From contig JAXDKS010000063.1 in assembly GCA_034666985.1 (NCBI GenBank), positions 105,226 through 169,225 on the forward strand: a stretch of 64,000 nucleotides of DNA, written 5' to 3'. The translations under genes and the position numbers were made by a program. The stretch comes from Acidobacteriota bacterium. Lineage in GTDB: Bacteria > Acidobacteriota > Thermoanaerobaculia > Multivoradales > UBA5704. The notes under the pieces were generated by a model. It did no database searches. It had not been told where the DNA came from and saw only the letters and a program-made list of their open reading frames with translations. Positions 1 through 64,000 of this stretch are shown here, in pieces (the stretch's first letter is position 1; each line of letters starts with the position of its first letter).

Positions 1-748
1 CCGGTTCCAGCCCGGCGAGAGCGCCCTGCTCGTCCCCCACACCGACGACGGCCGGGTGCTCTTCGCCGTGCCCTGGAACGACCGGGTGGTGGTGGGGACG
101 ACCGACACGCCGGTGACCGGGCCCGCGCTCGAGCCCCGTCCGCTCCCCCAGGAGATCGAGTTCCTCCTCGGCCACGTCCGGCGCTACCTGATCCACGACC
201 CGGGACCGGACGACGTCCTCTCCTGTTTCGCCGGCCTGCGTCCCCTGGTGCGCCGCCGGCAGGCCGCGAAGACCGCCGCCCTCTCCCGCGATCACACCGT
301 GCTCGTCTCCCCCTCGGGGCTGGTCACCGTCGCCGGCGGCAAGTGGACCACCTACCGCCGCATGGGCGAGAACGCCGTCGACGAGGTGGCCCGGGTCGCC
401 GGCCTCGACGAGCGCCCCTGCCGCACCGCGGAGCTCCCCCTCCACGGCCCGGACGCCCCCGAGCTGGCGCGCCTCGCCGCCGAGCGCCCCGGCTGGGACG
501 AGCCCCTTCACCTCAACCTCCCCTACCGCGTCTGCGACGTGGTCCACGCCGTCCGCCAGGAGATGGCCCGCACAGTGGAGGACGTCCTCGCCCGCCGCAC
601 CCGCGCCCTCCTCCTCGACGCCCGCGCCAGCGAGGAGGTCGCCCCCGCCGTCGCCGCCCTGCTCGCCGCCGAGCTGGGGCGGGACGAATCCTGGCAGCGG
701 GAGCAGGTGGCGGCGTACCGGGAGCTGGCGCGGGGGTATCGGCTGTAG
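1..748 (+). CDS. glpD: FAD-dependent glycerol-3-phosphate dehydrogenase, C-terminal part (5' end lies outside the window)
   Basis: The translation contains the GGKWTTYR motif and the C-terminal helical region typical of GlpD/GlpA-family dehydrogenases. The frame is open to the window edge and ends at TAG 746-748. Confidence 0.8.
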   Translation, partial: RFQPGESALLVPHTDDGRVLFAVPWNDRVVVGTTDTPVTGPALEPRPLPQEIEFLLGHVRRYLIHDPGPDDVLSCFAGLRPLVRRRQAAKTAALSRDHTVLVSPSGLVTVAGGKWTTYRRMGENAVDEVARVAGLDERPCRTAELPLHGPDAPELARLAAERPGWDEPLHLNLPYRVCDVVHAVRQEMARTVEDVLARRTRALLLDARASEEVAPAVAALLAAELGRDESWQREQVAAYRELARGYRL

Positions 749-779
749 TTGACACCGAATCAACGGCAGATGGTAGGAT
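749..779 (+). promoter_or_regulatory. Possible sigma70-like promoter: TTGACA (749-754), 19-nt spacer, TAGGAT (774-779)
   Basis: Seen directly upstream of the small ORF at 818. The 19-nt spacer is longer than optimal, so this is weak. Confidence 0.25.
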
Positions 780-817
780 GTTGTCTGTCAAAACGACGGA
801 CCTGCGAGGTTATTGCC

Positions 818-1105
818 ATGGACCAGGAACTGATCTCCTATTTCGAGGATGTGCGCGGTGAGGTCCGGCTGTTGGCCCGGGGACTCATTGAGCTTTACGA
901 AAAGCTGGAATCCTCCCAACTGGGGACCGCGAATGAGCTTGCAACGCTCCAATCGGCGATGCGCCGGTCGTTCGAGGCCGTGGAGAACCGTCTTCAACTT
1001 GTCGAGAACTGGAAAGACAAGACAACCCGAGATGCTATTGCCCTCATCCGCGATAAGTATAAGAGGCCAGCTCAGCCTCCGCCCGGCGATGAATCGCCGA
1101 GCTAA
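818..1105 (+). CDS. Hypothetical small protein (95 aa)
   Basis: ATG at 818 inside ORF 749..1105. Amino-acid composition is protein-like rather than Arg/Pro-rich high-GC frame artefact. No recognisable domain. Confidence 0.45.
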   Translation: MDQELISYFEDVRGEVRLLARGLIELYEKLESSQLGTANELATLQSAMRRSFEAVENRLQLVENWKDKTTRDAIALIRDKYKRPAQPPPGDESPS

Positions 1106-1286
1106 GAACAGCGCCCCCTGAAGGGGGCTTCAAGCCGGATTCATCCGGCGCCGTTCCTAGCCTGGGCATTCATGCCCGGGCGCCCCGACCGGGCGCGCTC
1201 CTTGCACCTCCCGCAGCCGAGACATGCTCCCCGCCGGAGCAGGACGGGCTACAACGGGTATCTACATCGGGAAAAGGAGGCGCATC

Positions 1287-1529
1287 GTGGCGGACATGGC
1301 GGAGATCCGAGTCGAACGCAAACCGAGCAGTGCAGCGCCCTGGATCGTCGGCATCCTCGTGATGACCCTGGTGATCCTCTGGGGCCTGAAGGAGCTCTCC
1401 GTCCATCGCCGGGCGGCCGCGCCACACCGCGGGACGGCGGCGGTGGACACCTTCCGCGATCCCACTCCGCCCCGCCTGCGCCAGTTCGCCCAGGCGACCG
1501 CCGGGGCCGTGGAGTCGCGGGCGGCCTGA
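1287..1529 (+). CDS. Small single-TM membrane protein, hypothetical
   Basis: RBS AAAAGGAGG at 1272-1280 with GTG at 1287 (an in-frame ATG at 1296 is an alternative start). Hydrophobic segment WIVGILVMTLVILWGL. Confidence 0.4.
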   Translation: MADMAEIRVERKPSSAAPWIVGILVMTLVILWGLKELSVHRRAAAPHRGTAAVDTFRDPTPPRLRQFAQATAGAVESRAA

Positions 1530-1545
1530 TCGGGGGACCCACTCC

Positions 1546-2064
1546 ATGGCGAACGCACCACACCCTCCGGGTCCCCTGCGCCCCGTTTCGAACCGCCTGC
1601 GCGGCTGGACCGTTGTCGGCGCCGACGGCGAGAAAATCGGCACCGTCCACGAGCAGCTCGCCGATCCCGACGGCGCCGCCTGGCTGGACGTGGAGTTGGA
1701 CGGGACGGCCCTGGCCCAGGACCTGGAAGCCGGCGGCCGCGGCCAAGGCTCGCGGATCACCGCCGGCGCCTACCCCGCCGATCCCAACCGGCCGGGCGCC
1801 CGCCCCCTGGCCGACGCCGAGCCCACGGTGGGCGAGTCGAGCCGCACGGCCTTCCTCAACACCGGCTCGCGCCAGCACGCGGAGGAGGCCACCGGCTCCG
1901 TCCCCCGCGACGACGACCGCCAGGGAGGCTCCGGCCGCCTGGAGCACCCCCGCGTCCTGATCCCCCTCGACGCCACCCTTCTCAAAGAGAAGGACGAGCA
2001 GGTGGTCCTCGAGACCCTGCGGGCGGTGGATCTGGCGGCCTTGCCGACGTACGCGCCGGCGTAG
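1546..2064 (+). CDS. PRC-barrel domain protein
   Basis: ATG at 1546. N-terminal LRGWTVVGADGEKIGTVHE resembles PRC-barrel domains, followed by a low-complexity C-terminal tail. Confidence 0.65.
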   Translation: MANAPHPPGPLRPVSNRLRGWTVVGADGEKIGTVHEQLADPDGAAWLDVELDGTALAQDLEAGGRGQGSRITAGAYPADPNRPGARPLADAEPTVGESSRTAFLNTGSRQHAEEATGSVPRDDDRQGGSGRLEHPRVLIPLDATLLKEKDEQVVLETLRAVDLAALPTYAPA

Positions 2065-2078
2065 CCCTCCCCCCCTGT

Positions 2079-2119
2079 CCCCCTCTCCCACCCCTCCTGC
2101 TCCCCACCGGGAGAGGGGG
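2079..2119 (+). terminator. GC-rich hairpin (11-bp stem CCCCCTCTCCC/GGGAGAGGGGG, 19-nt loop) after the PRC-barrel gene; possible terminator with a weak U-tract
   Basis: Perfect inverted repeat read directly from the sequence, lying 15 nt after the stop at 2062-2064. Confidence 0.35.
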
Positions 2120-2306
2120 GCCTGTGGATTTCGCCGTAGCAATATGCTAAAAACTTCGTCAACTTCCGACGTCGATGGCCAGGCACGACGGGGAGGCGTC
2201 TGTCCGAACAGGCGCTTGCCGGCTTGGGAAACCCTCCGGGGGAGGTGTCCCGGGGTGCCTGGACGCGGACCGCCGGTCTCATTCAGACCTCGTGATTGGA
2301 GTGCCC

Positions 2307-2660
2307 GTGGAGCAAGAGCTACCGATCATCCAGATCCGCAACTGCCTGCTGGTGAGCATCCAGACCGAGCTGCACGACCGGTTGGCCCTGGACCTCCAGG
2401 CCTCGCTGATGGAGCGGGTCCGCGTCGTCAACGCCCGCGGCGTCATCCTGGACGTCTCGGCCGTGGAGGTCATCGACAGCTACATCACCCGCATCCTCAA
2501 CGACATCGGCAAGTCGGTGCGCTTCATGGGCGCCGAGTGCTACATCGTCGGCATCCGGCCGGCGGTGGCCATGACCCTGATCGAGATGGGGGTCGAGCTC
2601 GACTCGGTCCACACCGCCCTCAGCCTCGACCTGGCCCTGGAGAGGCTCGAGCTCCTGTGA
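2307..2660 (+). CDS. rsbS: RsbS-like STAS-domain stressosome scaffold / antagonist protein
   Basis: LPIIQIRNCLLVSIQTELHD...VILDVSAVEVIDSYITRIL...GAECYIVGIRPAVAMTLIEMG aligns along its length with B. subtilis RsbS. GTG at 2307 lies 6 nt after GGAG; GTG at 2292 or 2301 are alternative starts. Confidence 0.85.
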   Translation: MEQELPIIQIRNCLLVSIQTELHDRLALDLQASLMERVRVVNARGVILDVSAVEVIDSYITRILNDIGKSVRFMGAECYIVGIRPAVAMTLIEMGVELDSVHTALSLDLALERLELL

Positions 2661-3349
2661 AGACCGTCGAGAAAGAGATCGGGGCGATCCTCGCGGGGAC
2701 GATCTCGTCGATCACCCAGCGGAGCATCTTCAACCGTCTGGGCGGTCTCGCCACGACGCCGATCCACCAGCTCACCGCGGCCGACCGGGCGACCATCCTG
2801 TCCGAGCTCGAGAACTCGGTGCGCCTGTTCGCCCGCAGCAACAGCGCGCAGCTCATCGCCGCCATCGCCAAGGCCCTGAGCGCCGAGGGGGGCGCGCCGG
2901 GTCTGGGGAGCGCGGTGGGCGTCGGCGCCGCGCCCATGCCGGCGCCCAAGAAGCTCCCCATCGAGCAGGAGAAGGACATCGCGACCGCGCGCCTGGAGGC
3001 GTGGAGCGAGGCGGTGCGCATCGGCCTCTCCAAGTTCGCCTCGGTGAAGGTGGCGACGGCGGTCTCCGAGCTCGCCCGCAACATCATCTTCTATGCCGTC
3101 AAGGGCACCGTCGAGCTGCGCTCCCTCAAGGATGAGCGTGGCATCGTCGGACTGCAGATCATCGCCTCCGACAACGGCCCCGGCATCCCTCCGGCCAAGC
3201 TCGAGGAGATCTGGGCCGGCACCTACAAATCGCAGCGCGGCATGGGCAAGGGGCTGGTAGCGGTCAAGAAGCTGGTGGACGAGTTCCAGCTCGACACCCG
3301 GACCGGAGTGGGGACCACCGTGACCTGCATCTTCCGGGGGGAACGTTGA
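2657..3349 (+). CDS. RsbT-like switch serine kinase (GHKL/HATPase_c) with a ~93-aa N-terminal extension
   Basis: The C-terminal 137 aa (ATAVSELARNIIFYAVKGTVELRSL...IIASDNGPGIP...GMGKGLVAVKKL) align with RsbT. The GTG at 2657 overlaps the rsbS stop (GTGA). The upstream 279 nt are open, GC3-rich and protein-like. An internal ATG at 2936 would give a canonical-length RsbT. Confidence 0.8.
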   Translation: MKTVEKEIGAILAGTISSITQRSIFNRLGGLATTPIHQLTAADRATILSELENSVRLFARSNSAQLIAAIAKALSAEGGAPGLGSAVGVGAAPMPAPKKLPIEQEKDIATARLEAWSEAVRIGLSKFASVKVATAVSELARNIIFYAVKGTVELRSLKDERGIVGLQIIASDNGPGIPPAKLEEIWAGTYKSQRGMGKGLVAVKKLVDEFQLDTRTGVGTTVTCIFRGER

Positions 3350-3981
3350 AAACCGGTGGTTTCAGCCGTCCGTACAAGGGGCTGTCGATCTGTGGCGACA
3401 GCTTCGTCATCGAGGAGCGCGACGGGACCCTGCTCGCCGCCGTGGTCGACGGGCTCGGCCATGGCTACGAGTCGTCGGTGGCCGCCGAGCGGGCCTCGGA
3501 AGTCATCCGCGAGCTCGCCGATCAGTCGGTGGACGCCATCCTGCGGCGCTGCCATCAGGAGCTGCGCGTCACCCGCGGCGCCGCCGTCGGCCTGCTCAAA
3601 GTGGCCGCGGGGGGCGAGGGCGAGTTCTGTGGCATCGGCAACATCGAGGTGCAGGCGCTCAACGGCCAGGCGCCCAGCGTCTTCTGCCTCGCCGGCATCG
3701 TGGGGCACAACATGCGCTCCTCCAAGGTGATGAGCGTGACCATGAAGCCGGGCGACATCTACTGTCTGATGAGCGACGGCGTCTCGATCCGGGGCAACCT
3801 GAAGTCGTGCCTGCCAGGACCGCCCGAGACGGTGGCGCGGCGCATCGTCGAGCACTGGGGACGGGACCACGACGACGCCACCGCCGTCGTCGTCGGCTTC
3901 GGCGAGGCGGAGCTGCTCGCCGATCCGTCCAATGGCCGGCCGTGGGTGGCGGCCCCGGTGACCGCGAACCGAGGGAAATGA
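3346..3981 (+). CDS. rsbX: RsbX-like PP2C (PPM/SpoIIE-family) serine phosphatase
   Basis: SICGDSFVIEERDGTLLAAVVDGLGHG matches the RsbX N-terminus, with a PPM-like remainder. The TTG start at 3346 overlaps the upstream stop (TTGA). Confidence 0.8.
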   Translation: MKTGGFSRPYKGLSICGDSFVIEERDGTLLAAVVDGLGHGYESSVAAERASEVIRELADQSVDAILRRCHQELRVTRGAAVGLLKVAAGGEGEFCGIGNIEVQALNGQAPSVFCLAGIVGHNMRSSKVMSVTMKPGDIYCLMSDGVSIRGNLKSCLPGPPETVARRIVEHWGRDHDDATAVVVGFGEAELLADPSNGRPWVAAPVTANRGK

Positions 3982-4028
3982 AGCGAAGTGAAGCAATGAA
4001 GCTTTCTTTCTACTGACTGGAGGGTCTC

Positions 4029-4463
4029 ATGGCGATCGCGGATGAAAGGATCAACACGGCCGACCTGATCTCCGGCAAGCACGTCACCTACTTCGAGGAG
4101 CCGGACATCATCTACATGCGCTTCGGCGGGAGCGCCACCACCGAGGACTCCCTGGAGCTGCTGCGGCGCCAGATTGACATGTCCAAGGGCAAGAGCCTCC
4201 TGTTCTTCCTCATCGACGCCGAGAAGCTCGACAACATCGCTCCCGAAGGGCGCAAGGCCGTGGCCGAGACCCTGAAGGAGATCCCGCTGCGCGGCATGGC
4301 CGTCATCAAGGCGCCGCTCAAGGCCAAGGTGGTCACCAAGCTGGTGATCACCGCGATCAACCTGTTCCGCCGGGACGCGAACCTGAATCCCATCGCGTTC
4401 TTCGACACCGAGGAGGAGGGCCGTCAATGGATCGCCTCCCGGCGCCTGATGTTTGCGAAATGA
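4029..4463 (+). CDS. SpoIIAA-like / STAS-like (DUF3478-type) small protein
   Basis: RBS GGAGGG lies 6 nt before ATG 4029. The architecture ...LLFFLIDAEKLDNIAPEGRKA...GMAVIKAPLKAKVVTK...FFDTEEEGRQWI resembles SpoIIAA-like proteins. This call is from memory of the family and not confirmed. Confidence 0.5.
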   Translation: MAIADERINTADLISGKHVTYFEEPDIIYMRFGGSATTEDSLELLRRQIDMSKGKSLLFFLIDAEKLDNIAPEGRKAVAETLKEIPLRGMAVIKAPLKAKVVTKLVITAINLFRRDANLNPIAFFDTEEEGRQWIASRRLMFAK

Positions 4464-4501
4464 CCGTTTGCGAAATGATGACCTGCGAATAGAGAAAGGG
4501 T

Positions 4502-5221
4502 ATGGCGAGGAAAAAAGGTATGGATCAGACCGAAGTGCCCCACGTCAGTGTCGCCTCCGAGCGTCTGCAGTTGGTGATCGAGGCGCTCTCCTACGCAAGT
4601 GTCGACGAATTCGACTCCTGCCTCGCCCTGCTGCAGCGCTCCACCGAGAGGGACGAATTCTCCGAGTTGGAGACGGCCTTCTCCATCTTCGTCCGCGAGC
4701 TCGGCGAGGCCAAGAACGAGCTCAACCGCGCGCTCACCCAGCAGGAGGCCGCCAACCGCGAGCTGGAGGCCAAGCTCGAGACCATCGAGATGCAGCAGGC
4801 CGCCATCCGCGAGCTCTCCACTCCCATCATCGAAGTCTGGGCCGGCGTCCTCTGCCTGCCCGTGGTGGGCGTCGTGGACAGCCAGCGCAGCGCCGAAATG
4901 ACCGAGACGCTGCTCGAGACCATCGTCGCCAAGCAGGCCCGCATGGCCATCGTGGACATCACCGGCATCGACGTGATGGACACCAAGACCGCGGACCACT
5001 TCATCAAGATGGCCCGCGCCGTCCGCCTGCTGGGCGCCGAGTGCATCGTCAGCGGCATCAACCCGGGGATCGCGCAGACCCTCACCCACATCGGCGTCGA
5101 CCTCACGGGCGTGCGCACCTTGCGCAGTCTGCGCGACGCTCTGCAGCTCTACCTGCGGGAGACCGAGCAACTCGTGGTGCAGCAGAAATCGCACTTCGCC
5201 CGCCGGGAGAGTGAGATCTAA
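4502..5221 (+). CDS. rsbR: RsbR-like stressosome sensor: non-globin N-terminal domain, coiled coil, then STAS domain
   Basis: The C-terminal STPIIEVWAGVLCLPVVGVVDSQRSAEMTETLLETIVAKQARMAIVDITGIDVMDTKTADHFIKMARAVRLLGAECIVSGINPGIAQTL is a canonical RsbR STAS domain. It follows a heptad-rich linker. Confidence 0.8.
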   Translation: MARKKGMDQTEVPHVSVASERLQLVIEALSYASVDEFDSCLALLQRSTERDEFSELETAFSIFVRELGEAKNELNRALTQQEAANRELEAKLETIEMQQAAIRELSTPIIEVWAGVLCLPVVGVVDSQRSAEMTETLLETIVAKQARMAIVDITGIDVMDTKTADHFIKMARAVRLLGAECIVSGINPGIAQTLTHIGVDLTGVRTLRSLRDALQLYLRETEQLVVQQKSHFARRESEI

Positions 5222-5262
5222 CGGGTGCTGCGGGAGCCTTCCGGAACGCAGAGGCCGGCCGG

Positions 5263-5691
5263 TTGAGCAGGAAGGCGTTCCCCATCCGGGGACGTAGCGA
5301 GGTCGTGACGGTGAGCAGTCATGCCGGCCGGATGGCCCGGGAGCTCGGCCTGGACGCCCGCCGCTCCATGGAGCTGGCGATCGTCGTCTCGGAGCTGGCC
5401 TCGAACATCGTCAAGCACGGGATCCGGGGAGAGATCGTGCTGACCTTCGATCCCGATTCGCCCCAGGGCGAGATCACCGTCGAAGCCAACGACGTCGGCC
5501 CCCCGATCCGCGACCTCCAGCTCGCCATGATCGACGGCAACGACGATCAGGGTCCCATCGATCCCGCCCTCATCCTGCGCCGCGGCGGCCTGGGCACCGG
5601 CCTCGGCGCCGTGGCCCGCCTCGCCGACCGCATCGAGTACCGCGAGGTCGAGGGGGGGAAGACGATCACGGCGCGGTTCTACCGGAAGTAG
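5263..5691 (+). CDS. rsbT: RsbT-like switch serine kinase, canonical length (142 aa); second paralog
   Basis: AFPIRGRSEVVTVSSHAGRMARELGLDARRSMELAIVVSELASNIVKHG aligns residue-for-residue with the B. subtilis RsbT N-terminus, followed by a GHKL fold. The start at 5263 is TTG. Confidence 0.8.
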   Translation: MSRKAFPIRGRSEVVTVSSHAGRMARELGLDARRSMELAIVVSELASNIVKHGIRGEIVLTFDPDSPQGEITVEANDVGPPIRDLQLAMIDGNDDQGPIDPALILRRGGLGTGLGAVARLADRIEYREVEGGKTITARFYRK

Positions 5692-5710
5692 GTATACTCG
5701 CCGCACCCCA

Positions 5711-6880
5711 ATGCGAGCGAAACGTCTGGCCATCCTCCTCCTGGTCGCCGTCGCCGGCCTGGCGCTGGCCGAGGGGGCGGTGCGGATCTTCTGGCCGCAG
5801 CCGGCCTTCTATGCTTCCCCCGGGCTGTTCGTCGACGACCCCAAGGTCGGGCACCGCATGCGGCCGGGCCTGCGGGGGGAGGTGGGCAACTGGGCCGAGT
5901 TCACGACCCAGGTGCGGATCAACCGGCTCGGGATCCGCGGTCCCGAGATCGGTCCGCGCCGGCCCGGCGTGCGGCGCGTGCTCGTGCTGGGCGACTCCTT
6001 CACCTTCGGTACCGGAGTCGAGGAGGAGGAGGCCTTCCCCGCGCGGCTCGCGGCCGAGCTCACCCGCGCCGGCATCCCCGCCGAAGGGATCAACGCCGGG
6101 ATGGGCGCCTACGGCGTGCCCGACGAGGTGGCCTGGTTCGAAAATTATGGGCGGCAGCTCCACCCCGACCTGATCCTCCTCGGCATCTTCACCGGCAACG
6201 ACCTGCAGGACGCCGCTCCGGACCATCCGCCGATCTACGTGGTCCACGGCGACATCGTGGACGAGGCCGAGCGGCACCGCTCGTCCACCGGCCACTGGCT
6301 CTTCCAGCACTCCCAGCTCTTCGCCCTGCTCAAGTACTCGCTGCCCAACCCGGTGGACCGCGCCCTGCGCCGGGCGCTCCACCTGCCGGAGCCTGGAGCC
6401 ATCCGTTACCTGCGGGAGGAGATGGCCCTCTACGATCCACGGAGCCGGCCGGCGGCGGAGGCGAGCGGAGGCGCCGCTTCGGAGGCGGCGATCCGCCATC
6501 TCCTCGATCTCACCCGCGCCGACCACACCCGCGTCGCCGCCCTGCTCCTCCCCTCCGCTCTCCAGGCGGACGACCGCGTCTGGAATCGCACGCTGCACCA
6601 GCTTCACCTCGCGCCGACGCAGGTCGACCGCATGCTGCCGAACGAGATCTTCTCGGCGGCGCTCGCGCGCTGCGGCGTGCCGGCCCTCGACCTCACTCCG
6701 GACCTCGCGGCGGCGATCCGCCAGGGCGAGGTGGACTTCTTCCCCAAGGACCAGCACTTCACCGCGGCCGGGCACCGCCGCATCGCCAGGGATGCCGCCG
6801 GGTTCCTGCGCGCCCGGGGGCTCCTGGTTGAACCTGCCGCGGCGCCCCGGATACACTCCGCAGCCGCCGGCGCCCTCTGA
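5711..6880 (+). CDS. SGNH/GDSL-family hydrolase (esterase / O-acetyl-modifying enzyme) with N-terminal signal/TM
   Basis: VLVLGDSFTFG serine block with later GxND and DxxH-like motifs, and an N-terminal hydrophobic segment. ATG at 5711. Confidence 0.7.
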   Translation: MRAKRLAILLLVAVAGLALAEGAVRIFWPQPAFYASPGLFVDDPKVGHRMRPGLRGEVGNWAEFTTQVRINRLGIRGPEIGPRRPGVRRVLVLGDSFTFGTGVEEEEAFPARLAAELTRAGIPAEGINAGMGAYGVPDEVAWFENYGRQLHPDLILLGIFTGNDLQDAAPDHPPIYVVHGDIVDEAERHRSSTGHWLFQHSQLFALLKYSLPNPVDRALRRALHLPEPGAIRYLREEMALYDPRSRPAAEASGGAASEAAIRHLLDLTRADHTRVAALLLPSALQADDRVWNRTLHQLHLAPTQVDRMLPNEIFSAALARCGVPALDLTPDLAAAIRQGEVDFFPKDQHFTAAGHRRIARDAAGFLRARGLLVEPAAAPRIHSAAAGAL

Positions 6881-6901
6881 AGAAGGCTCGCGTTTCTCCT
6901 C

Positions 6902-9457
6902 ATGACCTCCGCACCCCCCAGGACCTCGCGCAAAACGTGGCTGGTGCTCGCCGCCATCCTCCTCGGGATCGCGGCCGCCGGGGCTTGGTGGGCCCGCGGG
7001 CACAAGGACACGGTGCGGGCTGCCCTGCGCGCCGTCGATCCCAGCACCGACGCCCGCCCGGCGACGCCCGCGGGGCCGGAGGTCTCCTCCCCCGAGTACG
7101 CCCGCCTGGGCGACGGCTTCCTGGTCTGGGAATCGAACCGCACGGGACCCTGGCGCATCTGGACGCGCCGGCTCGACGGCTCGGGCCTGCGCCAGTTGTC
7201 GCCCGACGAGAGCGGGCACGAGCACTGCTGCGCCCACATCTCCCCCGACGGCCAGCAAGTGGCCTATTTGAGCCTCAGCAACTTCAAGTACGGCGCCGAC
7301 CCTGAGGAGGGGAAGCTCCACCTGATCAAGCCCGACGGCAAGGGGGACCGCGTCGTGGCCGAGCGGGCGCAGACCTACAGCCGCGGCCACCGCGCCGCCA
7401 TCTGGCACGGCGACCAGCTCCTGCAATTCGTGGACGGCGACGGCAACGCCATCCTCCTCGACTTGGCGAAGGGCAAGACGGAGACGCTGGCCGGCCCCAG
7501 CAGCGAGGGCAAGGGCTGGCTGGTGAACCGCACGCGGACCCACGCCACCACGGGGCTGCCGACGTTCTCGCTGTTCGACGCCGCGCGCCACGCCGTCACC
7601 GAGCGCACCCCCTACGGCGGTTGCGAGCCCTACTTCTCCGACGACGGCCGCTGGGGGATCTGGATGGCGGGAGCCGGCGGACCGCTGCGCGCCTTCGACC
7701 TCGCCACGCGCACCACCCGGACGCTGTTCGAGAAGAACGATCCGCGGCTCGGCGAGCAGGCCTACCTCTACTTCCCCATGCTGTCCAACGGCTCGGCCCT
7801 CGTCGCCTTCGGAGCGTCGGCCAACGAGCACGACCACGAGAAGGGGAACTACGACGTGTTCGTGGCCGAGGTCGATCCCAACACCATGGAGGTCCTCGGC
7901 CAGCCCCTGAAGTACACCTCCGCGCCGACCCCGGACCGCTATCCGGACGTGCACGTGGAACCGCTGCCGCTCGGCCGGATGTTCGGCGAGGCCCCGTTCC
8001 ACGTCCGTCTCCAGGATCCGAAGCTCGGCCCCGGCGCCGTCTGGGACTTCGGCGACGGCACCCCGGCCTCGGCGGCCCGCGGGGAGCACACCTACGAGCG
8101 GCCGGGGAGCTTCTCCATCTCGGCGCGCACCGCCGACGGTAGCCCCCTGCGCGGCCGGGTGACCGTGCTCCCCGCCCAGCCGCCCCACGCCCTGCGGGCC
8201 GAGTTGCGCCAGGGACGCGAGATCTTCGTCTCCTTCGACGAGCCGGTCGCCGCCGCCCCGGGCGGGGTGAAGGCCCGTCTGGCCTCGGGGCGGGCGATCG
8301 CCGGAACCGCCATCGGCGCCGACGGCCGCAGCCTGATCGCCTCCCTCGCCGAGGACCTCACGACCGGGGACCACCTGCACCTCGAAGGGATCGCCGACCG
8401 CGCGCAACGGCCGAACGTCCTCGCGCCGGTCGACCTGGAGATCCCGCCTCCCAGTTGGCCGATGGATCGGAGGAGCCTCATCCTGCTCTGGGAGACGGCC
8501 GACCAGCCCAACCTCGTCCCCGATCCGGCGCAGGCCGCGGACCGCACCTACGCCGTGACGCCCCACGGCCGCGCGCGCCTGAACCACGATCACGCCATGC
8601 TGCTGGTGGGCGATGGTGCCTTCCAGGCTGAGGGGGAGGCGGGCAAGAGCCTCGTCGAGCTGGCCGAGAAGAGCAACGAGATCACGCTGGAGCTGACGCT
8701 CACTCCGGCCGAGGCGACGCCCGCGACCTCGGGAGTCCTCCTCTCCTTCGGCCGCTATAAGGGAGGACCTCTCCTCCAGCTCGAGCAGCAGGGGGACGCC
8801 CTGGTCTGGCGCCTGCTGCACAACAAGTCGCTGGACCCGCCGGCCCGTTTCGGCAAGCTCGTGCCGGGTCAACCCGTGCACGTGGTCGCCGGCTACAGCC
8901 CGGGCCGTCAGGTGGTCTACGTGAACGGCGTCAAGGTGCTGGACGGCGACGCCTGGCAGGGGGATTTCTACTTCTGGAAGCCGGGCGCCCTCTCCATCGG
9001 CGCAGGTCACGAAGGCGAGCGCCCCTGGAAGGGCGTGATCGAGGGGCTCGCCCTCTACGATCGTCTCCTCGGCCCGGACGAGGCCGCGGAGAACGCCCGC
9101 CGCTACGCCACGGAGCGGGCTCGCCGGGCGGCCGTGCCCCAGACTCGCGTGCTCGCCACCCTCCAGCGCTGCTCGCGCATCCCCTCGCTCGACGAGATCG
9201 CCCCCTACCGCCAGGCCCTCGCCGTCTGCGAATACCGGGTGGACCGCGTGCTGGCCGGCACCCTCGCAAGCCCGACCGTCCGCGTCGCCCGCTGGGTGAT
9301 CCTCGACGGGGCGACGCTGAATCCTGCCCAGGGCTCCTCGGTGCCGCTGGCCCTCGAGCCGTTCAGCGCCAACGGGCAGCTCGAGAGCATCTACCTCTCG
9401 AACGACCTCCGCGGCAGCTCCACCTCACCGCTCTTCTACGACCCCACGAGCGGGTGA
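6902..9457 (+). CDS. Large membrane-anchored periplasmic protein: TolB-like beta-propeller (PD40 repeats), PKD domain, LamG/ConA-like domain
   Basis: N-terminal TM, then WESNRTGPWRIWTRRLDGSG / ISPDGQQVAYLS PD40-like repeats. PKD-like VWDFGDGTPASAARGEHTYERPGSFSIS. C-terminal LamG-like block (...YVNGVKVLDGDAWQGDFYFWKPGALSIGAG...LALYDRLL). Confidence 0.65.
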   Translation: MTSAPPRTSRKTWLVLAAILLGIAAAGAWWARGHKDTVRAALRAVDPSTDARPATPAGPEVSSPEYARLGDGFLVWESNRTGPWRIWTRRLDGSGLRQLSPDESGHEHCCAHISPDGQQVAYLSLSNFKYGADPEEGKLHLIKPDGKGDRVVAERAQTYSRGHRAAIWHGDQLLQFVDGDGNAILLDLAKGKTETLAGPSSEGKGWLVNRTRTHATTGLPTFSLFDAARHAVTERTPYGGCEPYFSDDGRWGIWMAGAGGPLRAFDLATRTTRTLFEKNDPRLGEQAYLYFPMLSNGSALVAFGASANEHDHEKGNYDVFVAEVDPNTMEVLGQPLKYTSAPTPDRYPDVHVEPLPLGRMFGEAPFHVRLQDPKLGPGAVWDFGDGTPASAARGEHTYERPGSFSISARTADGSPLRGRVTVLPAQPPHALRAELRQGREIFVSFDEPVAAAPGGVKARLASGRAIAGTAIGADGRSLIASLAEDLTTGDHLHLEGIADRAQRPNVLAPVDLEIPPPSWPMDRRSLILLWETADQPNLVPDPAQAADRTYAVTPHGRARLNHDHAMLLVGDGAFQAEGEAGKSLVELAEKSNEITLELTLTPAEATPATSGVLLSFGRYKGGPLLQLEQQGDALVWRLLHNKSLDPPARFGKLVPGQPVHVVAGYSPGRQVVYVNGVKVLDGDAWQGDFYFWKPGALSIGAGHEGERPWKGVIEGLALYDRLLGPDEAAENARRYATERARRAAVPQTRVLATLQRCSRIPSLDEIAPYRQALAVCEYRVDRVLAGTLASPTVRVARWVILDGATLNPAQGSSVPLALEPFSANGQLESIYLSNDLRGSSTSPLFYDPTSG

Positions 9458-9466
9458 GCCCGGCCC

Positions 9467-10924
9467 GTGGTCTTCAGCTCCCACCTCTTCGTCTACTACT
9501 TCCTGCCGCTCGCCCTGGCCGCCTACTACCTGGCGCCGCGGCGGGGGAAGAACCTTGTCCTCACCCTGTTCAGCTTCGTCTTCTACGGCTGGGCGAACGT
9601 GGCCTTCATCCCGCTGCTGATCACCTCGACGCTCATCGACTACTTCTGCGGCCTGGGCCTGACGGGCGGCTTCCGTCCGCCCTGGCGCGGCGAGCTCCCG
9701 CTGCTGGAGCCGGGCGGGCCGCGCAGCCGATCGCAGAAGGCTATCCTGGCCGTCTCCATCACCGCCAACCTCCTGCTGCTCGGCTTCTTCAAATACTTCA
9801 ACTTTTCGGTGGACAGCTACAACGCCGTGGTCGAGACCTTGGGCTTCACCGGCGCGCGGCTCGATTCGGTGATGCGGGTGGTGCTGCCGCTCGGCATCAG
9901 CTTCTACACCTTCAAGAGCATGAGCTACGCCATCGACGTCTATCGCGGCGAAGCGCGCGCCATGCGCCACCTCGTCGACTTCTTCTGTTTCGAGTCGATG
10001 TTCCCGGACCTCGTGGCGGGACCGATCATCCGCTTTTCGGAGATCGCGGACCAGCTCGTGAACCGCACGATCACCAGCGAGAAATTCGCGCGCGGCGTCG
10101 CCTTCTTCTGCCTTGGGATGGCGAAGAAGGTGCTGCTCGCCAACCCCTGCGGCAGGATCGCCGACACCACCTTCGGCGCCGGCGCCCTCGGCGCGCTCGA
10201 CGCCTGGCAGGGCCTGTTCGCCTATGCCTTCCAGATCTATTTCGACTTCAGCGGCTACTCCGACATGGCGATCGGTCTCGCCCTGATGCTCGGCTTCATG
10301 TTCCCCAAGAACTTCGACTCGCCCTACAAGGCCGTATCGATCACCGACTTCTGGCGCCGCTGGCATCTGTCACTCTCGACCTGGCTGCGCGACTACCTTT
10401 ACATTCCACTGGGCGGCAACCGCAAGGGCGAGGGGCGCACCTATGTCAACCTCTTCCTCGTCATGCTGATCGGCGGCCTCTGGCATGGGGCGGCGTGGAC
10501 GTTCGTGATCTGGGGAGCCATCCACGGCGGCTGGCTGGCACTCGAACGGGCGCTCGGCAAGGACAGTTGGTACCGCCGGCTGCCGCACGTGGGTCGCGTG
10601 GCGCTGACCTTCTTCATCGTCCTCATCGCCTGGGTCTTCTTCCGGGCGCCGGACCTGGGGAGCGCCCTGCACTACCTGGGGAGCCTCGCCGGCCTGGGGG
10701 GGACCATGCCCGGGGCGGCCCTGATCGGTGGGCTGATCCGCCGCCCCTACGACCTGCTCAACCTCGCGCTGGCGGCGGTGATCGTCTGGGGCGCCCCGCA
10801 GACCTGGGACTGGACCCGCAGGCTGACTTGGCCCAAGGGCCTGATCTGTCTCGCCCTGCTCGGCCTGGCGCTGGCCGCCATGGCGACGCAAGGCTACAAC
10901 CCGTTCATCTACTTCATCTTCTGA
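9467..10924 (+). CDS. MBOAT-family membrane-bound O-acyltransferase (AlgI/PatA/DltB-like)
   Basis: Multi-TM protein carrying the conserved MBOAT block WRRWHLSLSTWLRDYLYIPLGGNRKG...GGLWHGAAW with the catalytic His. GTG start at 9467. Confidence 0.9.
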   Translation: MVFSSHLFVYYFLPLALAAYYLAPRRGKNLVLTLFSFVFYGWANVAFIPLLITSTLIDYFCGLGLTGGFRPPWRGELPLLEPGGPRSRSQKAILAVSITANLLLLGFFKYFNFSVDSYNAVVETLGFTGARLDSVMRVVLPLGISFYTFKSMSYAIDVYRGEARAMRHLVDFFCFESMFPDLVAGPIIRFSEIADQLVNRTITSEKFARGVAFFCLGMAKKVLLANPCGRIADTTFGAGALGALDAWQGLFAYAFQIYFDFSGYSDMAIGLALMLGFMFPKNFDSPYKAVSITDFWRRWHLSLSTWLRDYLYIPLGGNRKGEGRTYVNLFLVMLIGGLWHGAAWTFVIWGAIHGGWLALERALGKDSWYRRLPHVGRVALTFFIVLIAWVFFRAPDLGSALHYLGSLAGLGGTMPGAALIGGLIRRPYDLLNLALAAVIVWGAPQTWDWTRRLTWPKGLICLALLGLALAAMATQGYNPFIYFIF

Positions 10925-10933
10925 GGCGGACCT

Positions 10934-12226
10934 GTGAATTCCATCCCCGAGCCTGAACGCGAGCGGATCGCCAAGATCGAGATCGGCCACACCGACGTCT
11001 CGAAGGCGCTGGCGTGGGTTCTCGTCCTCCTCTTCCTGGCGGTGATCGCCACGGTGCCGATCATCGACCTCGTCACGGGGAGGGCCCGGCAGACGGGCGT
11101 CACCCCGGGCTCGCTCGCCGCCGTGGGGCCCGTCATCCGTCAGGACGGCTGGATCGCCGGCGCCTACGCCCTCCTGCGCCAGATGCACCAGCTCGAAGAC
11201 GGCCTCGAACGGAAATCCTGGCTTGGCGCCGCCCTGCTGCCGCGGACGCAGCGCGTGCTGACCGCTTTCGGCGTCGGCAACGAGAAGGTCTACCTCGGGC
11301 GGGACCGCTGGCTCTACTACACGCCGGACGTGCAGTACGTGACCGGCTTCCCCTTCCTGGATCGCAACGTCCTCGAACGCCGGCGGCTCGGCGGCCAGGC
11401 CTGGGAGGAGGCGCCCCACCCCGACCCGCTCCCTGCCCTGGTCGATTTCCAGCGCCAGCTCGCCCGGCGCGGCATCGCCCTGCTCCTGGTGCCCACGCCG
11501 CTCAAGCCGATGATCGATCCCGAGCCGCTCGCGGGCGCCCGCCCCGCGACGCTCCCTCTGGAGAACCCCTCCTGGCCCGACTTCGTCCGCCGGCTCGACG
11601 CCGCCGGCCTCGCGCTCTTCGACCCCGCCCCCCTGCTCGCACAGGAGAAGGCCGCGCACGGCGGCCAGCCGCAATATCTCCGCACAGACACCCACTGGAC
11701 CCCGCAGGCGATGGACTTGGTGGCGACTCGCCTCGCCGAGCGCATCCAGGCCCTCGTTCCTCTCGATCCTCCCACCGGAACCGGCTTCTTCCGTCAGGCG
11801 CAGACCGTCTCGAACACGGGCGACCTCGCGGTCCTCCTCACCCTGCCGCCGGCCCATCCGCTCAAGGAGCCGGAGCGGGTGACGATCCAGCGCGTGGTGA
11901 CGGCCGAAGGCCGCTCCTGGAAGCCCGATCCCCAGGCCGCCGTCCTCCTCCTGGGCGACAGCTTCACCAACATCTACTCGCAGAGCGACCTCGGCTGGGG
12001 CACCGGCGCCGGCCTCGCCGAGCAGCTCGCCTACCATCTCGGCCGCCCGGTCGACCGCATCGCCCTGAACAGCGGCGGCGCCCTCAACACCCGCCAGCGC
12101 CTCGCCCAGGATCTCGCCACCGGCAACGACCGCCTCGCCGGCAAGAAGGTCGTCGTCTACCAGTTCGCCATGCGCGAGCTGGCGATCGGGGATTGGCGGG
12201 TGATCGGGCTGGGGGGCGGGCGGTAA
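10934..12226 (+). CDS. AlgJ/AlgX/PatB-like SGNH-fold O-acetyltransferase partner of the MBOAT
   Basis: N-terminal TM anchor and C-terminal LLLGDSFTNIY...LNSGGALNT block typical of AlgJ-family proteins. The position immediately 3' of the MBOAT gene supports the call. Confidence 0.65.
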   Translation: MNSIPEPERERIAKIEIGHTDVSKALAWVLVLLFLAVIATVPIIDLVTGRARQTGVTPGSLAAVGPVIRQDGWIAGAYALLRQMHQLEDGLERKSWLGAALLPRTQRVLTAFGVGNEKVYLGRDRWLYYTPDVQYVTGFPFLDRNVLERRRLGGQAWEEAPHPDPLPALVDFQRQLARRGIALLLVPTPLKPMIDPEPLAGARPATLPLENPSWPDFVRRLDAAGLALFDPAPLLAQEKAAHGGQPQYLRTDTHWTPQAMDLVATRLAERIQALVPLDPPTGTGFFRQAQTVSNTGDLAVLLTLPPAHPLKEPERVTIQRVVTAEGRSWKPDPQAAVLLLGDSFTNIYSQSDLGWGTGAGLAEQLAYHLGRPVDRIALNSGGALNTRQRLAQDLATGNDRLAGKKVVVYQFAMRELAIGDWRVIGLGGGR

Positions 12227-12277
12227 AGCCCTCTGACAGATTAGAACTAGTCAAGAAAAAACCCGTATATTAGGAGC

Positions 12278-15200
12278 ATGCCTCCCAAACTGCTGTCTGT
12301 CCGAGGTCGTGGCCTCGTCGGGTTTGCGGTTCCCATCCTATCCCTTCTCCTCGCCCGGCCGATGCAGGCCGAGGCTCCAAAGTCGGAGGAGACCCTGCCG
12401 CTTGGAGAGGCCCGCGAGCGTCCGATCACAGTAGGCGAGGCCCACGCCTGGCGGGTCACGGTGGAGCCGGGCACGAACCTCCTGGTGACGGTCGACCAGC
12501 ACAGCATCGACCTGGTACTGGAAGCCCGGGGGGAGGGCCGGGAGCCGATCGCCGTCCATGCGGGTGATCGCTGGGGGCTGGAAGTCCTGCTCCTCGAGAC
12601 CGCGGGCGAGGTTCGGATTGAGGTCCGGCCCCGGCAGAAATCGGCATGGCCAGGGCGCTATACGATCCGAACCGAGGCCTTGTCGACGGGAGAAAGCGCC
12701 AGGCGTGATGCCCTGGCCTTGCTGAGCCGGGCCGGCCAGGAGGCCCTGCCGGACACCCCCGACTCCAACCGGCAAGCCCTGGCCACCTACCGCGAGGCTC
12801 TGGCGGCCTGGCGCTCGCTCGGCGATCGCGCCTGGGAGGCCGAGGCTCTCGCCTGTCTCGCCATCCTGGAGGCGAATTCGGGCGAGCTCCGGCGAGCGGA
12901 TGAGGACTTCCTGGCGGCGCTCGGGCTATGGCGAGAGTTGGGACAGCCTCACCGCGAGGCCGAAGCCTTGAATTGGCTCGGTGGCGTCATCTACCCGAAG
13001 ACTCAGACCATCGAAAGGTCGCGCGAAGCCCTGGAGGGCGCCCGCGCCCTCTGGCACCGCCTCGGGGAGAGCTCCGACGAAGCGGAGACCCGCAGCAGTC
13101 TCTGCTTCCTCGAACAGACCCGCGGGTCGCTGCAGGCGGCGCTCGCCTGCCATGAGGAGGTCCTCGCGATCTTCAGGGCGCTCGGCGACCAGGAAAACGA
13201 GGCCCGGGTCCTCAATAACCTCGGCGGCACCTACAACCTCCTGGGTGAGCCGGACGCCGCGCTCGCTTCCCTCGAGAAGGCCCTGGCCTTGCGGCATGCC
13301 CTCGACGACCGCCAGGACGAGGTGGGGACCCTGATCAACATCGCGGCCCTCCATCGCTCCCTGGGCGAGTGGCAGGAGGCCCTGCGCTTCTACGACCAGG
13401 CCCGGGAGATGCTGAAAACCCTTGGCGACCGCCGCCTGGAAGCCACGATGCTCAACAATATGGGCTTCACCTACCTCAACCTGGGGGAGCCCGAACGGGC
13501 CCTGCCCTACCTGGAGGATGCCCTGGAGCGGCGCCGAGGGGTGGGCGACCGCTCGGGAGAAGTCACCACCCTGAACAATCTCGGCATGGCTTGGCGCAAG
13601 CTCGGCGATCTGAAGAAGGCGCTCGATCAGCACCGCCAGGCCTTAGATCTGGCCGTCGCTCTGAAAGACGTCGGGCAGCAGGCGACCAGCCGGCTGCGTC
13701 TCGCCGAGGCCCATCTGGATGAGGGCGATGCCGCCGCGGCGCTCCACGATCTCGATGCCGCCCTTGCGCTGCTGCGGGAGAAGGGCAACCGCCTCACGGA
13801 GACGGAGGTCCTTCACCAACGGGGGCGGGCGCTGACCCTGGCGGGCCGGGAGCGGGAGGCCCTCCCCGTGCTGCAGGAGGTCCTGGCTCGGCGGCAAGCC
13901 GTGCGCGATCGGGCCGGCGAGGCCGAGACGCTCTATGCGCTGGCCGTGGCGGAGCGGTCTCTGGGCCTCGCCGCGGAGGCGCGCGCCCATGTCGAGGCGG
14001 CCGTCGTCCAGGTGGAGGATCTGCGGCTCGGCATCGCCAGCCCGGACCTGCGGGCCTCTTTCCTGGCCACCCGGCGGCGGGCCTTTTCGCTCCTGATCGA
14101 CCTCCTGATGGACCGGCATGCCGCCGAGCCCGACCGCGGCCACGACCGCGAAGCCTTCTCCATCAGCGAGCGGGCCCGCGCGCGCAGCCTGCTCGACGCC
14201 CTGCGGGGCACGAGCCTGGGCCACCCGGGCAGCGGCGTGCCGGCCGAGCTCCTGAGCCGGCGGCGCATCCTCCTCCGGCGCCAGAGCGACAAGATCGATG
14301 AGCGATGGAAACAGAGCGGCGAAAAAGGGCAGGCCCTGGAGAAGGAGATCGATGCGATCGTCGCCGCGCTTGAGGCGGTGGAAGCGGAGATCCATCGAAA
14401 CGACCAGCACTTTGCCGCCGTGAGCGCGCCGCAACCCGTCGGCCCAGCGGAGATCTCCGGCTGGCTCGAGCCCGGCACGATGCTCCTGGAGTACTCCCTG
14501 GGCGAAGACCGCAGCTTTCTGTGGACGGTCGAGGCCGGCCAGATCCGCTCCTTCGTCCTTCGTGGTCAGAAGGAGATCGAGGACCTGACGCGCCGGGTCT
14601 ACGAGGAGCTGAGCACGGTGGAGTCCGGGAAGGTGCGCCCGGGAGAAGCGGCGGCGGCCCTGAGCCGGATCCTGCTCGGTCCCATCTGGAATGACCGGAG
14701 CGACGCGGCGCGGCTCCGCCGGCTGGTCGTGGTGCCTGACGGAGCGCTCGGCATTCTCCCATTTGCCGCCCTGCCGGTCCCCGATCCCGGCCGGAGCTGG
14801 CAGACTCCGGGGACCCTCCAGCCTCTTCTGGAGCGTCTGGAGGTGGTCTATATCCCCTCGGCCACCACCCTCGCCGTACAGCGGCAACGGCTGGAACGGC
14901 GCACACCGGCTCCCAAACGGGCAGCGGTTCTCGCCGATCCGGTGTTTGCCGCGGACGATCCGCGCCTGGCCCACCGGTCCGCTGCAAGCCCGCCGAAGCT
15001 GGGAAAGAAGGTGGAGACGAAATCTCTTCTCCGCGGTGGCGGAGCGTCCTTCGAGCCCCTGCCTGCGACCCGCCGGGAGGCGGAAGCCGTCGCCGGCCTG
15101 GCCCCCACCGGCGAAGTGTGGCTCAGGCTCGGCCTGGACGCCAGCCGCGAGGCCGTGCTCTCCGGGGCTCTCCGCGACTACCGCATCCTGCACTTCGCGA

Positions 15201-15628
15201 CGCACGCCGTCGCCGACATGCAGAACCCGGAGCTCTCCGGCCTGATGCTTTCGCAGGTGGACGCCGAGGGCCACCCCCAGGAGGGCTTCCTCGGCCTGTC
15301 GGACATCTACGAGCTCGACCTCGACGCCGACCTGGTGGTCCTCTCCGGCTGCCGGACCGCGATGGGCAAGGAGGTCCGTGGCGAGGGACTCATGGGATTG
15401 ACCCGCGGGTTCCAGTACGCTGGCGTGCCGCGGGTGGTGGCAAGCCTGTGGCGGGTGCAGGACCGGGCCACCGCGGAGCTGATGACCCGCTTCTACCGGG
15501 CGATGTGGCGCGACCACCTGGCCCCCGCGGCGGCCCTGCGCGCGGCTCAGAAGTCGCTCCGCCGCGAGCCCCGCTACCGCGATCCCTACTCCTGGGCCGG
15601 CTTCGTCCTCCAGGGCGACTGGCATTGA
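12278..15628 (+). CDS. Secreted TPR-repeat protein with C-terminal CHAT (caspase-like) domain
   Basis: Signal peptide, then more than 10 TPR-like repeats (ALNNLG.., ALxxxxxALxLxRxLGD). C-terminal CHAT block ILHFATHAVAD...LVVLSGCRTAMG carrying the His/Cys dyad. RBS TAGGAG precedes ATG 12278. Confidence 0.85.
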   Translation: MPPKLLSVRGRGLVGFAVPILSLLLARPMQAEAPKSEETLPLGEARERPITVGEAHAWRVTVEPGTNLLVTVDQHSIDLVLEARGEGREPIAVHAGDRWGLEVLLLETAGEVRIEVRPRQKSAWPGRYTIRTEALSTGESARRDALALLSRAGQEALPDTPDSNRQALATYREALAAWRSLGDRAWEAEALACLAILEANSGELRRADEDFLAALGLWRELGQPHREAEALNWLGGVIYPKTQTIERSREALEGARALWHRLGESSDEAETRSSLCFLEQTRGSLQAALACHEEVLAIFRALGDQENEARVLNNLGGTYNLLGEPDAALASLEKALALRHALDDRQDEVGTLINIAALHRSLGEWQEALRFYDQAREMLKTLGDRRLEATMLNNMGFTYLNLGEPERALPYLEDALERRRGVGDRSGEVTTLNNLGMAWRKLGDLKKALDQHRQALDLAVALKDVGQQATSRLRLAEAHLDEGDAAAALHDLDAALALLREKGNRLTETEVLHQRGRALTLAGREREALPVLQEVLARRQAVRDRAGEAETLYALAVAERSLGLAAEARAHVEAAVVQVEDLRLGIASPDLRASFLATRRRAFSLLIDLLMDRHAAEPDRGHDREAFSISERARARSLLDALRGTSLGHPGSGVPAELLSRRRILLRRQSDKIDERWKQSGEKGQALEKEIDAIVAALEAVEAEIHRNDQHFAAVSAPQPVGPAEISGWLEPGTMLLEYSLGEDRSFLWTVEAGQIRSFVLRGQKEIEDLTRRVYEELSTVESGKVRPGEAAAALSRILLGPIWNDRSDAARLRRLVVVPDGALGILPFAALPVPDPGRSWQTPGTLQPLLERLEVVYIPSATTLAVQRQRLERRTPAPKRAAVLADPVFAADDPRLAHRSAASPPKLGKKVETKSLLRGGGASFEPLPATRREAEAVAGLAPTGEVWLRLGLDASREAVLSGALRDYRILHFATHAVADMQNPELSGLMLSQVDAEGHPQEGFLGLSDIYELDLDADLVVLSGCRTAMGKEVRGEGLMGLTRGFQYAGVPRVVASLWRVQDRATAELMTRFYRAMWRDHLAPAAALRAAQKSLRREPRYRDPYSWAGFVLQGDWH

Positions 15629-15647
15629 AAGGACGTTGAAACTTCGG

Positions 15648-15677
15648 GTGAGACAACCGGCAGCCTCGCGACAGTCT
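15648..15677 (+). promoter_or_regulatory. Copy 1 of a bipartite promoter-like motif GTGAGAYA-N12-GCGACAGTCT (putative ECF sigma promoter; likely autoregulatory)
   Basis: Identical architecture and spacing to the sites at 17771-17800 and 20909-20938. Lies 53 nt upstream of the ATG of the first gene of the sigma operon. Confidence 0.55.
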
Positions 15678-15729
15678 TAGGGATGAACTGACATGGGCTC
15701 TCGAAGAGCCCGTTTGAAAGGAGTCCGAA

Positions 15730-16170
15730 ATGGCCAGATCCATAGTGACAGATGCCCCGAGAGTCATCCTTCAAAACCCGCCTTGGATGAGCCGGCCTTG
15801 GCGCATTCGATCCTCCTCCGATCCCCTCCTGGGAGTGGCGCCGCACCCGGACATTCTGCTGTTCACCACGGCAGGAAAGATCACAGTCCTGAAGAACGGC
15901 GACACGCAGACGCAGAAGGACTGGGCCAAGTCGTGCCAGCTCACGGCCGGCGGGGGGCTCTCAGGTCTCACGTCGGACAACAAGCCCTTCCTCATCCAGT
16001 ATAACTCCAGCACCAAGCATCTGACCTGTCATATCCCCCCCCTGGAGGTAGGAACCTCAGCCAAAATGCCCGGCCCGGGCGCTACCTGGGTCGCGGAGGA
16101 AGGGGGTTCCGGCGGCCCGGGTTCCGGCGGCCCGCCGCTGCCCAAAAATCCTGGCCCGTCCCGAGACTGA
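15730..16170 (+). CDS. Hypothetical small protein, probably first gene of the ECF sigma operon
   Basis: RBS AAAGGAG lies 8 nt before ATG 15730, and the promoter-like motif sits just upstream. No recognisable domain; Gly/Pro-rich tail. Confidence 0.5.
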   Translation: MARSIVTDAPRVILQNPPWMSRPWRIRSSSDPLLGVAPHPDILLFTTAGKITVLKNGDTQTQKDWAKSCQLTAGGGLSGLTSDNKPFLIQYNSSTKHLTCHIPPLEVGTSAKMPGPGATWVAEEGGSGGPGSGGPPLPKNPGPSRD

Positions 16171-16309
16171 GCCGTCTCAGGAGACGCCCTCCGTGCGCGC
16201 CACGTTGGCATCCAGCCCCGATCCCCGAGATATGATGTTCGTCGTTCTCGGAAGATCTGGAGCATGGCCGGCCGGGCCGGTTCGCCCGGGTGGAGGCACG
16301 CTGGGCGTC

Positions 16310-16912
16310 ATGAGCACCGATGTGGGACCAGAGCCGGACGAGGCGGCGGTCGCTGCCGACCTCGTCCGGCGGATCGCGGCGGGAGATGCGACCGCCGAAG
16401 GGCAGCTCGTCGAACGCTACCGTCGGGGCCTCCTCTATCTGCTGCGCCGCCTCGGGGCCCTGCCGGACCTCGCCGACGACCTCCAGCAGGAGACCTTCCG
16501 GATCGTGATCGAACGGCTGCGCCAGGAGGGTCTCGCGGACCCGGCCGGCCTCGCGCCCTTCCTCCGCGGCACGGCCCGCAACCTTCTCATCGCCGAAAGG
16601 CGCAAGGCGGCGCGCCGGCGGACCTGGGGCGACACGGGCGAGCTGGCCGAGGCCGTGGCGCCCGCGCCGAGCCAGCTCCAGTCCGTGCTGCTGGACGAGG
16701 AGGCCGAGATCGTGCGAAAACTGATCGGCGAGCTCCCCACCGACCGCGACCGGCAGCTCCTGCTACGCTTCTACGTCGGCGAGGAGGACAAGGAGAGCAT
16801 CTGCACTGATCTCGGGCTCGACAGTCTTCACTTCAACCGCGTCCTCTTCCGGGCCCGCCAGCGCTTCAAAGAGCTCCTGGAACGCTTCGAGAAACGGCAG
16901 GCCCGGGCCTAG
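16310..16912 (+). CDS. ECF (group 4) sigma-70 family sigma factor
   Basis: Region 2 (LVERYRRGLLYLLRR...DLQQETFRIVIERL) and region 4 HTH (ELPTDRDRQLLLRFYVGEEDKESICTDLGLDSLHFNRVLFRARQRFKELL). ATG at 16310; GTG 16193 would add an atypical 39-aa extension. Confidence 0.85.
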   Translation: MSTDVGPEPDEAAVAADLVRRIAAGDATAEGQLVERYRRGLLYLLRRLGALPDLADDLQQETFRIVIERLRQEGLADPAGLAPFLRGTARNLLIAERRKAARRRTWGDTGELAEAVAPAPSQLQSVLLDEEAEIVRKLIGELPTDRDRQLLLRFYVGEEDKESICTDLGLDSLHFNRVLFRARQRFKELLERFEKRQARA

Positions 16913-16937
16913 TGAAGGCCCGAAGGAAGGACAACGG

Positions 16938-17774
16938 ATGGATCACGACTACATCGAAGAGCACCAGATCGCCGACCGCTACGTGATGGGGACCCTCCCG
17001 GCGGACGAGGTGGAGCGATTCGAAGACCACTATCTCTCCTGCCCCGAGTGCCTGGATCACCTGGAGCTCGCCGAGCCCGTCCAGCGGGGCTTCAAACGGA
17101 TGGCAGGACAGGACGCCGCGAAGCTCTCCGCCACGCGGCAGCTCGCCTTCCTGGCCTGGCTCACCCGCCTCGGCCGCTCGCGCCAGATCGGATTCCTCCT
17201 CGCGGCCCTGCTCGTCATCGCGGTCCTGCCGGCCGGCCTGGCCCTACGGGGGACCGCCGAGCGCGGGCGGGAGCTGGCGCAGACCCGCTCGGCCCTGGAG
17301 CAGGAGCGGCATCGCGCGGCTACGGGTGCGCGGAGCGCTGCGGAGGTCGAGAAATTGCGCTCGGAGCTGAGCACCGAGCGAGATGCCAGGACGCACGCCG
17401 TCGAGCAACTCGCCCAGGCCCGCCAGCCCCAGGCCAACACCCCGATCCTCTTCTTCGACGCGGAGCGCGGCGGCGGCCCGCCGGAAGCCGAGCCGACGCA
17501 GCAACTGCACCTGCCGGCGAAGGCGGGCTGGATCGTCCTCGCCCCGGTGATGGACCCTCCCTTCTCCCCCTCCTATCAGGCGATCCTGCGGGATGCCCGC
17601 GGCCGAGAGCTGTGGCGCGTCAAGGACCTCCACCCGAACGAGCGCGACACCTTGAGCCTCAGCCTCCCCGCCAGCCTCCTGCCGCCCGGCGACTACTCCC
17701 TCTCGATCGAGGGCCTCACGCCCGGCAAAAAGCCCGCCGCCGCCGGCCGTTTCACCTTCCGCGTCCTCGCGTGA
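16938..17774 (+). CDS. ZAS-type anti-sigma factor (HxxxCxxC zinc motif), single TM, extracytoplasmic coiled-coil domain
   Basis: FEDHYLSCPECLDHLE zinc-binding anti-sigma motif and TM IGFLLAALLVIAVLPAGLAL. Sits immediately downstream of the ECF sigma, with RBS GAAGGAAGG. Confidence 0.8.
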   Translation: MDHDYIEEHQIADRYVMGTLPADEVERFEDHYLSCPECLDHLELAEPVQRGFKRMAGQDAAKLSATRQLAFLAWLTRLGRSRQIGFLLAALLVIAVLPAGLALRGTAERGRELAQTRSALEQERHRAATGARSAAEVEKLRSELSTERDARTHAVEQLAQARQPQANTPILFFDAERGGGPPEAEPTQQLHLPAKAGWIVLAPVMDPPFSPSYQAILRDARGRELWRVKDLHPNERDTLSLSLPASLLPPGDYSLSIEGLTPGKKPAAAGRFTFRVLA

Positions 17775-17800
17775 GATAGCGCGCCGGCCGGCGACAGTCT
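17771..17800 (+). promoter_or_regulatory. Copy 2 of the GTGAGATA-N12-GCGACAGTCT promoter-like motif, 41 nt upstream of the M36 protease ATG
   Basis: Near-identical to copy 3 over about 40 nt, including the leader (GATCGAACG / GATCAAGCG and TCGAAAGGAG RBS context). Confidence 0.6.
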
Positions 17801-17840
17801 CCGATCGAACGCTCTGATGAGCGATCGAAAGGAGAGAAAA

Positions 17841-20810
17841 ATGAGAACGAAAGCCCTTTGGCTCGCCGTCCTCGCTGCCCTCGGCGGGCTTCCGCTCGCA
17901 GCGCAGTTGGAAGGCAATCGCCCCTATGATGCGCGCATCGCGCAGAACGCCAACCTGAAGAACGTCACCCCGGCGCTGATGGCTCAGGTGGCCGCGCTAC
18001 GCAGTGCCAGGCCCGATCTGCTCGTCGAGTACGACGATGCGGCCGGTACGACGCGCTCCCTTTACAACCCAGGCGGAAACCTGAGCGATGCCAAGGCCTC
18101 GAACCTCGGGATCGACCCGCTCCTCATCGCCCAGCGGTGGGCCGAGGCGCACAAGGCCGCCCTCGGGCTGACCAGCGCCGATCTCGCCCAGGCCGCCGTC
18201 AACGACAGGGTCAGCTCCCCCCTCGGTGGCACGACGCACCTCTACCTGCGCCAGACCTTCAAGGGGCTGACGGTCTACAGTGCCCTGCTCCAGCTCAACC
18301 TCGACCGCCAGGGCCGGGTGATGAGCGTCAACAACAGCTTCCAGGCCGGTCTCGCGACTTCGATCAACACCCTGACCCCGGGCATCGACGCGGCCAAGGC
18401 CGTGGCCAGCGCCGCCAGGCACCTGAAGCTCGATGCGGCGCCCCGGCAGCTCGGCTCTCCTTCCGGCGTCGACCAGCGAACGGGAGTGGACAACGCCGGG
18501 CTCTCGCGCCAGCCGATCGCGGCGCACCTGATGCTGCTCCCCATCCGGCGCGGCGAGACCCATCTGGTGTGGAATTTCCTTATCTACACCCTGGACAGCC
18601 AGCACGTCTACGACCTGACGGTCGACGCCGTCACCGGGCAGGTCTGGACCCGCTTCGACCTGGTGGCGAGCGATACCTACAAGGTCTATCCCAAGCCGGT
18701 CGAAAGCCCGAACCACACCGCTCCTCTGCCTCCTGCCGACGGCCGCGGAGTGTTGACCAACCCGGCCTTCAATCCCGGCTCCCCCTTCGGCTGGCACGAC
18801 ACCAACGGCGTCACCGGCGCCGAATTCACGACTCTGCGCGGCAACAACGTCCACGCCTACGACGACATCGACGCCAACGACCTGCCGCCGGGCAGCGAGC
18901 CCAACTGCGGCATTACCTTGAATTGCAGCTCCCCGATCAACCTGGCTGGCGCGCCTAGCACCTATACCCCGGCGGCGGTCGCCAATCTCTTCTACTGGAA
19001 CAACGTCGTGCACGACGTGCAGTTCCAGTATGGCTTCAACTCGCCGTCCGGCAACTTCCAGACCAATATCTACGGCGCCGGCGGCCTCGGCAATGACGAG
19101 GTGCAGGCCGAGGCGCAGGACGGCGGCGGCATGAACAACGCCAACTTCTTCACCCCGGTCGACGGCCAGCGGCCGCGCATGCAAATGTACCTGTGGAGCA
19201 CGGCCACGCCACAGAAGGACGGCGATCTCGACAGCGGCGTCATCGTCCACGAATACGGCCACGGGATCTCCAACCGCCTGGTCGGCGGACCGAGCAACGT
19301 CACCTGCCTGGTCAACCCCCAGCAGCCGGGCGAGGGCCTCTCCGACTGGTGGGCGCTCGCCTACACCCACAAGGCCGGCGACCAGGGGACCGACGGGCGC
19401 GGCATCGGCACCTACGTGCTGAACCAGCCGACCACCGGCCCCGGCATCCGCGCCAAGCGTTACAGCACCGACCCGGCGATCAACAACTGGACCTACGCCA
19501 GCATCAACGGCATGGCCATCCCGCATGGGGTGGGCTCGGTCTGGGCGGAGGCGGCCTGGAGAGCCTACTGGGCGCTGGTCGACAAGTGGGGCTTCGATCC
19601 CAACCTTTACAATGCCACAGGCGGCAGCGGCAACCAGCGGATGATGCTCTATGTCAACGAGGGGTTGAAGTTCACCGCCTGCAACCCCACCTTCACCCAG
19701 GTGCGGGACGGCATCCTGCAGGCGGCCTCGGTCAACTACGGCGGGGTCGACGTCTGCCCCCTGTGGGTTGCCTTCGCCGCTTTCGGCCTGGGCAGCAACG
19801 CCGTCTCGGGCGGCCCCAACAGCACGACGCCGACCAACGGATTCGCCGTTCCCCCGCAGTGCCGCACCGACGTCTGGATCCAGGACACGCCATCCGATAC
19901 CGGGCTCGAGCCCGATCCCGCCACCGTCGGCCAGCCGATGTGGCAGAGCCAGGACATCTGGGTGAGGAACAGTCTCACCAACGGTCCGCACGAGAACCCG
20001 GAGTACGGCCAAGTCAACTATATCCATGTCCGAGTGAGGAACCGGAGCTCGGTCGCGGCCGCCAACGTGCCGGTCAAGGTCTATTTCGCCAATGCCTCGG
20101 TCGGCCTCTCCTGGCCGGCGAACTGGACGCTGATCAATACCGGCAACGTCGTCAGCCTTGCTCCCGGCGCCAGCACCGAGGTCGTAGTGCCGTGGAGCCC
20201 GCCGGGGCCGCCACCGCCCTCGCACTTCTGCCTGGTGGCGCGGCTGGACACGGCCCAGGACCCCATGACCTTCCCCGAGACCACCAACATCGACCTCAAC
20301 GTGCGCAACAACAACAACATCGCCTGGAGGAACGTCAACGTCGTCGACCTCATCCCCTTCCAGATCGTCAAAGCCACGTTCAACGTCCGCAATCCCGGTC
20401 CGAAGAAGCTTCGTTCGAAGATCATCTTCCGCGAGCAGCGGGGCGGAGAGGGCTTCCTGAAGCGGGGTCGGGTGATGATCGACCTCAGCAAGCTCGCCGC
20501 GCGCTGGCAGGAGGGCAGGCGAGAGGGCAAGGGCTTCAGGACGATCGACGGCCATACGATCGAGGTCGAAAACGGCGGCTATATCATCGTCACCCTGAAC
20601 GGGCGCGAGGAGTTCGACCTCGGCCTGACTTTCGAGGACACCGCCCGGCGAGCTTCGACCAAACCGACCACGGACCGGCAGGCGGCCAGGCCGGCCGTCA
20701 ACCGGTACGGTTTCGAAATCGTGCAGGAGGATGCCGACCATGGGAAGGAGCTGGGAGGCATCGCCTACCAGATCGTAGCCCCGGTGCCGGTAGGGGCGCC
20801 GCCGCAGTGA
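17841..20810 (+). CDS. Secreted M36 (fungalysin-like) zinc metalloprotease with propeptide and C-terminal extra domains
   Basis: Signal peptide MRTKALWLAVLAALGGLPLAAQ, HEYGHGISNRL (HExxH) and downstream EGLSDWWA Glu block, with fungalysin-like N-terminal propeptide features. RBS AGGAGA precedes ATG 17841. Confidence 0.85.
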   Translation: MRTKALWLAVLAALGGLPLAAQLEGNRPYDARIAQNANLKNVTPALMAQVAALRSARPDLLVEYDDAAGTTRSLYNPGGNLSDAKASNLGIDPLLIAQRWAEAHKAALGLTSADLAQAAVNDRVSSPLGGTTHLYLRQTFKGLTVYSALLQLNLDRQGRVMSVNNSFQAGLATSINTLTPGIDAAKAVASAARHLKLDAAPRQLGSPSGVDQRTGVDNAGLSRQPIAAHLMLLPIRRGETHLVWNFLIYTLDSQHVYDLTVDAVTGQVWTRFDLVASDTYKVYPKPVESPNHTAPLPPADGRGVLTNPAFNPGSPFGWHDTNGVTGAEFTTLRGNNVHAYDDIDANDLPPGSEPNCGITLNCSSPINLAGAPSTYTPAAVANLFYWNNVVHDVQFQYGFNSPSGNFQTNIYGAGGLGNDEVQAEAQDGGGMNNANFFTPVDGQRPRMQMYLWSTATPQKDGDLDSGVIVHEYGHGISNRLVGGPSNVTCLVNPQQPGEGLSDWWALAYTHKAGDQGTDGRGIGTYVLNQPTTGPGIRAKRYSTDPAINNWTYASINGMAIPHGVGSVWAEAAWRAYWALVDKWGFDPNLYNATGGSGNQRMMLYVNEGLKFTACNPTFTQVRDGILQAASVNYGGVDVCPLWVAFAAFGLGSNAVSGGPNSTTPTNGFAVPPQCRTDVWIQDTPSDTGLEPDPATVGQPMWQSQDIWVRNSLTNGPHENPEYGQVNYIHVRVRNRSSVAAANVPVKVYFANASVGLSWPANWTLINTGNVVSLAPGASTEVVVPWSPPGPPPPSHFCLVARLDTAQDPMTFPETTNIDLNVRNNNNIAWRNVNVVDLIPFQIVKATFNVRNPGPKKLRSKIIFREQRGGEGFLKRGRVMIDLSKLAARWQEGRREGKGFRTIDGHTIEVENGGYIIVTLNGREEFDLGLTFEDTARRASTKPTTDRQAARPAVNRYGFEIVQEDADHGKELGGIAYQIVAPVPVGAPPQ

Positions 20811-20835
20811 ATTGATCCCGGCTGCACCGTGTTCT

Positions 20836-20861
20836 GCCCCCGGGCCGTCCGGCCCGGGGGC
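20836..20861 (+). terminator. GC-rich hairpin (11-bp stem GCCCCCGGGCC/GGCCCGGGGGC, loop GTCC) after the M36 gene; possible terminator lacking a U-tract
   Basis: Perfect inverted repeat 26 nt after the stop at 20808-20810. Confidence 0.35.
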
Positions 20862-20908
20862 CCTTCCCGCCTGACGCTCTAAAAAACCTTTCGCACTTCT
20901 CGCTTGAC

Positions 20909-20938
20909 GTGAGATAACGGCCCGCCTCGCGACAGTCT
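20909..20938 (+). promoter_or_regulatory. Copy 3 of the GTGAGATA-N12-GCGACAGTCT promoter-like motif, 49 nt upstream of the VWA protein ATG
   Basis: See copies 1 and 2. Followed by the shared leader and RBS context TCGAAAGGAGA. Confidence 0.6.
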
Positions 20939-20986
20939 CAGATCAAGCGTGGATCATTGGGATCACCCGCTCGAAAGGAGACTGTC

Positions 20987-22231
20987 ATGAAAATAAAAGA
21001 CGCCAATTCAAGGCCCTCCCGCCTGAATTGCAGCAACGTGACCGCCTATCTCAACGAGTATCTCGGCGGCAAGTGCAAGTCGAAAAAGAATCACCTCAAG
21101 CCTTGCCATGACGAAACCCCGCACGGGTGTAGCTGCGGCGGCTCATCCCATGCCACCGGCAACAAGGTCGACCTCATCATCCTCATCGACGGCAGCAGCT
21201 CGATGACGACCGCGGCGAACCTCGTCAACAGCGCCGCCATCAGCGCCCTCAAGATCGCCCATGAGAAGTGCCCGTCGGATCTGCGGGTCGACTGGTTCAC
21301 CGTGGACAACGACAACCCCGGTACGACTGCCAGCGGATCGGGAGGATGGCCGGGCACCAACTTCACCCGGACCCATGAGCAGTACCTGAACAGCATCGGA
21401 GTCGCCGGACCCTATTTTCACAACAACGCCCAGACTCCCGGAGGCTCTCCCAACAACGAGCAGGGAGCGGACGCTGTCGCCGACCTGTCAAAATTCTACG
21501 ACTGGCGGCCAGGCGCCTGCCGGGCGATCTTCTACATCAGCGATACCACCCTGGACGCCGGCGGGAGCCAGGATCCGGACGATACCGCGGCGACCACGAA
21601 CGCCATCTCCCAGGCCCTCGCCAATCAGGTAGCGGTATTCACCCATTTCGTCATCCCCCACGTCACCTCCTCCGTGCCGGCCACCCAGGCTGACTACCAG
21701 GCCCTGTGCAGCCAGACGGGCGGCACGTTCTATGAGGGAGCGGTCAGTCAGGAAAAGTATGTCGAGATCCTCACGGACGTGGTCTGCCACGCGTGCGGGG
21801 GCTGCAAGGAGATCAAGGCTCCGGACATCGGGCCCTGCGTCTCGATCTCATGGGGCGACAGCGAGTGCGACTGCATCGAGACCGACGACGTCGAGATCCT
21901 CTGCATCACGCTGTGCAACTGCTACTCCAACGTCACCTTCGAGAACGTCGTGGTCGGCACGATCGTGGTGACGGACGGCGCGGGCAATGTCGTCCCGACC
22001 CTGCCGGACGGCACTCCCTCCATCCAGGCCATCCCCATCGGTCCCATCTGCTTCGGCAGCATCGGGCCCTGCAAGGATGGCAACGCGGCTTGCGTGTCGC
22101 GGGAGTTTGCCCTGCGGCTGCGCGGGGCCAAGGGCGGCACGTATCAGGTCCACGTCCGGCCGATCTGCTACAGCGTCACCTTCCACTACCAGAAGGAAGA
22201 ATGCTTCCTGATCCCTGTCTGCCAGGATTGA
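20987..22231 (+). CDS. VWA (von Willebrand factor A, MIDAS DxSxS) domain protein with Cys-rich C-terminal domain
   Basis: VDLIILIDGSSSM MIDAS motif. C-terminal region has more than 20 Cys in CxxC/CxC arrangements (HACGGCKEIK..., CDCIETDD..ILCITLCNCY). RBS AAAGGAGA. No obvious signal peptide. Local GC is lower than the surroundings. Confidence 0.7.
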   Translation: MKIKDANSRPSRLNCSNVTAYLNEYLGGKCKSKKNHLKPCHDETPHGCSCGGSSHATGNKVDLIILIDGSSSMTTAANLVNSAAISALKIAHEKCPSDLRVDWFTVDNDNPGTTASGSGGWPGTNFTRTHEQYLNSIGVAGPYFHNNAQTPGGSPNNEQGADAVADLSKFYDWRPGACRAIFYISDTTLDAGGSQDPDDTAATTNAISQALANQVAVFTHFVIPHVTSSVPATQADYQALCSQTGGTFYEGAVSQEKYVEILTDVVCHACGGCKEIKAPDIGPCVSISWGDSECDCIETDDVEILCITLCNCYSNVTFENVVVGTIVVTDGAGNVVPTLPDGTPSIQAIPIGPICFGSIGPCKDGNAACVSREFALRLRGAKGGTYQVHVRPICYSVTFHYQKEECFLIPVCQD

Positions 22232-22297
22232 CCATCCTGCCGAGCTCCGGGCGGGGGAGCCCCTGCCCGGGCGATCCTGCTTCTCTCACCGCCGGCC

Positions 22298-22939
22298 TCA
22301 CGGCAGCAGCCCCCGCCGCGCCGCGTAGCGGACCAGCTCGGCGGTGTTGTGGACGCCCAGCTTCTCCATCAGCCGGCAGCGGTGGTTGTCGGCGGTCTTG
22401 ACGCTGATCCCCAGGCCGCGGGCGATCTCCTTGGTGGTGCGGCCGTCGACCACGAGATGGAAGACCTCGCGCTCGCGGGGGGAGAGGCCGCCGTAGGGAT
22501 CGTCCACCGGCGCCGGCTGGCGGTACTGCTCGGCGAGCACCCGCGCCGCCTGCGGACCGAAGTAGCCCTGGCCGGCGTGGAGGGCGCGCACGGCGGCGAG
22601 CAACTCGGCCACGGCGCTGTCCTTCACCAGGTAGCCGGAGGCGCCGGCACGCACCACGGGCAGGACGTACTCTTCCTCTTCATGCACCGTCAGGGCGAGC
22701 ACGCGGATCTGCGGCATCTCCTCGTGGATGCGGCGCACCGCCTCCAGGCCCGAGAGGCGCGGCATGGTGAGGTCGACGACCGCCACCTCCGGCCGCGTGG
22801 CGCGCGCCTTCTCCACCGCCTCCAGGCCGTCCGCCGCCTCGGCCACCACCTCGCACTCGCCGCTCTCGACGAGCAGGCTCACCAGACCCTGGCGCACGAG
22901 GGTGTGGTCGTCCGCGACCAGGACCCGCACCCGGGCCAT
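22298..22939 (-). CDS. NarL/FixJ (LuxR-type) response regulator
   Basis: REC domain (VLVADDHTLVRQG...VVDLTMPRLSG) plus LuxR HTH (LSPREREVFHLVVDGRTTKEIARGLGISVKTADNHRCRLMEKLG). The ATG shares one nt with the stop of the upstream HK gene. Confidence 0.9.
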   Translation of the reverse strand: MARVRVLVADDHTLVRQGLVSLLVESGECEVVAEAADGLEAVEKARATRPEVAVVDLTMPRLSGLEAVRRIHEEMPQIRVLALTVHEEEEYVLPVVRAGASGYLVKDSAVAELLAAVRALHAGQGYFGPQAARVLAEQYRQPAPVDDPYGGLSPREREVFHLVVDGRTTKEIARGLGISVKTADNHRCRLMEKLGVHNTAELVRYAARRGLLP

Positions 22940-23682
22940 CACGTCACCTCCGTCAGGGGCACCACGGCCGAGATCCGGGTCCCCTGGCCGGGCGCAGAGG
23001 ACAGCTCCAGGCGGCCGCCGAAGAGCTCCAGCCGGTCGTGCATGCCGCGCAGGCCGGAGCCCGCCGCTCCGCCCCCGAGGATGGACTTGGGATCGAAACC
23101 CCTCCCGGCGTCGGCCACCCGCAACTCGAGAAGCTCCCCGGCCCGCCGCACGGCGACCTGGGCGCGGTCCACGCCCGCGTGCCGGAGGACGTTGGTCAAG
23201 GCCTCCTGGATCAGGCGGAAGACCAGCGTCTCGACGTCCGAGTCGAGGCGCTCGTCGAGACCGTCGAGAGCGAGCTCGACCTTGAGGCCCGTGCGCTGCT
23301 CCAGCGTGCGGGCGAACCAGGTGAGCGCGGGGGCGAGGCCGAGGTCGTCGAGCACCGGCGGGCGCAGCAGGCGCGACATCTCACGGGTCTCGTTGAGGGC
23401 GAGGCGCGCCATGTCGACCGAATCGCCGAGGCGGGCCGCCAGCTCGGGGGATACCGCGCCGTCAAGCTTCTCCCGCAGGCGCTCCAACTGATGGGTGAGG
23501 GCGGTCAGGGTCTGACCGAGACCGTCGTGCAGCTCGCGCGCCAGGCGCCGCTGCTCCTCTTCCTGCACCTTCCACACCGCCTTGGCGAGGCCGCGGAACC
23601 GGCGCTCCCCTTCGATCAGCCGCGCGAACAGCCGCTCGTTGGCGCGCGTGATGTCGCGCACGCGGTCGACGATGTCGTGCAT
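22939..23682 (-). CDS. Cytoplasmic NarX/DegS-type sensor histidine kinase (HisKA_3 + HATPase_c), no TM or sensor domain
   Basis: H-box LARELHDGLGQTLTAL, then N/G boxes (...RVADAGRGF...GSGLRGMHDRLELFGGRLEL). Start placed at ATG 23682..23680, because the longer ORF start at 23763 would overlap the upstream kinase by 68 nt. Confidence 0.75.
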   Translation of the reverse strand: MHDIVDRVRDITRANERLFARLIEGERRFRGLAKAVWKVQEEEQRRLARELHDGLGQTLTALTHQLERLREKLDGAVSPELAARLGDSVDMARLALNETREMSRLLRPPVLDDLGLAPALTWFARTLEQRTGLKVELALDGLDERLDSDVETLVFRLIQEALTNVLRHAGVDRAQVAVRRAGELLELRVADAGRGFDPKSILGGGAAGSGLRGMHDRLELFGGRLELSSAPGQGTRISAVVPLTEVT

Positions 23683-23695
23683 CGGATCGGCGGGC

Positions 23696-26600
23696 TCAAC
23701 CGTTCGGCTTGAGCGGTCCAACCCGGACTCCCGGTCCACCGGCTCCGTCCTGCTTCGTTCCATCCTGGGCCTCCACCCTGCGATCGAAAAACTGCCGCGG
23801 CTCGGGAGCGAGGTCCCGGCTCACCCTGGCGATCTCCTCGCCGGCGCGGCGACGTTCGGCTTCGGCCTCGGCGCTCCGGCCGTCGCGTTCCAAAGCACGT
23901 GCCAGCAGCCGGTGCAGCCGGTAGGAGCCGGCGTAGCCGCCGCAGGCCGTTGCAAGCTGAAGGCCGGCCCGGGCCGCCGCCTGCGCCCGCCCCGGCTCGC
24001 CGGCGGCGAGCGCCGCCCGGGCCACGGCCTCGGCGGCGCGCAGCCGCAGCCGGGCGTTACCCAGCGCCTCGGCCTCGGCGCGCAAGCGCTCCAGCTCGGC
24101 GAGCCCGGCCCTGGACCGGCCCGGAACGTCGGCGGCCGACAGCCGGGTGGCCAGGATCTCGACCACGCCATGGCTCTCTTTGGCCTCGGCGACCGCCCGG
24201 CGCAGGGCCTCCCCGGCAGCGGCGCGATCCCTCGGACCATCGTGCGCCAGGAGATGCTCGCCGCGCAGCCGGTCGAGCTCGGCCTGCTGCTCCCGGTTCT
24301 TGCCCTCGGCCAGCAGCTCCCCGGCGGCCCGCAGGCGCTCGCCGGCGGCCTCGATCATCCCCAGCTCGAGCTCGGCCTCGGCCGCGGCCAGGGTGAACTC
24401 GGCGAGACCCCGTCGGTCGCCGAGCTCACGCAGGACCTTCAGGGCTTCATCGTAGGAGGCGAGAGCGGCGCCCGGGCGTCCCTGGTACTGGGCGAGGCGC
24501 CCGAGGTTGCCGAGCGAGACCGCGATCGTCTCTTTCTTGCCGAGCTCCCGGCTCGCGCCGAGGGCGGTGAGGAAGGACTTGACCGCCTCATTCCACTCCC
24601 CGCGCGCCAGCTCGAGCTGGCCGAGGTTCTGCGTCGCCAGAATGACGCCGCTCGGATTGCCGCTCTGCTTGGCCAGGTCGAGACCCTGGCGCCAGTAGAC
24701 CAGGGCGTCGTCGTAGCGCCCCAGCAGGTAGCAGGCGAAGCCCACGTTGCTGAAGCTCTGGGCCAGGGCGAGGTCATTGCCGAGGTCGCGGCGTACGCGC
24801 AGCGCCTGCCGGTAGCCCTCCAGGGCCTCCTCGTAGCTGCCCCGCTGCTCGGCGAGCACCCCGAAGTTGTCGTAGAGGTCGGCGATGCCCGGCGCGTCGC
24901 CCAGCCGCTGCAGGAGAGCCAGGGCCTCCGTGAGCTGCGACCGGGCCGCCGCGTACTGGCCGCGCATCGTATGGATGGTCGCCAGGTTGCGCAGGGTCGT
25001 CGCATAGCCGCGCTTGTCGCCGATCCGCTTCCGGATGGCCGCTGCCTGCTCGTAGGTCTCGACCGCTCGATCCATCTCCCCGAGGTTGCGGTAGGCCACC
25101 CCGAAGGCGTTCAGCACCTCGGCCCGGCTCTGCTCGCTGCCGAGCTCGTTCTGCACCACCAGCGCCCGTACCAGGTACTCGTCCACGGCGTGCCGGGCGT
25201 CGCCAGCCACGATCGAATACCTGCCGAGGAGGAACCAGGCGCGCGGGTGATGCGGCGCGAGGCGCACCGCCTCCCGCAGGGCGGCGATCGCACGGTCGAG
25301 GCTCCCCTGCTCGCCGTAGGCCTCCGCCAGCTCGATCCGCGCCTCGACGTCGTCCGGGTAGCGCGCGAGCAGCCGGGAGAGGATCTCCTGCGCCCGCTCC
25401 GGACGGCCCAGGAGCCGCGCCTCGACGGCCCGCGCCTCGTAGGCCGCGCGGCTCTCTCCTGCCCCCAGGATCTCGACCGCCCGTTGCGCCGCCTCGCGCG
25501 CCGGCTCCCCCTGGCCGAGCGCCTGGCGCGCCCGGGCGAGCTGCACCCAGGCAGCGCTGTAGCGCGGATCGGCCGTCACCGCCCGCTCCAGGGAGGGCAC
25601 CGCCGCCAGGGCGTCCCCGCGCCGCAGGCTCTCCACCCCCTTGGAGTACTCCGCCAGGGCCGCCGGCGAACGGCTCGCCACCGGCTCTACCGCCACGGCC
25701 GCGGGTACCGCGAGCTCCCGGCGCAGGACCCCGCCGAGTTGCTCGACGAGGCGGAAGGCCTCCCCTTCCGCGGCCTCGGCGTGAAGCGCTGCCGCCGGCA
25801 GGCCGGGGGGGTCCGTCGCCAGCAGCGAGAGATCGATCCGCAATTGGCCGCCCACGGCGCGGACCCGGCCGCCGACCAGATGGTCGGCGTCGAGCAGCCC
25901 CGCCAAGCGCCGCGCCTCGGTCTCGGGCAGCGGTCCGCGCGGCAGCTTCAGATCCTCCAGGGTGCGGAAGACCCGCTGGCTGTCGAGCACCCGCAGCTCC
26001 GGGCTCTCGGCCAGGGAGGCGGCGAGCATCTCCGGCATCCCGATAGCCACCCAGGCCAGGTCCGGCCGGCCCGTGTCGTCGGCCAGGGGGAGGAGCGCCA
26101 CGGCATGCCGAGGCCCCGCGGCGACCGTCTTCCTGGCAGCGGCCGGCTGCCGTGCCTGCGGGACGCGCCCGCGGCCAACCTCGCGGACGGCCCAGCCGAG
26201 GACGAGCAAGACGAGGAGACAGCCCACCCCCACCGCGATCTGCCACCGCTGAATCGCGGGGGCCGCGCGGTGCTGGTCGTCGAGCTCCTGGACGACCTCG
26301 CCCGCGCTCTGCGGTCGCCGCGCCGGGTCGCGCGCCAGCAGCCGCTGCACGAGGGCCCGCAGGGGGGCCGGCACCGCGGCTGGCCAGCGCAGATTGCGCG
26401 GCGACCCGGTCAACCGCTGGGCCAGCATCTCGGCCTCGGTGGCGGCCGAGAACGGCAGCTCGCCGGTCAGCATCTCGTAGAGGAGGAGCCCCAGGGTATA
26501 GAGATCGGACCGGCCGTCGACCGCGTCCCCTCGCGCCTGCTCCGGCGAGAGATAGCCGAGGGTGCCGAGCACGGTGCCGGGGACGGTCAGGCCCGAGCCC

Positions 26601-27157
26601 GTGAGCGAGCGGGCGATCCCGAAGTCGGTGATGGCGACGCGCAGGGAGCCTCCGCTCTCGTCGACCAGGACGTTGCCGGGCTTCAGGTCGCGATGGATCA
26701 CCCCCGCGCCGTGGGCCGCCTCCAGCGCGAGGGCGAGCTGACGGGCGATCGCCACCGCCCGCTCCGGGGCCAGCCGCGTCTCCTCGGCGAGCAGGTCCCC
26801 CAGCGACCGGCCAGGGACGAAGTCCATGGTGAGGAAGGCGAGATCGCCGTCGCTGCCGATGTCGTGGATGCGGACGACGTTGGGGTGGCTCACCTGCCGC
26901 GCCAGCACCAGCTCCTGCTTGAAGCGCTCCAGCCACCGCCCATCCCCCGCCAGGTCGGGCCGCAGGACCTTGACCGCGACGGGCAGCCCGAGCTGCTCGT
27001 CCTGCGCCCGGTAGACCATCCCCATGCCGCCGACGCCCACCAGCTCCAGGATGCGGTAGCGCCCGCCGAGCAGGGAGCCCACCGCCAGCCGCTGGACAGC
27101 TCCCTCGGCGGTGCGGGTCGGGAGGTCCGACCGCCGCGCCGGGAGCTCGCCGCTCAC
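23696..27157 (-). CDS. Hanks-type Ser/Thr protein kinase, single TM, long extracytoplasmic TPR-repeat region (1153 aa)
   Basis: YRILELVGVGGMGMVYRA...VIHRDLKPGNVLV...DFGIAR...GTLGYLSPE catalytic core, TM WQIAVGVGCLLVLLVLGWAV, then more than 12 TPR-like repeats. The GTG start at 27157..27155 overlaps the stop of the FHA-GAF gene (GTGA). Confidence 0.85.
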   Translation of the reverse strand: MSGELPARRSDLPTRTAEGAVQRLAVGSLLGGRYRILELVGVGGMGMVYRAQDEQLGLPVAVKVLRPDLAGDGRWLERFKQELVLARQVSHPNVVRIHDIGSDGDLAFLTMDFVPGRSLGDLLAEETRLAPERAVAIARQLALALEAAHGAGVIHRDLKPGNVLVDESGGSLRVAITDFGIARSLTGSGLTVPGTVLGTLGYLSPEQARGDAVDGRSDLYTLGLLLYEMLTGELPFSAATEAEMLAQRLTGSPRNLRWPAAVPAPLRALVQRLLARDPARRPQSAGEVVQELDDQHRAAPAIQRWQIAVGVGCLLVLLVLGWAVREVGRGRVPQARQPAAARKTVAAGPRHAVALLPLADDTGRPDLAWVAIGMPEMLAASLAESPELRVLDSQRVFRTLEDLKLPRGPLPETEARRLAGLLDADHLVGGRVRAVGGQLRIDLSLLATDPPGLPAAALHAEAAEGEAFRLVEQLGGVLRRELAVPAAVAVEPVASRSPAALAEYSKGVESLRRGDALAAVPSLERAVTADPRYSAAWVQLARARQALGQGEPAREAAQRAVEILGAGESRAAYEARAVEARLLGRPERAQEILSRLLARYPDDVEARIELAEAYGEQGSLDRAIAALREAVRLAPHHPRAWFLLGRYSIVAGDARHAVDEYLVRALVVQNELGSEQSRAEVLNAFGVAYRNLGEMDRAVETYEQAAAIRKRIGDKRGYATTLRNLATIHTMRGQYAAARSQLTEALALLQRLGDAPGIADLYDNFGVLAEQRGSYEEALEGYRQALRVRRDLGNDLALAQSFSNVGFACYLLGRYDDALVYWRQGLDLAKQSGNPSGVILATQNLGQLELARGEWNEAVKSFLTALGASRELGKKETIAVSLGNLGRLAQYQGRPGAALASYDEALKVLRELGDRRGLAEFTLAAAEAELELGMIEAAGERLRAAGELLAEGKNREQQAELDRLRGEHLLAHDGPRDRAAAGEALRRAVAEAKESHGVVEILATRLSAADVPGRSRAGLAELERLRAEAEALGNARLRLRAAEAVARAALAAGEPGRAQAAARAGLQLATACGGYAGSYRLHRLLARALERDGRSAEAEAERRRAGEEIARVSRDLAPEPRQFFDRRVEAQDGTKQDGAGGPGVRVGPLKPNG

Positions 27158-28188
27158 GAGGGGACCCCGAGCGGCGCGTGGGCCGCCAGGAGACCGTGCC
27201 AGGTGTCGGGCCGGTTCCGCACCGCGGCGGCCGCCGGCGGGCCGGAACGGGCGCCATGGAACGAGCGATCCAGCACTGCCGTGATCTGTCCGGCGAGCCG
27301 GGACCGCAGCGCCGCGCTCCCCTCCTCGCCGGCCCCGTGCGCGATCCGCTCGGCCAGCCCGCGCAGCTCGCCGTCGAGCCGCGCCACGGCGATGGCGAGC
27401 CCCGCCTGCACGGCCATCGCCTCCAGGATCTCCAGGTCGAGCTCGGTGAACGCCGCCCCCGGCCGGCGGCTGTCGGCGTACATCACGCCGAGCCGCTGGT
27501 CGAGCGCCTGGAGGGGCACGCAGAGGAGGGCCCGGATGCCGCCCGAGATGATGCTCGCCCGCGCCGCCAGCTCGGCGTCCGCCCGCGCGTCCGTGCTGAC
27601 CACCGGCCGGCCGCTCGCCAGGGCCCGCTCGACCGCGCCCACGCTGCCGCCGAACTCCGCCGCCCTCAGGTCGTCCCAGGAGAGCCCCGAGCGCGCCGCC
27701 ACCTCCAGCTCGCCGTCCTCGCCGGCGAGGAGGAGGAAGCCCCGCTCCGCCCCGGTCAGGGCCAGCATCGAGGCGACCACCCGCGACAGCAGCTCGCCCA
27801 GGCCCAACCCGGGATTCAGCTCGCGCCGGACCTCCAGCGCCGTGGTCAGGCGCCGCAGCCGCGCCTCGTGGAAGACCTCGACCGGCCCCTCGGCAGCCTC
27901 GAAACGGGCGAGCAGGCCCCCGAAGCTGATCCAGCTCTCCGCCGCGAGCGGCGCCGCCCTCTCCACCGGCCTGCCGTCGACCAGGGTGCCGTTCTTGCTG
28001 CCGAGGTCGGCCACCGTCCAGCCGGACGGCGGTCCGGGCGCGAGCACGGCGTGCCGCCGGGAGACGCGGTCGTCCTCGATCACCACACCGCACTCCAGGC
28101 CGCGCCCCACGACCGTCTCGCGCCCCTCCGGCAGGATCAGCTCCCGGGCCGGAGCGGCGGGGAAAAGGATCGTCAGGCGCGCCGGCAT
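27154..28188 (-). CDS. FHA domain + GAF domain signalling protein
   Basis: FHA block VVGRGLECGVVIEDDRVSRRHAVLA...VADLGSKNGTLVDGRPV. GAF-like block LALTGAERGFLLL...IRALLCVPLQALDQRLGVMYADSR. Strong RBS GAGGAGATAA before the ATG at 28188. Confidence 0.85.
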   Translation of the reverse strand: MPARLTILFPAAPARELILPEGRETVVGRGLECGVVIEDDRVSRRHAVLAPGPPSGWTVADLGSKNGTLVDGRPVERAAPLAAESWISFGGLLARFEAAEGPVEVFHEARLRRLTTALEVRRELNPGLGLGELLSRVVASMLALTGAERGFLLLAGEDGELEVAARSGLSWDDLRAAEFGGSVGAVERALASGRPVVSTDARADAELAARASIISGGIRALLCVPLQALDQRLGVMYADSRRPGAAFTELDLEILEAMAVQAGLAIAVARLDGELRGLAERIAHGAGEEGSAALRSRLAGQITAVLDRSFHGARSGPPAAAAVRNRPDTWHGLLAAHAPLGVPS

Positions 28189-28218
28189 TTATCTCCTCTC
28201 TCGGCTCACGGCCCCGCT

Positions 28219-29058
28219 CTACTGGTCCTGCCGCAACCGGAGGCTGAACTGGAGAGTGTTCGCCCCCGCGCGCAGCAGCCCGGCCACGTCGACCCGGTCG
28301 TGCGCCGCGCGCCAGAGGTCCGGAATGTCCGCCCCGCTGTGCTGCTCGACGGTGGCCAGAAAGAGATCCAGATCGTGGATCGCGGCCGCTTCGTCCCCCG
28401 GCAGGGAGTGGGCGCGGGCGGCGGCGAGGTCCGCGGCGAGGTCGGCGCGGACCGCTTCGGGGATCGCGCCGGCGTTGGCCGCGAGGATGTGGTCCAGCCG
28501 GTCGAGCTTGGCCCCGACGGCCTGATCCAGGGAAGTCGAGTCGACGACGATCAGGAACTCGGAGAACCCGCCCTCCGAGCCGATGGCGCGATAGCTCGTG
28601 CCCCACTTGAGGTCCGTGGCCTTCTTGACGCTGCTCGTGATGTCCGCGAAGTACCCGCCCAGCGGCGCGGAGAGGAGGCGCAAGGTGTCCTCCGCATTCG
28701 AGAGACCGGAAGCGCGGATCTCGATGGACGCGATGCCGGTGAAGGCGAGGCCCCCCGCGGGCGTCGGCTCGATCCGCACCAGCACCGGAAAGCCGGAAGG
28801 GATCGAGACGGTAGCCGGCAGGCGGGCGCCGAGGACCGGGTCGGCCGGCGAGACCACCTGCGCCGAGATCCCGAGGTTGACGGGAGTCAGCCCCGTGACG
28901 CTCTCGAAGCTCACGGTGACCTCGCCGGTGATGCCGCCCGGCAGCGCGATCGGCAGGCTCACCGAATTCCCGCTGCCCAGAGGACTGCCGTTTCCCTGAC
29001 CCGCGGCCGGTACGGCCACAGCCAGGATGAAGAGGAACCCGATCAAAATCTTGTTCAT
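28219..29058 (-). CDS. Secreted hypothetical protein (signal peptide MNKILIGFLFILAVAVPAAGQ)
   Basis: ATG at 29058..29056 inside ORF 28219..29325. Same strand as, and 30 nt upstream of, the FHA-GAF gene. Confidence 0.55.
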   Translation of the reverse strand: MNKILIGFLFILAVAVPAAGQGNGSPLGSGNSVSLPIALPGGITGEVTVSFESVTGLTPVNLGISAQVVSPADPVLGARLPATVSIPSGFPVLVRIEPTPAGGLAFTGIASIEIRASGLSNAEDTLRLLSAPLGGYFADITSSVKKATDLKWGTSYRAIGSEGGFSEFLIVVDSTSLDQAVGAKLDRLDHILAANAGAIPEAVRADLAADLAAARAHSLPGDEAAAIHDLDLFLATVEQHSGADIPDLWRAAHDRVDVAGLLRAGANTLQFSLRLRQDQ

Positions 29059-29312
29059 ACTCTCATCCCCCTGATAGATAGGTGGCGGAATCCCTCGCGA
29101 GAGAGACGTCAAAGCTTTCACGATTCCTCTTGAATGAAATTCAGCCTGCAAAAACTGCAAAAGTCGTCCGGATTTTACGACCACTATACACCTGTCAGGC
29201 TCCGCCTGAGGGAAAACCCCCAGCCCGGGTGAGGGCATTCCCCGGTTCCGCCAAAGTTGCCCGCCCCGCATAGTTGCGAAGACAGGAACAGCTACCACCC
29301 AAAGGAGGGGAC

Positions 29313-31874
29313 ATGAATGCATCACCCATCCAGCGCTTCCGCGCTTCAGCCCTGCGGGCCTTCGCCCCGGCGCTGTGCGTGGCCGCGTTGCTGCTCACGA
29401 GCCTCGCTACCGTCAGCCCCGCGTCCGCGGCGACGCTGGGACCCTCTCTCACCGCCAAGCTGAACGGCCTCCCGGGCACGGCCAGCGTGGGCACGGTGAT
29501 CGTGGCGTTCAACACCAGCACCGGCCTCAACCCTTCGCACCTGACGACCCTGACCCTGGCCGGCATCACCCGTGGCGTCACGCTCCAGAACCTCGGCATG
29601 GTGGCCGCGCCGGCGACCGCGGGCCAGGTCCGCGCCCTGGCCTCCAACCCCGCCGTGCGCTCGATCTGGCTCAACGACCGGCTGCAGTACCTGAACGATC
29701 AGACCCGCACGCTCACCGGCGTCGACCACATGCGCACCGATCCGGACTTCGCCCGGCTCAACCAGGGGCTGCCCGTCTCGGGCAAGGGCAACTTCTCGCT
29801 CGTCATCAACGACTCCGGGGTCGACGGCACCCATCCCGACCTGCACTTCCCGGAGCACCTCATCCAGAACGTGCAGTCGTTCGTCGACACCAACACGCTG
29901 ACCGGCTTCCTCCCCCCCGTGTTCGTCGAGAACGTGCCGGACACCGACCTCAACGTCGGGCATGGCACCCATTGCGCGGGCATCGCGGCCGGGACCGGCG
30001 CCGCCTCCGGCGGCCAGTACGCCGGCGTCGCTCCGGGAGCGAACCTGGTCGGCTTCGGCTCCGGCGCCGTGCTCTTCATCCTCAACGGCCTCGGCGGCTT
30101 CGAGTACTCGCTCGCCAACCAGTTCCGCTACAACGTCCGCATCATCTCGAACTCGTGGGGCGGGACGGGCGCGTACGATCCGAACGATCCCATCGCGATC
30201 GCCAGCAAGCTGGCCCACGACCGCGGGATCGTCGTCGTGTTCGCGGCCGGCAACTCCGGTCCGGGCAAGGACACCATGAGCTCCGAGCCGAAGTCTCCCT
30301 ACGTGATCGCCGTGGCCGCCGGGACCAAGGAAGGCGGCCTCGCGGGCTTCTCGTCGCGCGGCGTGCCGAAGTCCCAGCGTCAGGCCGGCGACTTCAACGC
30401 GCCGGCGATCACCGCTCCGGGCACGGGCCGCGAATTCGACTCGAACAGCGGCCGGTTCACCTCCGACGTGGTGTCCACCCGCTCCAAGACCAACGTCTTC
30501 GCCAACGGCACGACCGCCGACGCCGAGCTCCCGGTCTCCGCCCTTCCCTACTACACCGAGATCAGCGGCACCTCGATGGCGGCGCCCTTCATCGCCGGCA
30601 CCGTGGCCCTGATGCTGAGCGTCGACCCGACGCTGTCGCCCGACGAGGTGAAGTCGATCCTCACCCAGACGGCCACGCAGATGCCCGGCTTCTCCGAGTT
30701 CGAGGTCGGCGCCGGCTACGTCAACGTCTACGCGGCCGTCGACAAGGTCTTCCACCGCAGCAAGGCCTACGGCACCTACGGCGGACCGCTCGACCAGCAG
30801 CACTTCAATCTGAGCATCACCACCACCACCGCTTCGCAGACGCCCTTCCACGTCGACTACAACCCGGTGGCGACGCCGGGGCCGGGCGGCGCCAACTCGA
30901 AGCCTTTCCAGGTGCAGGCCGGCATCTCGGTGCTGGACGTCTTCGCCAACGTCGACAATGCGGTGACGACCGGCGATGGCAACACCGTGGCCCTGCTGCT
31001 GACCGATCCCAACGGCAAGACCTACTCCAGCGGCGTGCTGATCCCCATCCTCGACGCTCCCAACCGCGAGGTGGTGGTCAACAATCCGGTCCCCGGCAAT
31101 TGGCTGCTCGAGGTCCGGGGCGTGCGCGGCCTGGCAGCCCTGCCCGAAGTCTCCCTGCCCACCTCGGGCGCGGCGCTGCCCGGTCCCGTGGACGGTACGA
31201 TCACCCAGCAGGTCCACAACCTGCCCGCGATCGCGGACGTCCAGAGCGACCCGTCGCGGACCGAGATCGAATTCGTGCTGAAGAACCGGATGATGGACGT
31301 GCTGAGCGATGGCCTGTTCCATCCATCCTCGACGGTGACGCGCGGCAGCTTCGCCCAGACCCTGGTCTCCAACACCGCGCTGCGCCAGTCGTTGGCCGAC
31401 TCTCCGCTGTACACCGACGTGACCGGTCCGCTGGCCGCCATCGCCGAGGCCGTGACGGCCGACGGCTCCACCCTGCGCGACTACGACTTCACTCCCGGCG
31501 GCATGATCGCCGCTCACTCGCCGAGCTTCTCTCCCGGCGGCGCGGTCACCCGCACCGACCTCGCGGTCGCCCTCGTCAAGGCCCTGGGGCTCGACGCGGC
31601 GGCGCAGGCCAAAGCGGGCTCGGACGTCACCGCCACCTTCAACGGCACGACCGTGGTGGTGAGCGACAATTCATCGATCCCGTCGGCCCTGCGCGGCTAC
31701 GTGCAGATCGCGCTCGACAAGGGCATCCTGAACGCCCTCTTCAGCTTCCAGCAGGGTCCCAACGACTTCGAGCCGCAACTGGTGGCCAGGGTCAAGCCGA
31801 CCAGCGCGGTGACGCGGTCCTTCCTGGCCTTCGCCCTCGACCACTACCGGCAGGCCTTCGCCGCCGGCAACTAG
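29313..31874 (+). CDS. Secreted subtilisin-like S8 serine peptidase with C-terminal SLH-like cell-surface anchoring repeats
   Basis: D/H/S triad blocks (VINDSGVDGTHPDL; HGTHCAGIAAG; GTSMAAPFIAGTVALM). Signal peptide. Three C-terminal repeats with SLH-like ...TRxxFAxxLV signatures. RBS AAAGGAGGGG precedes ATG 29313. Confidence 0.85.
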   Translation: MNASPIQRFRASALRAFAPALCVAALLLTSLATVSPASAATLGPSLTAKLNGLPGTASVGTVIVAFNTSTGLNPSHLTTLTLAGITRGVTLQNLGMVAAPATAGQVRALASNPAVRSIWLNDRLQYLNDQTRTLTGVDHMRTDPDFARLNQGLPVSGKGNFSLVINDSGVDGTHPDLHFPEHLIQNVQSFVDTNTLTGFLPPVFVENVPDTDLNVGHGTHCAGIAAGTGAASGGQYAGVAPGANLVGFGSGAVLFILNGLGGFEYSLANQFRYNVRIISNSWGGTGAYDPNDPIAIASKLAHDRGIVVVFAAGNSGPGKDTMSSEPKSPYVIAVAAGTKEGGLAGFSSRGVPKSQRQAGDFNAPAITAPGTGREFDSNSGRFTSDVVSTRSKTNVFANGTTADAELPVSALPYYTEISGTSMAAPFIAGTVALMLSVDPTLSPDEVKSILTQTATQMPGFSEFEVGAGYVNVYAAVDKVFHRSKAYGTYGGPLDQQHFNLSITTTTASQTPFHVDYNPVATPGPGGANSKPFQVQAGISVLDVFANVDNAVTTGDGNTVALLLTDPNGKTYSSGVLIPILDAPNREVVVNNPVPGNWLLEVRGVRGLAALPEVSLPTSGAALPGPVDGTITQQVHNLPAIADVQSDPSRTEIEFVLKNRMMDVLSDGLFHPSSTVTRGSFAQTLVSNTALRQSLADSPLYTDVTGPLAAIAEAVTADGSTLRDYDFTPGGMIAAHSPSFSPGGAVTRTDLAVALVKALGLDAAAQAKAGSDVTATFNGTTVVVSDNSSIPSALRGYVQIALDKGILNALFSFQQGPNDFEPQLVARVKPTSAVTRSFLAFALDHYRQAFAAGN

Positions 31875-31907
31875 AACCCGCCAGACCCGCCTCTCGCTCC
31901 TCGCATG

Positions 31908-31943
31908 GGGGTGGGGACCAGGTCCCCGCCCCTATTTTTTATT
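31908..31943 (+). terminator. Rho-independent terminator of the S8 peptidase gene
   Basis: 10-bp stem GGGGTGGGGA/TCCCCGCCCC (one G-U wobble), loop CCAGG, then TATTTTTTATT. Lies 34 nt after the stop. Confidence 0.8.
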
Positions 31944-31998
31944 ACAGCTCGACAGCACTCACCGCCAGGGAGCCCATTCAAAGACCTCCCCGGGAGGC

Positions 31999-32463
31999 TT
32001 AACGAGGCAGATACTCGCGCATCTGGTCGTACAGCGGCGTGAGCGTGGCGATCTCGCACCCCCCTTCCGGGAAGGTGAAAGTCGTCTCAAAGTCTTCATA
32101 GCTGCGCGCTCGCCAGAGACGGCCCTCGGGGTCGATGACGAGGGAATGGCCGACACCGCCGCGGAAAATGCGCGAACCCTCGGTTCCGGTGTAGACCGTG
32201 CAGGTCCACGGGCGTTCCTCAGGATGCGCAGCCATGTAGCTCTCGATCTCTCCGACGTATCCCTCGAAGAGTCGAGCGCGGTGCCTGGCTGGAGCTCTGA
32301 GAGTTGCGGAGATCGCGTACCCCAACAGCTCGTCGGCTGGCGAGGAGAGGACGCCCGAGTGGAGATTGGAGATCTGAGTCATTTGCCTCTGAGCGGCAAT
32401 CCGCTCCATCGCCGCATCCATCTCTTCGGACGTCGGAATCCTGGGTATCTTCGGCGAGCCCAT
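31999..32463 (-). CDS. Hypothetical protein (154 aa), lower-GC accessory region
   Basis: ATG at 32463..32461 (index 39 of ORF 31999..32580). Protein-like composition, no recognised domain. Confidence 0.4.
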   Translation of the reverse strand: MGSPKIPRIPTSEEMDAAMERIAAQRQMTQISNLHSGVLSSPADELLGYAISATLRAPARHRARLFEGYVGEIESYMAAHPEERPWTCTVYTGTEGSRIFRGGVGHSLVIDPEGRLWRARSYEDFETTFTFPEGGCEIATLTPLYDQMREYLPR

Positions 32464-32533
32464 CAGAGCTGCTCTGATTCTATCCCAGGCGTGCTTCAGA
32501 CGGTGCGAGCTACGACGCCTACGACTGGTTCGT

Positions 32534-33220
32534 ATGCGGCGGCACAACCTCATTCTCAACGCTGTTTCCGTGCTTTCCAACCATCTTCATATTCTCGCCG
32601 TCCCCGAAAGCGCGCGCCAGCTCGCCGACTTCATGCGCGATTTCAAGTCCAAGCTCGCGCGGGAGGTCAACCGCCTCACCGGCTGGAGCGGACCGGTCTT
32701 CGAGCGCCGCTACGAGATGACGGTCGTCACCCAAGAAGACCGCCCCCAGATCGAGCGACTCTCGTATGTGCTCGCGCAGTCCGTTAAAGAAGATTTGGTC
32801 GAAGAGGTCCGTGAGTGGCCCGGCGTGCACTCCGCGGCGGCGCTGATCGACGGTACGCCGCTCGCGGGGCACTGGTTCGATCGCACGCGGGAGTACGCCG
32901 CCTATCGCGAACGCATCAAGGGGCTGGTCGAGGGCATCGAGAGCGATGCCGCCCTCTTGAGGAGCCTCAATGGTACCTCCGTCCTGGGAGTGGAAGCGAT
33001 CCTGGCGAAAGATCCGCAACATCGTCCTGAGTCGATCGCCCGCTCGCCGGCGCCGTTGGTCCACGCGGCCACCAAAGCCGCCCGCAAGGCGTTCTACGAC
33101 GCCTACGCCTGGTTCGTCGCCGCCTTCCGGCAAGCCGCCGAGAAACTGCGGCAGGGCGACCGCAATGCGGTCTTCCCGGCCGGCAGCTTCCCGCCCGCCC
33201 TGCCGTTCGTGGCGGGATAA
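32534..33220 (+). mobile_element. IS200/IS605-family Y1 (RAYT-like) transposase gene, N-terminally truncated or frame-disrupted (probable remnant)
   Basis: RHNLILNAVSVLSNHLHILAVPESARQLADFMRDFKSKLAREVNRLTGWSGPVFERRYEMTVV matches the HxH...Y core of REP-associated tyrosine transposases. The expected N-terminal HVxxRG block is missing from this frame; a possible remnant (HRRIHLFGRRNP) lies in another frame about 150 nt upstream. Confidence 0.6.
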
Positions 33221-33450
33221 CCCTCTCGCCTGCGCTCTTTGCCAGCCGCACAGCCCGCCGGAGGGCCATCCTTCCGAGCTTCTGAAGCTCGCAGGGGGAA
33301 GGTGTGTTCAGACCGGCCGGTACGACTCCCGAATAGACGTTTCAGACCCACTTCTGGTCGCTTACGAGCGGCTCAGAGGGGGCGACGCCAGCCGATCGAC
33401 GTGCTGATCTCAAGAATGCCCTGGCACGTTACCTACCTACCTGGGGCACG

Positions 33451-33870
33451 TTACCTGGGTGGCCGCAGGAAGAAGCCGCACGCCAGGGCCCCGATCAGGG
33501 CGGCGATCATCATGGACGCCGCGTGCCAGGAGGCCGGGCCGCCGCCGAAAAGCTTGTAATAGATCGTCGAGAGCGCCAGGAACACCGGCCGGTAATAGCT
33601 GCTGATGACGGTGTCTCCCCCCTTGCGCAGCGCCCCGACGTCGGTCGTGAAGCCGTGGGGGATGCTCCCGAGGTCCGAGAGCGATGGGCTGTTCTGGAAG
33701 AGCACGAAGTCGTCCAGCAGGAAGCCGTAGCCCGTGGTGGGCCAGTAGAGGAGGAACGGCACGACCGCGGCCAGCAGAAGGAACCACAGCCGGCGGGGAT
33801 CGGCGGGCGCCGGTCTCTTCGCCGCCGGGCGGGCCGCCTCCGCTTTTTTCCGTTGCGCCTTCCTGGACAT
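33451..33870 (-). CDS. Hypothetical polytopic membrane protein fragment
   Basis: TM segments and a YYRPV/LDDFVLF region reminiscent of N-termini of membrane-anchored TPR/glycosyltransferase-like proteins. Short, so possibly truncated. No SD sequence. Confidence 0.4.
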   Translation of the reverse strand: MSRKAQRKKAEAARPAAKRPAPADPRRLWFLLLAAVVPFLLYWPTTGYGFLLDDFVLFQNSPSLSDLGSIPHGFTTDVGALRKGGDTVISSYYRPVFLALSTIYYKLFGGGPASWHAASMMIAALIGALACGFFLRPPR

Positions 33871-33900
33871 GATGGGGGGAGAGACTACGTGAAGTGGGCG

Positions 33901-33948
33901 AGCCCGCGCAACGCGAAAGGCCGGCGCGGCCTCCGGAGAGGCCGCGCC
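33901..33948. repeat. 48-bp palindrome-containing repeat, copy A, immediately 3' of the lipase gene
   Basis: AGCCCGCGCAACGCGAAAGGCCGGCGCGGCCTCCGGAGAGGCCGCGCC, with an internal 11-bp perfect inverted repeat GGCGCGGCCTC/GAGGCCGCGCC. 45/48 identical to copy B at 35123-35169. Confidence 0.8.
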
Positions 33949-33957
33949 CTACGGCTG

Positions 33958-35052
33958 CTATCCCATGGCGGCGGCGGGCATCGGAAGGTGACCCGTCCCC
34001 GAGGGAGCATACGGATTGGGGATGTTGAAGAGCGGCTTCCCCGCGGCGTCGTGCAGCGTCAGCAAGGCCTCGACCCCCAGGAGCAGGACGTAGGCGAAGA
34101 TGTGCTGGTAGAAGGCCTCGGTCTCGAAATCCTGCGTCGTGCCGCCGGAGCCCCGGACGGTCGAGCCGGTGAGGTCGTTCGCGGTTCCGATCCGGGTGTA
34201 GTTGTCGTCCCAGGCGAATCCCTGCGCCGCGGCCACGGCTTTCTTGATCTCCGGGCTGGCCGTGATGTTGGGAGCATACAGATCAGGAATGCTGGCGAGC
34301 GTCTTCTCTCCCCAGGCCAGAGGGACGACGTCCAGGCTGTTCGCCAGGTCCGCGTTCCACACCTGCCACTGTTGCGGGCCCGCGACCGGCTGGGGGAAGG
34401 TCTGCGAGAAGAACGCCGCGAACGTGCTGTTGCCAGCGGTCGGTCCGGCTGTCGGATAGACGTACACGGCCTGCCAGGCGCTGGGATTGAGACCCTGCTG
34501 CGCCAGCGCCAGCGCCAGCGTGGGAGCGAGGGCGCCTCCGAGGCTGTGCCCGGTGAAGATCAGCGTGGAGCTCGACGCGGCCTCGACGTTCCGCAGGTAG
34601 GCTAGGAGCGTCTGCCCCCCGCTCTCCAGGGAGAGGAGAGCGTTCACCCCGTCCCGGGTACCGGGGGCGATCAGGGTCCCGATAGGCGCGTTGCCCCCGT
34701 AAGGCCAGGCGAGGGGATGCTGGATGGCGAGATCCTCGATGATGTCGTAGCTCGATGTGGGATTCGTCCCGGCGATGGCGATCACGTAGACGCCGTTGAC
34801 CTTGTCACGGACGAGATAGATGGCGTTGTCCGCGGCGCTCGACCCCGAGCTCTGGAAGATCGCCGGTCCCCAGGCGAGCTCCCAGGAGTCGCCGATCAGT
34901 TGCTGGAGGCCCGGATTGCGCAGCCGGCTCCAGATCGATGCCGCCAGATACTCGGCCAGCTCGAGCGTGTTTCCACTCAAGCTGTCGTCCGCGCTGGACA
35001 TCAATGTAATGGTGAACGCCTGCTGCCACAGATCGAAAGTACCCTGAGCCAT
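33958..35052 (-). CDS. Class-3 lipase family alpha/beta hydrolase
   Basis: GHSLGGALA nucleophile elbow in a lipase_3-like context (YVIAIAGTNP...IFTGHSLGGALAPTLAL). Strong RBS GAGGAGAAGAAA precedes ATG 35052. Confidence 0.8.
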   Translation of the reverse strand: MAQGTFDLWQQAFTITLMSSADDSLSGNTLELAEYLAASIWSRLRNPGLQQLIGDSWELAWGPAIFQSSGSSAADNAIYLVRDKVNGVYVIAIAGTNPTSSYDIIEDLAIQHPLAWPYGGNAPIGTLIAPGTRDGVNALLSLESGGQTLLAYLRNVEAASSSTLIFTGHSLGGALAPTLALALAQQGLNPSAWQAVYVYPTAGPTAGNSTFAAFFSQTFPQPVAGPQQWQVWNADLANSLDVVPLAWGEKTLASIPDLYAPNITASPEIKKAVAAAQGFAWDDNYTRIGTANDLTGSTVRGSGGTTQDFETEAFYQHIFAYVLLLGVEALLTLHDAAGKPLFNIPNPYAPSGTGHLPMPAAAMG

Positions 35053-35122
35053 TTTCTTCTCCTCTCGCGTCCTGCCGAGGCAGGAAAGAATTCTGGTTTG
35101 CGCCGCGCCGTGGTTCCCGGCA

Positions 35123-35169
35123 GCCCGCGCGACGCGAAAGCCGGCGCGGCCTCCGGCGAGGCCGCGCCG
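35123..35169. repeat. Palindrome-containing repeat, copy B, immediately 5' of the lipase gene (same orientation as copy A)
   Basis: AGCCCGCGCGACGCGAAAGCCGGCGCGGCCTCCGGCGAGGCCGCGCC. Confidence 0.8.
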
Positions 35170-35232
35170 CGGTTACGGTGTCCTGTGCTCAGTTGGCGAC
35201 AGTGGACGACCTCAGCGCTAACACCTCCTGCC

Positions 35233-35595
35233 TTAATCTTCTATGGAGGTACTGCAAGAGGAAGACTTTGGCATCATCTGGCTAAACTTCATGCCTGCCT
35301 GGTTCACGACCAACTGTACTATGCCACCTTCATCTTCAGGCTCAACACCACAGTTGTGTGTCGCTGTATACTGGGTACCACTCGCGTCAGTGAACTCGAT
35401 ACTCCAGCTATCCGTGTTGCTTGTGCTAGTGGTAAACACCGACGACACGTTAGATGAGTCCCCACTCTCCGGCAGAGAAAAACCTACCGTTGTGTTTCCG
35501 TACTCCGCTGTCCTGTGTTGAGCCTGACCCTCGATCTTGGAATTCCACTGGCTCGTTACTCTAAATCGTGCTTGGTATGGCTCGGCGTTCGTCAT
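35233..35595 (-). CDS. Hypothetical small protein (120 aa), Ser/Thr-rich
   Basis: Strong RBS AAAAGGAGAAGAT precedes the ATG at 35595..35593. Lower-GC region. A sigma-54-like promoter lies upstream on the same strand. Confidence 0.5.
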   Translation of the reverse strand: MTNAEPYQARFRVTSQWNSKIEGQAQHRTAEYGNTTVGFSLPESGDSSNVSSVFTTSTSNTDSWSIEFTDASGTQYTATHNCGVEPEDEGGIVQLVVNQAGMKFSQMMPKSSSCSTSIED

Positions 35596-35706
35596 ATCTT
35601 CTCCTTTTAGAGCTTCGTTAGAGGCCATCTCATAAATCGGGAACGAGGAAAGTGCTTCTGTTTTCGGTTTTCGATCGATCGAATTTCCGCAAGCGGTCTG
35701 GGATAG

Positions 35707-35723
35707 AGCAGGATCGGTGCCAA
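35707..35723 (-). promoter_or_regulatory. Putative sigma-54 (-24/-12) promoter on the minus strand: TGGCACC-GATC-CTGCT
   Basis: Perfect TGGCAC -24 element and a TGC -12 core at the correct 12-nt GG-to-GC spacing. About 110 nt upstream of the 35595 gene, and immediately downstream of the sigma-54 activator gene. Confidence 0.5.
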
Positions 35724-35826
35724 GGGTTCTGCAGCCCGTGGCGGCGCTCCGGACGCGCAAAAAGGTTTTCTTTTCCGTATCCTACCGTTCACACCCGGTG
35801 TGGACGATCGGATACAGGCCCCGGGG

Positions 35827-37761
<1,935 letters not shown>

Positions 37762-37822
37762 CGGTTTCCTTCCGAAGACGGGTCAGAAGACGGGGTCAGT
37801 GTATCCGAATCCTCCGGCTCCC

Positions 37823-37838
37823 TGGCATCGAATATGCT
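37823..37838 (+). promoter_or_regulatory. Putative sigma-54 (-24/-12) promoter: TGGCAT-CGAAT-ATGCT, divergent from the bEBP gene
   Basis: GG and GC dinucleotides at the canonical 12-nt spacing. Lies 80 nt upstream of the ATG at 37918. Confidence 0.55.
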
Positions 37839-37917
37839 CTAGGGGTCTCCGACAGAAAAAACGTTTCGACGGAACGCGGACAGGACGATCCACGGACCTC
37901 CGCGAAAGGAGGAGATC

Positions 37918-38646
37918 ATGCCGGTGCGACAGATCGTGAATGTCAAGTATGACGGAGCCCACCTGACGCTCGATCCGCCCAGCGTGCAGCTCGGACCGGG
38001 GGACTGGGTGGAATGGAGATTCTCGAACGTGCCCGCGGACTGCATCCCATCCATCCAGTTTGAAAAGGACGTTCTCGGGCCCTTCCAGTGCCTGCAGTCG
38101 ATTTCGAACACCACCGTGCAGGGCAAGGGCAACGTCGGCGCGCAGGAGGACGCGCTCTATGCCTATACCGCCCGGCTGCTGGATCTGGTGGGCGTGCGGG
38201 CGAGCTCCGGGGATTCCGCCGGTACCGTCGTGAGCCTGGAGCAGATGCCGAACACGTCGCCGGAGGTCGTGGTCGTCTTCGAGGCGGGTCAGTTGACCGT
38301 GCGGCCCGAGGCGCTCGACCTCTATCCGGGGGATACGGCGACCTGGAACGTATTCGGCCTTCCGCCGGGCCACTCCGTCACCATCCAGTTCGATCCTCTG
38401 GTGATCGGCCAGGATAACCAGGCGGCGATGTTCGAGTCGTTCCTCACCTGCCGGCCGGTGGCGGGGGAGGACCCGCGCATAGTGCAGGTCTGCGGCGTCC
38501 ATTTCAACGATCTCAAGGAGCTGGGTCAGTATTCCTACCGCGTCGCGGTGCGGGATCCGTCCGGCCTTGTCGTGGCGTCGCACGATCCGACGATCGACAA
38601 CCTCGGGCAGCCGGGCCCGCCGGATCCGGACGGTGGAGAGAGCTAG
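37918..38646 (+). CDS. Hypothetical protein with two tandem ~100-aa domains (cupredoxin/Ig-like fold guess)
   Basis: RBS AAAGGAGGAG precedes ATG 37918. An internal repeat is visible (LTLDPPSVQLGPGDWVEWRFSNVP vs LTVRPEALDLYPGDTATWNVFGLP). Confidence 0.55.
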   Translation: MPVRQIVNVKYDGAHLTLDPPSVQLGPGDWVEWRFSNVPADCIPSIQFEKDVLGPFQCLQSISNTTVQGKGNVGAQEDALYAYTARLLDLVGVRASSGDSAGTVVSLEQMPNTSPEVVVVFEAGQLTVRPEALDLYPGDTATWNVFGLPPGHSVTIQFDPLVIGQDNQAAMFESFLTCRPVAGEDPRIVQVCGVHFNDLKELGQYSYRVAVRDPSGLVVASHDPTIDNLGQPGPPDPDGGES

Positions 38647-41291
38647 CGACGCAACATCGCCCGCAGCTCCGGGTCCGTGCCCAGGGGGCCGAAGACGGGG
38701 AGAGTGAACCAGCGCGGCTGGACCCCTTTCTCCAGGGCGAGCCGGGCGTTGACCAGGGCGGAGGCGCGGTCGCCGGCCAGGGCATAGACCAGGGAGGCCT
38801 CATAGAGCGTCTCCGGATCGTCGCCGCTCGCCCGCAGGGTGCCCTGGGTCAGCTCGACCGCCTCCCGCACGCGGCCGAGGTGGACGAGGCACTGCGCGCG
38901 GATCATGCGCTCGGCGGCGGAGAGGCCGCCGGCGCGCTCGGTGGCGGCGAGGCGGTCCAGGGTCTGGGCGTAGTGGCTCCGGGCCTCCTCCCCGCGGCCG
39001 AGGGCCAGCTCGGCGTCCGCCAGGTTGAGGAGCACGGAGACGTGCCCCGGCGCGAGCTCCAGGGCGCGGCGGTACGCCTCAACCGCCGCCTCCGGCCGGC
39101 CGAGCAGCAGGCGGGCGAGCCCGAGATTGGTGTAGTACGAGCGCTGAGGCTGGCGGCGGAGCAGGTCGAGATAGATCCGCTCGGCCCGCGTGGGATCCCC
39201 CTCCAGCAGCTCCAGGTTGCCCAGCTTGTCCAGCCCCCAGATGTTGTCCGGGCCGCGCGCCAGGAGCTCCTCGAGGTGGCGGCGCGCGTCGGCGGTCCGC
39301 CCGGCCTTCATCTCCAGGTCGGCCAGCCGGAAGAGGCTCGACCAATCGGGGGCGTGCTCGACGGCGGTCTTGAGCTCCGCGATCGCCTGCCGGAGGTTTC
39401 CCTGGCTCTCGGCGAGCTTGCCGGCGAGCACGTGGAGCTGGGGATCGCCCGGGGTGGTCGCGGTCAGCGCCGCGAGGGCCCGGCGCGCCTCCTCCGTCCG
39501 GTGCCCCGGCAGGGCGGCGAAGAAGAGGGCCACCAGGGGCCGGGGATCGCCGGGAGCGATCTCACGGGCGGCGCGGGCGGCGGCGAGGGCGCGCTCCAGA
39601 TGGCGGGGATCGTGCGTCGAGGTGAAGAGGCTGGCGGCGACGTGAGAGGTCAGGAGGTGCCCTTCCAGAAAGCGCGGCGAGCTGCGGACGACTTTCTCCA
39701 GCCGGTCGAGCTCGGGCCCCAGGGGGACGCTGCCGCCCTCGAACCGCTCCTTGATCCGCAGGAGCTCGGCGTAGTCGCGGTCGTCCACCTCCAGGGCCGG
39801 CGTGCCGGGGCGGAGGCGCCGCTCGGGCCAGGCGCGCCGGATCTGGACGGCCACCGCGTCGGCCAGCAGCCGGAGGTCCCGGTCCTGCGCGCCGACCGGC
39901 ACGGGGAAGCTGCCCGCCCAGAGCACTCGCCCATCTCGCCCCTGAACGCGCCGTAGCGAGATCTGAGCGCCCCCCGGTCCCCGCGGCTCCATCGTGAGGG
40001 TGAGCACCTCGCCGGCCGCGGCAGTGCGGGCCGCCTCCGCGGGCGAGGTGGCCGGGCCGCTCTGCGCGGGGTCGAGAGGGGAGATGCCGTCGAGCGAGGC
40101 GAGCGCCGAGAGCGCCGCTTCGAGCGCGCCCGCGGACGCCAAGCGGAAATCCTCTCGGGCGCCGGCGGGGACCTTCGGGATCAGGACGGCCACCCGCAGC
40201 GGCGGCGGAGCCTCCTGGCGGACGAGCCGACCGGCGCCGAGGCCGAGGACGATCAGCAGGGCCGCCGCCGCCAGGGCGAGCGCAACCGTACCGGAAAACC
40301 GCCGGAGCTTCGGCGGAGCGTACGACTCACCGGACCCAGCCGGAGGGGGGGCGAACAGGGCGGGGCCGGCCCAGGTGGGCCCCTCGCCGGCCGGCGGTCC
40401 CTCGGGAAGGTCGCTGGGAGAAAGGGCCGCCAGCTCGCGCGCCACCTCGCCGGCGCTCGCCGGCCGTTCCTCGGGCCGCTTGGCCAGCAGCCGGTCCACC
40501 AGGTCTGAGAGCGCCCCAGGGATCTCCGGCCGGCTCTCGCGGACGGGCGGCGGCCGGTGCCCGGCCACGCGCTGCAGGGTCTCCAGGAGATCGCTGCCGC
40601 GGAAGGGGGAGCGGCCGGTCAGCAGCTCATAGAGCAGCACGCCGAGCGAGAAGAGATCGGAGCGGGCGTCGACCTCGCCGCCGCGGGCCTGCTCGGGCGA
40701 CATGGCGTGGAAGGTGCCGAGCACCGCGCCCTCCACGGTGAGCGCCTCCCCCTCTCCCCGGGGAGCGGCGGCCTTGGCAATGCCGAAGTCGAGGATCTTG
40801 GCATGACCGTCCGGGGTGACCATGACGTTCTCGGCCTTGAGATCGCGATGGACGAGCCCGCCGGCGTGGGCCGCCGCGAGCCCCTCGGCGATCTCGCGCC
40901 CCAGCCGCGCGGCGAAGGCGGGCGGGGGGAGCCCCTCCCGCAGCAGCTCGCGCAAGGTGCGCCCCTCGATGTATTCGAAGACGAGGGCATCGCCCGCGGC
41001 GTCCTCCACCAGATCGTAGATCCGCACCACGGCGGGGTGGCTCAACCGCGCCGCCGCTGAGGCCTCGCGGCGGAACCGCTCCCGCTCCTCGGCGGTGGGC
41101 GCCTCGCGCCGGATGCGCTTGAGGGCCACGCGCCGGCCGAGGCGCTCGTCCCAGGCGAGGAACACCTCCCCCATGCCGCCCTGGCCGAGCCGGCGCGCCA
41201 AGCGGTAGGGACCGATGCGGATCGGCTCCGAAGGGGGGTCCGTCGTGGGTCCGGGCTCCGTCATAGGGAGAGATTCCAGGGAGCGGCTCAT
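38643..41291 (-). CDS. Hanks-type Ser/Thr protein kinase with TM and C-terminal TPR-repeat domain
   Basis: YRLARRLGQGGMGEVFLA...VALKRI...LVHRDLKAENVMV...DFGIAK...GTFHAMSPE core. TM TVALALAAAALLIVLGL, then TPR-like repeats. ATG at 41291. Confidence 0.9.
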   Translation of the reverse strand: MSRSLESLPMTEPGPTTDPPSEPIRIGPYRLARRLGQGGMGEVFLAWDERLGRRVALKRIRREAPTAEERERFRREASAAARLSHPAVVRIYDLVEDAAGDALVFEYIEGRTLRELLREGLPPPAFAARLGREIAEGLAAAHAGGLVHRDLKAENVMVTPDGHAKILDFGIAKAAAPRGEGEALTVEGAVLGTFHAMSPEQARGGEVDARSDLFSLGVLLYELLTGRSPFRGSDLLETLQRVAGHRPPPVRESRPEIPGALSDLVDRLLAKRPEERPASAGEVARELAALSPSDLPEGPPAGEGPTWAGPALFAPPPAGSGESYAPPKLRRFSGTVALALAAAALLIVLGLGAGRLVRQEAPPPLRVAVLIPKVPAGAREDFRLASAGALEAALSALASLDGISPLDPAQSGPATSPAEAARTAAAGEVLTLTMEPRGPGGAQISLRRVQGRDGRVLWAGSFPVPVGAQDRDLRLLADAVAVQIRRAWPERRLRPGTPALEVDDRDYAELLRIKERFEGGSVPLGPELDRLEKVVRSSPRFLEGHLLTSHVAASLFTSTHDPRHLERALAAARAAREIAPGDPRPLVALFFAALPGHRTEEARRALAALTATTPGDPQLHVLAGKLAESQGNLRQAIAELKTAVEHAPDWSSLFRLADLEMKAGRTADARRHLEELLARGPDNIWGLDKLGNLELLEGDPTRAERIYLDLLRRQPQRSYYTNLGLARLLLGRPEAAVEAYRRALELAPGHVSVLLNLADAELALGRGEEARSHYAQTLDRLAATERAGGLSAAERMIRAQCLVHLGRVREAVELTQGTLRASGDDPETLYEASLVYALAGDRASALVNARLALEKGVQPRWFTLPVFGPLGTDPELRAMLRR

Positions 41292-41496
41292 TGTAGCTGG
41301 AGAGGAACGCCGTTGATAGGATAGGACGCATTCTCCCCAGCGGAGGGGAGTTCACCGCGGACTTCCCGGCGAGGGTCGAAGCTCCCCAGGTTCACCCACC
41401 AGAACTGGCCGAGCGCCTCCCGCGCCTGCCGCCAAGGAAGCCCTGGCACCTATCCTGGCAGACCACCCATGGTGGATCCTCTGGGGGCCGATGGTA

Positions 41497-41733
41497 TTAC
41501 GGCCAGATTAAGTTTCGGACTGTTACGAGAGCGACGACCAGAGTAAGTGTACCGATCAGAAACATAGTCAATTTCTGAGCAGGAGTTGGATATCTCGTTG
41601 GATAATGGCCCAAGGTCACAACCGCCACTATATATCTACCAATGAAGGAGCCGATGTAGAAAAGTACAAGCCAGAGAAGCTGGAAGATAAACGCGAGAAG
41701 TCCGCCAGGTGCGCTGCCCATAGAGTCCTCCAC
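41497..41733 (-). CDS. Small two-TM membrane protein, hypothetical
   Basis: Two clear hydrophobic helices. Lower-GC island. The start is ambiguous (GTG 41733 or ATG 41721). Confidence 0.35.
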   Translation of the reverse strand: MEDSMGSAPGGLLAFIFQLLWLVLFYIGSFIGRYIVAVVTLGHYPTRYPTPAQKLTMFLIGTLTLVVALVTVRNLIWP

Positions 41734-41854
41734 AGCTTATGGGGAACCATTGTTACCACCCTTGATCCAACATATGGCGGCAAACGCTCAGAAGGTGAGC
41801 GAGCGGGAACCGCGCTTTTTGCGGTTACCGTCCGCTCGACCGTGGAGTTGGGCG

Positions 41855-42469
41855 TCACTGCTTCGACCTCGGGAGGTGAAGCCTCGCCCAGTCTGGCTCA
41901 AATGCCTTGGGCTTCGGTAGAGCATAGACTTCGTCAAGAGAGAGGCCGCGAATGTGTTCCTCGACTAGAGCACGTTGCTGTTCGATAAGAACATCTATTG
42001 CTGCGACGACGGTCCGACAGAGTTCTCTCACTCGCGGCGCGTCCTCGCTTCCGAGGACCATCGAGCGCGCCTGAAGGGTCCCGACGCCCCTGAGCGCTGG
42101 GGCGTCAGGAGGCTCGCGGACGTGAATCGTCACGTGGTTCTCCTCAAGTGCGTTGACCGAATGGGCTACATGCTTATTGCGAACAACGAGAAGGTACGCG
42201 TGCAGTGAACGGAGGTCATCTGAAAGGCCAGCCAAAACTTCATCGCTCAGACGGGCTCGCACACCCGTCGTGAAACAACGAGCGTAGCGGACTGCGATGG
42301 CGGTACTGAGGGCGTCCAACATCACGAGGCTTGTGGGCGATGCAATTTCGACCTCAGCCAGCCGGTCGCAGAAGCCGCTTGCCGCCTCAAGGTCATCCCG
42401 GGCCCCGGTCAGATCGGCGAGCTTTGCCGCTTCATCTGAAGATATGAGTCTGGGTCCCCACGTTGCCAT
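41855..42469 (-). CDS. Hypothetical protein (204 aa), lower-GC island
   Basis: RBS AGGAAA precedes ATG 42469. Protein-like composition, no recognised domain. Confidence 0.5.
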   Translation of the reverse strand: MATWGPRLISSDEAAKLADLTGARDDLEAASGFCDRLAEVEIASPTSLVMLDALSTAIAVRYARCFTTGVRARLSDEVLAGLSDDLRSLHAYLLVVRNKHVAHSVNALEENHVTIHVREPPDAPALRGVGTLQARSMVLGSEDAPRVRELCRTVVAAIDVLIEQQRALVEEHIRGLSLDEVYALPKPKAFEPDWARLHLPRSKQ

Positions 42470-42974
42470 CGTATTTTCCTATTGAGTGACGCCCAACCTA
42501 TGATTCGCCGGCTAAGCATCCAGCCCCTTCGGCTGCCATCTCGTCACTTCCCTTCGTCCAGAAGCGTTGTGTGCCGGCTGTGCTCATCGAGCTAATCTCC
42601 TTGAATTCTTGAGGTTAGACTCAACGTACACCACTTCAGAATGCTCGTCAAGGCAATGCGCTGTGTCGTATAAGCGTCCCAAGAGCCGACTCTTGGTCGG
42701 GTTGCTCAGCCGACAACTTGAGGACTGCCACTCTGAGACGTAAGTGGCGCCAACGATTGGAGATCCTCGGATAACGGCTAGAGCTCTCTTGTCGTATAAG
42801 CGCACCGCAAGAGGGGTGCTGGGGGGCTTAGCCGACAGAGGATCAGTCGCTATGCACTCTCTTCGAGGAAGCCCCTTTAGGCGTAAGGCTCTGAATCCAG
42901 AGAATTTATTCTGAAATCTCAGGTGGCTTATACGACAGCGGCCCTGCCGTATAAGCTCCTCAGAGCGGGCTTTG

Positions 42975-43690
42975 CCGTGAGTCCCGCGACTGCGCCCTGA
43001 GTCATCTGACTTCGGCTTGAGGAAGTTGACGCCGGCCTGAGGAATCTGCCGTCGTCTTGGGGAATCTGCCGTCGCCTTGGAGAAGCCGACATCGGGCTGA
43101 GTCCTCTGCCTTCGTTCTGGGGAATCTGACGCCGGTCTGAGGGATTTGATGCCGGCCTGAGGAAGATGACGCCGCTCTGAGTCCCGAGACTTTGCCGTGA
43201 ATCCCGCGACCACGCCTTGAGTCCTCTGACTTCGCCCTGAGGAAGACGACAACGGTCTGAGGAATCTGCCATCATCTTGGGGGAGTCTGACTTCGTCCTG
43301 AGGAATCCGACAGCCGGCTGAGTCCTTTGACTCCGTTCTGAGGAATCTGACGACGGCCTGAGGAACCTGCCTCCGTCTTGAGGAATCTGACCTCGCCTTG
43401 GGGAAGCCGGCATCGTGCTGAGTCTTCTGCCTTCGTTCTGAGGAATCTGACGCCGCTTTGGAGAAGATGACGGCGCCCTGAGTCCCCCAGACTCTGCCGT
43501 GAGTCCCGCGACTTTGGGCTGAAGAAGATGACGACGGCCTGAGGAAGCCTGCCGCCGTCTGGGGAGTCCGGCCTCGCCCTGGGGAAGCCGGCGCCGTGCT
43601 GAGTCCTTTGACTTCGTGCTGAGGAATCTGACGCCGGTCTGGAGAAGATGACGGCGTCCTGAGTGCCGCGACTTCGGGCTGGGGAAGCTT
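42975..43690. repeat. Tandem array of about 36 degenerate 20-bp direct repeats (consensus approximately CTGAGGAATCTGACGCCGGC) with a 5-unit (100-bp) higher-order periodicity
   Basis: CTGAG/TTGGG recurs at a strict 20-nt phase for more than 30 units. A CTGAGTCC... variant recurs about every fifth unit. All three minus-strand frames are open across it, while the plus strand carries 1-2 TGA per unit. Confidence 0.85.
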
Positions 43691-43734
43691 GCTGCGCGCT
43701 GGATACGACGGATTTGGCGCGGGAGGCCGGGAGC

Positions 43735-43777
43735 CGATATAGAATGAAAAGGGGGAGCGTGCCGCACACGCTCCCCC
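43735..43777 (-). terminator. Rho-independent terminator of the 43788..44171 gene (minus strand)
   Basis: 11-bp perfect stem GGGGGAGCGTG/CACGCTCCCCC, loop UGCGG, followed on the minus strand by TTTTCATTCT. Lies 10 nt after the stop. Confidence 0.75.
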
Positions 43778-43787
43778 GGAAGAGGTA

Positions 43788-44171
43788 CTACGAGTTGGTG
43801 CTGTGAGGAGCCGCCGGCGGGGCCGGCGGCTCCGGCTTCTCCTGCTTCACCTTCTTTCCGCGGAACGGCTGCATACCAAACTCCGCGAGCTTCTCCGAGC
43901 GGAGGCCGTAGTTCTCCGTGAGGAGCCTGCTGATCCCGGTCGCCAACCGCTGACCCTCGTTGACCAGCGTCTTGAGACGCTTCGAGGCGTCCTGCTTGCT
44001 GGCCACGAAGGCCGCCTGCTGTTTGGCGACCTCCTGCGCGTCACCCACCACCTTGTCGAGCCGGAGGCGGGGTCCCTCCAGGTGCGCGAGCTCCGGGGCG
44101 TTCGCGGCCAAGGCCGCCGTGAATCGCGCCAGGCTGCCCAGCTTTCCTGCGTTCATCGTCTCTCTTGCCAT
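43788..44171 (-). CDS. Hypothetical protein (127 aa)
   Basis: Strong RBS AAGGAGA lies 8 nt before the ATG at 44171, and a clean terminator follows. No recognised domain. Confidence 0.6.
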   Translation of the reverse strand: MARETMNAGKLGSLARFTAALAANAPELAHLEGPRLRLDKVVGDAQEVAKQQAAFVASKQDASKRLKTLVNEGQRLATGISRLLTENYGLRSEKLAEFGMQPFRGKKVKQEKPEPPAPPAAPHSTNS

Positions 44172-44456
44172 GGGACTTCTCCTTTCTTGAATGGACCCGC
44201 TCGAACCTGGGCCGCCTGAGCCTCCACGACGACCGCGGAGGTGTCCTTCAGGTACGTTCCCAGTTCAGCGAGACCATGCGCATGATGGACCAACGATTCT
44301 CAATAGTCAACTGTTGGTGGAAATGTTTCTAGCAGATTGCTTCTCCAGAGTCACTGTTGCTATGGTGCTGAGAGACGGCGTCTCTCCTCGACCGCACCCG
44401 AGTTTCGTCACGAGGGATTTTTGCTCCCAGACCGGTGTTCTGCTAGGATCTCTGAC

Positions 44457-45296
44457 ATGGATGACTCCCGTCCCTCCTACGACCTCAAAGCCCCCGGCGC
44501 CTCGGGCCAGTCCCTGCGCTTGCCGGGCCAGCGCTCCTTCCCTCCTCTCGACGAGCACCTGGTCGAGCCCGAGGTGACACGCGACGAGATCATTGGCGGC
44601 CGGCGGGTGGTCGCCATGCCGGCCAAGGAGCCCCATGCCACCCGGCAATTCACGCTCGACTACGTCTTGGCGCCTCATATCGCCCCCGGATACGTCGGGG
44701 CGGCGGACCTGCTGACCCGCGTCGATGTCGATTCGGATTTCGCCAGCGACGCCTGCGTGTACAAGGACGAGGTCGATCCGCAGACCGGCACCCGCTACCT
44801 GGAGGAGATCGTCTTCGAGGTGGTCTCGGAGCAGAACGAGCGGGACGTTACGGAGAAGGCCCTGAGGATGCACCGGCGGGGAGTGCGGCGGATCTTTGCG
44901 ATTTTCGTCAAGGGCGAGCGGCGGGTCTGCGAGTGGTGTGCTGACACTCGGAGCTGGCGTCTCCTGGATCCCTCCTCTTACGTCGAAGACCCCTGCCTCG
45001 AGGTGCCGCTGCGGGTCGCTGCTCTGCTCGACGCGGCGGCGGCGAACCAGGCCGTGGTCGAGGCGCTGGCCGCCCAGGGCGATCCGACGATCCGGAGACG
45101 GGAAGACGCGGCGAGGAGCGAGGGGGAAGCCAGGGGCAGGTCGAAGACCATTCTTCAAGTCCTAGAGGCTCGCGGCATCGCCGTCAGCCCGTCTCAGCGG
45201 GAGGAGATCCTGCGCTGTGACGACCTCGACCGGTTGGACCGCTGGGCGCACCGGGCCGCCCTGGCTCCCTCGGCGGCCGAAGTCCTCACGGAGTAA
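44457..45296 (+). CDS. Uma2/DUF820-like PD-(D/E)xK nuclease-fold protein with a C-terminal DUF4351-like tail
   Basis: The core EPEVTRDEIIGG...EEIVFEVVSEQNERDVTEKALRMHRRGVRRIFAIF resembles the Uma2 family. The C-terminal ...SKTILQVLEARGIAVSPSQREEILRCDDLDRLDRWAHRAALAPSAAEVL matches the DUF4351 tail seen on Rpn/YhgA- and Uma2-type proteins. Confidence 0.65.
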   Translation: MDDSRPSYDLKAPGASGQSLRLPGQRSFPPLDEHLVEPEVTRDEIIGGRRVVAMPAKEPHATRQFTLDYVLAPHIAPGYVGAADLLTRVDVDSDFASDACVYKDEVDPQTGTRYLEEIVFEVVSEQNERDVTEKALRMHRRGVRRIFAIFVKGERRVCEWCADTRSWRLLDPSSYVEDPCLEVPLRVAALLDAAAANQAVVEALAAQGDPTIRRREDAARSEGEARGRSKTILQVLEARGIAVSPSQREEILRCDDLDRLDRWAHRAALAPSAAEVLTE

Positions 45297-45323
45297 CGGT
45301 TCGTCGTACCCGGTCGTACCCGA

Positions 45324-46064
45324 TTACTGGTTGCCGCCGGCCGGGATCGCGTCTCCGGCGGAGGTGGCCACGACTTCCTCGACCTTCTCGTCCTTGCAGC
45401 CGTAGACCCAGACGGGCGTGCCCTTGGGCACCATGTAGGGCAGGCGGGCGGAGGCGAACATGGGGATGCGGATGCAGCCGTGGCTGGCGGGGTAGGCCGG
45501 CACGTCCTGGCTGCCGTGGATGGCGATGCCGCCCACGATGTAGAGGGGGTTGTGCATCTGCCCCAGGGGGCTCGTCTTCCAGCCGGAGCCTTTGGAGAAG
45601 ACCTCCAGGTGGCCGCAGGGGGTGACGGCGTGGGTCTCGGGATAGCCATTCTCGTGGAAGCGCTTGCCGCTGCCGGAGGAGATGGGGAGGATGTTGCCCA
45701 CCTTGCCGTCCGCGTCGACGAGGAAGAGCACCTGGCGGGCGATGTCCACCTCGATATGGGCGCCGGTCGCCTGGCGCGGACGCGGCGGCGCGGCCATCGA
45801 CAGGGCGTTGTACTCCGCCCGCGTGAGCTGGCCCGTGGCCTTGGCGCGCTGGACCTTCTGGAAGGCGATCAGGGCGTGGCGGCTCGCGCCGTCCCAGACG
45901 CCGTCGATCGGGCCGGTCCAGTAACCGAGATCGGCGAGGCGCTGCTCGGCCTGGCGGATCTCGGTCTTGGAGAGCGCAACGGTCTTCGCGGCAGTGGCTT
46001 GGAGAGGAAGCGCGGCGAGGACGAACAGCGAGACGAGGACGCAAACACGGCGATACGGCGACAT
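45324..46064 (-). CDS. L,D-transpeptidase (YkuD fold) with N-terminal peptidoglycan-binding domain, secreted
   Basis: Signal peptide. PG_binding_1-like LADLGYWTGPIDGVWDGASRHALIAFQ. Catalytic HGCIRI motif (SHGCIRIP). Confidence 0.85.
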   Translation of the reverse strand: MSPYRRVCVLVSLFVLAALPLQATAAKTVALSKTEIRQAEQRLADLGYWTGPIDGVWDGASRHALIAFQKVQRAKATGQLTRAEYNALSMAAPPRPRQATGAHIEVDIARQVLFLVDADGKVGNILPISSGSGKRFHENGYPETHAVTPCGHLEVFSKGSGWKTSPLGQMHNPLYIVGGIAIHGSQDVPAYPASHGCIRIPMFASARLPYMVPKGTPVWVYGCKDEKVEEVVATSAGDAIPAGGNQ

Positions 46065-46135
46065 CGGAACCCCCTTCCACCCTGGACGACATCCCTATAT
46101 ACGGACTGCGACGGGTGGCGGTCTACTCCAGACCC

Positions 46136-47287
46136 TTACGAAGGCTCTAGCAAAAGCAGCGCCAACAAGGCCGCCCTTTCGGGCATGCGGTCCACGAGCA
46201 CGTGCTCGTGGAGGGCGTGGGCGCCGTCGCCCACGGCTCCGAGGCCGTCGAGGGTGGGGACGAAGCGGCTGGTGAGGCTGCCGTCGGAGGCGCCCCCGGC
46301 GGTGCCTTCCGCGAGGGGGATGCCCAATTCCGCCGCCCGCCGTTGGGCCGCCTCCCAGAGGACGCGGTTGCCGGGCGTGGCTTCGAGGGGGGGGCGGTCA
46401 ATCCCCCCCTGGACTTCGAGGGTGGTGCCCGGCGTGAGGGCCACGAGGTCTCGGATGGTCTTCTCCAGGCGCAAGGCGTCTTCCCAGGCGAGGACGCGCA
46501 CGTCCAGCTCGGCCCGGGCCTCGGGGGCGATGACGTTGGCCCGCAGGCCGCCGGCGACCACGCCGACGTTGACGGTGATCCCCCGCTCGGGGTCCGCCAG
46601 CTCGTAGAGCCGCTGGATCACGCGCGCCAGCTCCAGGATGGCGCTCGCCCCCTTCTCCGGGTCGAGCCCGGAGTGGGCGGCGCGGCCCCGGATCCGGAGG
46701 GTGAAGCGCAGCGATCCCTTGCGCCGGGTCTTGAGCTTCCCCTCCGGCCCCAGCGAGGGCTCCAGCACGAAGACCCGCCGCATCCGCCGCGCCGCCCTCT
46801 CGAGGCGGGGGATGGCTTCGAGGCTGCCGATCTCCTCGTCGGAGTCGATGAAGAAGGCGGGCGTGACCTCGGGGACGAGCCCCAGGTCGCGCAGGGCCCG
46901 CAGGGCGAAGATCCCCTGCACCAGCCCGGCCTTCATGTCGTAGACGCCGGGGCCGGTGAGGCGGCCGTCCTGAATCCCGACCGGCATGGTCTCGACGGTG
47001 CCCCGCGCCCACACGGTGTCGCAGTGGCCGAGGAGGAGCTGGGCCGGAGCGCCTCGCCTGCGTTCGCGGGGCACGGCCCAGAGCTGGCCGCCGGTGCGTT
47101 GCCCCGGCAGACGGCGAACGCGCAGGCCCGCCGCTTCCAACTCGGCGGCGAGGAGGGCGAAGACGGGCTCCTGCGATGCCGCGTCGAGCGACGGGGATTC
47201 GAGGCGGGCGAGGTCCAGGAGGAGGGCGGCCATCTCCTCCGTCCGCCCTCGGAGGTGGGCGAGGATCTGCTGGGCTCTGTTGGACAT
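46136..47287 (-). CDS. M20-family metallopeptidase (carboxypeptidase G2 / glutamate carboxypeptidase-like)
   Basis: LLLGHCDTVW, DMKAGL and GRAAHSG blocks typical of the M20 family. ATG at 47287..47285 (MSNRAQQ...). Confidence 0.85.
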   Translation of the reverse strand: MSNRAQQILAHLRGRTEEMAALLLDLARLESPSLDAASQEPVFALLAAELEAAGLRVRRLPGQRTGGQLWAVPRERRRGAPAQLLLGHCDTVWARGTVETMPVGIQDGRLTGPGVYDMKAGLVQGIFALRALRDLGLVPEVTPAFFIDSDEEIGSLEAIPRLERAARRMRRVFVLEPSLGPEGKLKTRRKGSLRFTLRIRGRAAHSGLDPEKGASAILELARVIQRLYELADPERGITVNVGVVAGGLRANVIAPEARAELDVRVLAWEDALRLEKTIRDLVALTPGTTLEVQGGIDRPPLEATPGNRVLWEAAQRRAAELGIPLAEGTAGGASDGSLTSRFVPTLDGLGAVGDGAHALHEHVLVDRMPERAALLALLLLEPS

Positions 47288-47292
47288 GCGGG

Positions 47293-49728
47293 CTAATCGT
47301 AGCGGATCGCGATCAGGGGATCGGTCTTCGTGGCCCGCCTCGCGGGGATCCAGCAGGCCACGAAGGCGACGGCGGCCAGCACCAGGGGGACGAGGACGAA
47401 GGTCAGGGGATCGCGCGGCTGGATCCCCGACAGGAAGTCCACTAGGAGCCGCGACACGAAGAAGGCGCCCAAGAGGCCTGCCGCGAGCCCGAGGAGGAGC
47501 TGCCCCATGCCGCGGCCCAGGATCAGGCGCAGCACGCTCCCCCGCTGGGCACCGAGGGCCATGCGGATGCCGATCTCCTGGGTCCGCTGCTGCACCGAGG
47601 CGGCGAGGACGCCGTAGAGCCCCAAGGCGGCGAGCACCAGGGCGGCGACGCCGAAGACGGCGAAGAGCGAGGCGAAGAGGTCGGGGAAGAACCGGTTGTG
47701 CTCGAGCTCCTCGTCCAGCGAGCGGATACGGTAGACGGGGAGGTCGGGGTCGAGGGCCGCGACCTGCCGGCGCACGGCGGCGGTGAGGGTCAGCGGGTCG
47801 GCCGTGCGGGTCCGCGCCAGCAGCGTGACGGTGTCGGGGCAGCGCTGGGCCATGGGGAGGTAGACGCCCTCCCGCCAGCCTTGGACGTCGTCCAGGCCGC
47901 CCATGTGCAGATCGGGCACGACGCCGACGACGGTGCGCCACGGCATCGAATGCTCGCCGGCTTCGTCGTCGAAGCGGACGCGCTGGCCCAGCGGGTCCTT
48001 CCCCGGCCAGGCCTCGGCGGCGAAGGCGCGATTGACGATCACCACCGGCAGCGACGACGCCGTGTCCAGGCTGCCGAAGGTCCGGCCCGCGAGGGGGCGC
48101 ACCCCGAGGACCTCGAAGTAGGAAGGGGAGACCATGGCCACGTGGGCCGCGGGCAGGTCCCGCTCGGAGGGGTAGGTGCGGCCTTCGGGATGGTAATTGG
48201 AGATGGCGGAGAAGCTGCCCGGCAGGTGGGTGGTCGCCGCCACCCCGGAGACGTCCGGCTGCGATTCCAGCCGGCGCAGGACGTCTTCGAAGAAGTGCAG
48301 GCGGTCCGCCTCCTCGGGATGGGCGGCCGGCGAGAGGGAGACGCGGCCGGTGAACAGCCGGGCGGTCTCGAAGCCGAGGTCCAGGGTCTTCAGGCGCACG
48401 ACGCTCCTCACCATGAGGCCGGTGCCCACCAGCAGCAGGCAGGCGACGGCGACCTCGACCACCACGATCCAGCGGCTGAACCGCCCCAGCCGCAGGCTGG
48501 AGGAGCCCCGCCCCTCGTCCTTGAGCACCTCGCCCAGGTCCGCCCGCGACGCCTGGACCGCGGGCGTGAGGCCGGAGAGCAGGCCCGCCGTCACGGTGGC
48601 GCAGAGGGTGAACAGCAGGGCCGCGGGATCGACGGCGATCTTCATCCAGAACGGCGGGTTGCTGCCGGCGATGGCGAGGTTGAACAGCTTGACCCCGAGG
48701 GCTGCGAGGAGCACGCCGAGCACGGCGCCGAGAGCCGCGAGGAGCAGGCTCTCGAGGAGGACGTGCCCCACCAGCCGCCGGCGGCCAGCCCCGAGCGCGG
48801 CGCGGATGGCGATCTCCCGCGTGCGCTTCGCGGCCCGGGCCAGGGTGAGGCTGGCGACGTTGGCGCAGGCGATGAGCAGGACGAAGACGCAGGCCCCCAG
48901 CATCACCCACAGGAGTTGGGCGATCGCGGGGCTCAGGGCAGCCTCCAGCCAGGGCCGGACGAGGGCGGTCCGCCCCTTGTTCGTCTGCGGATGCTCGGCG
49001 GCGAGCGCTTGGGCGATTCCCTCGATCTCGGCCCGCGCCGACTCCAGGGTGACGCCATCCCGCAGCCGTCCCAGGACCTGCAGACCCTGCCCGTCGCCGC
49101 GCGCGGTGCGCAGGGGATCGAGCCGCATCGGCACCCAGACCTCGGAGCTCAAGGGAAAGCCGAAGCCGGGGGGCAGGACGCCGACGATCGTCCCGGCCTC
49201 GCCGTTGATCCGCACCGGCTTGCCCACCACGCCGGGGTCGGCGTGGTAGCGGCGCCGCCAGACGCCGTCGGAGAGGAGGAGGACCGGCGGCGCGCCGGGG
49301 GCATCCTCCCCTTGAGCGAAGGCGCGCCCGAGGGCGGGGCGGACGCGCAGCACGCTGAACAGGTCGGCGGTCGAGAAGAGGCCGTCGAAGCGCTCGGGCG
49401 CGGCGCCGTCGCCACTTAAATTGACGGTGCCGTCGTAGTAGGCGGCGAGGCCCTGGAATGACCGCGACCGCTGGCGCTCGCGGAAGTCGTGGAAGTCGTG
49501 GAGGAAGACCTCGAGGACCGGCTCGTCGCGGCCGGGGTTGGCGCTCGCGACATGGAGCAGGCGGTCCGGCCCGGGCACGGGCAGGCCGCGCAGCAGGGCG
49601 CCGTAGACGATGCTGAACATGGCCGTCGCGAGGCCGATGCCGACGCCGAGCGCCAGCACCGCCGTCGCCGTGTGGCCGGGATTGCGGAACAGTTGCCGGA
49701 GGCTGAAGCGAAGGTCCTGGGGCGTCAC
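47293..49728 (-). CDS. ADOP-type duplicated permease (MacB-like, two FtsX domains with a periplasmic domain), orphan ABC permease
   Basis: The N-terminus TPQDLRFSLRQLFRNPGHTATAVLALGVGIGLATAMFSIVYGALLRGLPVPGPDRLL matches the conserved ADOP start. FtsX-like 4-TM blocks occur twice. The GTG start at 49728 is preceded by GGGGGAG. No ATPase gene is adjacent. Confidence 0.85.
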   Translation of the reverse strand: MTPQDLRFSLRQLFRNPGHTATAVLALGVGIGLATAMFSIVYGALLRGLPVPGPDRLLHVASANPGRDEPVLEVFLHDFHDFRERQRSRSFQGLAAYYDGTVNLSGDGAAPERFDGLFSTADLFSVLRVRPALGRAFAQGEDAPGAPPVLLLSDGVWRRRYHADPGVVGKPVRINGEAGTIVGVLPPGFGFPLSSEVWVPMRLDPLRTARGDGQGLQVLGRLRDGVTLESARAEIEGIAQALAAEHPQTNKGRTALVRPWLEAALSPAIAQLLWVMLGACVFVLLIACANVASLTLARAAKRTREIAIRAALGAGRRRLVGHVLLESLLLAALGAVLGVLLAALGVKLFNLAIAGSNPPFWMKIAVDPAALLFTLCATVTAGLLSGLTPAVQASRADLGEVLKDEGRGSSSLRLGRFSRWIVVVEVAVACLLLVGTGLMVRSVVRLKTLDLGFETARLFTGRVSLSPAAHPEEADRLHFFEDVLRRLESQPDVSGVAATTHLPGSFSAISNYHPEGRTYPSERDLPAAHVAMVSPSYFEVLGVRPLAGRTFGSLDTASSLPVVIVNRAFAAEAWPGKDPLGQRVRFDDEAGEHSMPWRTVVGVVPDLHMGGLDDVQGWREGVYLPMAQRCPDTVTLLARTRTADPLTLTAAVRRQVAALDPDLPVYRIRSLDEELEHNRFFPDLFASLFAVFGVAALVLAALGLYGVLAASVQQRTQEIGIRMALGAQRGSVLRLILGRGMGQLLLGLAAGLLGAFFVSRLLVDFLSGIQPRDPLTFVLVPLVLAAVAFVACWIPARRATKTDPLIAIRYD

Positions 49729-49736
49729 CGTCCCGG

Positions 49737-50621
49737 CTACTCCCCCGACGCCGCCTGCCGGCCGGCGTCCTCGTCGTCGAGCCCGCGCCAGGTCTCCTCG
49801 TTGTCGTCGAAGATGGGCAGCGACGGCATGCGGCCGCGGGCGGCGTTGACGTGCCAGCCCCAGAGCAGGGCCCACTTGAGGTAGGTGCCGTAGGACTGGA
49901 GCAGGCAGAAGACCAGGCCGTGCATGCCGTCGAGGATGCCGAGCTGGAAGACGTAGGTGCGGAAGAAGCGCCAGATGGAGCGGCCGAAGACCTGCAGGAA
50001 TCCGGACTTCCTGCGCTCCTTCCATTTCTGCGCCGCACCCCAGAAGCTGTACTTCTCGATCCGCCGGATGTACTCGTCCAGCGTGTCCGCCATGTAGTGC
50101 TCCATGAAATTGTGCAGCACCGGCGCGGGCCCGCGGGTGGCCATGTCGGCGTGCACCCGGCGGTTGGGGTAGCGGGCCGAGCCGTTCTTCACCAGCCGCA
50201 CCACACGGTCGTGCTGCCAGCCGGAGAAGCGGATCACCCGGTCGAGGAAGTAGACCCGCCGCTTGATGGTGTAGGCCTCCTGCTCGGGCCCCGCGGCCAG
50301 CAGCTCCTCGATCTCCCGCTGCAGCGCGGGGGTGCAGCGCTCGTCGGCGTCGAAGATGAGGATCCAGTCGTTGGTCACCTGGTCCATGGCCCAGTTCTTC
50401 TGCGAGGCGGAGCCGAAGTAGGTGCGCTGGAAGAAGCGCACCTTGTCGTAGCCGCGGCAGATCTCGGCCGTGCGGTCGGTCGAGAAGGAGTCGACGACCA
50501 GGATCTCGTCGCACCACAGCAGCGACTCGATGCAGGCGGCGATGTTCACCTCCTCGTTGAAGGTGGTGACGATCGCCGAAACGGCGGGGCGGGGAGAGCG
50601 GGTCGTGGCGCGCGCGGACAT
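49737..50621 (-). CDS. Family-2 glycosyltransferase (LPS-core-type, WaaE/KdtX-like)
   Basis: SAIVTTFNEE...CIESLLWCDEILVVDSFSTDRTAEIC...FDADER GT2 motifs. ATG at 50621..50619. Confidence 0.8.
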   Translation of the reverse strand: MSARATTRSPRPAVSAIVTTFNEEVNIAACIESLLWCDEILVVDSFSTDRTAEICRGYDKVRFFQRTYFGSASQKNWAMDQVTNDWILIFDADERCTPALQREIEELLAAGPEQEAYTIKRRVYFLDRVIRFSGWQHDRVVRLVKNGSARYPNRRVHADMATRGPAPVLHNFMEHYMADTLDEYIRRIEKYSFWGAAQKWKERRKSGFLQVFGRSIWRFFRTYVFQLGILDGMHGLVFCLLQSYGTYLKWALLWGWHVNAARGRMPSLPIFDDNEETWRGLDDEDAGRQAASGE

Positions 50622-50764
50622 GCAGGGATCTCCTCGGAATCCTTCCTCAGAACGGCGATCAAGATTATCAGAACCCTCCCACCCAAGGCCCTCATCACCC
50701 CGGCCCTCTTCTCCCGTCCCTCCCAACCCCCCTCACCGGGAGAAGAAGGAGAAAGGCAAGATCC

Positions 50765-50822
50765 CCGTAGGGTGCGCTGTGCGCACCATGATCGGTGATG
50801 GTGCGCCGAGCGCACCCTACGG
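50765..50822. promoter_or_regulatory. 58-bp nested perfect palindrome (outer 13-bp arms CCGTAGGGTGCGC/GCGCACCCTACGG; inner 9-bp arms GCGCACCAT/ATGGTGCGC; 8-nt centre) in a divergent intergenic region
   Basis: Read directly from the sequence. Lies between the GT2/ADOP minus-strand unit (start 50621) and the C25-like gene (start 50962). Operator-like or structured RNA, function unknown. Confidence 0.55.
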
Positions 50823-50961
50823 CAAGACTGTCCGCAGGCATTCCCCTCTCCCGGGGTGAGGGTCTTGGGTGGGGGCGCTCTTCGGAGGGCCAGTCTGCTA
50901 TGATTCCTTCTTACCATGTCCAGATCAGCTCCCGGAGGGAAGGGGGGCAGGGGGTCCGGTG

Positions 50962-53900
50962 ATGAAGGCTCGTGGCAGCGATTCGGCCCGCTATTCCCGC
51001 CTTGGGATTGCATTCTCTTTCACCCTCCTCTGCCTTTTGCCGGCGCTACCGGCGCGGGCGGTCGTCACCGGTCAGTGCGTCCAGGCGCGGGGAGGCAACA
51101 GTTGCACCGCCAACGACGTGACCTTCGTGCTGGTCGGCCTGGGAGGACAGACGGACGGTTGCGTCGGTCCGACGGACACCGTGACGCTCAATCTCGGCGC
51201 CAAGGTCTCCAACACGACCGCTCAGACGCGCTACGACATCGGGATGTACATCTACGATTTCCTCGGCACCGAGCCGGCCGGCAACCCTGCCGCCAGCGCG
51301 GGATATGCCTACAACGGCTCGGACTGCGCGCGCGAAACCTTGAAGCCCGTCGGCACCTTTTCGCCAGCGGAGACCTGCACCACGAGCCCCGCCCTCGACC
51401 TGGTCACCGGCAACGGCCCGTTCCTGAACGCGGACGACAACGCCGACCGGTGCGGCGACTTGAACAAGAGCACGACCTGTGGCGACTCGTTCATGGTCTT
51501 CCCGGAGCCGATCACGGTGAAGTGCAGCGACGGCCTGGGGGGGGCGGCAGCCGACGGTTTCGTCGACATCCCCACCTGCGCCACCTGGGGCAACTCCGCA
51601 GACGAGGTCCCTGGGGGCAAGGCCAACTGCGGGGCCACGAACGCGACGCATCCGGAGACCGACGTCCTGCCGGGCACTGGCTCGAAATGCAACTGCGCCA
51701 ACGTCAACTCGAACATCCCGCGGCCCAGCCTGTCGCTGTCGTGCAGTTGCTCGCCCACCGTGGTACGCACGGGCGCGACGAACGGCGCCTCGACCGCCTG
51801 CACGGTGACGTTCACCAATAACGTCACCTGTGTTCCTGACGGCACCACGGCCGAGCGCTTCCGCTGCGGCGCGGCGAGCTTCATGCAATTCGATACGGTG
51901 GCCGGCACGCCGAACGGCTCCTTCATCTTCGGCCAGACGCAGGGCAACGCGCCCACGGAGACGACGGGCGGCAGCGTGGACATTTCGACCGCGGGGACCG
52001 TCCGCTGGACGCCGCGCGACACGGTGGCGACCGGCGGCGGCACGACGCTGGGGGTCATCGGCCACAACGAGACCGGCACGCTCTCCTTCCAGTATTTCGT
52101 CAACCCTGCGGTGCCCAACAACACCACGATCAACTTCGTGACCACGGCCTACTGGTCGAACGTGTCCAGCTTCAGCCCGCGGGTCAGCCAGTCGGCGCTG
52201 ACCACGACGTGCAGCATCCGGACGGACGTCAACGCCACCTGGGCCGCGGTGACGAACGTCCGGGCGCGCGAGGAGCAGGGGCGCGTCGTCCTGCTCTGGG
52301 ACACCGCCGCCGAGATCGGCACGGCGGCGTTCGAGCTGGAGCGGCAGGACCCGGCGACCGGCAGATTCGTGCGCGTGACGGACCGCCCGCTGCCGGCGGT
52401 GGCGCAGCTCCCCGGCGGCCACTACCGTTTCGTGGATCCCACGGCGCAGCGGGGGCCGCGCGGCCAGGCGCTGGCCTATCGCATCACCGAGGTCAATCAG
52501 GAGGGGAAGCGGGAGACGTTCGGTCCCTTCCGGGTCCAGGTGGCGGCCGCGGGCAGCCGCGGCGGCGAGGATCAGGGCGGCGGCGTGCGGGCTGGCGATG
52601 TCCGGGGCGGCGACTTCCAGGCCGCGGGCAAGCCGGTCTCGGCGCGGCTCGTGCGGGCTGCGTCCGAGCGGCCGAAGGTGTCCTCAGCCTCAGCCTCCTC
52701 CGCGGCCCCGGCTATGGCACGGCGGGCGAAGGTGTCGGTGGCGAGCGGCGGTCTCCAGCGGGTGCGGCTGGCGGACCTCGCCGGCGCCCTCGGGCTCGGC
52801 ACCAACGAGGCCGCCGGCCAGCTCGGCGCCGGGCGCTTCCGGTTGAGCCACGGCGGGCAGGAGGTGGCCTGGCAGGCGGCGGGCAACGGCGACGGCCTCG
52901 TCTTCTATGGCGAGGCGGTCCACAATGCCTTTACGGATGTGAGCACCTATTGGCTGGAGCCCGGCAGGGGACAGCTCGTGGCCACGGCCACCGGCCCGCC
53001 GGTAGGGAGCCCCGCCGCGGGCTCGTTCACCGACACGCTCCACCTCGAGACCGACGCCATCCCTGCGGTGGCGGCGCCGGTGCCGGTGGACGACTTCTGG
53101 ATCTGGAAGGGCTTCTTCCCCGGCTTCCCCGGCTTCGATCGCGCGACGTTCCCCGTCGCCGTGCCCGCTCCGGCGGGCGGCGGGGGGACTCTCGCGGTCC
53201 ACCTGTACGGCTTCGCCGCCACCCAGCGCGCCGAGCTGCGGCTGAACGGCCGCAATCTGGGCGAGCTCGCCTGGGGAGGAACCGGCCCCGCCACGGTCAC
53301 GGCGGCGGTGCCGGCGGGCGCCCTCGTGGACGGTGGCAACCAGATCGAGATCGTCGCGCTGGAGGGGGAGCTCGGCTTCTGGCTCGACTCCTTCGACCTC
53401 ACCTATCCGCGCACGTACCGGGCGCAGGACGACCGCCTCGCCTTCCGTGCCGCGGCCGGCGCCACGGTGGCGTTGACCGGCTTCCACTCCAGCGACGTGA
53501 CGGTCTACGACGTGGCCGTGCCGCTCGCTCCGCGCCGGCTCGGCGGGCTCAGCGTCCAGCCGCAGGGGGCGGGCTCCTGGGGCGCCGCGTTCGTGGCGCC
53601 GGACGCCGGACCCTTCGTCGCCGCCACCGGGGCGGCGCTCTACCCGGCGGGGGTGCGCGCCAGCGCTCCAGCCGATCTGAGGAATCCGAGCCGCGCCGCC
53701 ACCTATCTGGTGATCAGCCCGCCCGAGCTGCGCGCCGAAGCGCAGCGCTTGGCCGACCTGCGCTCCGCCCAGGGGCTCACCGCCCTGGTGGTGGACGTCG
53801 GCGACGTCATGGACGTCTTCGGCGACGGCCGCTACGATCCGGCGGCGATCCAGAGCTTCCTGGCCTATGCCGCGAAGTCGTGGTCGACGCCGCCGCGCTA

Positions 53901-54738
53901 CGTCGTGCTCGCCGGCAAGGGCACCTACGACTATCGGAACCTCCTGGGGCTCTCCTCGAACCTGGTGCCGCCGCTCCTGGTGGCGACGGACACCGGGCTG
54001 GTGCCGGCCGACTCTCTGTTCACCGACTTCGACGGCGGCGGGGTGCCGGCGGTGGCCATCGGCCGCATCCCCGCGCTCACCGCGGCGGAGATGCGGGCCT
54101 TCGTGGACAAGCTCGCGGCCTACGAGAGCGATGCGGGAGGCGCCTGGACGGGCCAGGTCCTGCTCGCGGCGGACGACGCCGACGGGGGTGGCGACTTCCC
54201 GGCGGCGAGCCAGTCCCTGGCCGGGACGCTCCCCGCGGGGCTCGCCCTCTCTCGCGTCACCGCCGATCCGGCGCAGATCCAGGCCAGCCGGTCGCAGCTC
54301 CAGGCGGCTCTGCGCCAGGGACAGGTGCTGATGAATTACGTCGGCCATGGCGGGCTCGACCGCCTGGGCTCCGAAGGCCTGCTGCTGACGACCGACGTGG
54401 CACAGCTCGGCAACGCGCCCCGCCTGCCCGTGCTGACCGCCCTCACCTGCCTCATCTCGCAGTTCGCCTATCCCACGGTGACCTCGCTGGGTGAGGAGCT
54501 GGTGTTGAGGTCCGACGGCGGGGCCATCGCGGTCTTCGGGCCGACGTGGCTCTCGTACAACACGCCGGCGACCGCCCTCGGCGGGTACCTGCTGCCGCAG
54601 CTCGCGGCGCCCGGCGGCGGCCGGCTCGGCGACCGGCTGCTGAGGGGCCTGAACGCCTACGCCGCCGCAGGCGGCGATCGCAAGATGCTCCGGCTCTATA
54701 CCCTGCTGGGAGATCCGGCGCAGGTGCTCAAGCGCTAG
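50962..54738 (+). CDS. Large secreted protein with Cys-rich N-terminal region and C-terminal peptidase C25 (gingipain-like) domain
   Basis: Signal peptide (LGIAFSFTLLCLLPALPARA). The C-terminal block YLVISPPELRAEAQRLADLR...YVVLAGKGTYDYRN...MNYVGHGG...LTALTCLISQFAY fits the C25 catalytic His/Cys arrangement. Confidence 0.7.
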   Translation: MKARGSDSARYSRLGIAFSFTLLCLLPALPARAVVTGQCVQARGGNSCTANDVTFVLVGLGGQTDGCVGPTDTVTLNLGAKVSNTTAQTRYDIGMYIYDFLGTEPAGNPAASAGYAYNGSDCARETLKPVGTFSPAETCTTSPALDLVTGNGPFLNADDNADRCGDLNKSTTCGDSFMVFPEPITVKCSDGLGGAAADGFVDIPTCATWGNSADEVPGGKANCGATNATHPETDVLPGTGSKCNCANVNSNIPRPSLSLSCSCSPTVVRTGATNGASTACTVTFTNNVTCVPDGTTAERFRCGAASFMQFDTVAGTPNGSFIFGQTQGNAPTETTGGSVDISTAGTVRWTPRDTVATGGGTTLGVIGHNETGTLSFQYFVNPAVPNNTTINFVTTAYWSNVSSFSPRVSQSALTTTCSIRTDVNATWAAVTNVRAREEQGRVVLLWDTAAEIGTAAFELERQDPATGRFVRVTDRPLPAVAQLPGGHYRFVDPTAQRGPRGQALAYRITEVNQEGKRETFGPFRVQVAAAGSRGGEDQGGGVRAGDVRGGDFQAAGKPVSARLVRAASERPKVSSASASSAAPAMARRAKVSVASGGLQRVRLADLAGALGLGTNEAAGQLGAGRFRLSHGGQEVAWQAAGNGDGLVFYGEAVHNAFTDVSTYWLEPGRGQLVATATGPPVGSPAAGSFTDTLHLETDAIPAVAAPVPVDDFWIWKGFFPGFPGFDRATFPVAVPAPAGGGGTLAVHLYGFAATQRAELRLNGRNLGELAWGGTGPATVTAAVPAGALVDGGNQIEIVALEGELGFWLDSFDLTYPRTYRAQDDRLAFRAAAGATVALTGFHSSDVTVYDVAVPLAPRRLGGLSVQPQGAGSWGAAFVAPDAGPFVAATGAALYPAGVRASAPADLRNPSRAATYLVISPPELRAEAQRLADLRSAQGLTALVVDVGDVMDVFGDGRYDPAAIQSFLAYAAKSWSTPPRYVVLAGKGTYDYRNLLGLSSNLVPPLLVATDTGLVPADSLFTDFDGGGVPAVAIGRIPALTAAEMRAFVDKLAAYESDAGGAWTGQVLLAADDADGGGDFPAASQSLAGTLPAGLALSRVTADPAQIQASRSQLQAALRQGQVLMNYVGHGGLDRLGSEGLLLTTDVAQLGNAPRLPVLTALTCLISQFAYPTVTSLGEELVLRSDGGAIAVFGPTWLSYNTPATALGGYLLPQLAAPGGGRLGDRLLRGLNAYAAAGGDRKMLRLYTLLGDPAQVLKR

Positions 54739-54789
54739 CGTGGGTGAGGGGAGGGCCGGGGTGGTGAGGGCCTGCTAGAATCCCTCACC

Positions 54790-55491
54790 GTGCGCTCCTA
54801 CGTCGTCTTCCTGGTGCTGCTGGTGGTCAAGGCGCTCTCGCGTCTCTTCTACCGCATCGACATGCGGTGGATCGGCGACGTGCCGCCCGATCCCTGGAAG
54901 CGCGTCCGCATCGCCGCCATCCTCAATCACACCAGCCTGTGGGAGGCCCTCTTCGCCGGCGGCTGCCCTCCGAGCTTCCTCTGGCGCCTGGCCCGCCATG
55001 GCGTCGTCCCCATCGCCCAGAAGACGGCCAACCGGGCGCTGGTGGGACGGTTCTACGGCCTGGTCGCGGCGCGGGTCATCTCGATCACCCGGGAGCGCGA
55101 CGAGACCTGGAGCCAGGTGCTCAAGGAGATCGATCCCGACGCCATGGTGATCATCCTGCCGGAGGGGAGGATGAAGCGGGCCACGGGCCTCGACTCCGAG
55201 GGCAAGCCGATGACGGTGCGCGGCGGCGTCGCCGACATCCTGGAGACCGTGGACGACGGACGGCTGCTCATCGCCTACAGCGGCGGCCTCCACCACGTGC
55301 ACACCCCGGGCGACCGCTTCCCCCACCTGTTCAAGACCATCCGCATGCGGATGGAGGTGGTGGAGATCGCCGAGTACCGCGCCGCCCGCCTGGCCGAAGG
55401 GGGCGCCAAGGGCTTCCGCCGCGCGGTGGTCAACGACCTCCAGCAGCGGCGCGACGAGATCTGCCCGCCCCTGGAGGCGGCCGGCTCGTAG
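54790..55491 (+). CDS. Lysophospholipid (1-acyl-glycerol-3-phosphate) acyltransferase family protein, PlsC-like
   Basis: NHTSLWEAL (HxxxxD-type block I) and ILPEGRM (block III) motifs, plus an N-terminal TM. GTG at 54790. Confidence 0.7.
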   Translation: MRSYVVFLVLLVVKALSRLFYRIDMRWIGDVPPDPWKRVRIAAILNHTSLWEALFAGGCPPSFLWRLARHGVVPIAQKTANRALVGRFYGLVAARVISITRERDETWSQVLKEIDPDAMVIILPEGRMKRATGLDSEGKPMTVRGGVADILETVDDGRLLIAYSGGLHHVHTPGDRFPHLFKTIRMRMEVVEIAEYRAARLAEGGAKGFRRAVVNDLQQRRDEICPPLEAAGS

Positions 55492-55510
55492 CGCTATACT
55501 CCGAGACCTG

Positions 55511-55852
55511 ATGTCCGCTCTCAGGATGCATTTCGCCGCCGGCCTGCTGGCACTGATCCTGGCGCTCCTCGCCAGTTCGCCGGGAGCCGGCGCGCGGATC
55601 GCGAAGTCCCACGATCCCGCGCTGGCCGACGACCCTGGCGTCCTCGCGCCCTGCGACGCCGCCGACGTGGACGACGACGACAGCTCTCCCGGCGGCGAGC
55701 CGCCGGAGTCCGGCAACTGGGCCCTCTGCGCCCAGGGCCCGCAGTTGGGGCTCGACCCCAGCGGCCGGGTGGACCTCGCGCGCAGCTATACGGGGCTCTC
55801 CCCCGCCCGCCACCTGCGGCGCGGCGGCAATTCGCCTCCGGGGTGCCCGCCA
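55511..55852 (+). CDS. Hypothetical small secreted Asp/Pro-rich protein
   Basis: Signal-peptide-like N-terminus, then low-complexity sequence. Weak. Confidence 0.25.
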
Positions 55853-56757
55853 TGACGGAGCCTTCGTCCCCCCGGACGCAGACGGCCGAGGCCCACCACC
55901 GGGCGGTCGAGCGCGTCATCCAAGCCCTGAGGCGCAACCCCTCCAGCGACTTCTCCCTCCAGGCCATGGCCAGCCTGGCGCTGATGAGCCGCTTCCACTT
56001 CAACCGCGTCTTCCGCCAGCTCACGGGCGTGCCGCCCGGCTACTTCCACAGCGCCCTGCGGCTGCAGGCGGCCAAGCGGCTGCTGCTCACCACCGACCTC
56101 AGCGTCCTCGACGTCTGCTTCGCGGTGGGCTACCAGAGCCCGGGCACCTTCAACCGCCGCTTCAACGAGATGGTGGGTCTGTCGCCGCAGCGCGTGCGCC
56201 GGCTGGCGCGGACGACGCCCTCGCTGCTGGCGCGGCTGCCGGAGCTGCTGCCCGCTCCGGGCGCGGCGGGGACGTCGGGGATCGCGGGGATCCCGGGATC
56301 GGTGGCCGGGCCGCCGGACTTCGAGGGGCTGGTCTTCGTGGGCCTGTTCTCCCGTCCCATCCCCCAGGGCCGGCCCGCCGGTTTCGCCCTGCTCCCCGGC
56401 CCCGGCCGCTTCCGCATGCCCGCCGTCCCGGACGGCGACTACCACCTGCTCGCGGTGGCGCTGCCGGCCGGCGCCGATATCGCGATCGCCCTGATGGACC
56501 CGGACGCCGGGCTCCGCTCGCGGCCGCAGGAGCGCCGCGTCCCGGTGCGGGGCGGGGCCACGCCGGACCCTTCGCACCTCGTGCTGCGGCCCGCCGAGGA
56601 CTTCGATCCGCCGATCCTGCCCGTCCTCCCCCTGCTCCTTGCCGAACGCCTGGGGAGGACAAAAAAATATGGGGCGGACGCCACGCGCGCCGCCCCACCA
56701 CACCCCGCCACCCCACCCCTTGCTATGCAGGAGCCTGGAAGAATCCGCCAAGCCTGA
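55852..56757 (+). CDS. AraC/XylS-family transcriptional regulator (N-terminal HTH, C-terminal uncharacterised domain)
   Basis: Paired HTH_AraC helices (FSLQAMASLALMSRFHFNRVFRQLTGVPPGYF...LLTTDLSVLDVCFAVGYQSPGTFNRRFNEMVGLSPQRVRR). ATG at 55852. Confidence 0.8.
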   Translation: MTEPSSPRTQTAEAHHRAVERVIQALRRNPSSDFSLQAMASLALMSRFHFNRVFRQLTGVPPGYFHSALRLQAAKRLLLTTDLSVLDVCFAVGYQSPGTFNRRFNEMVGLSPQRVRRLARTTPSLLARLPELLPAPGAAGTSGIAGIPGSVAGPPDFEGLVFVGLFSRPIPQGRPAGFALLPGPGRFRMPAVPDGDYHLLAVALPAGADIAIALMDPDAGLRSRPQERRVPVRGGATPDPSHLVLRPAEDFDPPILPVLPLLLAERLGRTKKYGADATRAAPPHPATPPLAMQEPGRIRQA

Positions 56758-56853
56758 CTGCTTGCGAGCACCGTAAGGGCCGCCGGTGGATCGAGTCAAT
56801 CTCCTGGATTGCGCGATTGCGGCGAGCGGCTCCGGCGCTGGAGCCGTCGTACA

Positions 56854-58002
56854 ATGGCGGCGGGAGGTGCGGTGTTCGGTAAACCCATCGAGCTGTTCAG
56901 GATTTTCGGGTTCGCGATCCGGATCGATCCCTCCTGGCTCATCGTCGCCATCCTGGTGACGTGGACCTTCACGCGGACCTTCCCGGCCTGGGCGCCCGGC
57001 CTCGCGTCGTCCACCTATCTGGTGATGGGGGTGGCCGCAGCGATCGGCTACTTCGTCTCCGTGGTGCTCCACGAGCTCTCCCACGCCCTGGTGGCCAGGA
57101 CGTACGGCATGGAGATGCGGGGCATCACCCTGTTCATCTTCGGCGGCGTGGCCGAGATGCCCGGCGAGCCGACGACGGCCCAGGCCGAATTCGTGGTGGC
57201 CGCGGCCGGGCCGGCGGCGAGCTTCGCCCTCGCCCTGGCCTTCGGCGCGGGCTACCTGGTCGCCACCGTGGCCGGCCTGCCCGCCCCGGTCGCGGCGATC
57301 TGCGGCCTCCTCGGCGTGCTCAACGCCACCCTGGCGCTGTTCAACCTGGCCCCCGCCTTCCCGCTCGACGGCGGCCGCATGCTGCGCGCCGTGCTCTGGG
57401 GATGGAGCGGCAACCTGCGCCGGGCCACCCGCATCGCCTCCGGCATCGGCTCGGGGTTCGGCCTGCTGCTGGTGGGCCTGGGCGTGCTCTCCACCGTGCG
57501 CGGCAACCTCGTCTCGGGATTGTGGTTCTTCCTCCTCGGCCTGTTCGTGCGCAACGCGGCCCAGGCCTCCTACCAGCAGCTCCTGCTGCGCCGGGCCCTG
57601 GAGGGCGAGCCGGTCTCCCGCTTCATGCAGACCGACCCGGTGACCGTGCCGCGGGCCATCTCCGTGCTCGACCTGGTGCAGGGCTACGTCTACAAGCACC
57701 ACTTCAAGATGTTCCCGGTGGTGGACGGCGGCCGGCTCCTGGGCTGCGTCACCACCCGGCAGGTGCGCGAGCTCCCCCGCGACGAGTGGGACCGCCAGAC
57801 AGTCGGCTCGCTGGCCGAGCGCTGCACCCCCGAGAACACGGTCGGGGCGGACACCGACGCCATGCAGGCCCTCGCCATGATGAGCCGCACGGGCGCCTCC
57901 CGCCTGATGGTGGTGGAGGGCGACCGCCTGCTCGGCATCCTCTCGCTCAAGGACCTGCTGCGGTTCTTCTCGCTGAAGATGGAGCTCGAAGAGGTCCGCT
58001 GA
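56854..58002 (+). CDS. M50 (site-2 protease) family membrane metalloprotease with C-terminal CBS pair
   Basis: HELSHAL zinc motif within a multi-TM core, LDG motif (AFPLDGGRML), then two CBS-like repeats (VVDGGRLLGCVTTRQV / VVEGDRLLGILSLKDLL). Confidence 0.85.
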   Translation: MAAGGAVFGKPIELFRIFGFAIRIDPSWLIVAILVTWTFTRTFPAWAPGLASSTYLVMGVAAAIGYFVSVVLHELSHALVARTYGMEMRGITLFIFGGVAEMPGEPTTAQAEFVVAAAGPAASFALALAFGAGYLVATVAGLPAPVAAICGLLGVLNATLALFNLAPAFPLDGGRMLRAVLWGWSGNLRRATRIASGIGSGFGLLLVGLGVLSTVRGNLVSGLWFFLLGLFVRNAAQASYQQLLLRRALEGEPVSRFMQTDPVTVPRAISVLDLVQGYVYKHHFKMFPVVDGGRLLGCVTTRQVRELPRDEWDRQTVGSLAERCTPENTVGADTDAMQALAMMSRTGASRLMVVEGDRLLGILSLKDLLRFFSLKMELEEVR

Positions 58003-58092
58003 GCCCTTTCGAAGCGGCGAAAATATGAGATAGTTATCTCCAGGACGGCTCGTCTAGCCCCGCTCACGGCACCTCAAGATTGAGGAGCATTG

Positions 58093-59142
58093 ATGACGAC
58101 GAACGAGAACCGTACGACCGCTCTCTCCCTGCCTCAGGCACCCCCGCGGCCGCGTTCCCTGCGCGCCGGCCTCCGGCGTGCCCTGTTCGGCATCGATCCG
58201 CGGGAGACGACGTTCGCCCGCCGCGGCTTCCATGCCCCCGGCGATGAAGCGGGACCTGTGCGTGAGCGCCTGGAGCGGGTGGGCGCCACCTTCGTCCGGG
58301 GCTACCACGCCGCCCTGGAGGAGGAGCGGCCGGAGCCCCTGGCGGCGCGGATCGACGCCGAGGTGGAGCGCGAATTCCGCGGCTTCGCCTACGAGGGGGC
58401 GGGCATGGCCCTCGCGCTGCTCGACACGCTGCTGCCAGGCCGGCGAGACCGGCTGGCCCGCTTCCTCGCCGGCCCGGGCGAGCCCCAGACCTACATCATC
58501 TACGTCGGCGCCGGCTGGGTGATGGCCCGGCTGCCGGTCTCCCCCGAGCGCTACCTCTCCCGCCTGGCCGATCCCGTCACCGATCCAATCATGCGCTGGC
58601 TGGCCCTGGACGGCTTCGGCTTCCACGAGGGCTTCTTCCACGCCTCCCGGTCGGTGGCCCGCCAGGAGGTGCCCCGGCGACTTCGCGGCCATCGCGGCTA
58701 CTTCCGGCGGGGGTTCGACCAGGGGCTGGGCCGCAGCCTGTGGTTCGTGGAGGGCGCCGACGTCGGCCGCCTGCCGCGGACGATCGGCGCCTTCCCCGCC
58801 TCCCGCCAGCCGGACCTGTGGAGCGGCCTGGGCCTCGCCTGCGGCTACGCGGGCGGGCGCACCCGCTCCGAGGTCGAGTCCCTGCGGGCCGCGGCCGGCC
58901 CGTTCGCACCGCAGCTCGCCCAGGGGGTGGCCTTCGCCGCCAAGGCGCGGCAACGGGCGGGCAACCCGGCCGCCCACACCGAGCTCGCCTGCCGGGTGAT
59001 CTGCGGCTGCTCCGCCGAGGAGGCCGCGGCGGTGACCGACGAAGCCCTCCACGATCTCCCTTCAGACCGTCCGGACGAGCCCGCCTTCGAGGTCTGGCGC
59101 CGGCGGATCCAGGACCACTTCTCCTCAGGGAGCCCCGCATGA
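58093..59142 (+). CDS. unbL: UnbL-like (DUF1702) enediyne/polyene PKS cassette protein
   Basis: Assigned mainly from conserved position (first gene of the unbL-unbV-unbU-pksE cassette, translationally coupled by an ATGA overlap) and size of about 350 aa. RBS GAGGAG lies 5 nt before ATG 58093. Confidence 0.6.
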   Translation: MTTNENRTTALSLPQAPPRPRSLRAGLRRALFGIDPRETTFARRGFHAPGDEAGPVRERLERVGATFVRGYHAALEEERPEPLAARIDAEVEREFRGFAYEGAGMALALLDTLLPGRRDRLARFLAGPGEPQTYIIYVGAGWVMARLPVSPERYLSRLADPVTDPIMRWLALDGFGFHEGFFHASRSVARQEVPRRLRGHRGYFRRGFDQGLGRSLWFVEGADVGRLPRTIGAFPASRQPDLWSGLGLACGYAGGRTRSEVESLRAAAGPFAPQLAQGVAFAAKARQRAGNPAAHTELACRVICGCSAEEAAAVTDEALHDLPSDRPDEPAFEVWRRRIQDHFSSGSPA

Positions 59143-61139
59143 CCGAGCAGAACGGCCTCTTCCGCCGCAACGCGACCCGGCTCGTGGCCGTGGCGCTGAT
59201 CTTCGCCCTCTACGGGTTCGCGCGCCTGCCGACGCTGCCCGAGCCGCAGCGGCAGGCCCTCGCCTCCCGCTTCTCCTTCACCCGCACGCCGATCGCCACG
59301 CCGGCCGGCGCCAACCTCGACCGCACCGTCCGCCATGTCCACCCGGGCTTCCAGGACATCGCCTCCTGGATCTCCAGCGTCGGAGCCGGCGTGGCGCTCA
59401 ACGACCTCGACGGCGACGGGCTGGCCAACGACCTCTGCTCGGTGGATCCCCGGCTCGATCAGGTCCTGGTCCAGCCGGCGCCGCGCACGGGGGATCGCTA
59501 CCCCCTCTTCGCCCTCGATCCGTCGCCGCTCCCCTATGACGCGCGGACCACGGCGCCCATGGGCTGCCTGCCCGGCGACTGGAACGAGGACGGGCGGATG
59601 GACCTGCTGGTCTACTACTGGGGCCGGCCGCCCATCGCCTTCCTGCGTGTGGCTGACGACGGCCCGCCGTCAGCGGCCTCGTACCGGCCGGTGGCGGTGG
59701 CGCCCGGCGATCAGATCTGGAACACCAACGCCCTGACCAGCGCCGACGTGGACGGCGACGGCCACCTCGACCTGATCGTCGGCAACTACTTCCCGGACGG
59801 CATGCGGGTGCTCGACGCCCAGGCCACCGACCGCGCCCATCTGCACCGCTCCATGTCGCGCTCGGAGAACGGCGGCCAAAACCGGCTGCTGCTCTGGCAG
59901 GCGGGCACCGGCGGTCCTCAGCCCACGGTGCGCTTCGCCGACGTCGCCAACGCCTTCGATCCCCAGACCACCTATTCCTGGACCCTGGCCGTGGGCGCCG
60001 CCGATCTCGACGGCGACCTGCTGCCGGAGATCTACTTCGGCAACGACTTCGGCAACGACCGGCTGCTGCGCAACCTGTCGACGCCCGGCCACCCGCGCTT
60101 CGCCGCGGTCGAGGGGCGGCGGACCTTCACCTCCCCCACCTCCAAGGTGCTGGGGCACGACTCGTTCAAGGGCATGGGCGTCGACTTCGCGGACCTGAAC
60201 GGCGACGGCATCCCGGACCTGTACGTGAGCAACATCGCCCAGAACTACGCCCTGGAGGAGAGCCACTTCGTGTGGGTGAGCACGGGCGACGTGGCACCCC
60301 TGCGCAAGGGGGTGGCCCCCTACACCGACCAGAGCGAGACCCTCGGCCTGTCGCGCAGCGGCTGGGGCTGGGACGCGCGCTTCGCGGACTTCGACAACGA
60401 CGGCGTGCCGGAGGCCACGCAGGCCATCGGCTTCGTGCGCGGCGAGGCCAACCGCTGGCCCGAGCTGCACGAGCTCGCCATGGGCAACGACAACAACATG
60501 GACCACCCTGGCGCCTGGGCTCACATCAAGCCGGGCGACGACCTCTCCGGGCACCTGCACAACCCCTTCTTCGTCCGCGCCCGCGACGGCCGCTACTACG
60601 ACGTGGCCCCCGAGCTGGGGATGGACGACAGCCACGTCAGCCGCGGCATCGCCATCGCCGACGTGGATGGCGACGGCGATCTCGACTACGCCGTGGCCGA
60701 TCAGTGGGAGACCTCCTACTTCTTCCGTAACGACAGCCCGCACCCGGGCGCCTCACTGGAGCTGGTGCCCCGGCTGCCGACGACGTCGGGAGACATCGGG
60801 CGGACGCGTCCGGCGGTCGGCGCCAAGGTGACCGTCACCCTGCCGGACGGCCGGCGACGGGTGGCGCAGGTGGACGGCGGCAGCGGCCACTCGGGCAAGC
60901 GGGCGCCCGAGGTCCACTTCGGCCTCGGCTCGATGAGCCCCGCGACCGTGCTGCGCGTCGACGTGCGCTGGCGCGACGGACAGGGCCGCCCGCAGGCCAC
61001 CACCCTGCGGCTCGCCCCCGGGCGGCACACCGTGGTGCTCGGGGCGGTGACGGCGCCGCCGCCGGTGGTGGCAGGCGTGGCAGGGGACGTCAGGCAGGAC
61101 GTCGTGAAACCGGCAGAGTCCAAGGGAAAGGCGGATTGA
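59139..61139 (+). CDS. unbV: UnbV-like secreted protein (FG-GAP/VCBS repeats + ASPIC-UnbV C-terminal domain)
   Basis: Signal/TM N-terminus, repeated DGDG/FG-GAP-like Ca-binding loops (NDLDGDGLAND, DVDGDGHLDLIVGNYF, DLNGDGIPDLYVSN, DVDGDGDLDYAV), and a C-terminal ASPIC-like block ...VDGGSGHSGKRAPEVHFGLGS... Confidence 0.75.
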   Translation: MTEQNGLFRRNATRLVAVALIFALYGFARLPTLPEPQRQALASRFSFTRTPIATPAGANLDRTVRHVHPGFQDIASWISSVGAGVALNDLDGDGLANDLCSVDPRLDQVLVQPAPRTGDRYPLFALDPSPLPYDARTTAPMGCLPGDWNEDGRMDLLVYYWGRPPIAFLRVADDGPPSAASYRPVAVAPGDQIWNTNALTSADVDGDGHLDLIVGNYFPDGMRVLDAQATDRAHLHRSMSRSENGGQNRLLLWQAGTGGPQPTVRFADVANAFDPQTTYSWTLAVGAADLDGDLLPEIYFGNDFGNDRLLRNLSTPGHPRFAAVEGRRTFTSPTSKVLGHDSFKGMGVDFADLNGDGIPDLYVSNIAQNYALEESHFVWVSTGDVAPLRKGVAPYTDQSETLGLSRSGWGWDARFADFDNDGVPEATQAIGFVRGEANRWPELHELAMGNDNNMDHPGAWAHIKPGDDLSGHLHNPFFVRARDGRYYDVAPELGMDDSHVSRGIAIADVDGDGDLDYAVADQWETSYFFRNDSPHPGASLELVPRLPTTSGDIGRTRPAVGAKVTVTLPDGRRRVAQVDGGSGHSGKRAPEVHFGLGSMSPATVLRVDVRWRDGQGRPQATTLRLAPGRHTVVLGAVTAPPPVVAGVAGDVRQDVVKPAESKGKAD

Positions 61140-61142
61140 GAG

Positions 61143-62048
61143 ATGGCTGAGAAGAAAGACATGCGCCTGGGTGCCCTGCGCCGGTTCGCGACTGCGATCA
61201 CGGTCCTCAACGTCCTGGGCCACACGGTGCTCGGCTTCGAGCAGTCGCTCGCCACGCCGGTGACGGCCGTGCTCGTCGCCTACGCGATGGAGATCCTGCT
61301 CGAGGTCGTCGAGTCGCGGCGGCTCGGCCGCAAGCCGCGCTTCCTGGGCCCCGGCTCCACCTTCGTCGACTTCCTGCTCTCGGCCCACATCACGGGTCTC
61401 GCGGTTGGCATGCTGCTCTACGCCAACGAGCGGCTGCTGCCCGTGGCCTTCGCCGCCGCCGTGGCCATCGGCTCGAAGTACCTGTTCCGGGTGGGCACCA
61501 ACGGCGCCCGCCGGCACTTCTTCAATCCTTCGAACCTGGGGATCACGGCGACCCTCCTCGCCTTCCCCTGGGTGGGCATCGCCCAGCCTTACATGTTCAC
61601 CGAGAACCTCTCCGGCGCCGGCGACTGGGTGCTGCCGATCATCATCGTCTGCTCGGGCTCGTTCCTCAACACCAAGTTCACCCGCCGTATCCCGCTGATC
61701 CTCGCTTGGCTCGGCGGCTTCGTGCTGCAGGCGGCGATCCGCCACTTCGCCTTCGGCAACCTCTTCCTGCCTTCGCTCAACCCGCTGACCGGGATGGCTT
61801 TCCTGCTCTTCACCTTCTACATGGTGACCGACCCGGCGACGACGCCGGTGACGCGGCGCGGGCAGATCGCCTTCGGCCTGTCGATGGCGGCGGCCTACGG
61901 GACGCTGATGGCGTTCCACATCGTCTTCGGCCTCTTCTTCGGCCTCAGCGCGGTGTGCGCCGGCCGCGGCGTCCTCCTCTACCTCAAGGCCCTGGCGGCG
62001 CAGCGGGCCGAGGCGCGGGTCAAGGTGGCCTTCCCGGCGGAGGCATGA
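61143..62048 (+). CDS. unbU: UnbU-like polytopic membrane protein of the enediyne/polyene cassette
   Basis: About 300 aa with about 8 predicted TM helices. Sits between unbV and pksE, with an ATGA overlap with pksE at 62045-62048. Confidence 0.65.
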   Translation: MAEKKDMRLGALRRFATAITVLNVLGHTVLGFEQSLATPVTAVLVAYAMEILLEVVESRRLGRKPRFLGPGSTFVDFLLSAHITGLAVGMLLYANERLLPVAFAAAVAIGSKYLFRVGTNGARRHFFNPSNLGITATLLAFPWVGIAQPYMFTENLSGAGDWVLPIIIVCSGSFLNTKFTRRIPLILAWLGGFVLQAAIRHFAFGNLFLPSLNPLTGMAFLLFTFYMVTDPATTPVTRRGQIAFGLSMAAAYGTLMAFHIVFGLFFGLSAVCAGRGVLLYLKALAAQRAEARVKVAFPAEA

Positions 62049-64000
62049 GCGTGGGCGAGGGCATCGCCATCGTCGGGATGGCATGCCGCTATCCCGACGC
62101 CCGCACGCCTGGCGAGCTGTGGGAGAACGTCCTGGCGCGCCGGCGGGCCTTCCGCCGGCTGCCGCCGGAGCGGCTGCGCCTGGAGGACTACGCCGAGAGC
62201 CGCCCGGGCGATCCGGACAGCCTCTACCTGCGGGAGGCCGCGGTGCTCGAGGGGTGGGAGTTCGACCGCGTGCGCTTCCGCGTCGCCGGTCCGACCTTCC
62301 GTTCCGCCGACCTCGCCCACTGGCTGGCGCTCGACGTCGCCGCCCAGGCCCTGGCCGACGCCGGCTTCCCCGACGCCGAGGGCCTGCCCCGCGACTCGAC
62401 CGGCGTGCTGCTCGGCAACACCCTCACCGGCGAGTTCTCCCGCGCCCAGCTCATGCGCCTGCGCTGGCCCTACGTGCGCCGCACCCTCGCCGCCGCCCTC
62501 GCCGGCGAAGGGTGGGAGGAGGCGCGGACGGCGGACTTCCTCGCCCGCCTGGAGCCGGCCTACAAGGCGCCGTTCGAGGAGCCGATGGAGGAGTCGCTGG
62601 CCGGCGGCCTCGCCAACACCATCGCCGGGCGGATCTGCAATCACTTCGACCTCCACGGCGGCGGCTACATCCTGGACGGCGCCTGCGCCTCCTCGCTGCT
62701 GGCCACGGCCAACGCCTGCTCCGCCCTGACCGCGGGCGACCTCGACGTGGCCCTGGCCGGCGGCGTCGATCTCTCGCTCGACCCCTTCGAGCTGGTGGGC
62801 TTCGCCCGCACCGGCGCCCTCACCCATGACGAGATGCGGATCTTCGACGTGCGCTCGGCCGGCTTCCTCCCCGGCGAGGGGTGCGGCTTCGTGGTGCTGA
62901 TGCGCGAGGGGGACGCGGCCCGCCTCGGCTGCCGCGTCCGCGCCGTCATCCGCGGCTGGGGCATCTCCTCCGACGGCCACGGCGGCATCAGCCGGCCGGA
63001 GGCCGAGGGGCAGAAGATGGCCCTGCGCCGCGCCTACCGGCGGGCCGGCTTCGGCATCGAGACCGTGGCCCTGTTCGAGGGGCACGGCACCGGCACGGCG
63101 GTGGGCGACGCCGCCGAGGTCACCGCGTTGTCCCAGGCTCGGCGCGAGAGCATCCCCGGGGCATCAACCGCGCCTCCGGCCGCCCTGGGCTCGATCAAGG
63201 CCAACATCGGCCACACCAAGGCGGCGGCGGGCATCGCCGGGCTGATCAAGGCGGCGCTCGCCGTCGATCATCAGATCCTGCCGCCCACCACCGGCTGCGA
63301 CGAGCCTCACGCCGAGATCGCGGGGCCGGGCGCCGTCCTGCGCGTGCTCCAGCGTGGCGAGCCCTGGCCCGCCGGCCTGCCGCTGCGCGCCGCCGTCTCC
63401 GCCATGGGCTTCGGCGGCATCAACTCCCATCTCGTGCTGGAGGGGACGGCCGAGTCGCGCCGCAATGTCTTGGGGGGTCTGGGGAGCCGCGAGCGGGAGC
63501 TCGTCGCCTCCTGGCAGGACGCCGAGCTGCTGCTGCTCGCCGGCCCGGATGCCGCCGCTCTCGCCGAGCAGGCCGAGCGCCTGGCGGTGGTGGCCGGCCG
63601 CGCCGCGCGGGCCGAGCTGGCCGATCTCGCGGCCGAGTTGCGCCGCAGGTTGAACGGTGGCGCCGTGCGGGCCGCGGTGGTGGCCGCCAAGCCCGCCGAG
63701 GCCGAGGACGGGCTGCGCCGCCTCGCCGGCTGGCTGCACGACGGCGAGACCTCCCGCCTCGATCCCCGCCACGGCGTCTTCCTCGGGTCCGGCCCCCGCG
63801 GGCGCATCGGCTTCCTCTTCCCCGGCCAGGGCGCGCCCTCCCATCTCGACGGCGGCGCCCTGCGCCGGCGCTTCGAGGAGCTGGAGGCGGTCTACGGCCC
63901 CGCCGGTCTGGACCCGCAGGCGGACCCCGTCGACACGGCCGTGGCCCAGCCCGCCATCCTCAGCCACTCGCTCGCCGGCCTGCGTCTGCTCGACCGCCTG
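62045..64000 (+). CDS. pksE: Iterative type I enediyne-type polyketide synthase (PKSE), N-terminal KS and start of AT domain; 3' end lies outside the window
   Basis: MSVGEGIAIVGMACRYPDARTPGELWENVLARRRAFRRLP is the hallmark PKSE N-terminus. The KS active-site Cys (GYILDGACASSL) and His motifs (EGHGTGTAVGD; IGHTKAAAG) are present. An AT-like GFLFPGQGA motif appears near 63800. Confidence 0.85.
   Translation, partial: MSVGEGIAIVGMACRYPDARTPGELWENVLARRRAFRRLPPERLRLEDYAESRPGDPDSLYLREAAVLEGWEFDRVRFRVAGPTFRSADLAHWLALDVAAQALADAGFPDAEGLPRDSTGVLLGNTLTGEFSRAQLMRLRWPYVRRTLAAALAGEGWEEARTADFLARLEPAYKAPFEEPMEESLAGGLANTIAGRICNHFDLHGGGYILDGACASSLLATANACSALTAGDLDVALAGGVDLSLDPFELVGFARTGALTHDEMRIFDVRSAGFLPGEGCGFVVLMREGDAARLGCRVRAVIRGWGISSDGHGGISRPEAEGQKMALRRAYRRAGFGIETVALFEGHGTGTAVGDAAEVTALSQARRESIPGASTAPPAALGSIKANIGHTKAAAGIAGLIKAALAVDHQILPPTTGCDEPHAEIAGPGAVLRVLQRGEPWPAGLPLRAAVSAMGFGGINSHLVLEGTAESRRNVLGGLGSRERELVASWQDAELLLLAGPDAAALAEQAERLAVVAGRAARAELADLAAELRRRLNGGAVRAAVVAAKPAEAEDGLRRLAGWLHDGETSRLDPRHGVFLGSGPRGRIGFLFPGQGAPSHLDGGALRRRFEELEAVYGPAGLDPQADPVDTAVAQPAILSHSLAGLRLLDRL

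Follow-up and report, generated by a model that had tools for sequence, protein, structure and literature searches.

The locus lies within a 64-kb stretch of DNA (the window) of a 395-kb contig from an uncultured acidobacterium. On its minus strand it carries, in order, a sigma-54 activator gene, a sigma-54 promoter, a small gene, one copy of a 48-nt repeat (copy 2), a class-3 lipase gene, another copy of the repeat (copy 1) and a membrane-TPR gene. The drop in GC content noted here in the initial annotation was confirmed, at 0.635 for 31875-35800 versus 0.698 for the window; this is the ninth lowest value of 301 equal-sized segments, with a still lower GC in a patch at 40-45 kb. The left flank holds the canonical intrinsic terminator of an S8 protease gene (31905..31935, plus strand), with a 14-bp stem and a run of six T. 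Between it and a Y1/RAYT-like remnant lies a 154-aa ORF (31999..32463, minus strand; GC3 0.75), annotated as a gene by the source record, for which we found no Pfam, NCBIfam or PDB match.

The activator (bEBP; 35827..37761, minus strand) has an FHA-GAF-AAA+-HTH architecture (Pfam Sigma54_activat 1.6e-73, FHA, GAF and HTH_8), and it lies directly upstream of the operon in synteny with L001, L002, L020, L030, L031, L036 and L037. Just 3' of its stop codon, direct reading of the sequence revealed a palindrome, GTTCACACCCGGTGTGGAC (35787..35805), that is a candidate activator-binding site; the TCCACACC..GTGGA palindrome occurs at the same offset in six relatives. A regular-expression match identified the sigma-54 promoter-like motif TGGCAC-N5-CTGCT (35707..35722, minus strand), and all eight loci compared have its general form TGGCAY-N5-YTGCT at this same offset (117-126 nt).

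The lipase gene annotated at 33958-35052 (minus strand; 364 aa) is supported by Pfam Lipase_3 (E 2.7e-11) and by relatedness to the solved lipase 2ORY in PDB (E 2.6e-26). Orthologues at the same locus are 84-94% identical. Because the same sigma-54 activator and promoter adjoin the lipase in relatives down to 63% protein identity (L036), we conclude from these comparisons that it is ancestral at this locus. Its leader and RBS (CCTGCCtcGGCAGG hairpin, GAGAGGAGAAGAAA; 35053..35095, minus strand) match, by local alignment, the second half of an undivided promoter-leader in L036. What divides this leader in the window is the small gene (smallB) together with copy 2, and not the lipase.

Two direct repeats do surround the lipase as first described, each with a perfect hairpin of 11-12 bp, the earlier coordinates of copy 2 being off by one. 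Copy 1 (33901-33948, 48 nt, minus strand) has an 11-bp stem, a UCCG loop and the tail GGCCUUUCGCGUUGC, and copy 2 (35122-35168, 47 nt, minus strand) has a 12-bp stem, a GCCG loop and the tail GCUUUCGCGUC. They are identical at 45 of 48 positions, with two substitutions and one indel, and lie in direct orientation, 1,221 nt apart; there is no inverted pair. The hairpin, GGCGCGGCCTC-N4-GAGGCCGCGCC, has a chance expectation of 0 matches, and its 26-bp perfect inverted repeat is kept in all haplotypes. Predicted folding energies of the copies are -28 to -30 kcal/mol, with z-scores of about -3.4 to -4.1. Each lies on the sense strand of co-directional minus-strand genes, 3' of a stop codon: copy 1 is 9 nt past the lipase stop codon and only 30 nt before the start codon of the membrane-TPR gene, and copy 2 is intercistronic, separated by 64 nt from the stop codon of smallB and by 70 nt from the start of the lipase gene.

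The tails are T-enriched for a 70% GC genome, with T at 4 of 12 nt in the window and at 5-6 of 12 in L001, L002 and L037, and this enrichment is found on one side of the palindrome only. A terminator scan requiring 5 T in 8 nt flagged neither copy. Only two stem substitutions were seen (L030 copy 2 and L002 copy 1); both yield G-U pairs on the sense strand and would read as A-C mismatches on the other. Because the stem hardly varies, compensatory covariation is absent and this test of structure is uninformative.

The element is confined to this locus in the material searched. No third copy was found in the 64 kb at up to three mismatches or by profile search, a count that covers the window out of the 395-kb source contig. 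Related loci showed no copies beyond the orthologous sites, and a further contig from the same sample (L033) had 0 copies in 8.5 kb. Scans of genome and metagenome collections, which reported exact matches only and did not return the window's own copies, gave a single exact match to the hairpin in the nearest genome available (the L020 assembly) and one metagenome match, at the same locus. No viral contig matched the element, and the segment 33890-35800 as a whole matched no plasmid. Additionally, the identical 22-nt stem occurs once in each of 26 unrelated genomes, including unrelated phyla, and in 16 of them the 12 nt that follow it include 5 or more T. We read this single recurrence as probable convergence, which gives the stem the look of a generic terminator.

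Relatives differ both in the DNA downstream of copy 1 and in the lipase slot, which supports the view of the patch as variable and accessory-like. Comparison of synteny, proposed with the initial annotation, placed the lipase at the same locus in relatives and showed the slot to be polymorphic. Copy 1 is at the same position in seven related loci (L001, L002, L020, L029, L030 and L037 among them), where the preceding gene may be the 364-aa lipase, a 26%-identical lipase of 326 aa, or directly the small gene smallA with no lipase; none of these relatives shows a Y1 gene near the orthologous copy. Copy 2, by comparison, is limited to the smallB haplotype, with orthologous copies in L030 and L031, and thus the extra copy tracks the small gene and not the lipase. 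Haplotypes with smallA carry an unrelated hairpin (-38 to -39 kcal/mol) in the slot held here by copy 2. L030 has the two-copy arrangement, copy 1 being followed by the membrane-TPR start (the contig ends 85 nt into the gene), and L020 and L029 have copy 1 alone, directly upstream of a full-length membrane-TPR gene.

The small gene itself (35233..35595, minus strand; 120 aa, GC3 0.57) has three homologues only. Its product is predicted, in a low-confidence structure model, to be an all-beta protein, and it is probably a divergent homologue of smallA, which occupies the same position in other haplotypes (hhalign probability 66%, E 5.6e-5). The small-gene segment (35170-35771) is compositionally foreign, with a GC of 0.52 and GC3 of 0.57. 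The window lipase is closest (94%) to one on a contig whose layout looks smallA-type, whereas for the small-gene region the nearest loci are L031 and L030; these affinities with different haplotypes indicate mosaic recombination.

Beyond copy 1, the membrane-TPR gene is truncated to 139 aa (33451..33870, minus strand; blastn breakpoints). The full-length gene, with TPR domains, is found in L020 (587 aa) and L029, and homology in the window stops at 33462, where the 3' end of the Y1 unit abuts the truncation point. The Y1/RAYT-like ORF (32534..33220, plus strand), labelled REP-associated tyrosine transposase by NCBI and JGI, had been described as a Y1 core without its N-terminal block. Comparison with 306-aa homologues confirms a pseudogene remnant that is missing residues 1-46 and, internally, a 33-aa block deleted in frame. 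It covers positions 38-114 of 121 in Pfam Y1_Tnp, scoring 19.3 against a cut-off of 23 (full-length homologue P0125, 23.4), and positions 43-144 of 146 in NCBIfam REP_Tyr_transpos, scoring 47.9 against a cut-off of 80 (P0125, 55.5). The possible remnant in another frame corresponds to an out-of-frame scrap (32490..32540, plus strand; direct repeat D4) resembling the C-terminus (KAFYDAYAWFV) of the 306-aa family, a match that is weak alone (tblastn E 0.55).

This family is multi-copy, with several family clusters within single large genomes, and has conserved ends of its own. Similarity to the flanks of intact copies and a motif search support a conserved 3' non-coding end (33221..33456, plus strand), which over about 218 nt shares 80-85% identity with the 3' flanks of the intact L033 and L034 copies (three copies in total) and closes with CTGGCACGTTACCT (33421-33434) and then a second partial copy (33443-33456). 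It is unrelated to the 48-nt repeat. The element was found neither in the flanks of the intact copies in L033 and L034 nor on the other side of the remnant, and the copy nearest the remnant is 681 nt past its stop codon, with a gene remnant between.

We consider it likely, from the arrangement and conservation described, that the repeats are paralogues of each other, both derived from a single locus-specific stem-loop that works at the level of the sigma-54-dependent lipase operon's transcript and has no relation to the Y1 gene. The stem-loop is most likely a transcription terminator, and copy 1 probably terminates the operon. Copy 1 would be the ancestral 3' terminator of an operon comprising a small beta-protein gene and then the class-3 lipase. 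The most likely role of copy 2 is to terminate transcription partially, as an attenuator, to block 3' exonucleases, or both, and it would uncouple the transcript level of the small gene from that of the lipase. We suspect that it was made by local duplication or recombination as a divergent low-GC version replaced the small gene and promoter region, an event that would be older than the divergence between the window lineage and L030 and L031. The Y1/RAYT-like ORF is a separate matter, a decayed copy of the 306-aa family whose 3' end marks the rearrangement that truncated the membrane-TPR gene. Against this account of the repeats stand the weak U-tract, while the S8 neighbour has a canonical T6 terminator, the lack of variation in the stem, and the position of copy 2, 94% identical to the resident terminator, 3' of a compositionally foreign gene. 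The finding is real but ordinary.

Stem-loops between cistrons are known to stabilize mRNA, as do the malE-malF REP hairpin of E. coli and the puf operon hairpins of Rhodobacter. Like these and like Rho-independent terminators, the element is a GC-rich sense-strand stem-loop that closely follows stop codons, has a 3' tail enriched in T and is conserved in position, one copy being at the operon end and one between cistrons. It differs in its short U-tract (3-4 U) and in that the copies are near-identical paralogues instead of independent hairpins.

Campbell-type integration and tandem duplication are both expected to leave direct repeats around an insert. The repeats bracketing the lipase could be a recombination scar, in which a segment (leader, lipase and one element copy) integrated by a single crossover at a resident element, or a tandem duplication was later partly replaced; the element would then be a recombination anchor and the lipase a swappable cassette. 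The polymorphic slot (364-aa lipase, 326-aa lipase or nothing), whose right-hand boundary coincides precisely with the element's 5' edge, and the mosaic affinities of the lipase (near the smallA-type contig) and of the small-gene region (near L031 and L030) are consistent with this. We nonetheless consider it unlikely, given that the lipase is ancestral and keeps the same activator and promoter as far as L036, that the leader intact in L036 is broken by smallB and copy 2 rather than by the lipase, and that the 20-kb gene list holds no recombinase gene. Additionally, the L029 deletion has one end inside the other hairpin, and so did not arise by exchange between two element copies. Rearrangement boundaries do recur within a few nt of element edges, at least four of them independent in relatives (the L001 synteny break, the L029 deletion, the swap of 326-aa and 364-aa lipases and the borders of copy 2). 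This coincidence is a possible hint of a recombinogenic role, though intergenic space here is short. That the element is a discrete recombinogenic module for hairpin-dependent gene exchange in the operon, and not a passive terminator, perhaps with processing in trans by the 306-aa Y1 enzymes that abound in these bacteria, strikes us as very improbable.

Two further readings fare no better. A DNA-level site for a dimeric regulator (operator or roadblock) of the lipase and the downstream membrane-TPR gene would suit the conserved 26-bp inverted repeat and the 30-nt distance of copy 1 from the membrane-TPR start codon, but is highly doubtful: pairing survives the two stem substitutions only as G-U in the sense RNA, T enrichment of the tail is one-sided, the same stem recurs, terminator-like, in unrelated phyla, and another conserved palindrome already lies beside the promoter. 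The initial annotation had instead suggested REP/BIME-type elements, or a lipase mobilized as a cassette by the transposase. REP, BIME or REPIN elements serving as substrates of a neighbouring RAYT would agree with extragenic palindromes near a Y1 ORF labelled as REP-associated, and with the GTAG directly before copy 1, since REPs carry a conserved 5' GTAG or CGTC tag (PMC3733652). However, this tag is found at copy 1 of the window only, with GTAC, GCAC, ACAC or CCGC elsewhere. The genome-wide count and Y1 association proposed as a check yielded, in the 64 kb, two sites at one locus in direct orientation, with one exact hairpin in a related genome and none flanking the remnant or the L033 and L034 family members, whose conserved flanks are different. 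Y1 genes were not detected in L030 (with two copies), or in L020 and L029 (with copy 1 and the membrane-TPR gene). Mobilization of the lipase is likewise not borne out, the lipase being ancestral and copy 1 orthologous without a Y1 gene. Under the refuting condition given with the initial annotation, and with only two sites in the 64 kb and relatives that carry the lipase at this locus, the REP/BIME reading is essentially refuted, and we hold it to be extremely unlikely.

REP, BIME and REPIN elements (Bertels and Rainey 2011, PMC3116915; Bertels et al. 2017, PMC5581495) share with this locus a short extragenic palindrome within 1 kb of a Y1 HUH gene. Unlike them, the element is, in the DNA searched, not abundant, dispersed, paired in inversion, Y1-flanking or tagged, and the Y1 gene is truncated and from a multi-copy family instead of encoding an intact, typically single-copy enzyme; even full-length P0125 falls below the NCBIfam RAYT cut-off. 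Integron cassettes with attC sites also have co-oriented genes with 3' palindromes, one upstream promoter and strain-variable content. Unlike in an attC array, no integrase gene occurs among the genes of 22534-43220 and no GTTRRRY/RYYYAAC core is present in the element (the only GTT, in GTTGCGC, does not fit GTTRRRY); the element also measures 48 nt and its perfect stem is free of extrahelical bases, and the operon has a sigma-54 promoter with a dedicated activator. The Y1 ORF, considered apart from the repeats, resembles IS200/IS605 transposases in its HUH motif (HLH), its borderline Y1_Tnp match, its multiple copies per genome and its conserved non-coding ends containing hairpins. It differs from them in the 306-aa protein with a long C-terminal extension, in unit ends with short inverted TGGCAC-containing motifs (L034) and in the existence of solo end fragments (L033 540-608, and L037). 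End fragments of the Y1 units lie downstream of the 48-nt element, at a distance of about 20 nt in L037 and 440 nt in the window.

We conclude that the palindromic repeats bracketing the class-3 lipase gene most plausibly reflect the duplication of an ordinary hairpin of terminator type. The lipase locus to which they belong is variable and apparently sigma-54-regulated, and a Y1 element in decay lies next to it. The two direct 48-nt copies with a perfect hairpin described in the initial annotation were confirmed on the minus strand at 33901-33948 (copy 1) and 35122-35168 (copy 2, its interval shifted by one base). Two substitutions and a single indel separate them. Both contain the hairpin GGCGCGGCCTC-N4-GAGGCCGCGCC, for which shuffles of the window give a chance expectation of 0 matches. 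No third copy was found in the 64-kb window, either with up to three mismatches or with an nhmmer profile from ten copies. On the sense (minus) strand each repeat is predicted to fold at -28 to -30 kcal/mol into a stem of 11-12 bp capped by a tetraloop, beginning 9 nt (copy 1) or 64 nt (copy 2) past a stop codon and followed 3' by GGC(C)UUUCGCGU(U/C)GC. A second, small tail hairpin, CGCG-UUG-CGCG, was rejected because its pairing is lost in the related locus L001, and a promoter scan returned no promoter for the downstream membrane-TPR gene within the copy-1 tail. An Rfam scan of 31500-36200 gave a chance-level snoRNA match alone (E 0.53).

Every gene of the operon (37761 down to 33451) is encoded on the minus strand. 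The order is a sigma-54 activator with FHA-GAF-AAA+-HTH domains by Pfam (a bEBP; 35827-37761), a palindrome (35787-35805), a sigma-54 motif, TGGCAC-N5-CTGCT (35707-35722), a 120-aa small gene, smallB (35233-35595), copy 2, the lipase (33958-35052), copy 1, and a truncated membrane-TPR gene (33451-33870). The assignment of the gene between the repeats as a class-3 lipase was upheld (Pfam Lipase_3, E 2.7e-11; PDB 2ORY, E 2.6e-26). Activator, palindrome and sigma-54 motif lie at identical offsets in 8 of 8 loci covering that region, and the activator-promoter-lipase layout is kept in eight loci (the window, L001, L002, L020, L030, L031, L036 and L037), down to 63% lipase identity. The operon thus seems to be transcribed from a sigma-54 promoter (TGGCAY-N5-YTGCT), with the conserved palindrome and, directly upstream, an FHA-GAF bEBP dedicated to it.

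The lower GC content noticed at 31875-35800 was also borne out (0.635 versus 0.698 window-wide), and falls to 0.52 in the promoter and small-gene segment, where smallB has a GC3 of 0.57. Related loci carry an alternative small gene, smallA, in this position; remote homology between the two is probable (66% by hhalign, E 5.6e-5). The structure model of smallB is of low confidence (pLDDT 56.6). A 100% identical smallB protein (P0121) is encoded by QOF89_5458 on a 184-kb contig of an Acidobacteriota MAG at NCBI, probably the same population assembled a second time. The window itself is identical along 20.7 kb to contig Ga0467065_0000021 (395,714 nt) of JGI metagenome 3300044812, and the names carried by homologues of the lipase and of the Y1 protein assign it to Thermoanaerobaculia (Acidobacteriota).

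Nine related loci, gathered with the lipase, the small protein or the DNA pattern as query, reveal at least five haplotypes combining smallA or smallB with the window-type lipase (lipase364, 364 aa), a 326-aa lipase or none (L020 1016-1996; L029 1-130; L001; L002; L037; window 33958-35595), with copy 1 kept as the one conserved terminator element common to all. In L001, L002 and L037, whose lipases are 84-91% identical to that of the window, the order is activator, promoter, smallA, a hairpin termed hpA, lipase364 and copy 1, past which synteny breaks differently in each. The hpA hairpin (-38 to -39 kcal/mol) occupies the copy-2 slot and is unlike copy 2. L020, from a Thermoanaerobaculia MAG, is ~95% identical to the window in shared DNA and carries smallA, hpA, a 326-aa class-3 lipase with 26% identity to lipase364, copy 1 and a full-length 587-aa membrane-TPR gene; in L029, smallA is followed by half of hpA, copy 1 and the membrane-TPR gene, and the lipase is absent. 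The window arrangement, including copy 2, recurs in L030 and L031 at 90-93% identity along the whole length, and copy 2 is marked by a fixed loop base of its own (GCCG, versus UCCG in copy 1). In L036 (lipase identity 63%), activator and promoter are followed by a single unbroken leader and the lipase; the small gene is absent, and the halves of that leader flank smallB and copy 2 in the window. Compared with L001, L002 and L020, the promoter and small-gene segment (35070-35771) is specific to the window.

The nine-locus comparison indicates that the lipase is ancestral beside its activator and that copy 1 is the operon's ancestral 3' element, with copy 2 being derived and linked to the exchange of the segment that holds the promoter and small gene. 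The closest relative of the window lipase (P0001, 94%) is encoded on a contig whose gene layout, the sole basis of the comparison, resembles the smallA haplotype, and this suggests mosaic recombination. Additionally, L002 (1415-1434) and L037 (1609-1625) repeat the activator-side palindrome, TCCACACCC..GTGGA, between smallA and the lipase, as though the upstream regulatory region had been duplicated.

The proposal that the repeats are REP/BIME elements of a RAYT-type transposase, or that they mobilised the lipase as a cassette with it, is not supported. A stem-pattern scan covering 185,579 species, one genome each, recovered 26 loci, at most one per genome, and the tail pattern gave a single match, L029, in metagenomes; both scans counted exact matches in collections whose species representatives exclude the source genome and whose metagenomes exclude the source sample. 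Only L020 among the 26 stem loci shares the tail and flank of the element, and 16 of the 26 have at least five T in the 12 nt past the stem, which gives them the look of generic terminators. Viral contigs scanned with the stem pattern and plasmids searched with the whole 33890-35800 segment yielded no match. An integron attC reading was rejected, as the core-site sequence does not fit and the gene list for 22534-43220 contains no integrase.

The Y1/RAYT-like ORF (32534-33220) aligns to the Y1_Tnp and RAYT profiles over their distal portion alone, in agreement with the described core lacking its N-terminal block. Relative to P0125, a full-length 306-aa homologue on another contig from the same sample (82% identical), it has lost residues 1-46 together with an internal stretch of 33 residues. 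Of the suggested remnant in another frame, a C-terminal scrap just upstream was recovered, and its match is weak. Full-length P0125 narrowly passes Pfam Y1_Tnp (23.4, cut-off 23) and fails NCBIfam RAYT (55.5, cut-off 80). The 306-aa family has >1,300 database homologues, with several of its clusters represented in single large genomes.

The ~218 nt that follow the Y1 stop codon show 80-85% conservation across the window and two loci with intact family members, L033 and L034. This flank (window 33221-33456; L033 2513-2730) has its own hairpin (33350-33385 in the window) and a TGGCAC-containing terminal motif, CTGGCACNTTAYCT. This motif occurs twice in the window and in L034, where it also has an inverted partner on the upstream side of the gene (L034 end motifs, 5818-5828 and 7118-7158). 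The conserved flanks bear no resemblance to the 48-nt element, and the element profile found no copy in L033 or L034. Around the window remnant, no convincing inverted repeats were seen. The Y1 unit ends at 33456, and homology to the full-length membrane-TPR gene breaks off 5 nt away, at 33462, so the Y1 unit explains why that gene is truncated; it does not explain the repeats. Solo fragments of Y1-unit ends occur in L033 (540-608) and L037 (2848-2925).

The best-supported reading is that the element would act as a sense-strand RNA stem-loop, copy 1 serving as the operon terminator and copy 2 as an intercistronic attenuator or 3'-end stabiliser. It draws on the position and orientation of both copies, the analogous hairpin filling the same slot in other haplotypes, T enrichment on one side only of the element, the two observed stem substitutions, which keep pairing solely as G-U on the sense strand, and the stem's convergent use as a terminator in other genomes. 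Its weaknesses are a short U-tract, with neither copy flagged by the terminator scan, and the lack of covariation, on which the stem is uninformative because 9 of its 12 pairs are invariant. A recombination scar, or a cassette carrying the lipase between the repeats, strikes us as rather unlikely, being less parsimonious because of the arrangement in L036, where the lipase also sits beside its activator.

The chief lesson is one of caution: a palindromic direct repeat beside a 'REP-associated tyrosine transposase' annotation should not be taken as evidence for REPs or cassette mobilisation, and at this locus the synteny of relatives points to a duplicated operon terminator. The locus offers a small, well-resolved view of fine-scale diversity among uncultured Thermoanaerobaculia. 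As a mobile element, what deserves attention in the region is the 306-aa Y1 family, multi-copy in Thermoanaerobaculia, which may represent an undescribed IS or REP-like system, and not the 48-nt repeat.

A 154-aa minus-strand ORF (31999-32463) of intermediate GC3 (0.75), with no match in Pfam, NCBIfam or PDB, separates the Y1 remnant from the terminator of the S8 protease gene. A degenerate tandem array at 43018-43484 (20-nt period, consensus about TGAGGAATCTGACNCCG, >20 units) sits in a second, lower GC trough at ~40-45 kb (GC 0.58-0.64). Two Ser/Thr kinase-TPR genes share ~280 nt at 68% identity (26462-26739 and 40614-40894), and are therefore paralogues, of which one is syntenic with L001.

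Follow-up and report, generated by a model that had tools for sequence, protein, structure and literature searches.

The sopC site of the F plasmid consists of 12 copies of a 43-bp repeat downstream of sopB, and the parC site of plasmid R1 of 10 copies of an 11-bp repeat bound by ParR. Iterons, direct tandem repeats of 17–22 bp spaced at two helical turns, occur in sets of 3–9 copies within an origin that also carries DnaA boxes, an AT-rich unwinding element and a rep gene. Proteins of the H-NS/Lsr2/MvaT type, which join an N-terminal oligomerising coiled coil to a short basic R-G-R-type motif in ~110–140 amino acids and target AT-richer patches in GC-rich genomes, have no dedicated cis-linked repeat array. 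Here we compare these systems with a 20-nt repeat array and its neighbouring gene in Acidobacteriota, an abundant, mostly uncultured soil phylum whose nucleoid organisation is essentially unexplored. By comparison of related sequences, gene and array are a conserved two-part chromosomal module of an Acidobacteriota lineage, the named relatives being Thermoanaerobaculia, and their pairing suggests a protein-binding DNA platform of a kind not described before, as opposed to junk or a gene.

The window, a stretch of 64,000 nucleotides, contains the array at positions 42978..43699 (722 bp, no strand assigned). Anchored segmentation divides it into 36 units, two of them 21 nt long, with the + strand consensus TGAGGAATCTGACGCCGGCC; Tandem Repeats Finder, proposed earlier as the means of fixing unit boundaries, returned fragments only, because the unit copies are merely ~60–65% alike, and the boundaries were set by the segmentation. 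Autocorrelation over 42975–43690 reached 0.576 at lag 20, 0.54 at lag 40 and 0.50 at lag 60, as compared to ~0.23–0.27 at off-period lags (background 0.24), and a conserved-column pattern spanning three units matched 7 times in the array and not once in 100 shuffled versions of the window. The 20-nt periodicity of more than 700 bp that an earlier note had described is therefore real, but it is not strict as that note had it: three 1-nt phase shifts, near 43283, 43488 and 43548, interrupt the array and displace the long-range autocorrelation peaks to 281/301.

Conservation among the units is concentrated in particular columns: TG is found at columns 1–2 in all 36 units, G at column 11 in 34/36, C at column 13 in 35/36 and CG at columns 16–17 in 33/36, while columns 8, 9, 14, 15, 18 and 19 are nearly random. 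Two unit types are present, 24 of type TGRGGAA (‘GGAA’ units) and 12 of type TGAGTCC (‘GTCC’ units; numbers 1, 2, 7, 11, 12, 13, 18, 23, 26, 27, 32 and 35). The two alternating variants reported earlier are thus borne out, but their recurrence at every fifth unit holds only for some intervals, and there is little support for the proposed 100-bp higher-order structure: units five apart have a mean identity of 0.615 versus 0.65–0.675 at lags of 14–16 units, and relatives show repeats of 80–81 bp instead (81 nt × 8.8 copies at the homologous locus L188, 80 nt × 4.1 at L185). Segmental duplications are present within the window array. The units join one another directly, head to tail and without intervening spacers, and, as had been stated, are not CRISPR-like. 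Each unit is made up of an AT-richer and a GC-rich half, which alternate, and the genomes concerned have 57–70% GC; the AT patches of the window units are short (AAT/AAG). The lower-GC island around the array was confirmed (0.54–0.64 between ~41200 and 44600 versus 0.72–0.78 outside), and within the 64-kb window the unit pattern, at up to 2 mismatches, occurs in the array alone, plus 1 chance match.

The sole gene that travels with the array encodes a helical protein of 127 amino acids on the minus strand (43788..44171). An AlphaFold2 model (mean pLDDT 79) predicts helices at residues 2–23 and 29–88 and a disordered tail at 106–127, and in the C-terminal part the invariant motif YGxRSEKLAEFGxQPFRG(K/R) precedes a tail that is basic, rich in proline and disordered; the RGR element is not invariant, distant members carrying RSR or RRR. 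The family comprises ~986 clusters and has no Pfam domain. Searches of the window protein against Pfam, NCBIfam, PADLOC and PHROG returned no family, a fold search of the model against the PDB returned no match, and we found no recognisable DNA-binding fold and no ribbon-helix-helix, helix-turn-helix or ParB signature. Sub-threshold Pfam matches of the family were generic coiled-coil noise, with Histone_HNS_N appearing below threshold in 15/49 members, and no domain fusions were found in the wider family. Homology to H-NS or Lsr2 was considered and rejected at hhalign probabilities below 1% (0.1% for E. coli H-NS and 0.2% for M. tuberculosis Lsr2). The viral and plasmid collections searched (72,556 plasmids) yielded no homologue.

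Signals at both ends of this gene are conserved. A predicted sigma-70-like promoter (TTGACT-17-CATCAT at 44310..44282) and 5′UTR occupy 44172..44310 on the minus strand; from the predicted promoter position the 5′UTR would be ~110 nt, and it contains a strong Shine-Dalgarno sequence. Across the homologue loci, conservation extends to the TTGAC(W) box, the leader and AAAGGAGAAG, and the 5′UTR alignment folds into a small 5-bp stem only, which is not decisive. The clean terminator noted earlier beside the array is a real hairpin (43751..43777), which lies on the minus strand and ends the 43788..44171 gene: GGGGGAGCGTG-TGCGG-CACGCTCCCCC followed by TTTTCATTCT, with 12 pairs, 9 of them G-C, plus a T-run. 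Its sequence is identical in L185, L187 and L190, is present with one extra flanking pair in L189 and with one loop change in L188, and shows a compensatory stem change in L193, L196 and L197. Between terminator and array, a spacer (43700..43750, no strand assigned) is G-rich on the + strand and C-rich and G-poor on the gene strand, with a GC skew of +0.43 in the window and +0.46 to +0.52 in L185, L188, L189 and L190; the block CATCCAGCGC..AGCAAGCTTCCCCAGC is kept in closer relatives. No promoter-like site facing into the array was found. A phase-variable minisatellite, one of the roles raised earlier, would lack a target here, because the array sits between a terminator and the next promoter.

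We compared 9 independent loci encoding homologues with 61–84% amino acid identity to the window protein and, the close pair L185/L187 excepted, 55–85% identity to one another. At 8 of the 9, the gene is followed by the conserved terminator hairpin and then by a periodic array of 380–720 bp, with a period of 20 bp in seven and of 39–40 bp in one; L195 has the gene and lacks the array. The array starts 88–240 nt after the stop codon, or 476 nt after it in L197, where ~400 nt of extra sequence separates the two. Every array has at least ~20 units, the distal flank is not conserved, and the flanking genes are different at every locus. The occurrence of orthologous arrays in independent assemblies excludes an assembly artefact, which the earlier note had named as grounds for refutation. 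That note had also suggested the products of both adjoining genes as partners of the array. The 43788..44171 product is evolutionarily linked to it at these 8/9 loci, but the 204-aa product of 41855..42469 is not: the orthologous L185 array adjoins a different gene, and a 91%-identical homologue has no array nearby.

Unit consensus differs by lineage, and yet the arrays have 8-mers in common, oriented alike with respect to the gene: 26 between the window and L189 (7.2 in controls), 18 between the window and L197 (6.4) and 23 between L188 and L190 (5.2), the observed value being reached by 0/300 controls in each case. They therefore have one common ancestor, and on this sequence evidence their history is one of common descent with turnover of unit sequence. 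Core motifs are either palindromic or present in both orientations (GGTAACGTTACC in L188, TAAGATTA/TAATCTTA in L190, GGAAAACTCC/GGAGTTTTCC in L189), and they are direct in L196 versus inverted in L197. The L196 array consists of 25 near-identical units in which 44/52 deviations fall in 7/20 columns (chi-square p = 6e-12), a column statistic that counts non-independent events, as unit variants spread by duplication. The window and L185 arrays are orthologous and collinear at both ends, with gains and losses mostly of whole units (20 or 39–40 nt). Their orthologous parts are 83–87% identical, no better than the 83.6% at the gene's 4-fold degenerate positions, and the conserved columns are not spared by substitutions (15% versus 19%, p = 0.38); purifying selection is therefore undetectable at the window–L185 distance.

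How does this module compare with the described systems? As at sopC and parC, a phased tandem array lies beside a small gene, whose product is here proposed as a cooperative coat; the array is non-coding and, with no promoter found, apparently untranscribed, and between lineages its sequence co-diverges under an unchanged architecture. A centromere array would be expected to adjoin the gene of its binding protein; this array is conserved beside the 127-aa gene, whose product would be a candidate binder. Unlike those systems, the module has no ParA, ParM or TubZ-type NTPase gene beside it in any of the 9 loci, its protein lacks the ribbon-helix-helix or helix-turn-helix signature, its array holds 20–36 copies of a 20-bp unit, and its setting is chromosomal (contigs of 395 kb to 5.9 Mb with housekeeping genes), with no plasmid or viral homologues in the collections searched. 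The parS label offered earlier accordingly fails on the missing ParA/ParM-type NTPase and the chromosomal setting. A 20-bp direct repeat at two-helical-turn spacing resembles iterons, but the origin with DnaA boxes, the AT-rich unwinding element and the rep gene are all absent; flanking proteins gave no Rep or other family match here or in the 9 related loci, and the iteron label fails too, on these grounds and on the chromosomal setting without plasmid or viral homologues in the collections searched. The protein matches the H-NS/Lsr2/MvaT type in size, coiled coil and basic motif, and the AT-richer patches in a GC-rich genome recall the targets of that type, but there is no detectable homology and the motif lies outside any folded domain. 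Such proteins bind AT-rich DNA through a Q/R-G-R minor-groove motif; the features observed here are QPFRG(K/R) in the protein and the AT/GC alternation of the units. Inspection by eye for ARG-box, DnaA-box, parS, NBS or matS similarity gave no convincing match.

Among the roles suggested earlier, a protein-binding array is the best surviving reading. With a confidence somewhat short of even, we tentatively propose that the array is a phased binding platform acting at the DNA level, probably for the adjacent coiled-coil protein with its basic tail; DNA-level action, protein binding and the neighbour as binder are what we infer rather than observe. In such a module, a small coiled-coil protein gene would be followed by a strong terminator and C-rich spacer, which would keep RNA polymerase out of the array, and then by 20 to 36 proposed binding sites at a 20-bp phasing, which corresponds to about two helical turns. 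The array would act as double-stranded DNA, on whose phased sites an oligomerising protein could load cooperatively, forming an extended nucleoprotein structure that might be a locus of nucleation, titration or anchoring. As the binder, the adjacent 127-aa protein would be the most economical choice, with its predicted long helical hairpin for self-association and its conserved basic QPFRGR(K/R) arm.

Several findings argue for this platform: linkage in 8/9 loci despite differing flanks; 20 as the best lag in 7 arrays, with whole-unit indels between the window and L185; column-specific conservation, with six columns of the window array (nearly) invariant and six nearly random; common descent with turnover; the position between terminator and promoter with no inward promoter; and the AT/GC half alternation of the units. 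To these we add motifs in both orientations and the lack of a conserved RNA folding excess, since flips and palindromes are tolerated by a duplex-DNA site and not by a single-stranded RNA motif. Against it count the lack of a DNA-binding fold, PDB match or H-NS/Lsr2 homology (hhalign <1%) in the 127-aa protein, the variable RGR motif, the lack of a selection signal between the window and L185, the short AT patches of the window units, the spread of unit variants by duplication, the arrayless L195 and a sample of 9 lineages. A more specific version, which we consider doubtful, is that a stand-alone coiled-coil protein polymerises via its basic C-terminal arm on its own 20–36 cis-encoded sites into a centromere-, anchor- or reservoir-like nucleoprotein body with no partition NTPase, recognising the phasing and composition of the DNA instead of a fixed sequence; this last feature would explain a constant protein motif despite turnover of unit sequence. 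Were the platform true, it would be a chromosomal, NTPase-free addition to protein-plus-repeat-array systems such as sopC, parC and iterons, and a conserved pairing with a phased array would give an uncharacterised family of ~1000 clusters a testable function.

Readings in which the array is expressed fare less well. The three overlapping minus-strand ORFs reported earlier do exist (165–279 aa; 42928..43767 among them), and their openness is the main point in favour of a repeat-protein gene, real or degenerate, on that strand, together with a 278-aa ORF that a gene caller placed, spuriously, over the L188 array. That a 20-nt period, not a multiple of 3, cannot hold a reading frame (the signal at lag 60 falls below those at lags 20 and 40) argues against such a gene, and the ORFs are open because the unit is nearly without stop triplets on that strand (2 over the window array, versus 42 on the + strand); in L188, L190 and L197, stops are abundant on both strands. 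The 279-aa ORF has no homologue among 5.8 billion proteins, the array ORFs match nothing in Pfam or NCBIfam, and neither IMG nor NCBI, two annotation pipelines, calls a gene over the array, across which locus tags QOF89_5462 and QOF89_5463 are consecutive. We give this gene practically no credence: the degenerate-gene option of the earlier note is rejected, its view of the repeat as DNA-level and non-coding is upheld, and the window array is non-coding. As a caution for gene callers, such an array has drawn at least one spurious ORF of 278 aa. It is also improbable, in our view, that the array works as RNA, a repeat-rich non-coding RNA or long 3′UTR that would arise by terminator read-through or from an unrecognised promoter. 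Such an RNA would be multivalent and serve an RNA-binding factor as decoy or scaffold; this factor might be the adjacent protein, with its basic RGR-type tail, or CsrA, which would recognise the GGA motifs. Ro/Y-RNA and OLE RNA, in which the RNA gene adjoins the gene of its protein partner, would be precedents by analogy; GGA occurs on the + strand of 24/36 window units, as many GGA repeats occur in the single non-coding loci of CsrB/RsmZ; a GAGUC-N4-GACUY hairpin is possible in 9/12 ‘GTCC’ units, with G-U wobbles on the + strand only; and the terminator hairpin sequence is kept far more strictly than termination alone needs. Yet the GGA likeness is confined to the window array and is lost in relatives such as L190 and L196, and the CsrA-sponge idea was dropped for want of conserved GGA, conserved stem-loop presentation, a promoter, an Rfam match and a folding excess. 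Rfam gave 0 matches in the 64-kb window at the gathering threshold, nothing relevant at E <= 10 on 42400–43900 and no matches at the related loci; no promoter faces the array, and on the gene strand a strong terminator and a C-rich, rut-like spacer precede it. RNA folding z-scores on the two strands are +1.0/+0.6 in the window, +1.1/+0.4 in L185 and –0.9/+0.9 in L196, and the excess in L188, L189, L190 and L197 (z –4 to –8) is equal on both strands, the pattern that inverted DNA repeats give; the arrays have no conserved RNA fold. Core motifs are, moreover, flipped between and within arrays, which alters an RNA sequence and not a duplex site. ToxI likewise has tandem non-coding repeats separated from a small gene by a terminator, but there the order is the reverse of the gene–terminator–repeats found here, the units are 34–45 nt in 2–6 copies rather than 20 nt in 20–36, and the 127-aa protein matches no ToxN/AbiQ or other defence model in PADLOC or Pfam.

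A rather unlikely alternative, to which we nonetheless give more weight than to RNA, is that the 20-bp repeat arose once downstream of the gene and persists as a functionless, self-perpetuating hitch-hiker, its period kept by slippage and unequal recombination that copy whole units; the stable hairpin and G-run spacer may promote these processes by stalling replication. Such a neutral minisatellite fits the orthologous segments evolving at the 4-fold-site rate with substitutions in ‘conserved’ columns, the whole-unit indels, the ongoing amplification (the 80- and 81-nt repeats of L185 and L188, the 25 near-identical L196 units, the duplications in the window), the tolerated insertions (a MITE-like element in the window, IS21 in L188, ~400 nt in L197), the general abundance of 20-bp tandem repeats in GC-rich genomes and the absence of the array from L195. 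What it fits poorly is persistence: neutral arrays should often contract to nothing, an absorbing state, but arrays of at least 380 bp are kept in 8/9 lineages whose proteins are only 55–85% identical, and despite relocation of the module to different genomic contexts. Variation within arrays is strongly column-specific, and gene and array relocate together, when a neutral appendix should be left behind in such a move. REP/BIME elements are likewise intergenic and 3′ of a gene, and some lineages here have palindromic units in alternating orientation, but BIMEs are scattered over hundreds of loci in a genome and this array occupies one site in the 64-kb window, beside one gene family. Even if neutral, the array would be a rare documented bacterial minisatellite held at one locus across deep divergence, useful for the study of concerted evolution.

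Homologous arrays were reached solely via the neighbouring protein, both wide DNA scans being uninformative. When 185,579 genomes were scanned for TGRGGAA recurring every 20 nt, more than 118 tandem repeats of 10/20 bp came up, from all phyla and unrelated to the array; not one fits the conserved-column pattern or carries the 127-aa gene. A metagenome scan for the conserved-column pattern returned 62 near-perfect unrelated 20-bp repeats. Mobile elements lie beside or inside the region, a MITE-like element in the window and IS21 in L188. The GTCGTATAAGC inverted repeats upstream, considered as an operator or promoter of the array, are the ends of the 274-bp MITE-like insert, which is absent from L185.

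The 20-nt periodic array that the earlier note had described at 42975-43690 is genuine: its self-identity peaks at lags of 20, 40 and 60 nt (0.576, 0.54 and 0.50, respectively), as compared to ~0.24 off-period. Anchoring on the recurring TGRR yields 36 units at 42978-43699, two of them 21 nt long; a third 1-nt slip falls within unit 29, and these slips explain long-range autocorrelation peaks at 281 and 301. Because adjacent copies are just ~60% identical, Tandem Repeats Finder returned fragments only. Conservation across the 36 units is very uneven by column: columns 1-2 are invariantly TG, G occupies column 11 in 34/36 units, C occupies column 13 in 35/36 and CG fills columns 16-17 in 33/36, while columns 8, 9, 14, 15, 18 and 19 are near random. 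A pattern of conserved columns spanning three units has seven matches within the array but none in window shuffles, and the unit does not recur elsewhere in the 64 kb. Units are of two types, TGRGGAA (n=24) and TGAGTCC (n=12), the latter at positions 1, 2, 7, 11, 12, 13, 18, 23, 26, 27, 32 and 35; the proposed recurrence at every fifth unit is thus only partial, and the best long-range similarity lies 14-16 units apart (for example, units 4-8 versus 20-24). The lower-GC island around the array and the minus-strand terminator at 43751-43777 were both confirmed. GANTC, a frequent methyltransferase target, occurs (as GAATC, GAGTC or GACTC) at 24 sites within 42978-43699, in 22/36 units, a density of 33 per kb versus 2.1 per kb window-wide (shuffles expect 2.5 sites in the array); this enrichment is not common to the related loci L190 or L196.

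The claim that the repeat is DNA-level and non-coding was supported. The minus strand is open across the array only because the unit has nearly no stop triplets on that strand (2, versus 42 on the plus strand), and a 20-nt period is incompatible with holding a reading frame. No Pfam match was obtained for the array's 279-, 222- and 165-aa ORFs, nor any NCBIfam match for the 279-aa ORF, and a set of 5.8 billion proteins contains no homologue of the longest. IMG called no gene in the 1.3-kb gap holding the array on JGI metagenome contig Ga0467065_0000021 (395,714 bp; MAG labelled Acidobacteriota), and the NCBI locus tags flanking the gap, QOF89_5462 and QOF89_5463, are consecutive. Rfam gave no match in the window at the gathering threshold and no meaningful match in the array region at E <= 10, and neither strand of the window array folds more stably than its dinucleotide-shuffled versions (z +1.0 and +0.6). 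At L188 6333-7169 (-), automated gene calling placed a domain-free 278-aa protein across the array, very likely a spurious ORF produced by the repeat.

An exhaustive search placed the small protein encoded beside the array (127 aa; 43788..44171, minus strand) in a family of ~986 clusters at 50% identity, with members of ~90-200 aa (mostly 120-140) and no domain fusions found; a word-indexed search returned 425 homologues. Array linkage was assessed at nine independent homologue loci, and a 20-bp-period array lies 3' of the gene and terminator hairpin at 7/9, with a 39-40-bp period at one further. By amino acid identity to the window protein, these loci are L187 (84%; array runs off the contig end), L185 (82%; ~660 bp, 80-nt higher-order repeat), L188 (77%; 716 bp, 81 nt x 8.8), L189 (70%; ~400 bp), L190/L191 (67%; ~380 bp), L193/L194 (66%; ~480 bp, periodicity weak), L196 (64%; ~500 bp, 25 near-identical TGGGACGTCGTAAAGTTTGG units), L197 (62%; 39-40-nt period, shifted by ~400 nt of extra sequence) and L195 (61%; without an array). 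Neighbouring genes are different at each locus (Uma2; glycosyltransferases and IS21; PGM and a TPR protein; an FHA-GAF cyclase; ArgR; others) and, since the flanks differ everywhere, gene and array are the conserved unit. That gene, terminator and 20-bp array make up a new conserved module is a solid conclusion, and the module was unexpected. The 204-aa gene on the opposite side of the array (41855..42469) was rejected as a linked partner: no array lies near its 91%-identical homologue, and a different gene lies past the L185 array. The window's Uma2-family gene, a putative restriction endonuclease at 44337-45296 (+) (PF05685, E = 2e-7), is divergent and upstream of the 127-aa gene within the lower-GC island, and its conservation does not extend to the other loci.

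At both ends the window array is collinear with that of L185, and the gains and losses between the two are mostly of whole units (20 or 39-40 nt). More distant arrays have common 8-mers well above a same-locus control (26 versus 7.2 for window-L189, 18 versus 6.4 for window-L197 and 23 versus 5.2 for L188-L190; 0/300 controls at the observed value for each pair) in identical orientation relative to the gene; the arrays therefore stem from one ancestor. Despite this common descent the unit consensus has turned over between lineages, reading AGGAAtcTGAC in the window, GGGAAcgTtACC in L188, GgTAAgaTTA in L190, GGGaattTTgCGACG in L189 and CGTAAAGTTTGG in L196. What is retained is the 20-bp period, at least ~20 units, the location past the hairpin, and an AT-richer half-unit alternating with a GC-rich one.

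We favour, tentatively, the reading that the array would act as a DNA-level phased platform for putative protein binding. Within arrays and from one array to another, the core motif is palindromic or occurs in either orientation (GGTAACGTTACC in L188; TAAGATTA and TAATCTTA in L190; GGAAAACTCC and GGAGTTTTCC in L189), its copies being direct in L196 and alternating in L197, which we counted for duplex DNA. That the array instead works as read-through RNA appears unlikely. Excess RNA folding was found in L188, L189, L190 and L197 (z -4 to -8) and not in the window, L185 or L196; where found it is equal on the two strands, the expectation from inverted DNA repeats. An RNA fold is not the conserved property of the arrays, and folding that is absent or strand-equal was likewise counted for duplex DNA, as were the strong intrinsic terminator and the C-rich spacer that precede the array on the gene strand, the absence of any promoter-like site found facing the window array, and a distal flank that is not conserved. 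The terminator hairpin (43751-43777), loop included, is identical among lineages with proteins just 67-70% identical, and a compensatory stem variant (GCGTG/CACGC to GCGCGCC/GGCGCGC) occurs in L193, L196 and L197, conservation that would seem to go beyond what termination alone needs. The terminator-array spacer is C-rich and G-poor on the gene strand in at least five lineages, and may be either a rut-like C-rich tract on that strand or, on the opposite one, a tract prone to G-quadruplexes. At 43700-43750 and its equivalents in L185, L188, L189 and L190 the spacer is strongly G-rich on the window plus strand (GC skew 0.43-0.52), with G runs of 3-8 in L188, L189 and L190.

A self-perpetuating neutral minisatellite would also produce such an array, and though we judge it somewhat less likely, neutral-rate divergence, amplification, insertions and one lineage without an array make it a serious rival. 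Between the window and L185, orthologous array segments show 83-87% identity, matching the level at the gene's 4-fold degenerate sites (83.6%), and substitutions between them are not rarer in conserved columns (15% versus 19%, p = 0.38), purifying selection being undetectable at this short distance; amplification and homogenisation are clear, mobile-element insertions beside arrays are tolerated, and L195 has no array. Against neutrality, arrays of at least 380 bp are kept in 8/9 lineages across 55-85% protein identity and despite several relocations, and variation within arrays is column-specific (in L196, 44/52 deviations fall in 7/20 columns; chi-square p = 6e-12, with the reservation that unit variants propagate through duplication, so that events are not independent). 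Some reading other than a DNA platform, a neutral minisatellite or RNA is improbable.

By likeness, the closest systems in function are centromere- or iteron-like phased arrays adjoining a binding-protein gene, such as sopC past sopB or parC with parR; the module belongs to none of the known families tested. An iteron origin (no Rep, DnaA boxes or plasmid context), a par locus (no partition NTPase, no RHH or HTH protein), CRISPR (no spacers), CsrB/Rsm (no covariance-model match, no promoter, GGA not conserved), type III TA (order reversed, no ToxN-like protein) and REP/BIME (window repeat not dispersed) were each ruled out. Homologues of the 127-aa protein number 0 in 72,556 plasmids and 0 in viral contigs. 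Of the earlier note's interpretation, the DNA-level, non-coding character stands and the idea of a protein-binding array is a plausible one, but none of the families it named applies.

From its linkage alone, the 127-aa protein is a candidate array binder. Its predicted structure (mean pLDDT 79) comprises helix 2-23 and a 60-residue helix 29-88, followed by an invariant YGxRSEKLAEFGxQPFRG(K/R), looser in distant members (QPFR(G/S)R), and a predicted disordered, basic, proline-rich tail. No Pfam, NCBIfam, PADLOC or PHROG family covers it, and the PDB holds no fold match for it and, by sequence, only coiled coils. In 15/49 members Pfam gives sub-threshold matches to the H-NS N-terminal domain; because other coiled-coil families are matched beside it and profile-level comparisons to H-NS and Lsr2 were negative, the likeness is architectural only, namely an oligomerising coiled coil with a short basic R-G-R arm. 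Upstream, 44172-44310 (-) holds a promoter (TTGACw-17-cATnaT) and a ~110-nt 5' leader ending in AAAGGAGAAG, both conserved across homologue loci (61-84% protein identity); the only fold element supported is a 5-bp stem showing some compensatory changes, and the leader is possibly regulatory.

DNA-pattern scans of genome and metagenome collections found only unrelated 10/20-bp tandem repeats, mostly near-perfect and from many phyla. Near-perfect 20-bp GAGGAATCGGAACTGACGM arrays lie directly past gene ends in other Acidobacteriota MAGs (L061, L034, L069); they misfit the conserved columns and do not adjoin the 127-aa gene, and their similarity to the window unit lies at GAGGAATC and TGACG. In L061 (about 6980-7420 and 7430-7700, reverse strand) the GAGGAATCGGAACTGACGM array is immediately followed by a second with CCGATTGATCCGAGTTCA-type units.

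A 274-bp MITE-like element with 21-nt inverted-repeat ends (TGTCGTATAAGCGTCCCAAGA / TCTCAGGTGGCTTATACGACA) occupies window 42664-42937, with a partial copy at 42945-42957 and four occurrences of GTCGTATAAGC (0.12 expected in the window); it is missing from the orthologous L185 position and was therefore inserted in the interval that separates the array from the next promoter. An unannotated 29-aa ORF, MSTAGTQRFWTKGSDEMAAEGAGCLAGES, at 42498..42587 (-) has the Shine-Dalgarno AAGGAG and a sigma-70-like promoter (TTGACG-17-TACGTT, about 42622-42650 (-)); L185 keeps the ORF (MRTAGSRRFWTKGSDDMAAGEAGCLAGES), with synonymous changes, but it is followed by unrelated genes (204 aa in the window, 98 aa in L185). 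Finally, L188 7332-7377 (-) matches the Acido-Lenti-1 RNA motif (RF01687; 47 bits versus a gathering score of 37) adjoining an IS21-family element inserted at the array's distal end, and repeated GCTGTCG..hairpin motifs near this match resemble IS-end repeats.

What the first reader, a model, noticed from the sequence alone, without database searches (positions are those of the whole stretch)
58093..64000. Conserved enediyne/polyene 'warhead' cassette (unbL-unbV-unbU-pksE) in a non-actinomycete-looking genome
Four consecutive, translationally coupled genes (ATGA overlaps at 59139-59142 and 62045-62048) reproduce the canonical order of the enediyne PKS cassette. They are a ~350-aa UnbL-like protein, an FG-GAP/ASPIC UnbV-like secreted protein, a UnbU-like membrane protein, and a PKS whose N-terminus (IAIVGMACRYPDA...ENVLARRRAFRRLP) is diagnostic of iterative PKSE enzymes. 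The expected thioesterase (tebC/E10) would lie just beyond the window. The genomic neighbourhood (ADOP permease, STPK-TPR proteins, sigma-54 bEBP) is not actinomycete-like. Outside actinomycetes these cassettes are poorly characterised and may make conjugated polyenes (heptaene-type) rather than enediynes. An AraC regulator (55852-56757) and an M50/CBS membrane protease (56854-58002) lie directly upstream and could be local regulators.
Basis: partly seen in the sequence, partly recalled or inferred. Interest (0 to 1): 0.85.

Follow-up and report, generated by a model that had tools for sequence, protein, structure and literature searches.

The report
Enediyne-type polyketide cassette in an acidobacterium
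The window ends in a complete, intact copy of the five-gene "enediyne" polyketide cassette in an uncultured acidobacterium; public annotation already names it, but here it has lipid exporters beside it and none of the enzymes actinomycetes use to finish an enediyne, so it probably makes a simpler linear polyene or polyyne.

Summary
Window 58093-64000 encodes E5/UnbL (DUF1702), E4/UnbV (FG-GAP plus ASPIC), E3/UnbU (RnfD-like membrane protein) and the N-terminus of an enediyne-type PKS, with ATGA overlaps at the stated positions.

The parent contig is a 395.7-kb JGI metagenome contig. It completes the PKS (1951 aa, KS-AT-ACP-KR-DH-PPTase). It also supplies the predicted hot-dog thioesterase, which matches SgcE10, CalE7 and DynE7 at E = 1e-45 to 2e-38.

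NCBI and JGI already call these proteins enediyne biosynthesis proteins of an Acidobacteriota MAG, so the cassette itself is not new.

- **Phylogeny:** the PKS falls in a Thermoanaerobaculia clade within a non-actinomycete branch that is fully separated from all actinomycete PKSEs.
- **Missing genes:** none of the accessory families conserved beside actinomycete cassettes (flavin reductase, GMC oxidoreductase, DUF5987, P450 and others) occurs in the 76 kb examined.
- **Added genes:** the thioesterase is followed by two HAE3/MMPL RND exporters and two secreted beta-barrel proteins, then housekeeping brkB-ligA. Relatives share this layout.

Best reading: a stably inherited, cassette-only locus that makes an exported linear C15 polyene or polyyne, not a mature enediyne. 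The product is inferred, not shown.

The parts
54790..55491 (+). 233-aa membrane-anchored protein (g233), weakly PlsC-type acyltransferase-like. It is a syntenic neighbour; membership of the system is uncertain.
   Evidence: Pfam Acyltransferase E=0.0023, below the cut-off. An N-terminal hydrophobic segment is present. Orthologues of 76-79% identity lie upstream of the cassette in L006 and L087.
55526..55855 (+). 109-aa hypothetical protein with an N-terminal hydrophobic segment. It overlaps the AraC start by 4 nt.
   Evidence: JGI gene call. No Pfam hit. No homologue in any related locus.
55852..56757 (+). AraC-family regulator of the subfamily that travels with enediyne cassettes; the likely pathway regulator.
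   Evidence: HTH_18 at 5.4e-22. It aligns over residues ~5-267 of 301 at 35-48% identity (E = 1e-22 to 1e-65) with an AraC gene within 10 kb of the cassette in 50 of 81 loci, including the sgc locus L055.
56854..58002 (+). Site-2-protease-like M50 membrane peptidase with two CBS domains. It is a conserved neighbour in close relatives only.
   Evidence: Peptidase_M50 at 4.9e-21 and CBS at 1.4e-17. A 71% orthologue lies upstream of E5 in L003 and L087; it is absent elsewhere.
58003..58092 (.). 90-bp intergenic region before E5, with an AT-rich stretch and a GAGGAG ribosome-binding site. It is the probable promoter region of the cassette operon.
   Evidence: Read directly. The sigma-70 consensus scan found no site.
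58093..59142 (+). E5 / UnbL (DUF1702), a soluble all-alpha protein.
59139..61139 (+). E4 / UnbV, an FG-GAP beta-propeller plus ASPIC/UnbV domain with one N-terminal membrane anchor or signal. It is probably extracytoplasmic.
   Evidence: Pfam. Hydrophobic segment at residues 12-30. 45% identity over 95% coverage to the sgc-locus E4. MEA2604483.1.
61143..62048 (+). E3 / UnbU, a polytopic membrane protein related to RnfD/NqrB.
   Evidence: NQR2_RnfD_RnfE at 1.1e-11. Several hydrophobic segments. 50% identity over 98% coverage to the sgc-locus E3. MEA2604484.1.
62045..64000 (+). PKSE, first 652 of 1951 residues. KS spans ~62060-63298, then the KS-AT linker, then the start of the AT domain from ~63812. 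The gene runs to contig position equivalent to window 67900.
   Evidence: Pfam on the fragment and on the full protein. KS Cys214/His347/His390 are invariant in a 13-sequence alignment. The AT region matches DynE8 at 6.5e-74. The ACP matches the CalE8 ACP 2l9f at 6e-22. 51% identity over 99% coverage to SgcE. MEA2604485.1 'enediyne polyketide synthase'.

Best explanation
The window ends in a complete, intact enediyne-type minimal PKS cassette, E5-E4-E3-E-E10. It is chromosomally encoded in an uncultured Acidobacteriota bacterium of the Thermoanaerobaculia lineage.

**Shown by homology to characterised enzymes:**
- The PKSE carries KS, AT, ACP, KR, DH and an Sfp-type PPTase.
- In characterised systems this enzyme primes its own carrier domain and iteratively builds an ACP-bound conjugated C16 polyene from malonyl units.
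- The hot-dog thioesterase then releases the chain with decarboxylation and dehydration as 1,3,5,7,9,11,13-pentadecaheptaene.

**Inferred:**
- E3, E4 and E5 act on this polyene at the membrane, as they do in actinomycetes.
- The locus has none of the accessory oxidoreductases that flank actinomycete cassettes, and housekeeping genes bound it. The end product is therefore most likely a linear C15 polyene or polyyne, not a cyclised, decorated enediyne.
- The two HAE3/MMPL RND transporters that follow the thioesterase (the first 37 nt after it on the same strand), and their adjacent secreted beta-barrel proteins, move this very hydrophobic product out of the inner membrane to the envelope or the exterior.
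- An AraC regulator of the cassette-associated subfamily controls expression.
For: **Cassette identity**
- Pfam and PDB matches for all five proteins.
- 41-55% identity over 94-99% coverage to every member of the C-1027 sgc cassette. Locus L055 contains the exact SgcE10 sequence of PDB 4i4j.
- Catalytic residues are invariant.
- The genes are translationally coupled.

**Host and inheritance**
- NCBI names the host Acidobacteriota, and the closest relatives are Thermoanaerobaculia MAGs.
- The same chromosomal site next to brkB-ligA (with msrB beyond ligA in four of them) is used in L003, L004, L006, L083, L086, L087 and L088.
- GC content is typical of the contig.

**Cassette-only status**
- Families present in 20-37 of 40 actinomycete loci are Flavin_Reduct, GMC oxidoreductase, DUF5987, P450 and several families without a Pfam match. 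All are absent from all 41 non-actinomycete loci, except P450, which occurs in 2.
- None of them has a tblastn hit at E<1e-3 in the window or the downstream 12 kb.
- A Pfam survey of 34 of the larger ORFs across the window found no other biosynthetic gene.
- ligA lies 8.6 kb after the PKS.

**Exporters**
- Both match MMPL and HAE3 (TIGR00921, 4e-52 and 3e-43) and are HpnN-like.
- An MMPL gene lies within 10 kb in 16 of 41 non-actinomycete loci and 0 of 40 actinomycete loci (Fisher p=5e-6, not corrected for phylogeny).
- In L086 the MMPL gene overlaps the thioesterase gene by 4 nt.
- Orthologues of the secreted 302-aa and 296-aa proteins flank the MMPL gene in L004, L005 and L083. Weaker homologues of the 296-aa protein lie there in L086 and L087.

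**Chemistry**
- PKSE plus TE gives pentadecaheptaene, which is a true pathway intermediate (PMC9992847).
- The five-gene cassette is the only part common to all enediyne clusters (PMC4480864).
Against: - No product is known for any non-actinomycete cassette (PMC10308959), so the chemistry is extrapolated across about 50% sequence identity.
- Only 76 kb of a 395.7-kb contig, and none of the rest of the genome, was examined. Maturation genes could lie elsewhere.
- The enzymes that cyclise the enediyne core are not established even in actinomycetes, so their absence cannot be proven by homology.
- Two close relatives (L003, L088) have no MMPL gene between the thioesterase and brkB. The exporter link is therefore frequent but not obligatory.
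- The HAE3 match is below NCBIfam's curated cut-off (177 against 352 bits).
Confidence: 0.6

Rival explanations
1. The locus makes a genuine, possibly novel, cyclic enediyne. The enzymes that cyclise and decorate the core are either encoded elsewhere in the genome or belong to families not recognised as such, for example the unannotated secreted proteins. The RND pumps provide self-protection by efflux.
Against: None of about ten accessory families conserved in actinomycete loci occurs in any of 41 non-actinomycete loci, apart from P450 in 2, or in the 76 kb read here. Housekeeping genes abut the locus in eight Thermoanaerobaculia genomes. The PKSE lies on the opposite side of a 60/60 bootstrap split from every actinomycete PKSE, which includes all characterised ones sampled. 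No apoprotein or sugar or aromatic tailoring genes were seen.
Confidence: 0.2
2. The cassette is real, but the adjacent MMPL transporters and secreted proteins are unrelated envelope-lipid machinery that merely share a conserved chromosomal neighbourhood. The polyene product stays in the cell or leaves by other means.
For: L003 and L088 lack MMPL genes between the thioesterase and brkB. The whole region is syntenic among relatives, so adjacency could reflect shared ancestry rather than function. HAE3 transporters of the HpnN type export other lipids. Distant members of the 302-aa family occur in unrelated contexts.
Against: MMPL genes recur next to cassettes in several other lineages: Pyrinomonadaceae, Planctomycetota, Verrucomicrobiota, Eiseniibacteriota, Kapaibacteriota and Zixibacteria. 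The gap to the thioesterase gene is 37 nt on the same strand here and a 4-nt overlap in L086. MMPL genes are never found in actinomycete loci.
Confidence: 0.15
3. The ORF at 62045 is a PUFA or fatty-acid-type synthase, or the cluster is a decayed relic with no product.
For: Among NCBIfam models the KS scores well against PfaA (491 bits). No sigma-70-like promoter was found.
Against: The PfaA score is half the cut-off of 1010. There is one ACP rather than tandem ACPs, and it matches the CalE8 ACP at 6e-22. The C-terminal PPTase, the E10-type thioesterase and E3-E5 are all present. There are no frameshifts or stop codons, the Pfam domains are full length, and all catalytic residues are conserved. 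The clade is abundant and conserved at 60-90% identity across many metagenomes.
Confidence: 0.03

Closest known systems
C-1027 (sgc) minimal enediyne PKS cassette of Streptomyces globisporus (SgcE5, E4, E3, E, E10)
   Same: It has the same five families. E5-E4-E3-E are contiguous in the same order. The PKS domain architecture is the same. Identity is 41-55% over 94-99% of each protein. An AraC regulator of the same subfamily lies nearby.
   Different: In sgc, E10 lies about 6.5 kb downstream of E, separated by accessory genes. The cluster also carries flavin reductase, oxidoreductases, P450 and other conserved genes that are absent here. The sgc thioesterase has Tyr at the CalE7 Tyr29 position, whereas the window's has Pro. 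There is no MMPL exporter.
Calicheamicin and dynemicin warhead cassettes (CalE8/CalE7, DynE8/DynE7, plus the UnbL/UnbV/UnbU homologues)
   Same: The thioesterase matches CalE7 at 1e-43 and DynE7 at 2e-38. The AT region matches DynE8 at 6.5e-74. The ACP matches the CalE8 ACP at 6e-22.
   Different: These belong to large decorated 10-membered enediyne clusters in Micromonospora. The gene order usually splits E4/E3 from E5-E. They lie on the other side of the actinomycete versus non-actinomycete PKSE split.
Non-actinobacterial 'enediyne-like' type I PKS clades seen in genomes and metagenomes (PMC10308959; the 7 non-Actinomycetales cassettes in PMC4480864)
   Same: This locus is a member of that uncharacterised group. 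The KS is phylogenetically distinct from all MIBiG enediyne KSs, and no product is known.
   Different: [quoted passage not shown] The conserved exporter-linked, cassette-only layout at a fixed chromosomal site is not described in the papers I could read, and a full-text search for 'enediyne polyketide synthase' with 'MMPL' returned nothing.
HpnN / HAE3 RND lipid exporters (hopanoid and sterol transport to the outer membrane)
   Same: MMPL1 and MMPL2 carry MMPL and sterol-sensing-like domains. They score 4e-52 and 3e-43 against the HAE3 model and 2e-21 and 4e-34 against the HpnN-like model.
   Different: The scores are below the curated cut-offs. There are no hopanoid biosynthesis genes nearby. 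Here the transporters are coupled to a polyketide cassette.
DynF (PDB 6ubl), the eight-stranded lipid-binding beta-barrel of the dynemicin cluster

Membership tests
Enediyne minimal PKS ('warhead') cassette E/E10/E5/E4/E3 | Iterative PKSE with KS-AT-ACP-KR-DH and a C-terminal PPTase domain | tested here: met
   Pfam finds KS, AT, KR and DH strongly, and ACPS and PP-binding weakly. The ACP matches the CalE8 ACP at 6e-22. The C-terminus aligns to Sfp across the SHxGR / GxDxE / WxxKE motifs. Catalytic residues are invariant in 13 homologues.
Enediyne minimal PKS ('warhead') cassette E/E10/E5/E4/E3 | Hot-dog thioesterase of the SgcE10/CalE7/DynE7 type adjacent to the PKS | tested here: met
   A 139-aa ORF overlaps the PKS stop (TTGA). 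It matches 4i4j at 1e-45, 2w3x at 1e-43 and 2xfl at 2e-38. The CalE7 Asn19 and Arg37 equivalents are kept, and Tyr29 is Pro.
Enediyne minimal PKS ('warhead') cassette E/E10/E5/E4/E3 | E5/UnbL (DUF1702), E4/UnbV (FG-GAP plus ASPIC) and E3/UnbU (membrane protein) clustered with the PKS | tested here: met
   Pfam. 41%, 45% and 50% identity to the sgc-locus proteins. The genes are contiguous and translationally coupled.
Enediyne minimal PKS ('warhead') cassette E/E10/E5/E4/E3 | PKSE plus TE produce 1,3,5,7,9,11,13-pentadecaheptaene | not testable with these tools
   Requires expression. The literature basis is PMC9992847.
Enediyne natural-product gene cluster (9- or 10-membered core) | Accessory core-maturation genes conserved beside the cassette (flavin reductase, GMC-type oxidoreductase, DUF5987, P450 and others) | tested here: not met
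   These families occur in 20-37 of 40 actinomycete loci. They occur in 0 of 41 non-actinomycete loci, except P450 in 2. There is no tblastn hit in the window or L002.
Enediyne natural-product gene cluster (9- or 10-membered core) | PKSE groups with PKSEs of characterised enediyne producers | tested here: not met
   In a neighbour-joining tree of 79 PKSEs, the actinomycete versus non-actinomycete split is recovered in 60 of 60 bootstraps. The window lies on the non-actinomycete side with Thermoanaerobaculia. The tree is distance-based, and the only verified reference locus is sgc.
Enediyne natural-product gene cluster (9- or 10-membered core) | Genes for peripheral moieties, an apoprotein or self-sacrifice resistance | tested here: not met
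   The Pfam survey of 34 of the larger window ORFs and the downstream gene calls shows none. This covers only 76 kb, and smaller ORFs were not all scanned.
PUFA synthase PfaA | Score above the TIGR02813 cut-off, tandem ACP repeats and pfaBCD partners | tested here: not met
   491 bits against a cut-off of 1010. There is a single ACP, a PPTase domain, and no pfa partner genes.
HAE3 / HpnN-like RND lipid exporter | Twelve-helix RND/MMPL architecture with sterol-sensing-like domains, scoring above the family cut-off | tested here: inconclusive
   Pfam MMPL scores 104.7 bits against a cut-off of 20.5, with two stretches. About 12 hydrophobic segments are present. TIGR00921 scores 177 and 148 bits against a cut-off of 352. 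No PDB sequence match.
DynF-like polyene/lipid-binding beta-barrel | Eight-stranded barrel with a hydrophobic cavity, homologous to DynF/Sgd15 | tested here: inconclusive
Cassette-associated AraC regulator (the AraC gene of the sgc cluster, SgcR2 by my recollection) | N-terminal HTH_18 plus a conserved ~150-aa C-terminal domain, encoded within the cassette neighbourhood | tested here: met
   Near-full-length alignments at E = 1e-22 to 1e-65 in 50 of 81 loci, including L055 at 7e-42. Regulation itself was not tested.

The most novel reading that the evidence does not exclude
In Thermoanaerobaculia, and probably in other diderm phyla, the 'enediyne' cassette is not an enediyne pathway at all. 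It is a vertically inherited module that makes a linear C15 polyene or polyyne. The product is handed to dedicated HAE3 RND transporters and secreted beta-barrel carriers and placed in, or released from, the outer envelope. On this reading the polyene/polyyne-only function would be the broader, possibly ancestral, use of the cassette, and actinomycete enediynes would be a later elaboration. The lineage-specific replacement of the thioesterase's Tyr29 (His in most non-actinomycetes, Pro here) may mark a change in release chemistry.
Probability: 0.35. Interest if true: 0.7.

Novelty: new variant of a known kind. Interest (0 to 1): 0.5.

Why it matters
Enediynes are among the most potent natural cytotoxins and serve as payloads in antibody-drug conjugates. 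Every known producer is an actinomycete (or an ascidian extract), and how the core forms after the polyene stage is still unresolved.

A compact six-to-ten-gene locus may stop at the linear stage. That would make it a natural minimal system for working out what E3, E4 and E5 do.

It would also indicate what the large, uncharacterised non-actinomycete branch of these synthases makes in soils and sediments.

If the product is an exported polyyne or polyene, it would be a new kind of envelope lipid or diffusible toxin for Acidobacteriota, a phylum with almost no characterised secondary metabolites.

If it is instead a true enediyne, it would be the first from a Gram-negative phylum.

Tried and rejected
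- **Mis-guessed start codons:** two contig look-ups with start codons I guessed (window 38643-41291 and 17817-20810) found nothing. I surveyed the window by Pfam instead.
- I reached the downstream region through the self-hit P0001.
- **No PKSE-specific NCBIfam model:** E5 and E4 have no NCBIfam hit, and all PKS hits are below cut-off.
- **302-aa neighbour:** Foldseek against the PDB found nothing significant, and a profile search against the PDB gave only a spurious phage decoration protein. I therefore keep the DynF link as a lead only. The afdb50 library was unavailable.
- **Candidate DynF homologues:** two actinomycete-specific ~200-aa families tested as possible DynF homologues had no PDB match.
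- **Promoter and RNA scans:** no sigma-70-like promoter and only one credible terminator, after the 296-aa gene. By eye, a GG...TTG motif before E5 has the wrong spacing for a sigma-54 promoter. There are no tRNAs or Rfam families in the window.
- **Papers not held:** Gui et al. 2024 (Nat Chem Biol 20:1210), Rudolf et al. 2016 and Kotaka et al. 2009 were unavailable. What I say about them is from memory and is marked as such.
- **Rejected readings:** PUFA synthase, a decayed relic, and recent horizontal acquisition. The last is rejected because GC content is typical and the same insertion site is used in eight relatives.

Full report
**1. Observation**

The window is about 70% G+C throughout. 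On the + strand at its 3' end lie four ORFs exactly as described: 58093-59142 (349 aa), 59139-61139 (666 aa), 61143-62048 (301 aa), and an ORF from 62045 that runs off the window.
- The ATGA start/stop overlaps at 59139-59142 and 62045-62048 are present in the sequence.
- The second and third genes are 3 nt apart.
- A GAGGAG ribosome-binding site precedes the ATG at 58093.

Pfam assigns the ORFs as follows:
- ORF1 is DUF1702 (E=1.4e-118, full length).
- ORF2 is FG-GAP_3, FG-GAP and UnbV_ASPIC.
- ORF3 is NQR2_RnfD_RnfE.
- ORF4 is ketoacyl-synt and Ketoacyl-synt_C.

The AraC regulator (55852-56757) and the M50/CBS peptidase (56854-58002) are also real. Further upstream lie the duplicated MacB/FtsX permease, the Ser/Thr kinase-TPR protein and the FHA-GAF-sigma54 activator.

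**2. Extending beyond the window**

An exact-sequence look-up places the window on JGI metagenome 3300044812, contig Ga0467065_0000021, 395,714 bp. Two fetched loci, L001 and L002, extend 12 kb past the window end (L002 position = window position minus 52044).

The PKS is 1951 aa.
- Pfam finds KS, AT, KR and DH, plus weak PP-binding and ACPS hits.
- Its AT region matches the DynE8 crystal constructs at 6.5e-74.
- Its carrier domain matches the CalE8 ACP (2l9f) at 6e-22, with the serine in DLHLNSISVGQL.
- Its C-terminus aligns with Sfp across the PPTase motifs.
- In an alignment of 13 homologues the catalytic residues of every domain are invariant.

The PKS stop codon overlaps (TTGA) the start of a 139-aa 4HBT_2 thioesterase. 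That enzyme matches SgcE10 (4i4j) at 1e-45, CalE7 at 1e-43 and DynE7 at 2e-38. The PUFA PfaA model scores 491 bits against a cut-off of 1010.

**3. Who carries it, and is it already known?**

The exact proteins are in GenBank as MEA2604482-MEA2604486 from an Acidobacteriota MAG.
- NCBI names them 'enediyne biosynthesis protein' (three proteins), 'enediyne polyketide synthase' and 'enediyne core biosynthesis thioesterase'.
- IMG also calls the PKS an enediyne polyketide synthase.

Homologues of 60-90% identity are numerous in JGI, ENA and Logan assemblies. Where they are named, they come from Thermoanaerobaculia. At about 57-59% identity come Planctomycetota. No actinomycete is in the best 120.

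The E5 protein has 5186 database relatives at E<=1e-10, and the best 120 are all at least 68% identical. Across 1.84 billion 50%-identity representatives, the DUF1702 family has 1503 members at E<=1e-3.

The literature already records two relevant points. The five-gene cassette is the only feature common to all enediyne clusters, and 7 of 61 GenBank cassettes in 2014 were non-Actinomycetales (PMC4480864). Metagenomes also contain large non-actinobacterial enediyne-type KS clades with no known products (PMC10308959). That paper does not list Acidobacteria among the affiliated phyla.

**4. Comparative loci**

A scan of one genome per species returned 80 loci with 10-kb flanks. I mapped the window-locus proteins onto them by tblastn and clustered all their ORFs.

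- **Gene order.** The contiguous order E5-E4-E3-E-E10 holds in nearly all non-actinomycete loci and in many actinomycete loci. Locus L055 (Streptomyces globisporus) contains the exact SgcE10 sequence of PDB 4i4j, so it is the C-1027 locus. Against it the window proteins are 41% (E5), 45% (E4), 50% (E3), 51% (E) and 55% (E10) identical over 94-99% of their length.
- **Phylogeny.** A neighbour-joining tree of 79 full-length PKSEs separates actinomycete from non-actinomycete sequences in 60 of 60 bootstraps. It places the window with L006, L003, L005 and L004 (Thermoanaerobaculia/Acidobacteriota) in 60 of 60.
- **Accessory genes.** After the cassette families, the most widespread family is an AraC regulator found in 49 loci. 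Several families occur only beside actinomycete cassettes: Flavin_Reduct (37 loci), a GMC oxidoreductase (25), DUF5987 (22), a P450 (31 actinomycete and 2 other loci) and five families without Pfam domains (20-23 loci each). None of these has a tblastn hit in the window or in L002.

**5. What surrounds the cassette here**

Downstream of the thioesterase, in L002 coordinates:

| Feature | L002 coordinates | Strand / note |
|---|---|---|
| MMPL1 | 16310-18709 | + strand, 37 nt after the thioesterase |
| 302-aa secreted protein | 18887-19795 | minus strand |
| MMPL2 | 19926-22214 | + strand |
| 296-aa secreted paralogue | 22274-23164 | minus strand, followed by a good terminator |
| brkB/yihY | 23357-24301 | minus strand |
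| ligA (NAD-dependent DNA ligase) | from 24422 | + strand |

Both MMPL proteins match the HAE3 RND subfamily (4e-52 and 3e-43) and HpnN-like models, although below the curated cut-offs.

Eight further Thermoanaerobaculia-clade loci were examined: L003, L004, L005, L006, L083, L086, L087 and L088.
- In seven of them the cassette sits at the same site next to brkB. L005 ends before that point. ligA is confirmed beside brkB in L083, L086, L087 and L088.
- Between the thioesterase and brkB lie zero to two MMPL genes and homologues of the secreted proteins.
- In L086 the MMPL gene overlaps the thioesterase gene by 4 nt.
- L087 also shares the upstream MacB/FtsX - glycosyltransferase - 243-aa - M50/CBS arrangement.

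This pattern, together with unremarkable GC content, argues for vertical inheritance within the lineage rather than recent transfer.

Across all loci, an MMPL gene lies within 10 kb of the cassette in 16 of 41 non-actinomycete loci spanning several phyla, and in 0 of 40 actinomycete loci. A Pfam survey of 34 of the larger ORFs across the window found proteases, regulators, alginate-type O-acetylation genes and a PorU-like C25 peptidase, but no other biosynthetic enzymes.

**6. The secreted neighbours**

The 302-aa protein has a cleavable signal peptide, no Pfam or NCBIfam match, and 125 homologues that are all 'hypothetical'.
- An AlphaFold model built on 40 homologues is confident (pLDDT 90.7) and all-beta.
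- DynF is a palmitate-binding barrel proposed to hold the heptaene, and its orthologue Sgd15 is essential for early processing (PMC8725005).
- The link is suggestive but weak. Foldseek finds nothing significant, and a sequence profile does not find DynF.
- More distant family members occur in unrelated contexts, including a tandem array of nine uncharacterised ORFs of similar size, at least three of them family members.
- Cassette-linked orthologues (60-67% identity) do flank the MMPL gene in L005 and L083. Weaker homologues sit just upstream of E5 in five other Acidobacteriota loci, four of them Pyrinomonadaceae.

**7. Mechanism**

*Established in characterised systems.* PKSE plus its thioesterase give 1,3,5,7,9,11,13-pentadecaheptaene, whichever enediyne class they come from. 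That hydrocarbon is a true, discrete precursor of the core (PMC9992847).

*From my recollection of Gui et al. 2024.* This is Nat Chem Biol 20:1210. I saw the citation, but the paper is not held. As I recall it, the five-gene cassette alone yields an iodoheptaene, a diiodotetrayne and pentaynes, and the diiodotetrayne is the common enediyne intermediate.

*Inferred for this locus.*
- All five proteins are intact and coupled, so the same early chemistry is expected.
- E4 has a single N-terminal anchor and E3 is polytopic, so the post-PKS steps probably occur at the membrane.
- No later-acting genes are present, so the pathway probably ends with a linear polyene or polyyne.
- The RND pumps and barrel proteins are suited to move such a hydrophobic product.

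*The E5 model.* E5 is an all-alpha helical repeat with no informative structural neighbour. I cannot assign it a reaction.

*One active-site difference may matter.* The CalE7 Tyr29 position is Tyr in 38 of 38 actinomycete thioesterases. In the 27 non-actinomycete thioesterases scored it is His in 22 and Tyr in only 1. It is Pro in the window and its closest relative L006. By my recollection of Kotaka et al. 2009 (not held), Tyr29 assists decarboxylation, so release chemistry may differ.

**8. Regulators**

The window's AraC protein aligns over residues ~5-267 of 301 with AraC genes next to cassettes in 50 of 81 loci.
- In other Acidobacteriota loci (mostly Pyrinomonadaceae) and a few other lineages this gene lies immediately after the thioesterase.
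- In many actinomycetes it lies about 2.5 kb downstream of the thioesterase, and in sgc about 2 kb downstream of the PKS. The sgc match has E=7e-42.
- This supports a pathway-specific regulator.
- Oddly, the closest Thermoanaerobaculia relatives lack it.

M50/CBS is conserved only in L003 and L087, so a regulatory role is unsupported.

**9. Verdict**

As a cassette it is a known, already annotated kind.

What is not described in anything I could read is the conserved cassette-only, exporter-linked architecture fixed at one chromosomal site across a class of Acidobacteriota. The clean separation of these loci from all actinomycete clusters, in both PKS phylogeny and gene content, is likewise undescribed. 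I rate it a new variant of a known kind with moderate interest. The product and the exporter link remain inferences.

Noticed in passing
L002 15853-16272 (thioesterase, beyond the window end); compared across L002-L089: The residue aligned with CalE7 Tyr29 is Tyr in 38 of 38 actinomycete thioesterases. Among the 27 non-actinomycete ones scored it is His in 22, and Pro only in the window and L006. The Asn19 and Arg37 equivalents are conserved everywhere.
   Followed up: partly
L003 1542-2480 and L006 5011-5976: The two closest genome relatives carry a second DUF1702 (E5) paralogue directly upstream of the regular E5. It is 46-55% identical to the adjacent E5 and to the window's E5. The window has only one copy.
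   Followed up: partly
L084 2707-15207: A Thermoanaerobaculia genome (8.8 Mb contig) has a tandem array of nine ORFs of 216-386 aa without Pfam domains. One is a member of the 302-aa secreted family (P0210), and two further family members (P0218, P0221) come from the same contig. There is no PKS nearby.
   Followed up: no
L088 5324-5812: In one relative an AHSA1/SRPBCC-fold protein (PF08327) sits directly upstream of E5. From my own recollection, the calicheamicin self-resistance protein CalC has this fold. The window has no counterpart.
   Followed up: no
window 50869-54738: A 1289-aa Peptidase_C25 protein resembles the type IX secretion sortase PorU (NF033707, 1e-61, below cut-off). It lies between the glycosyltransferase and the cassette neighbourhood and is absent from the otherwise syntenic locus L087.
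   Followed up: partly
window 54790-55491: A 233-aa membrane-anchored protein with a weak PlsC-type acyltransferase match (E=0.0023) is conserved upstream of the cassette in L006 and L087 (76-79% identity). It could be a lipid-modifying partner or merely a syntenic neighbour.
   Followed up: partly
window 23582-28525: A 1647-codon ORF in a 75% G+C stretch has no Pfam match. An almost equally long ORF lies on the opposite strand. I did not establish whether, or on which strand, a gene lies here.
   Followed up: no
window 41300-45300: This is the lowest-GC stretch of the window (about 0.60 against about 0.70). It holds only short minus-strand ORFs; the two scanned (41855-42469 and 44307-45158) have no Pfam hits. 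No tRNA or Rfam family is present in the window.
   Followed up: partly
window 9467-12226 and 5711-6880: An MBOAT acyltransferase with AlgX-like SGNH proteins looks like an alginate-type polysaccharide O-acetylation module. It is unrelated to the cassette.
   Followed up: no
L029 and L030: MAGs labelled 'uncultured Clostridia' and 'uncultured Bifidobacteriaceae' carry cassettes of the non-actinomycete type. L029 falls in that clade in the tree, and L030 is 55% identical to the window PKS. The bin labels may be wrong. L030 also has a 2816-aa ORF upstream of the cassette.
   Followed up: no
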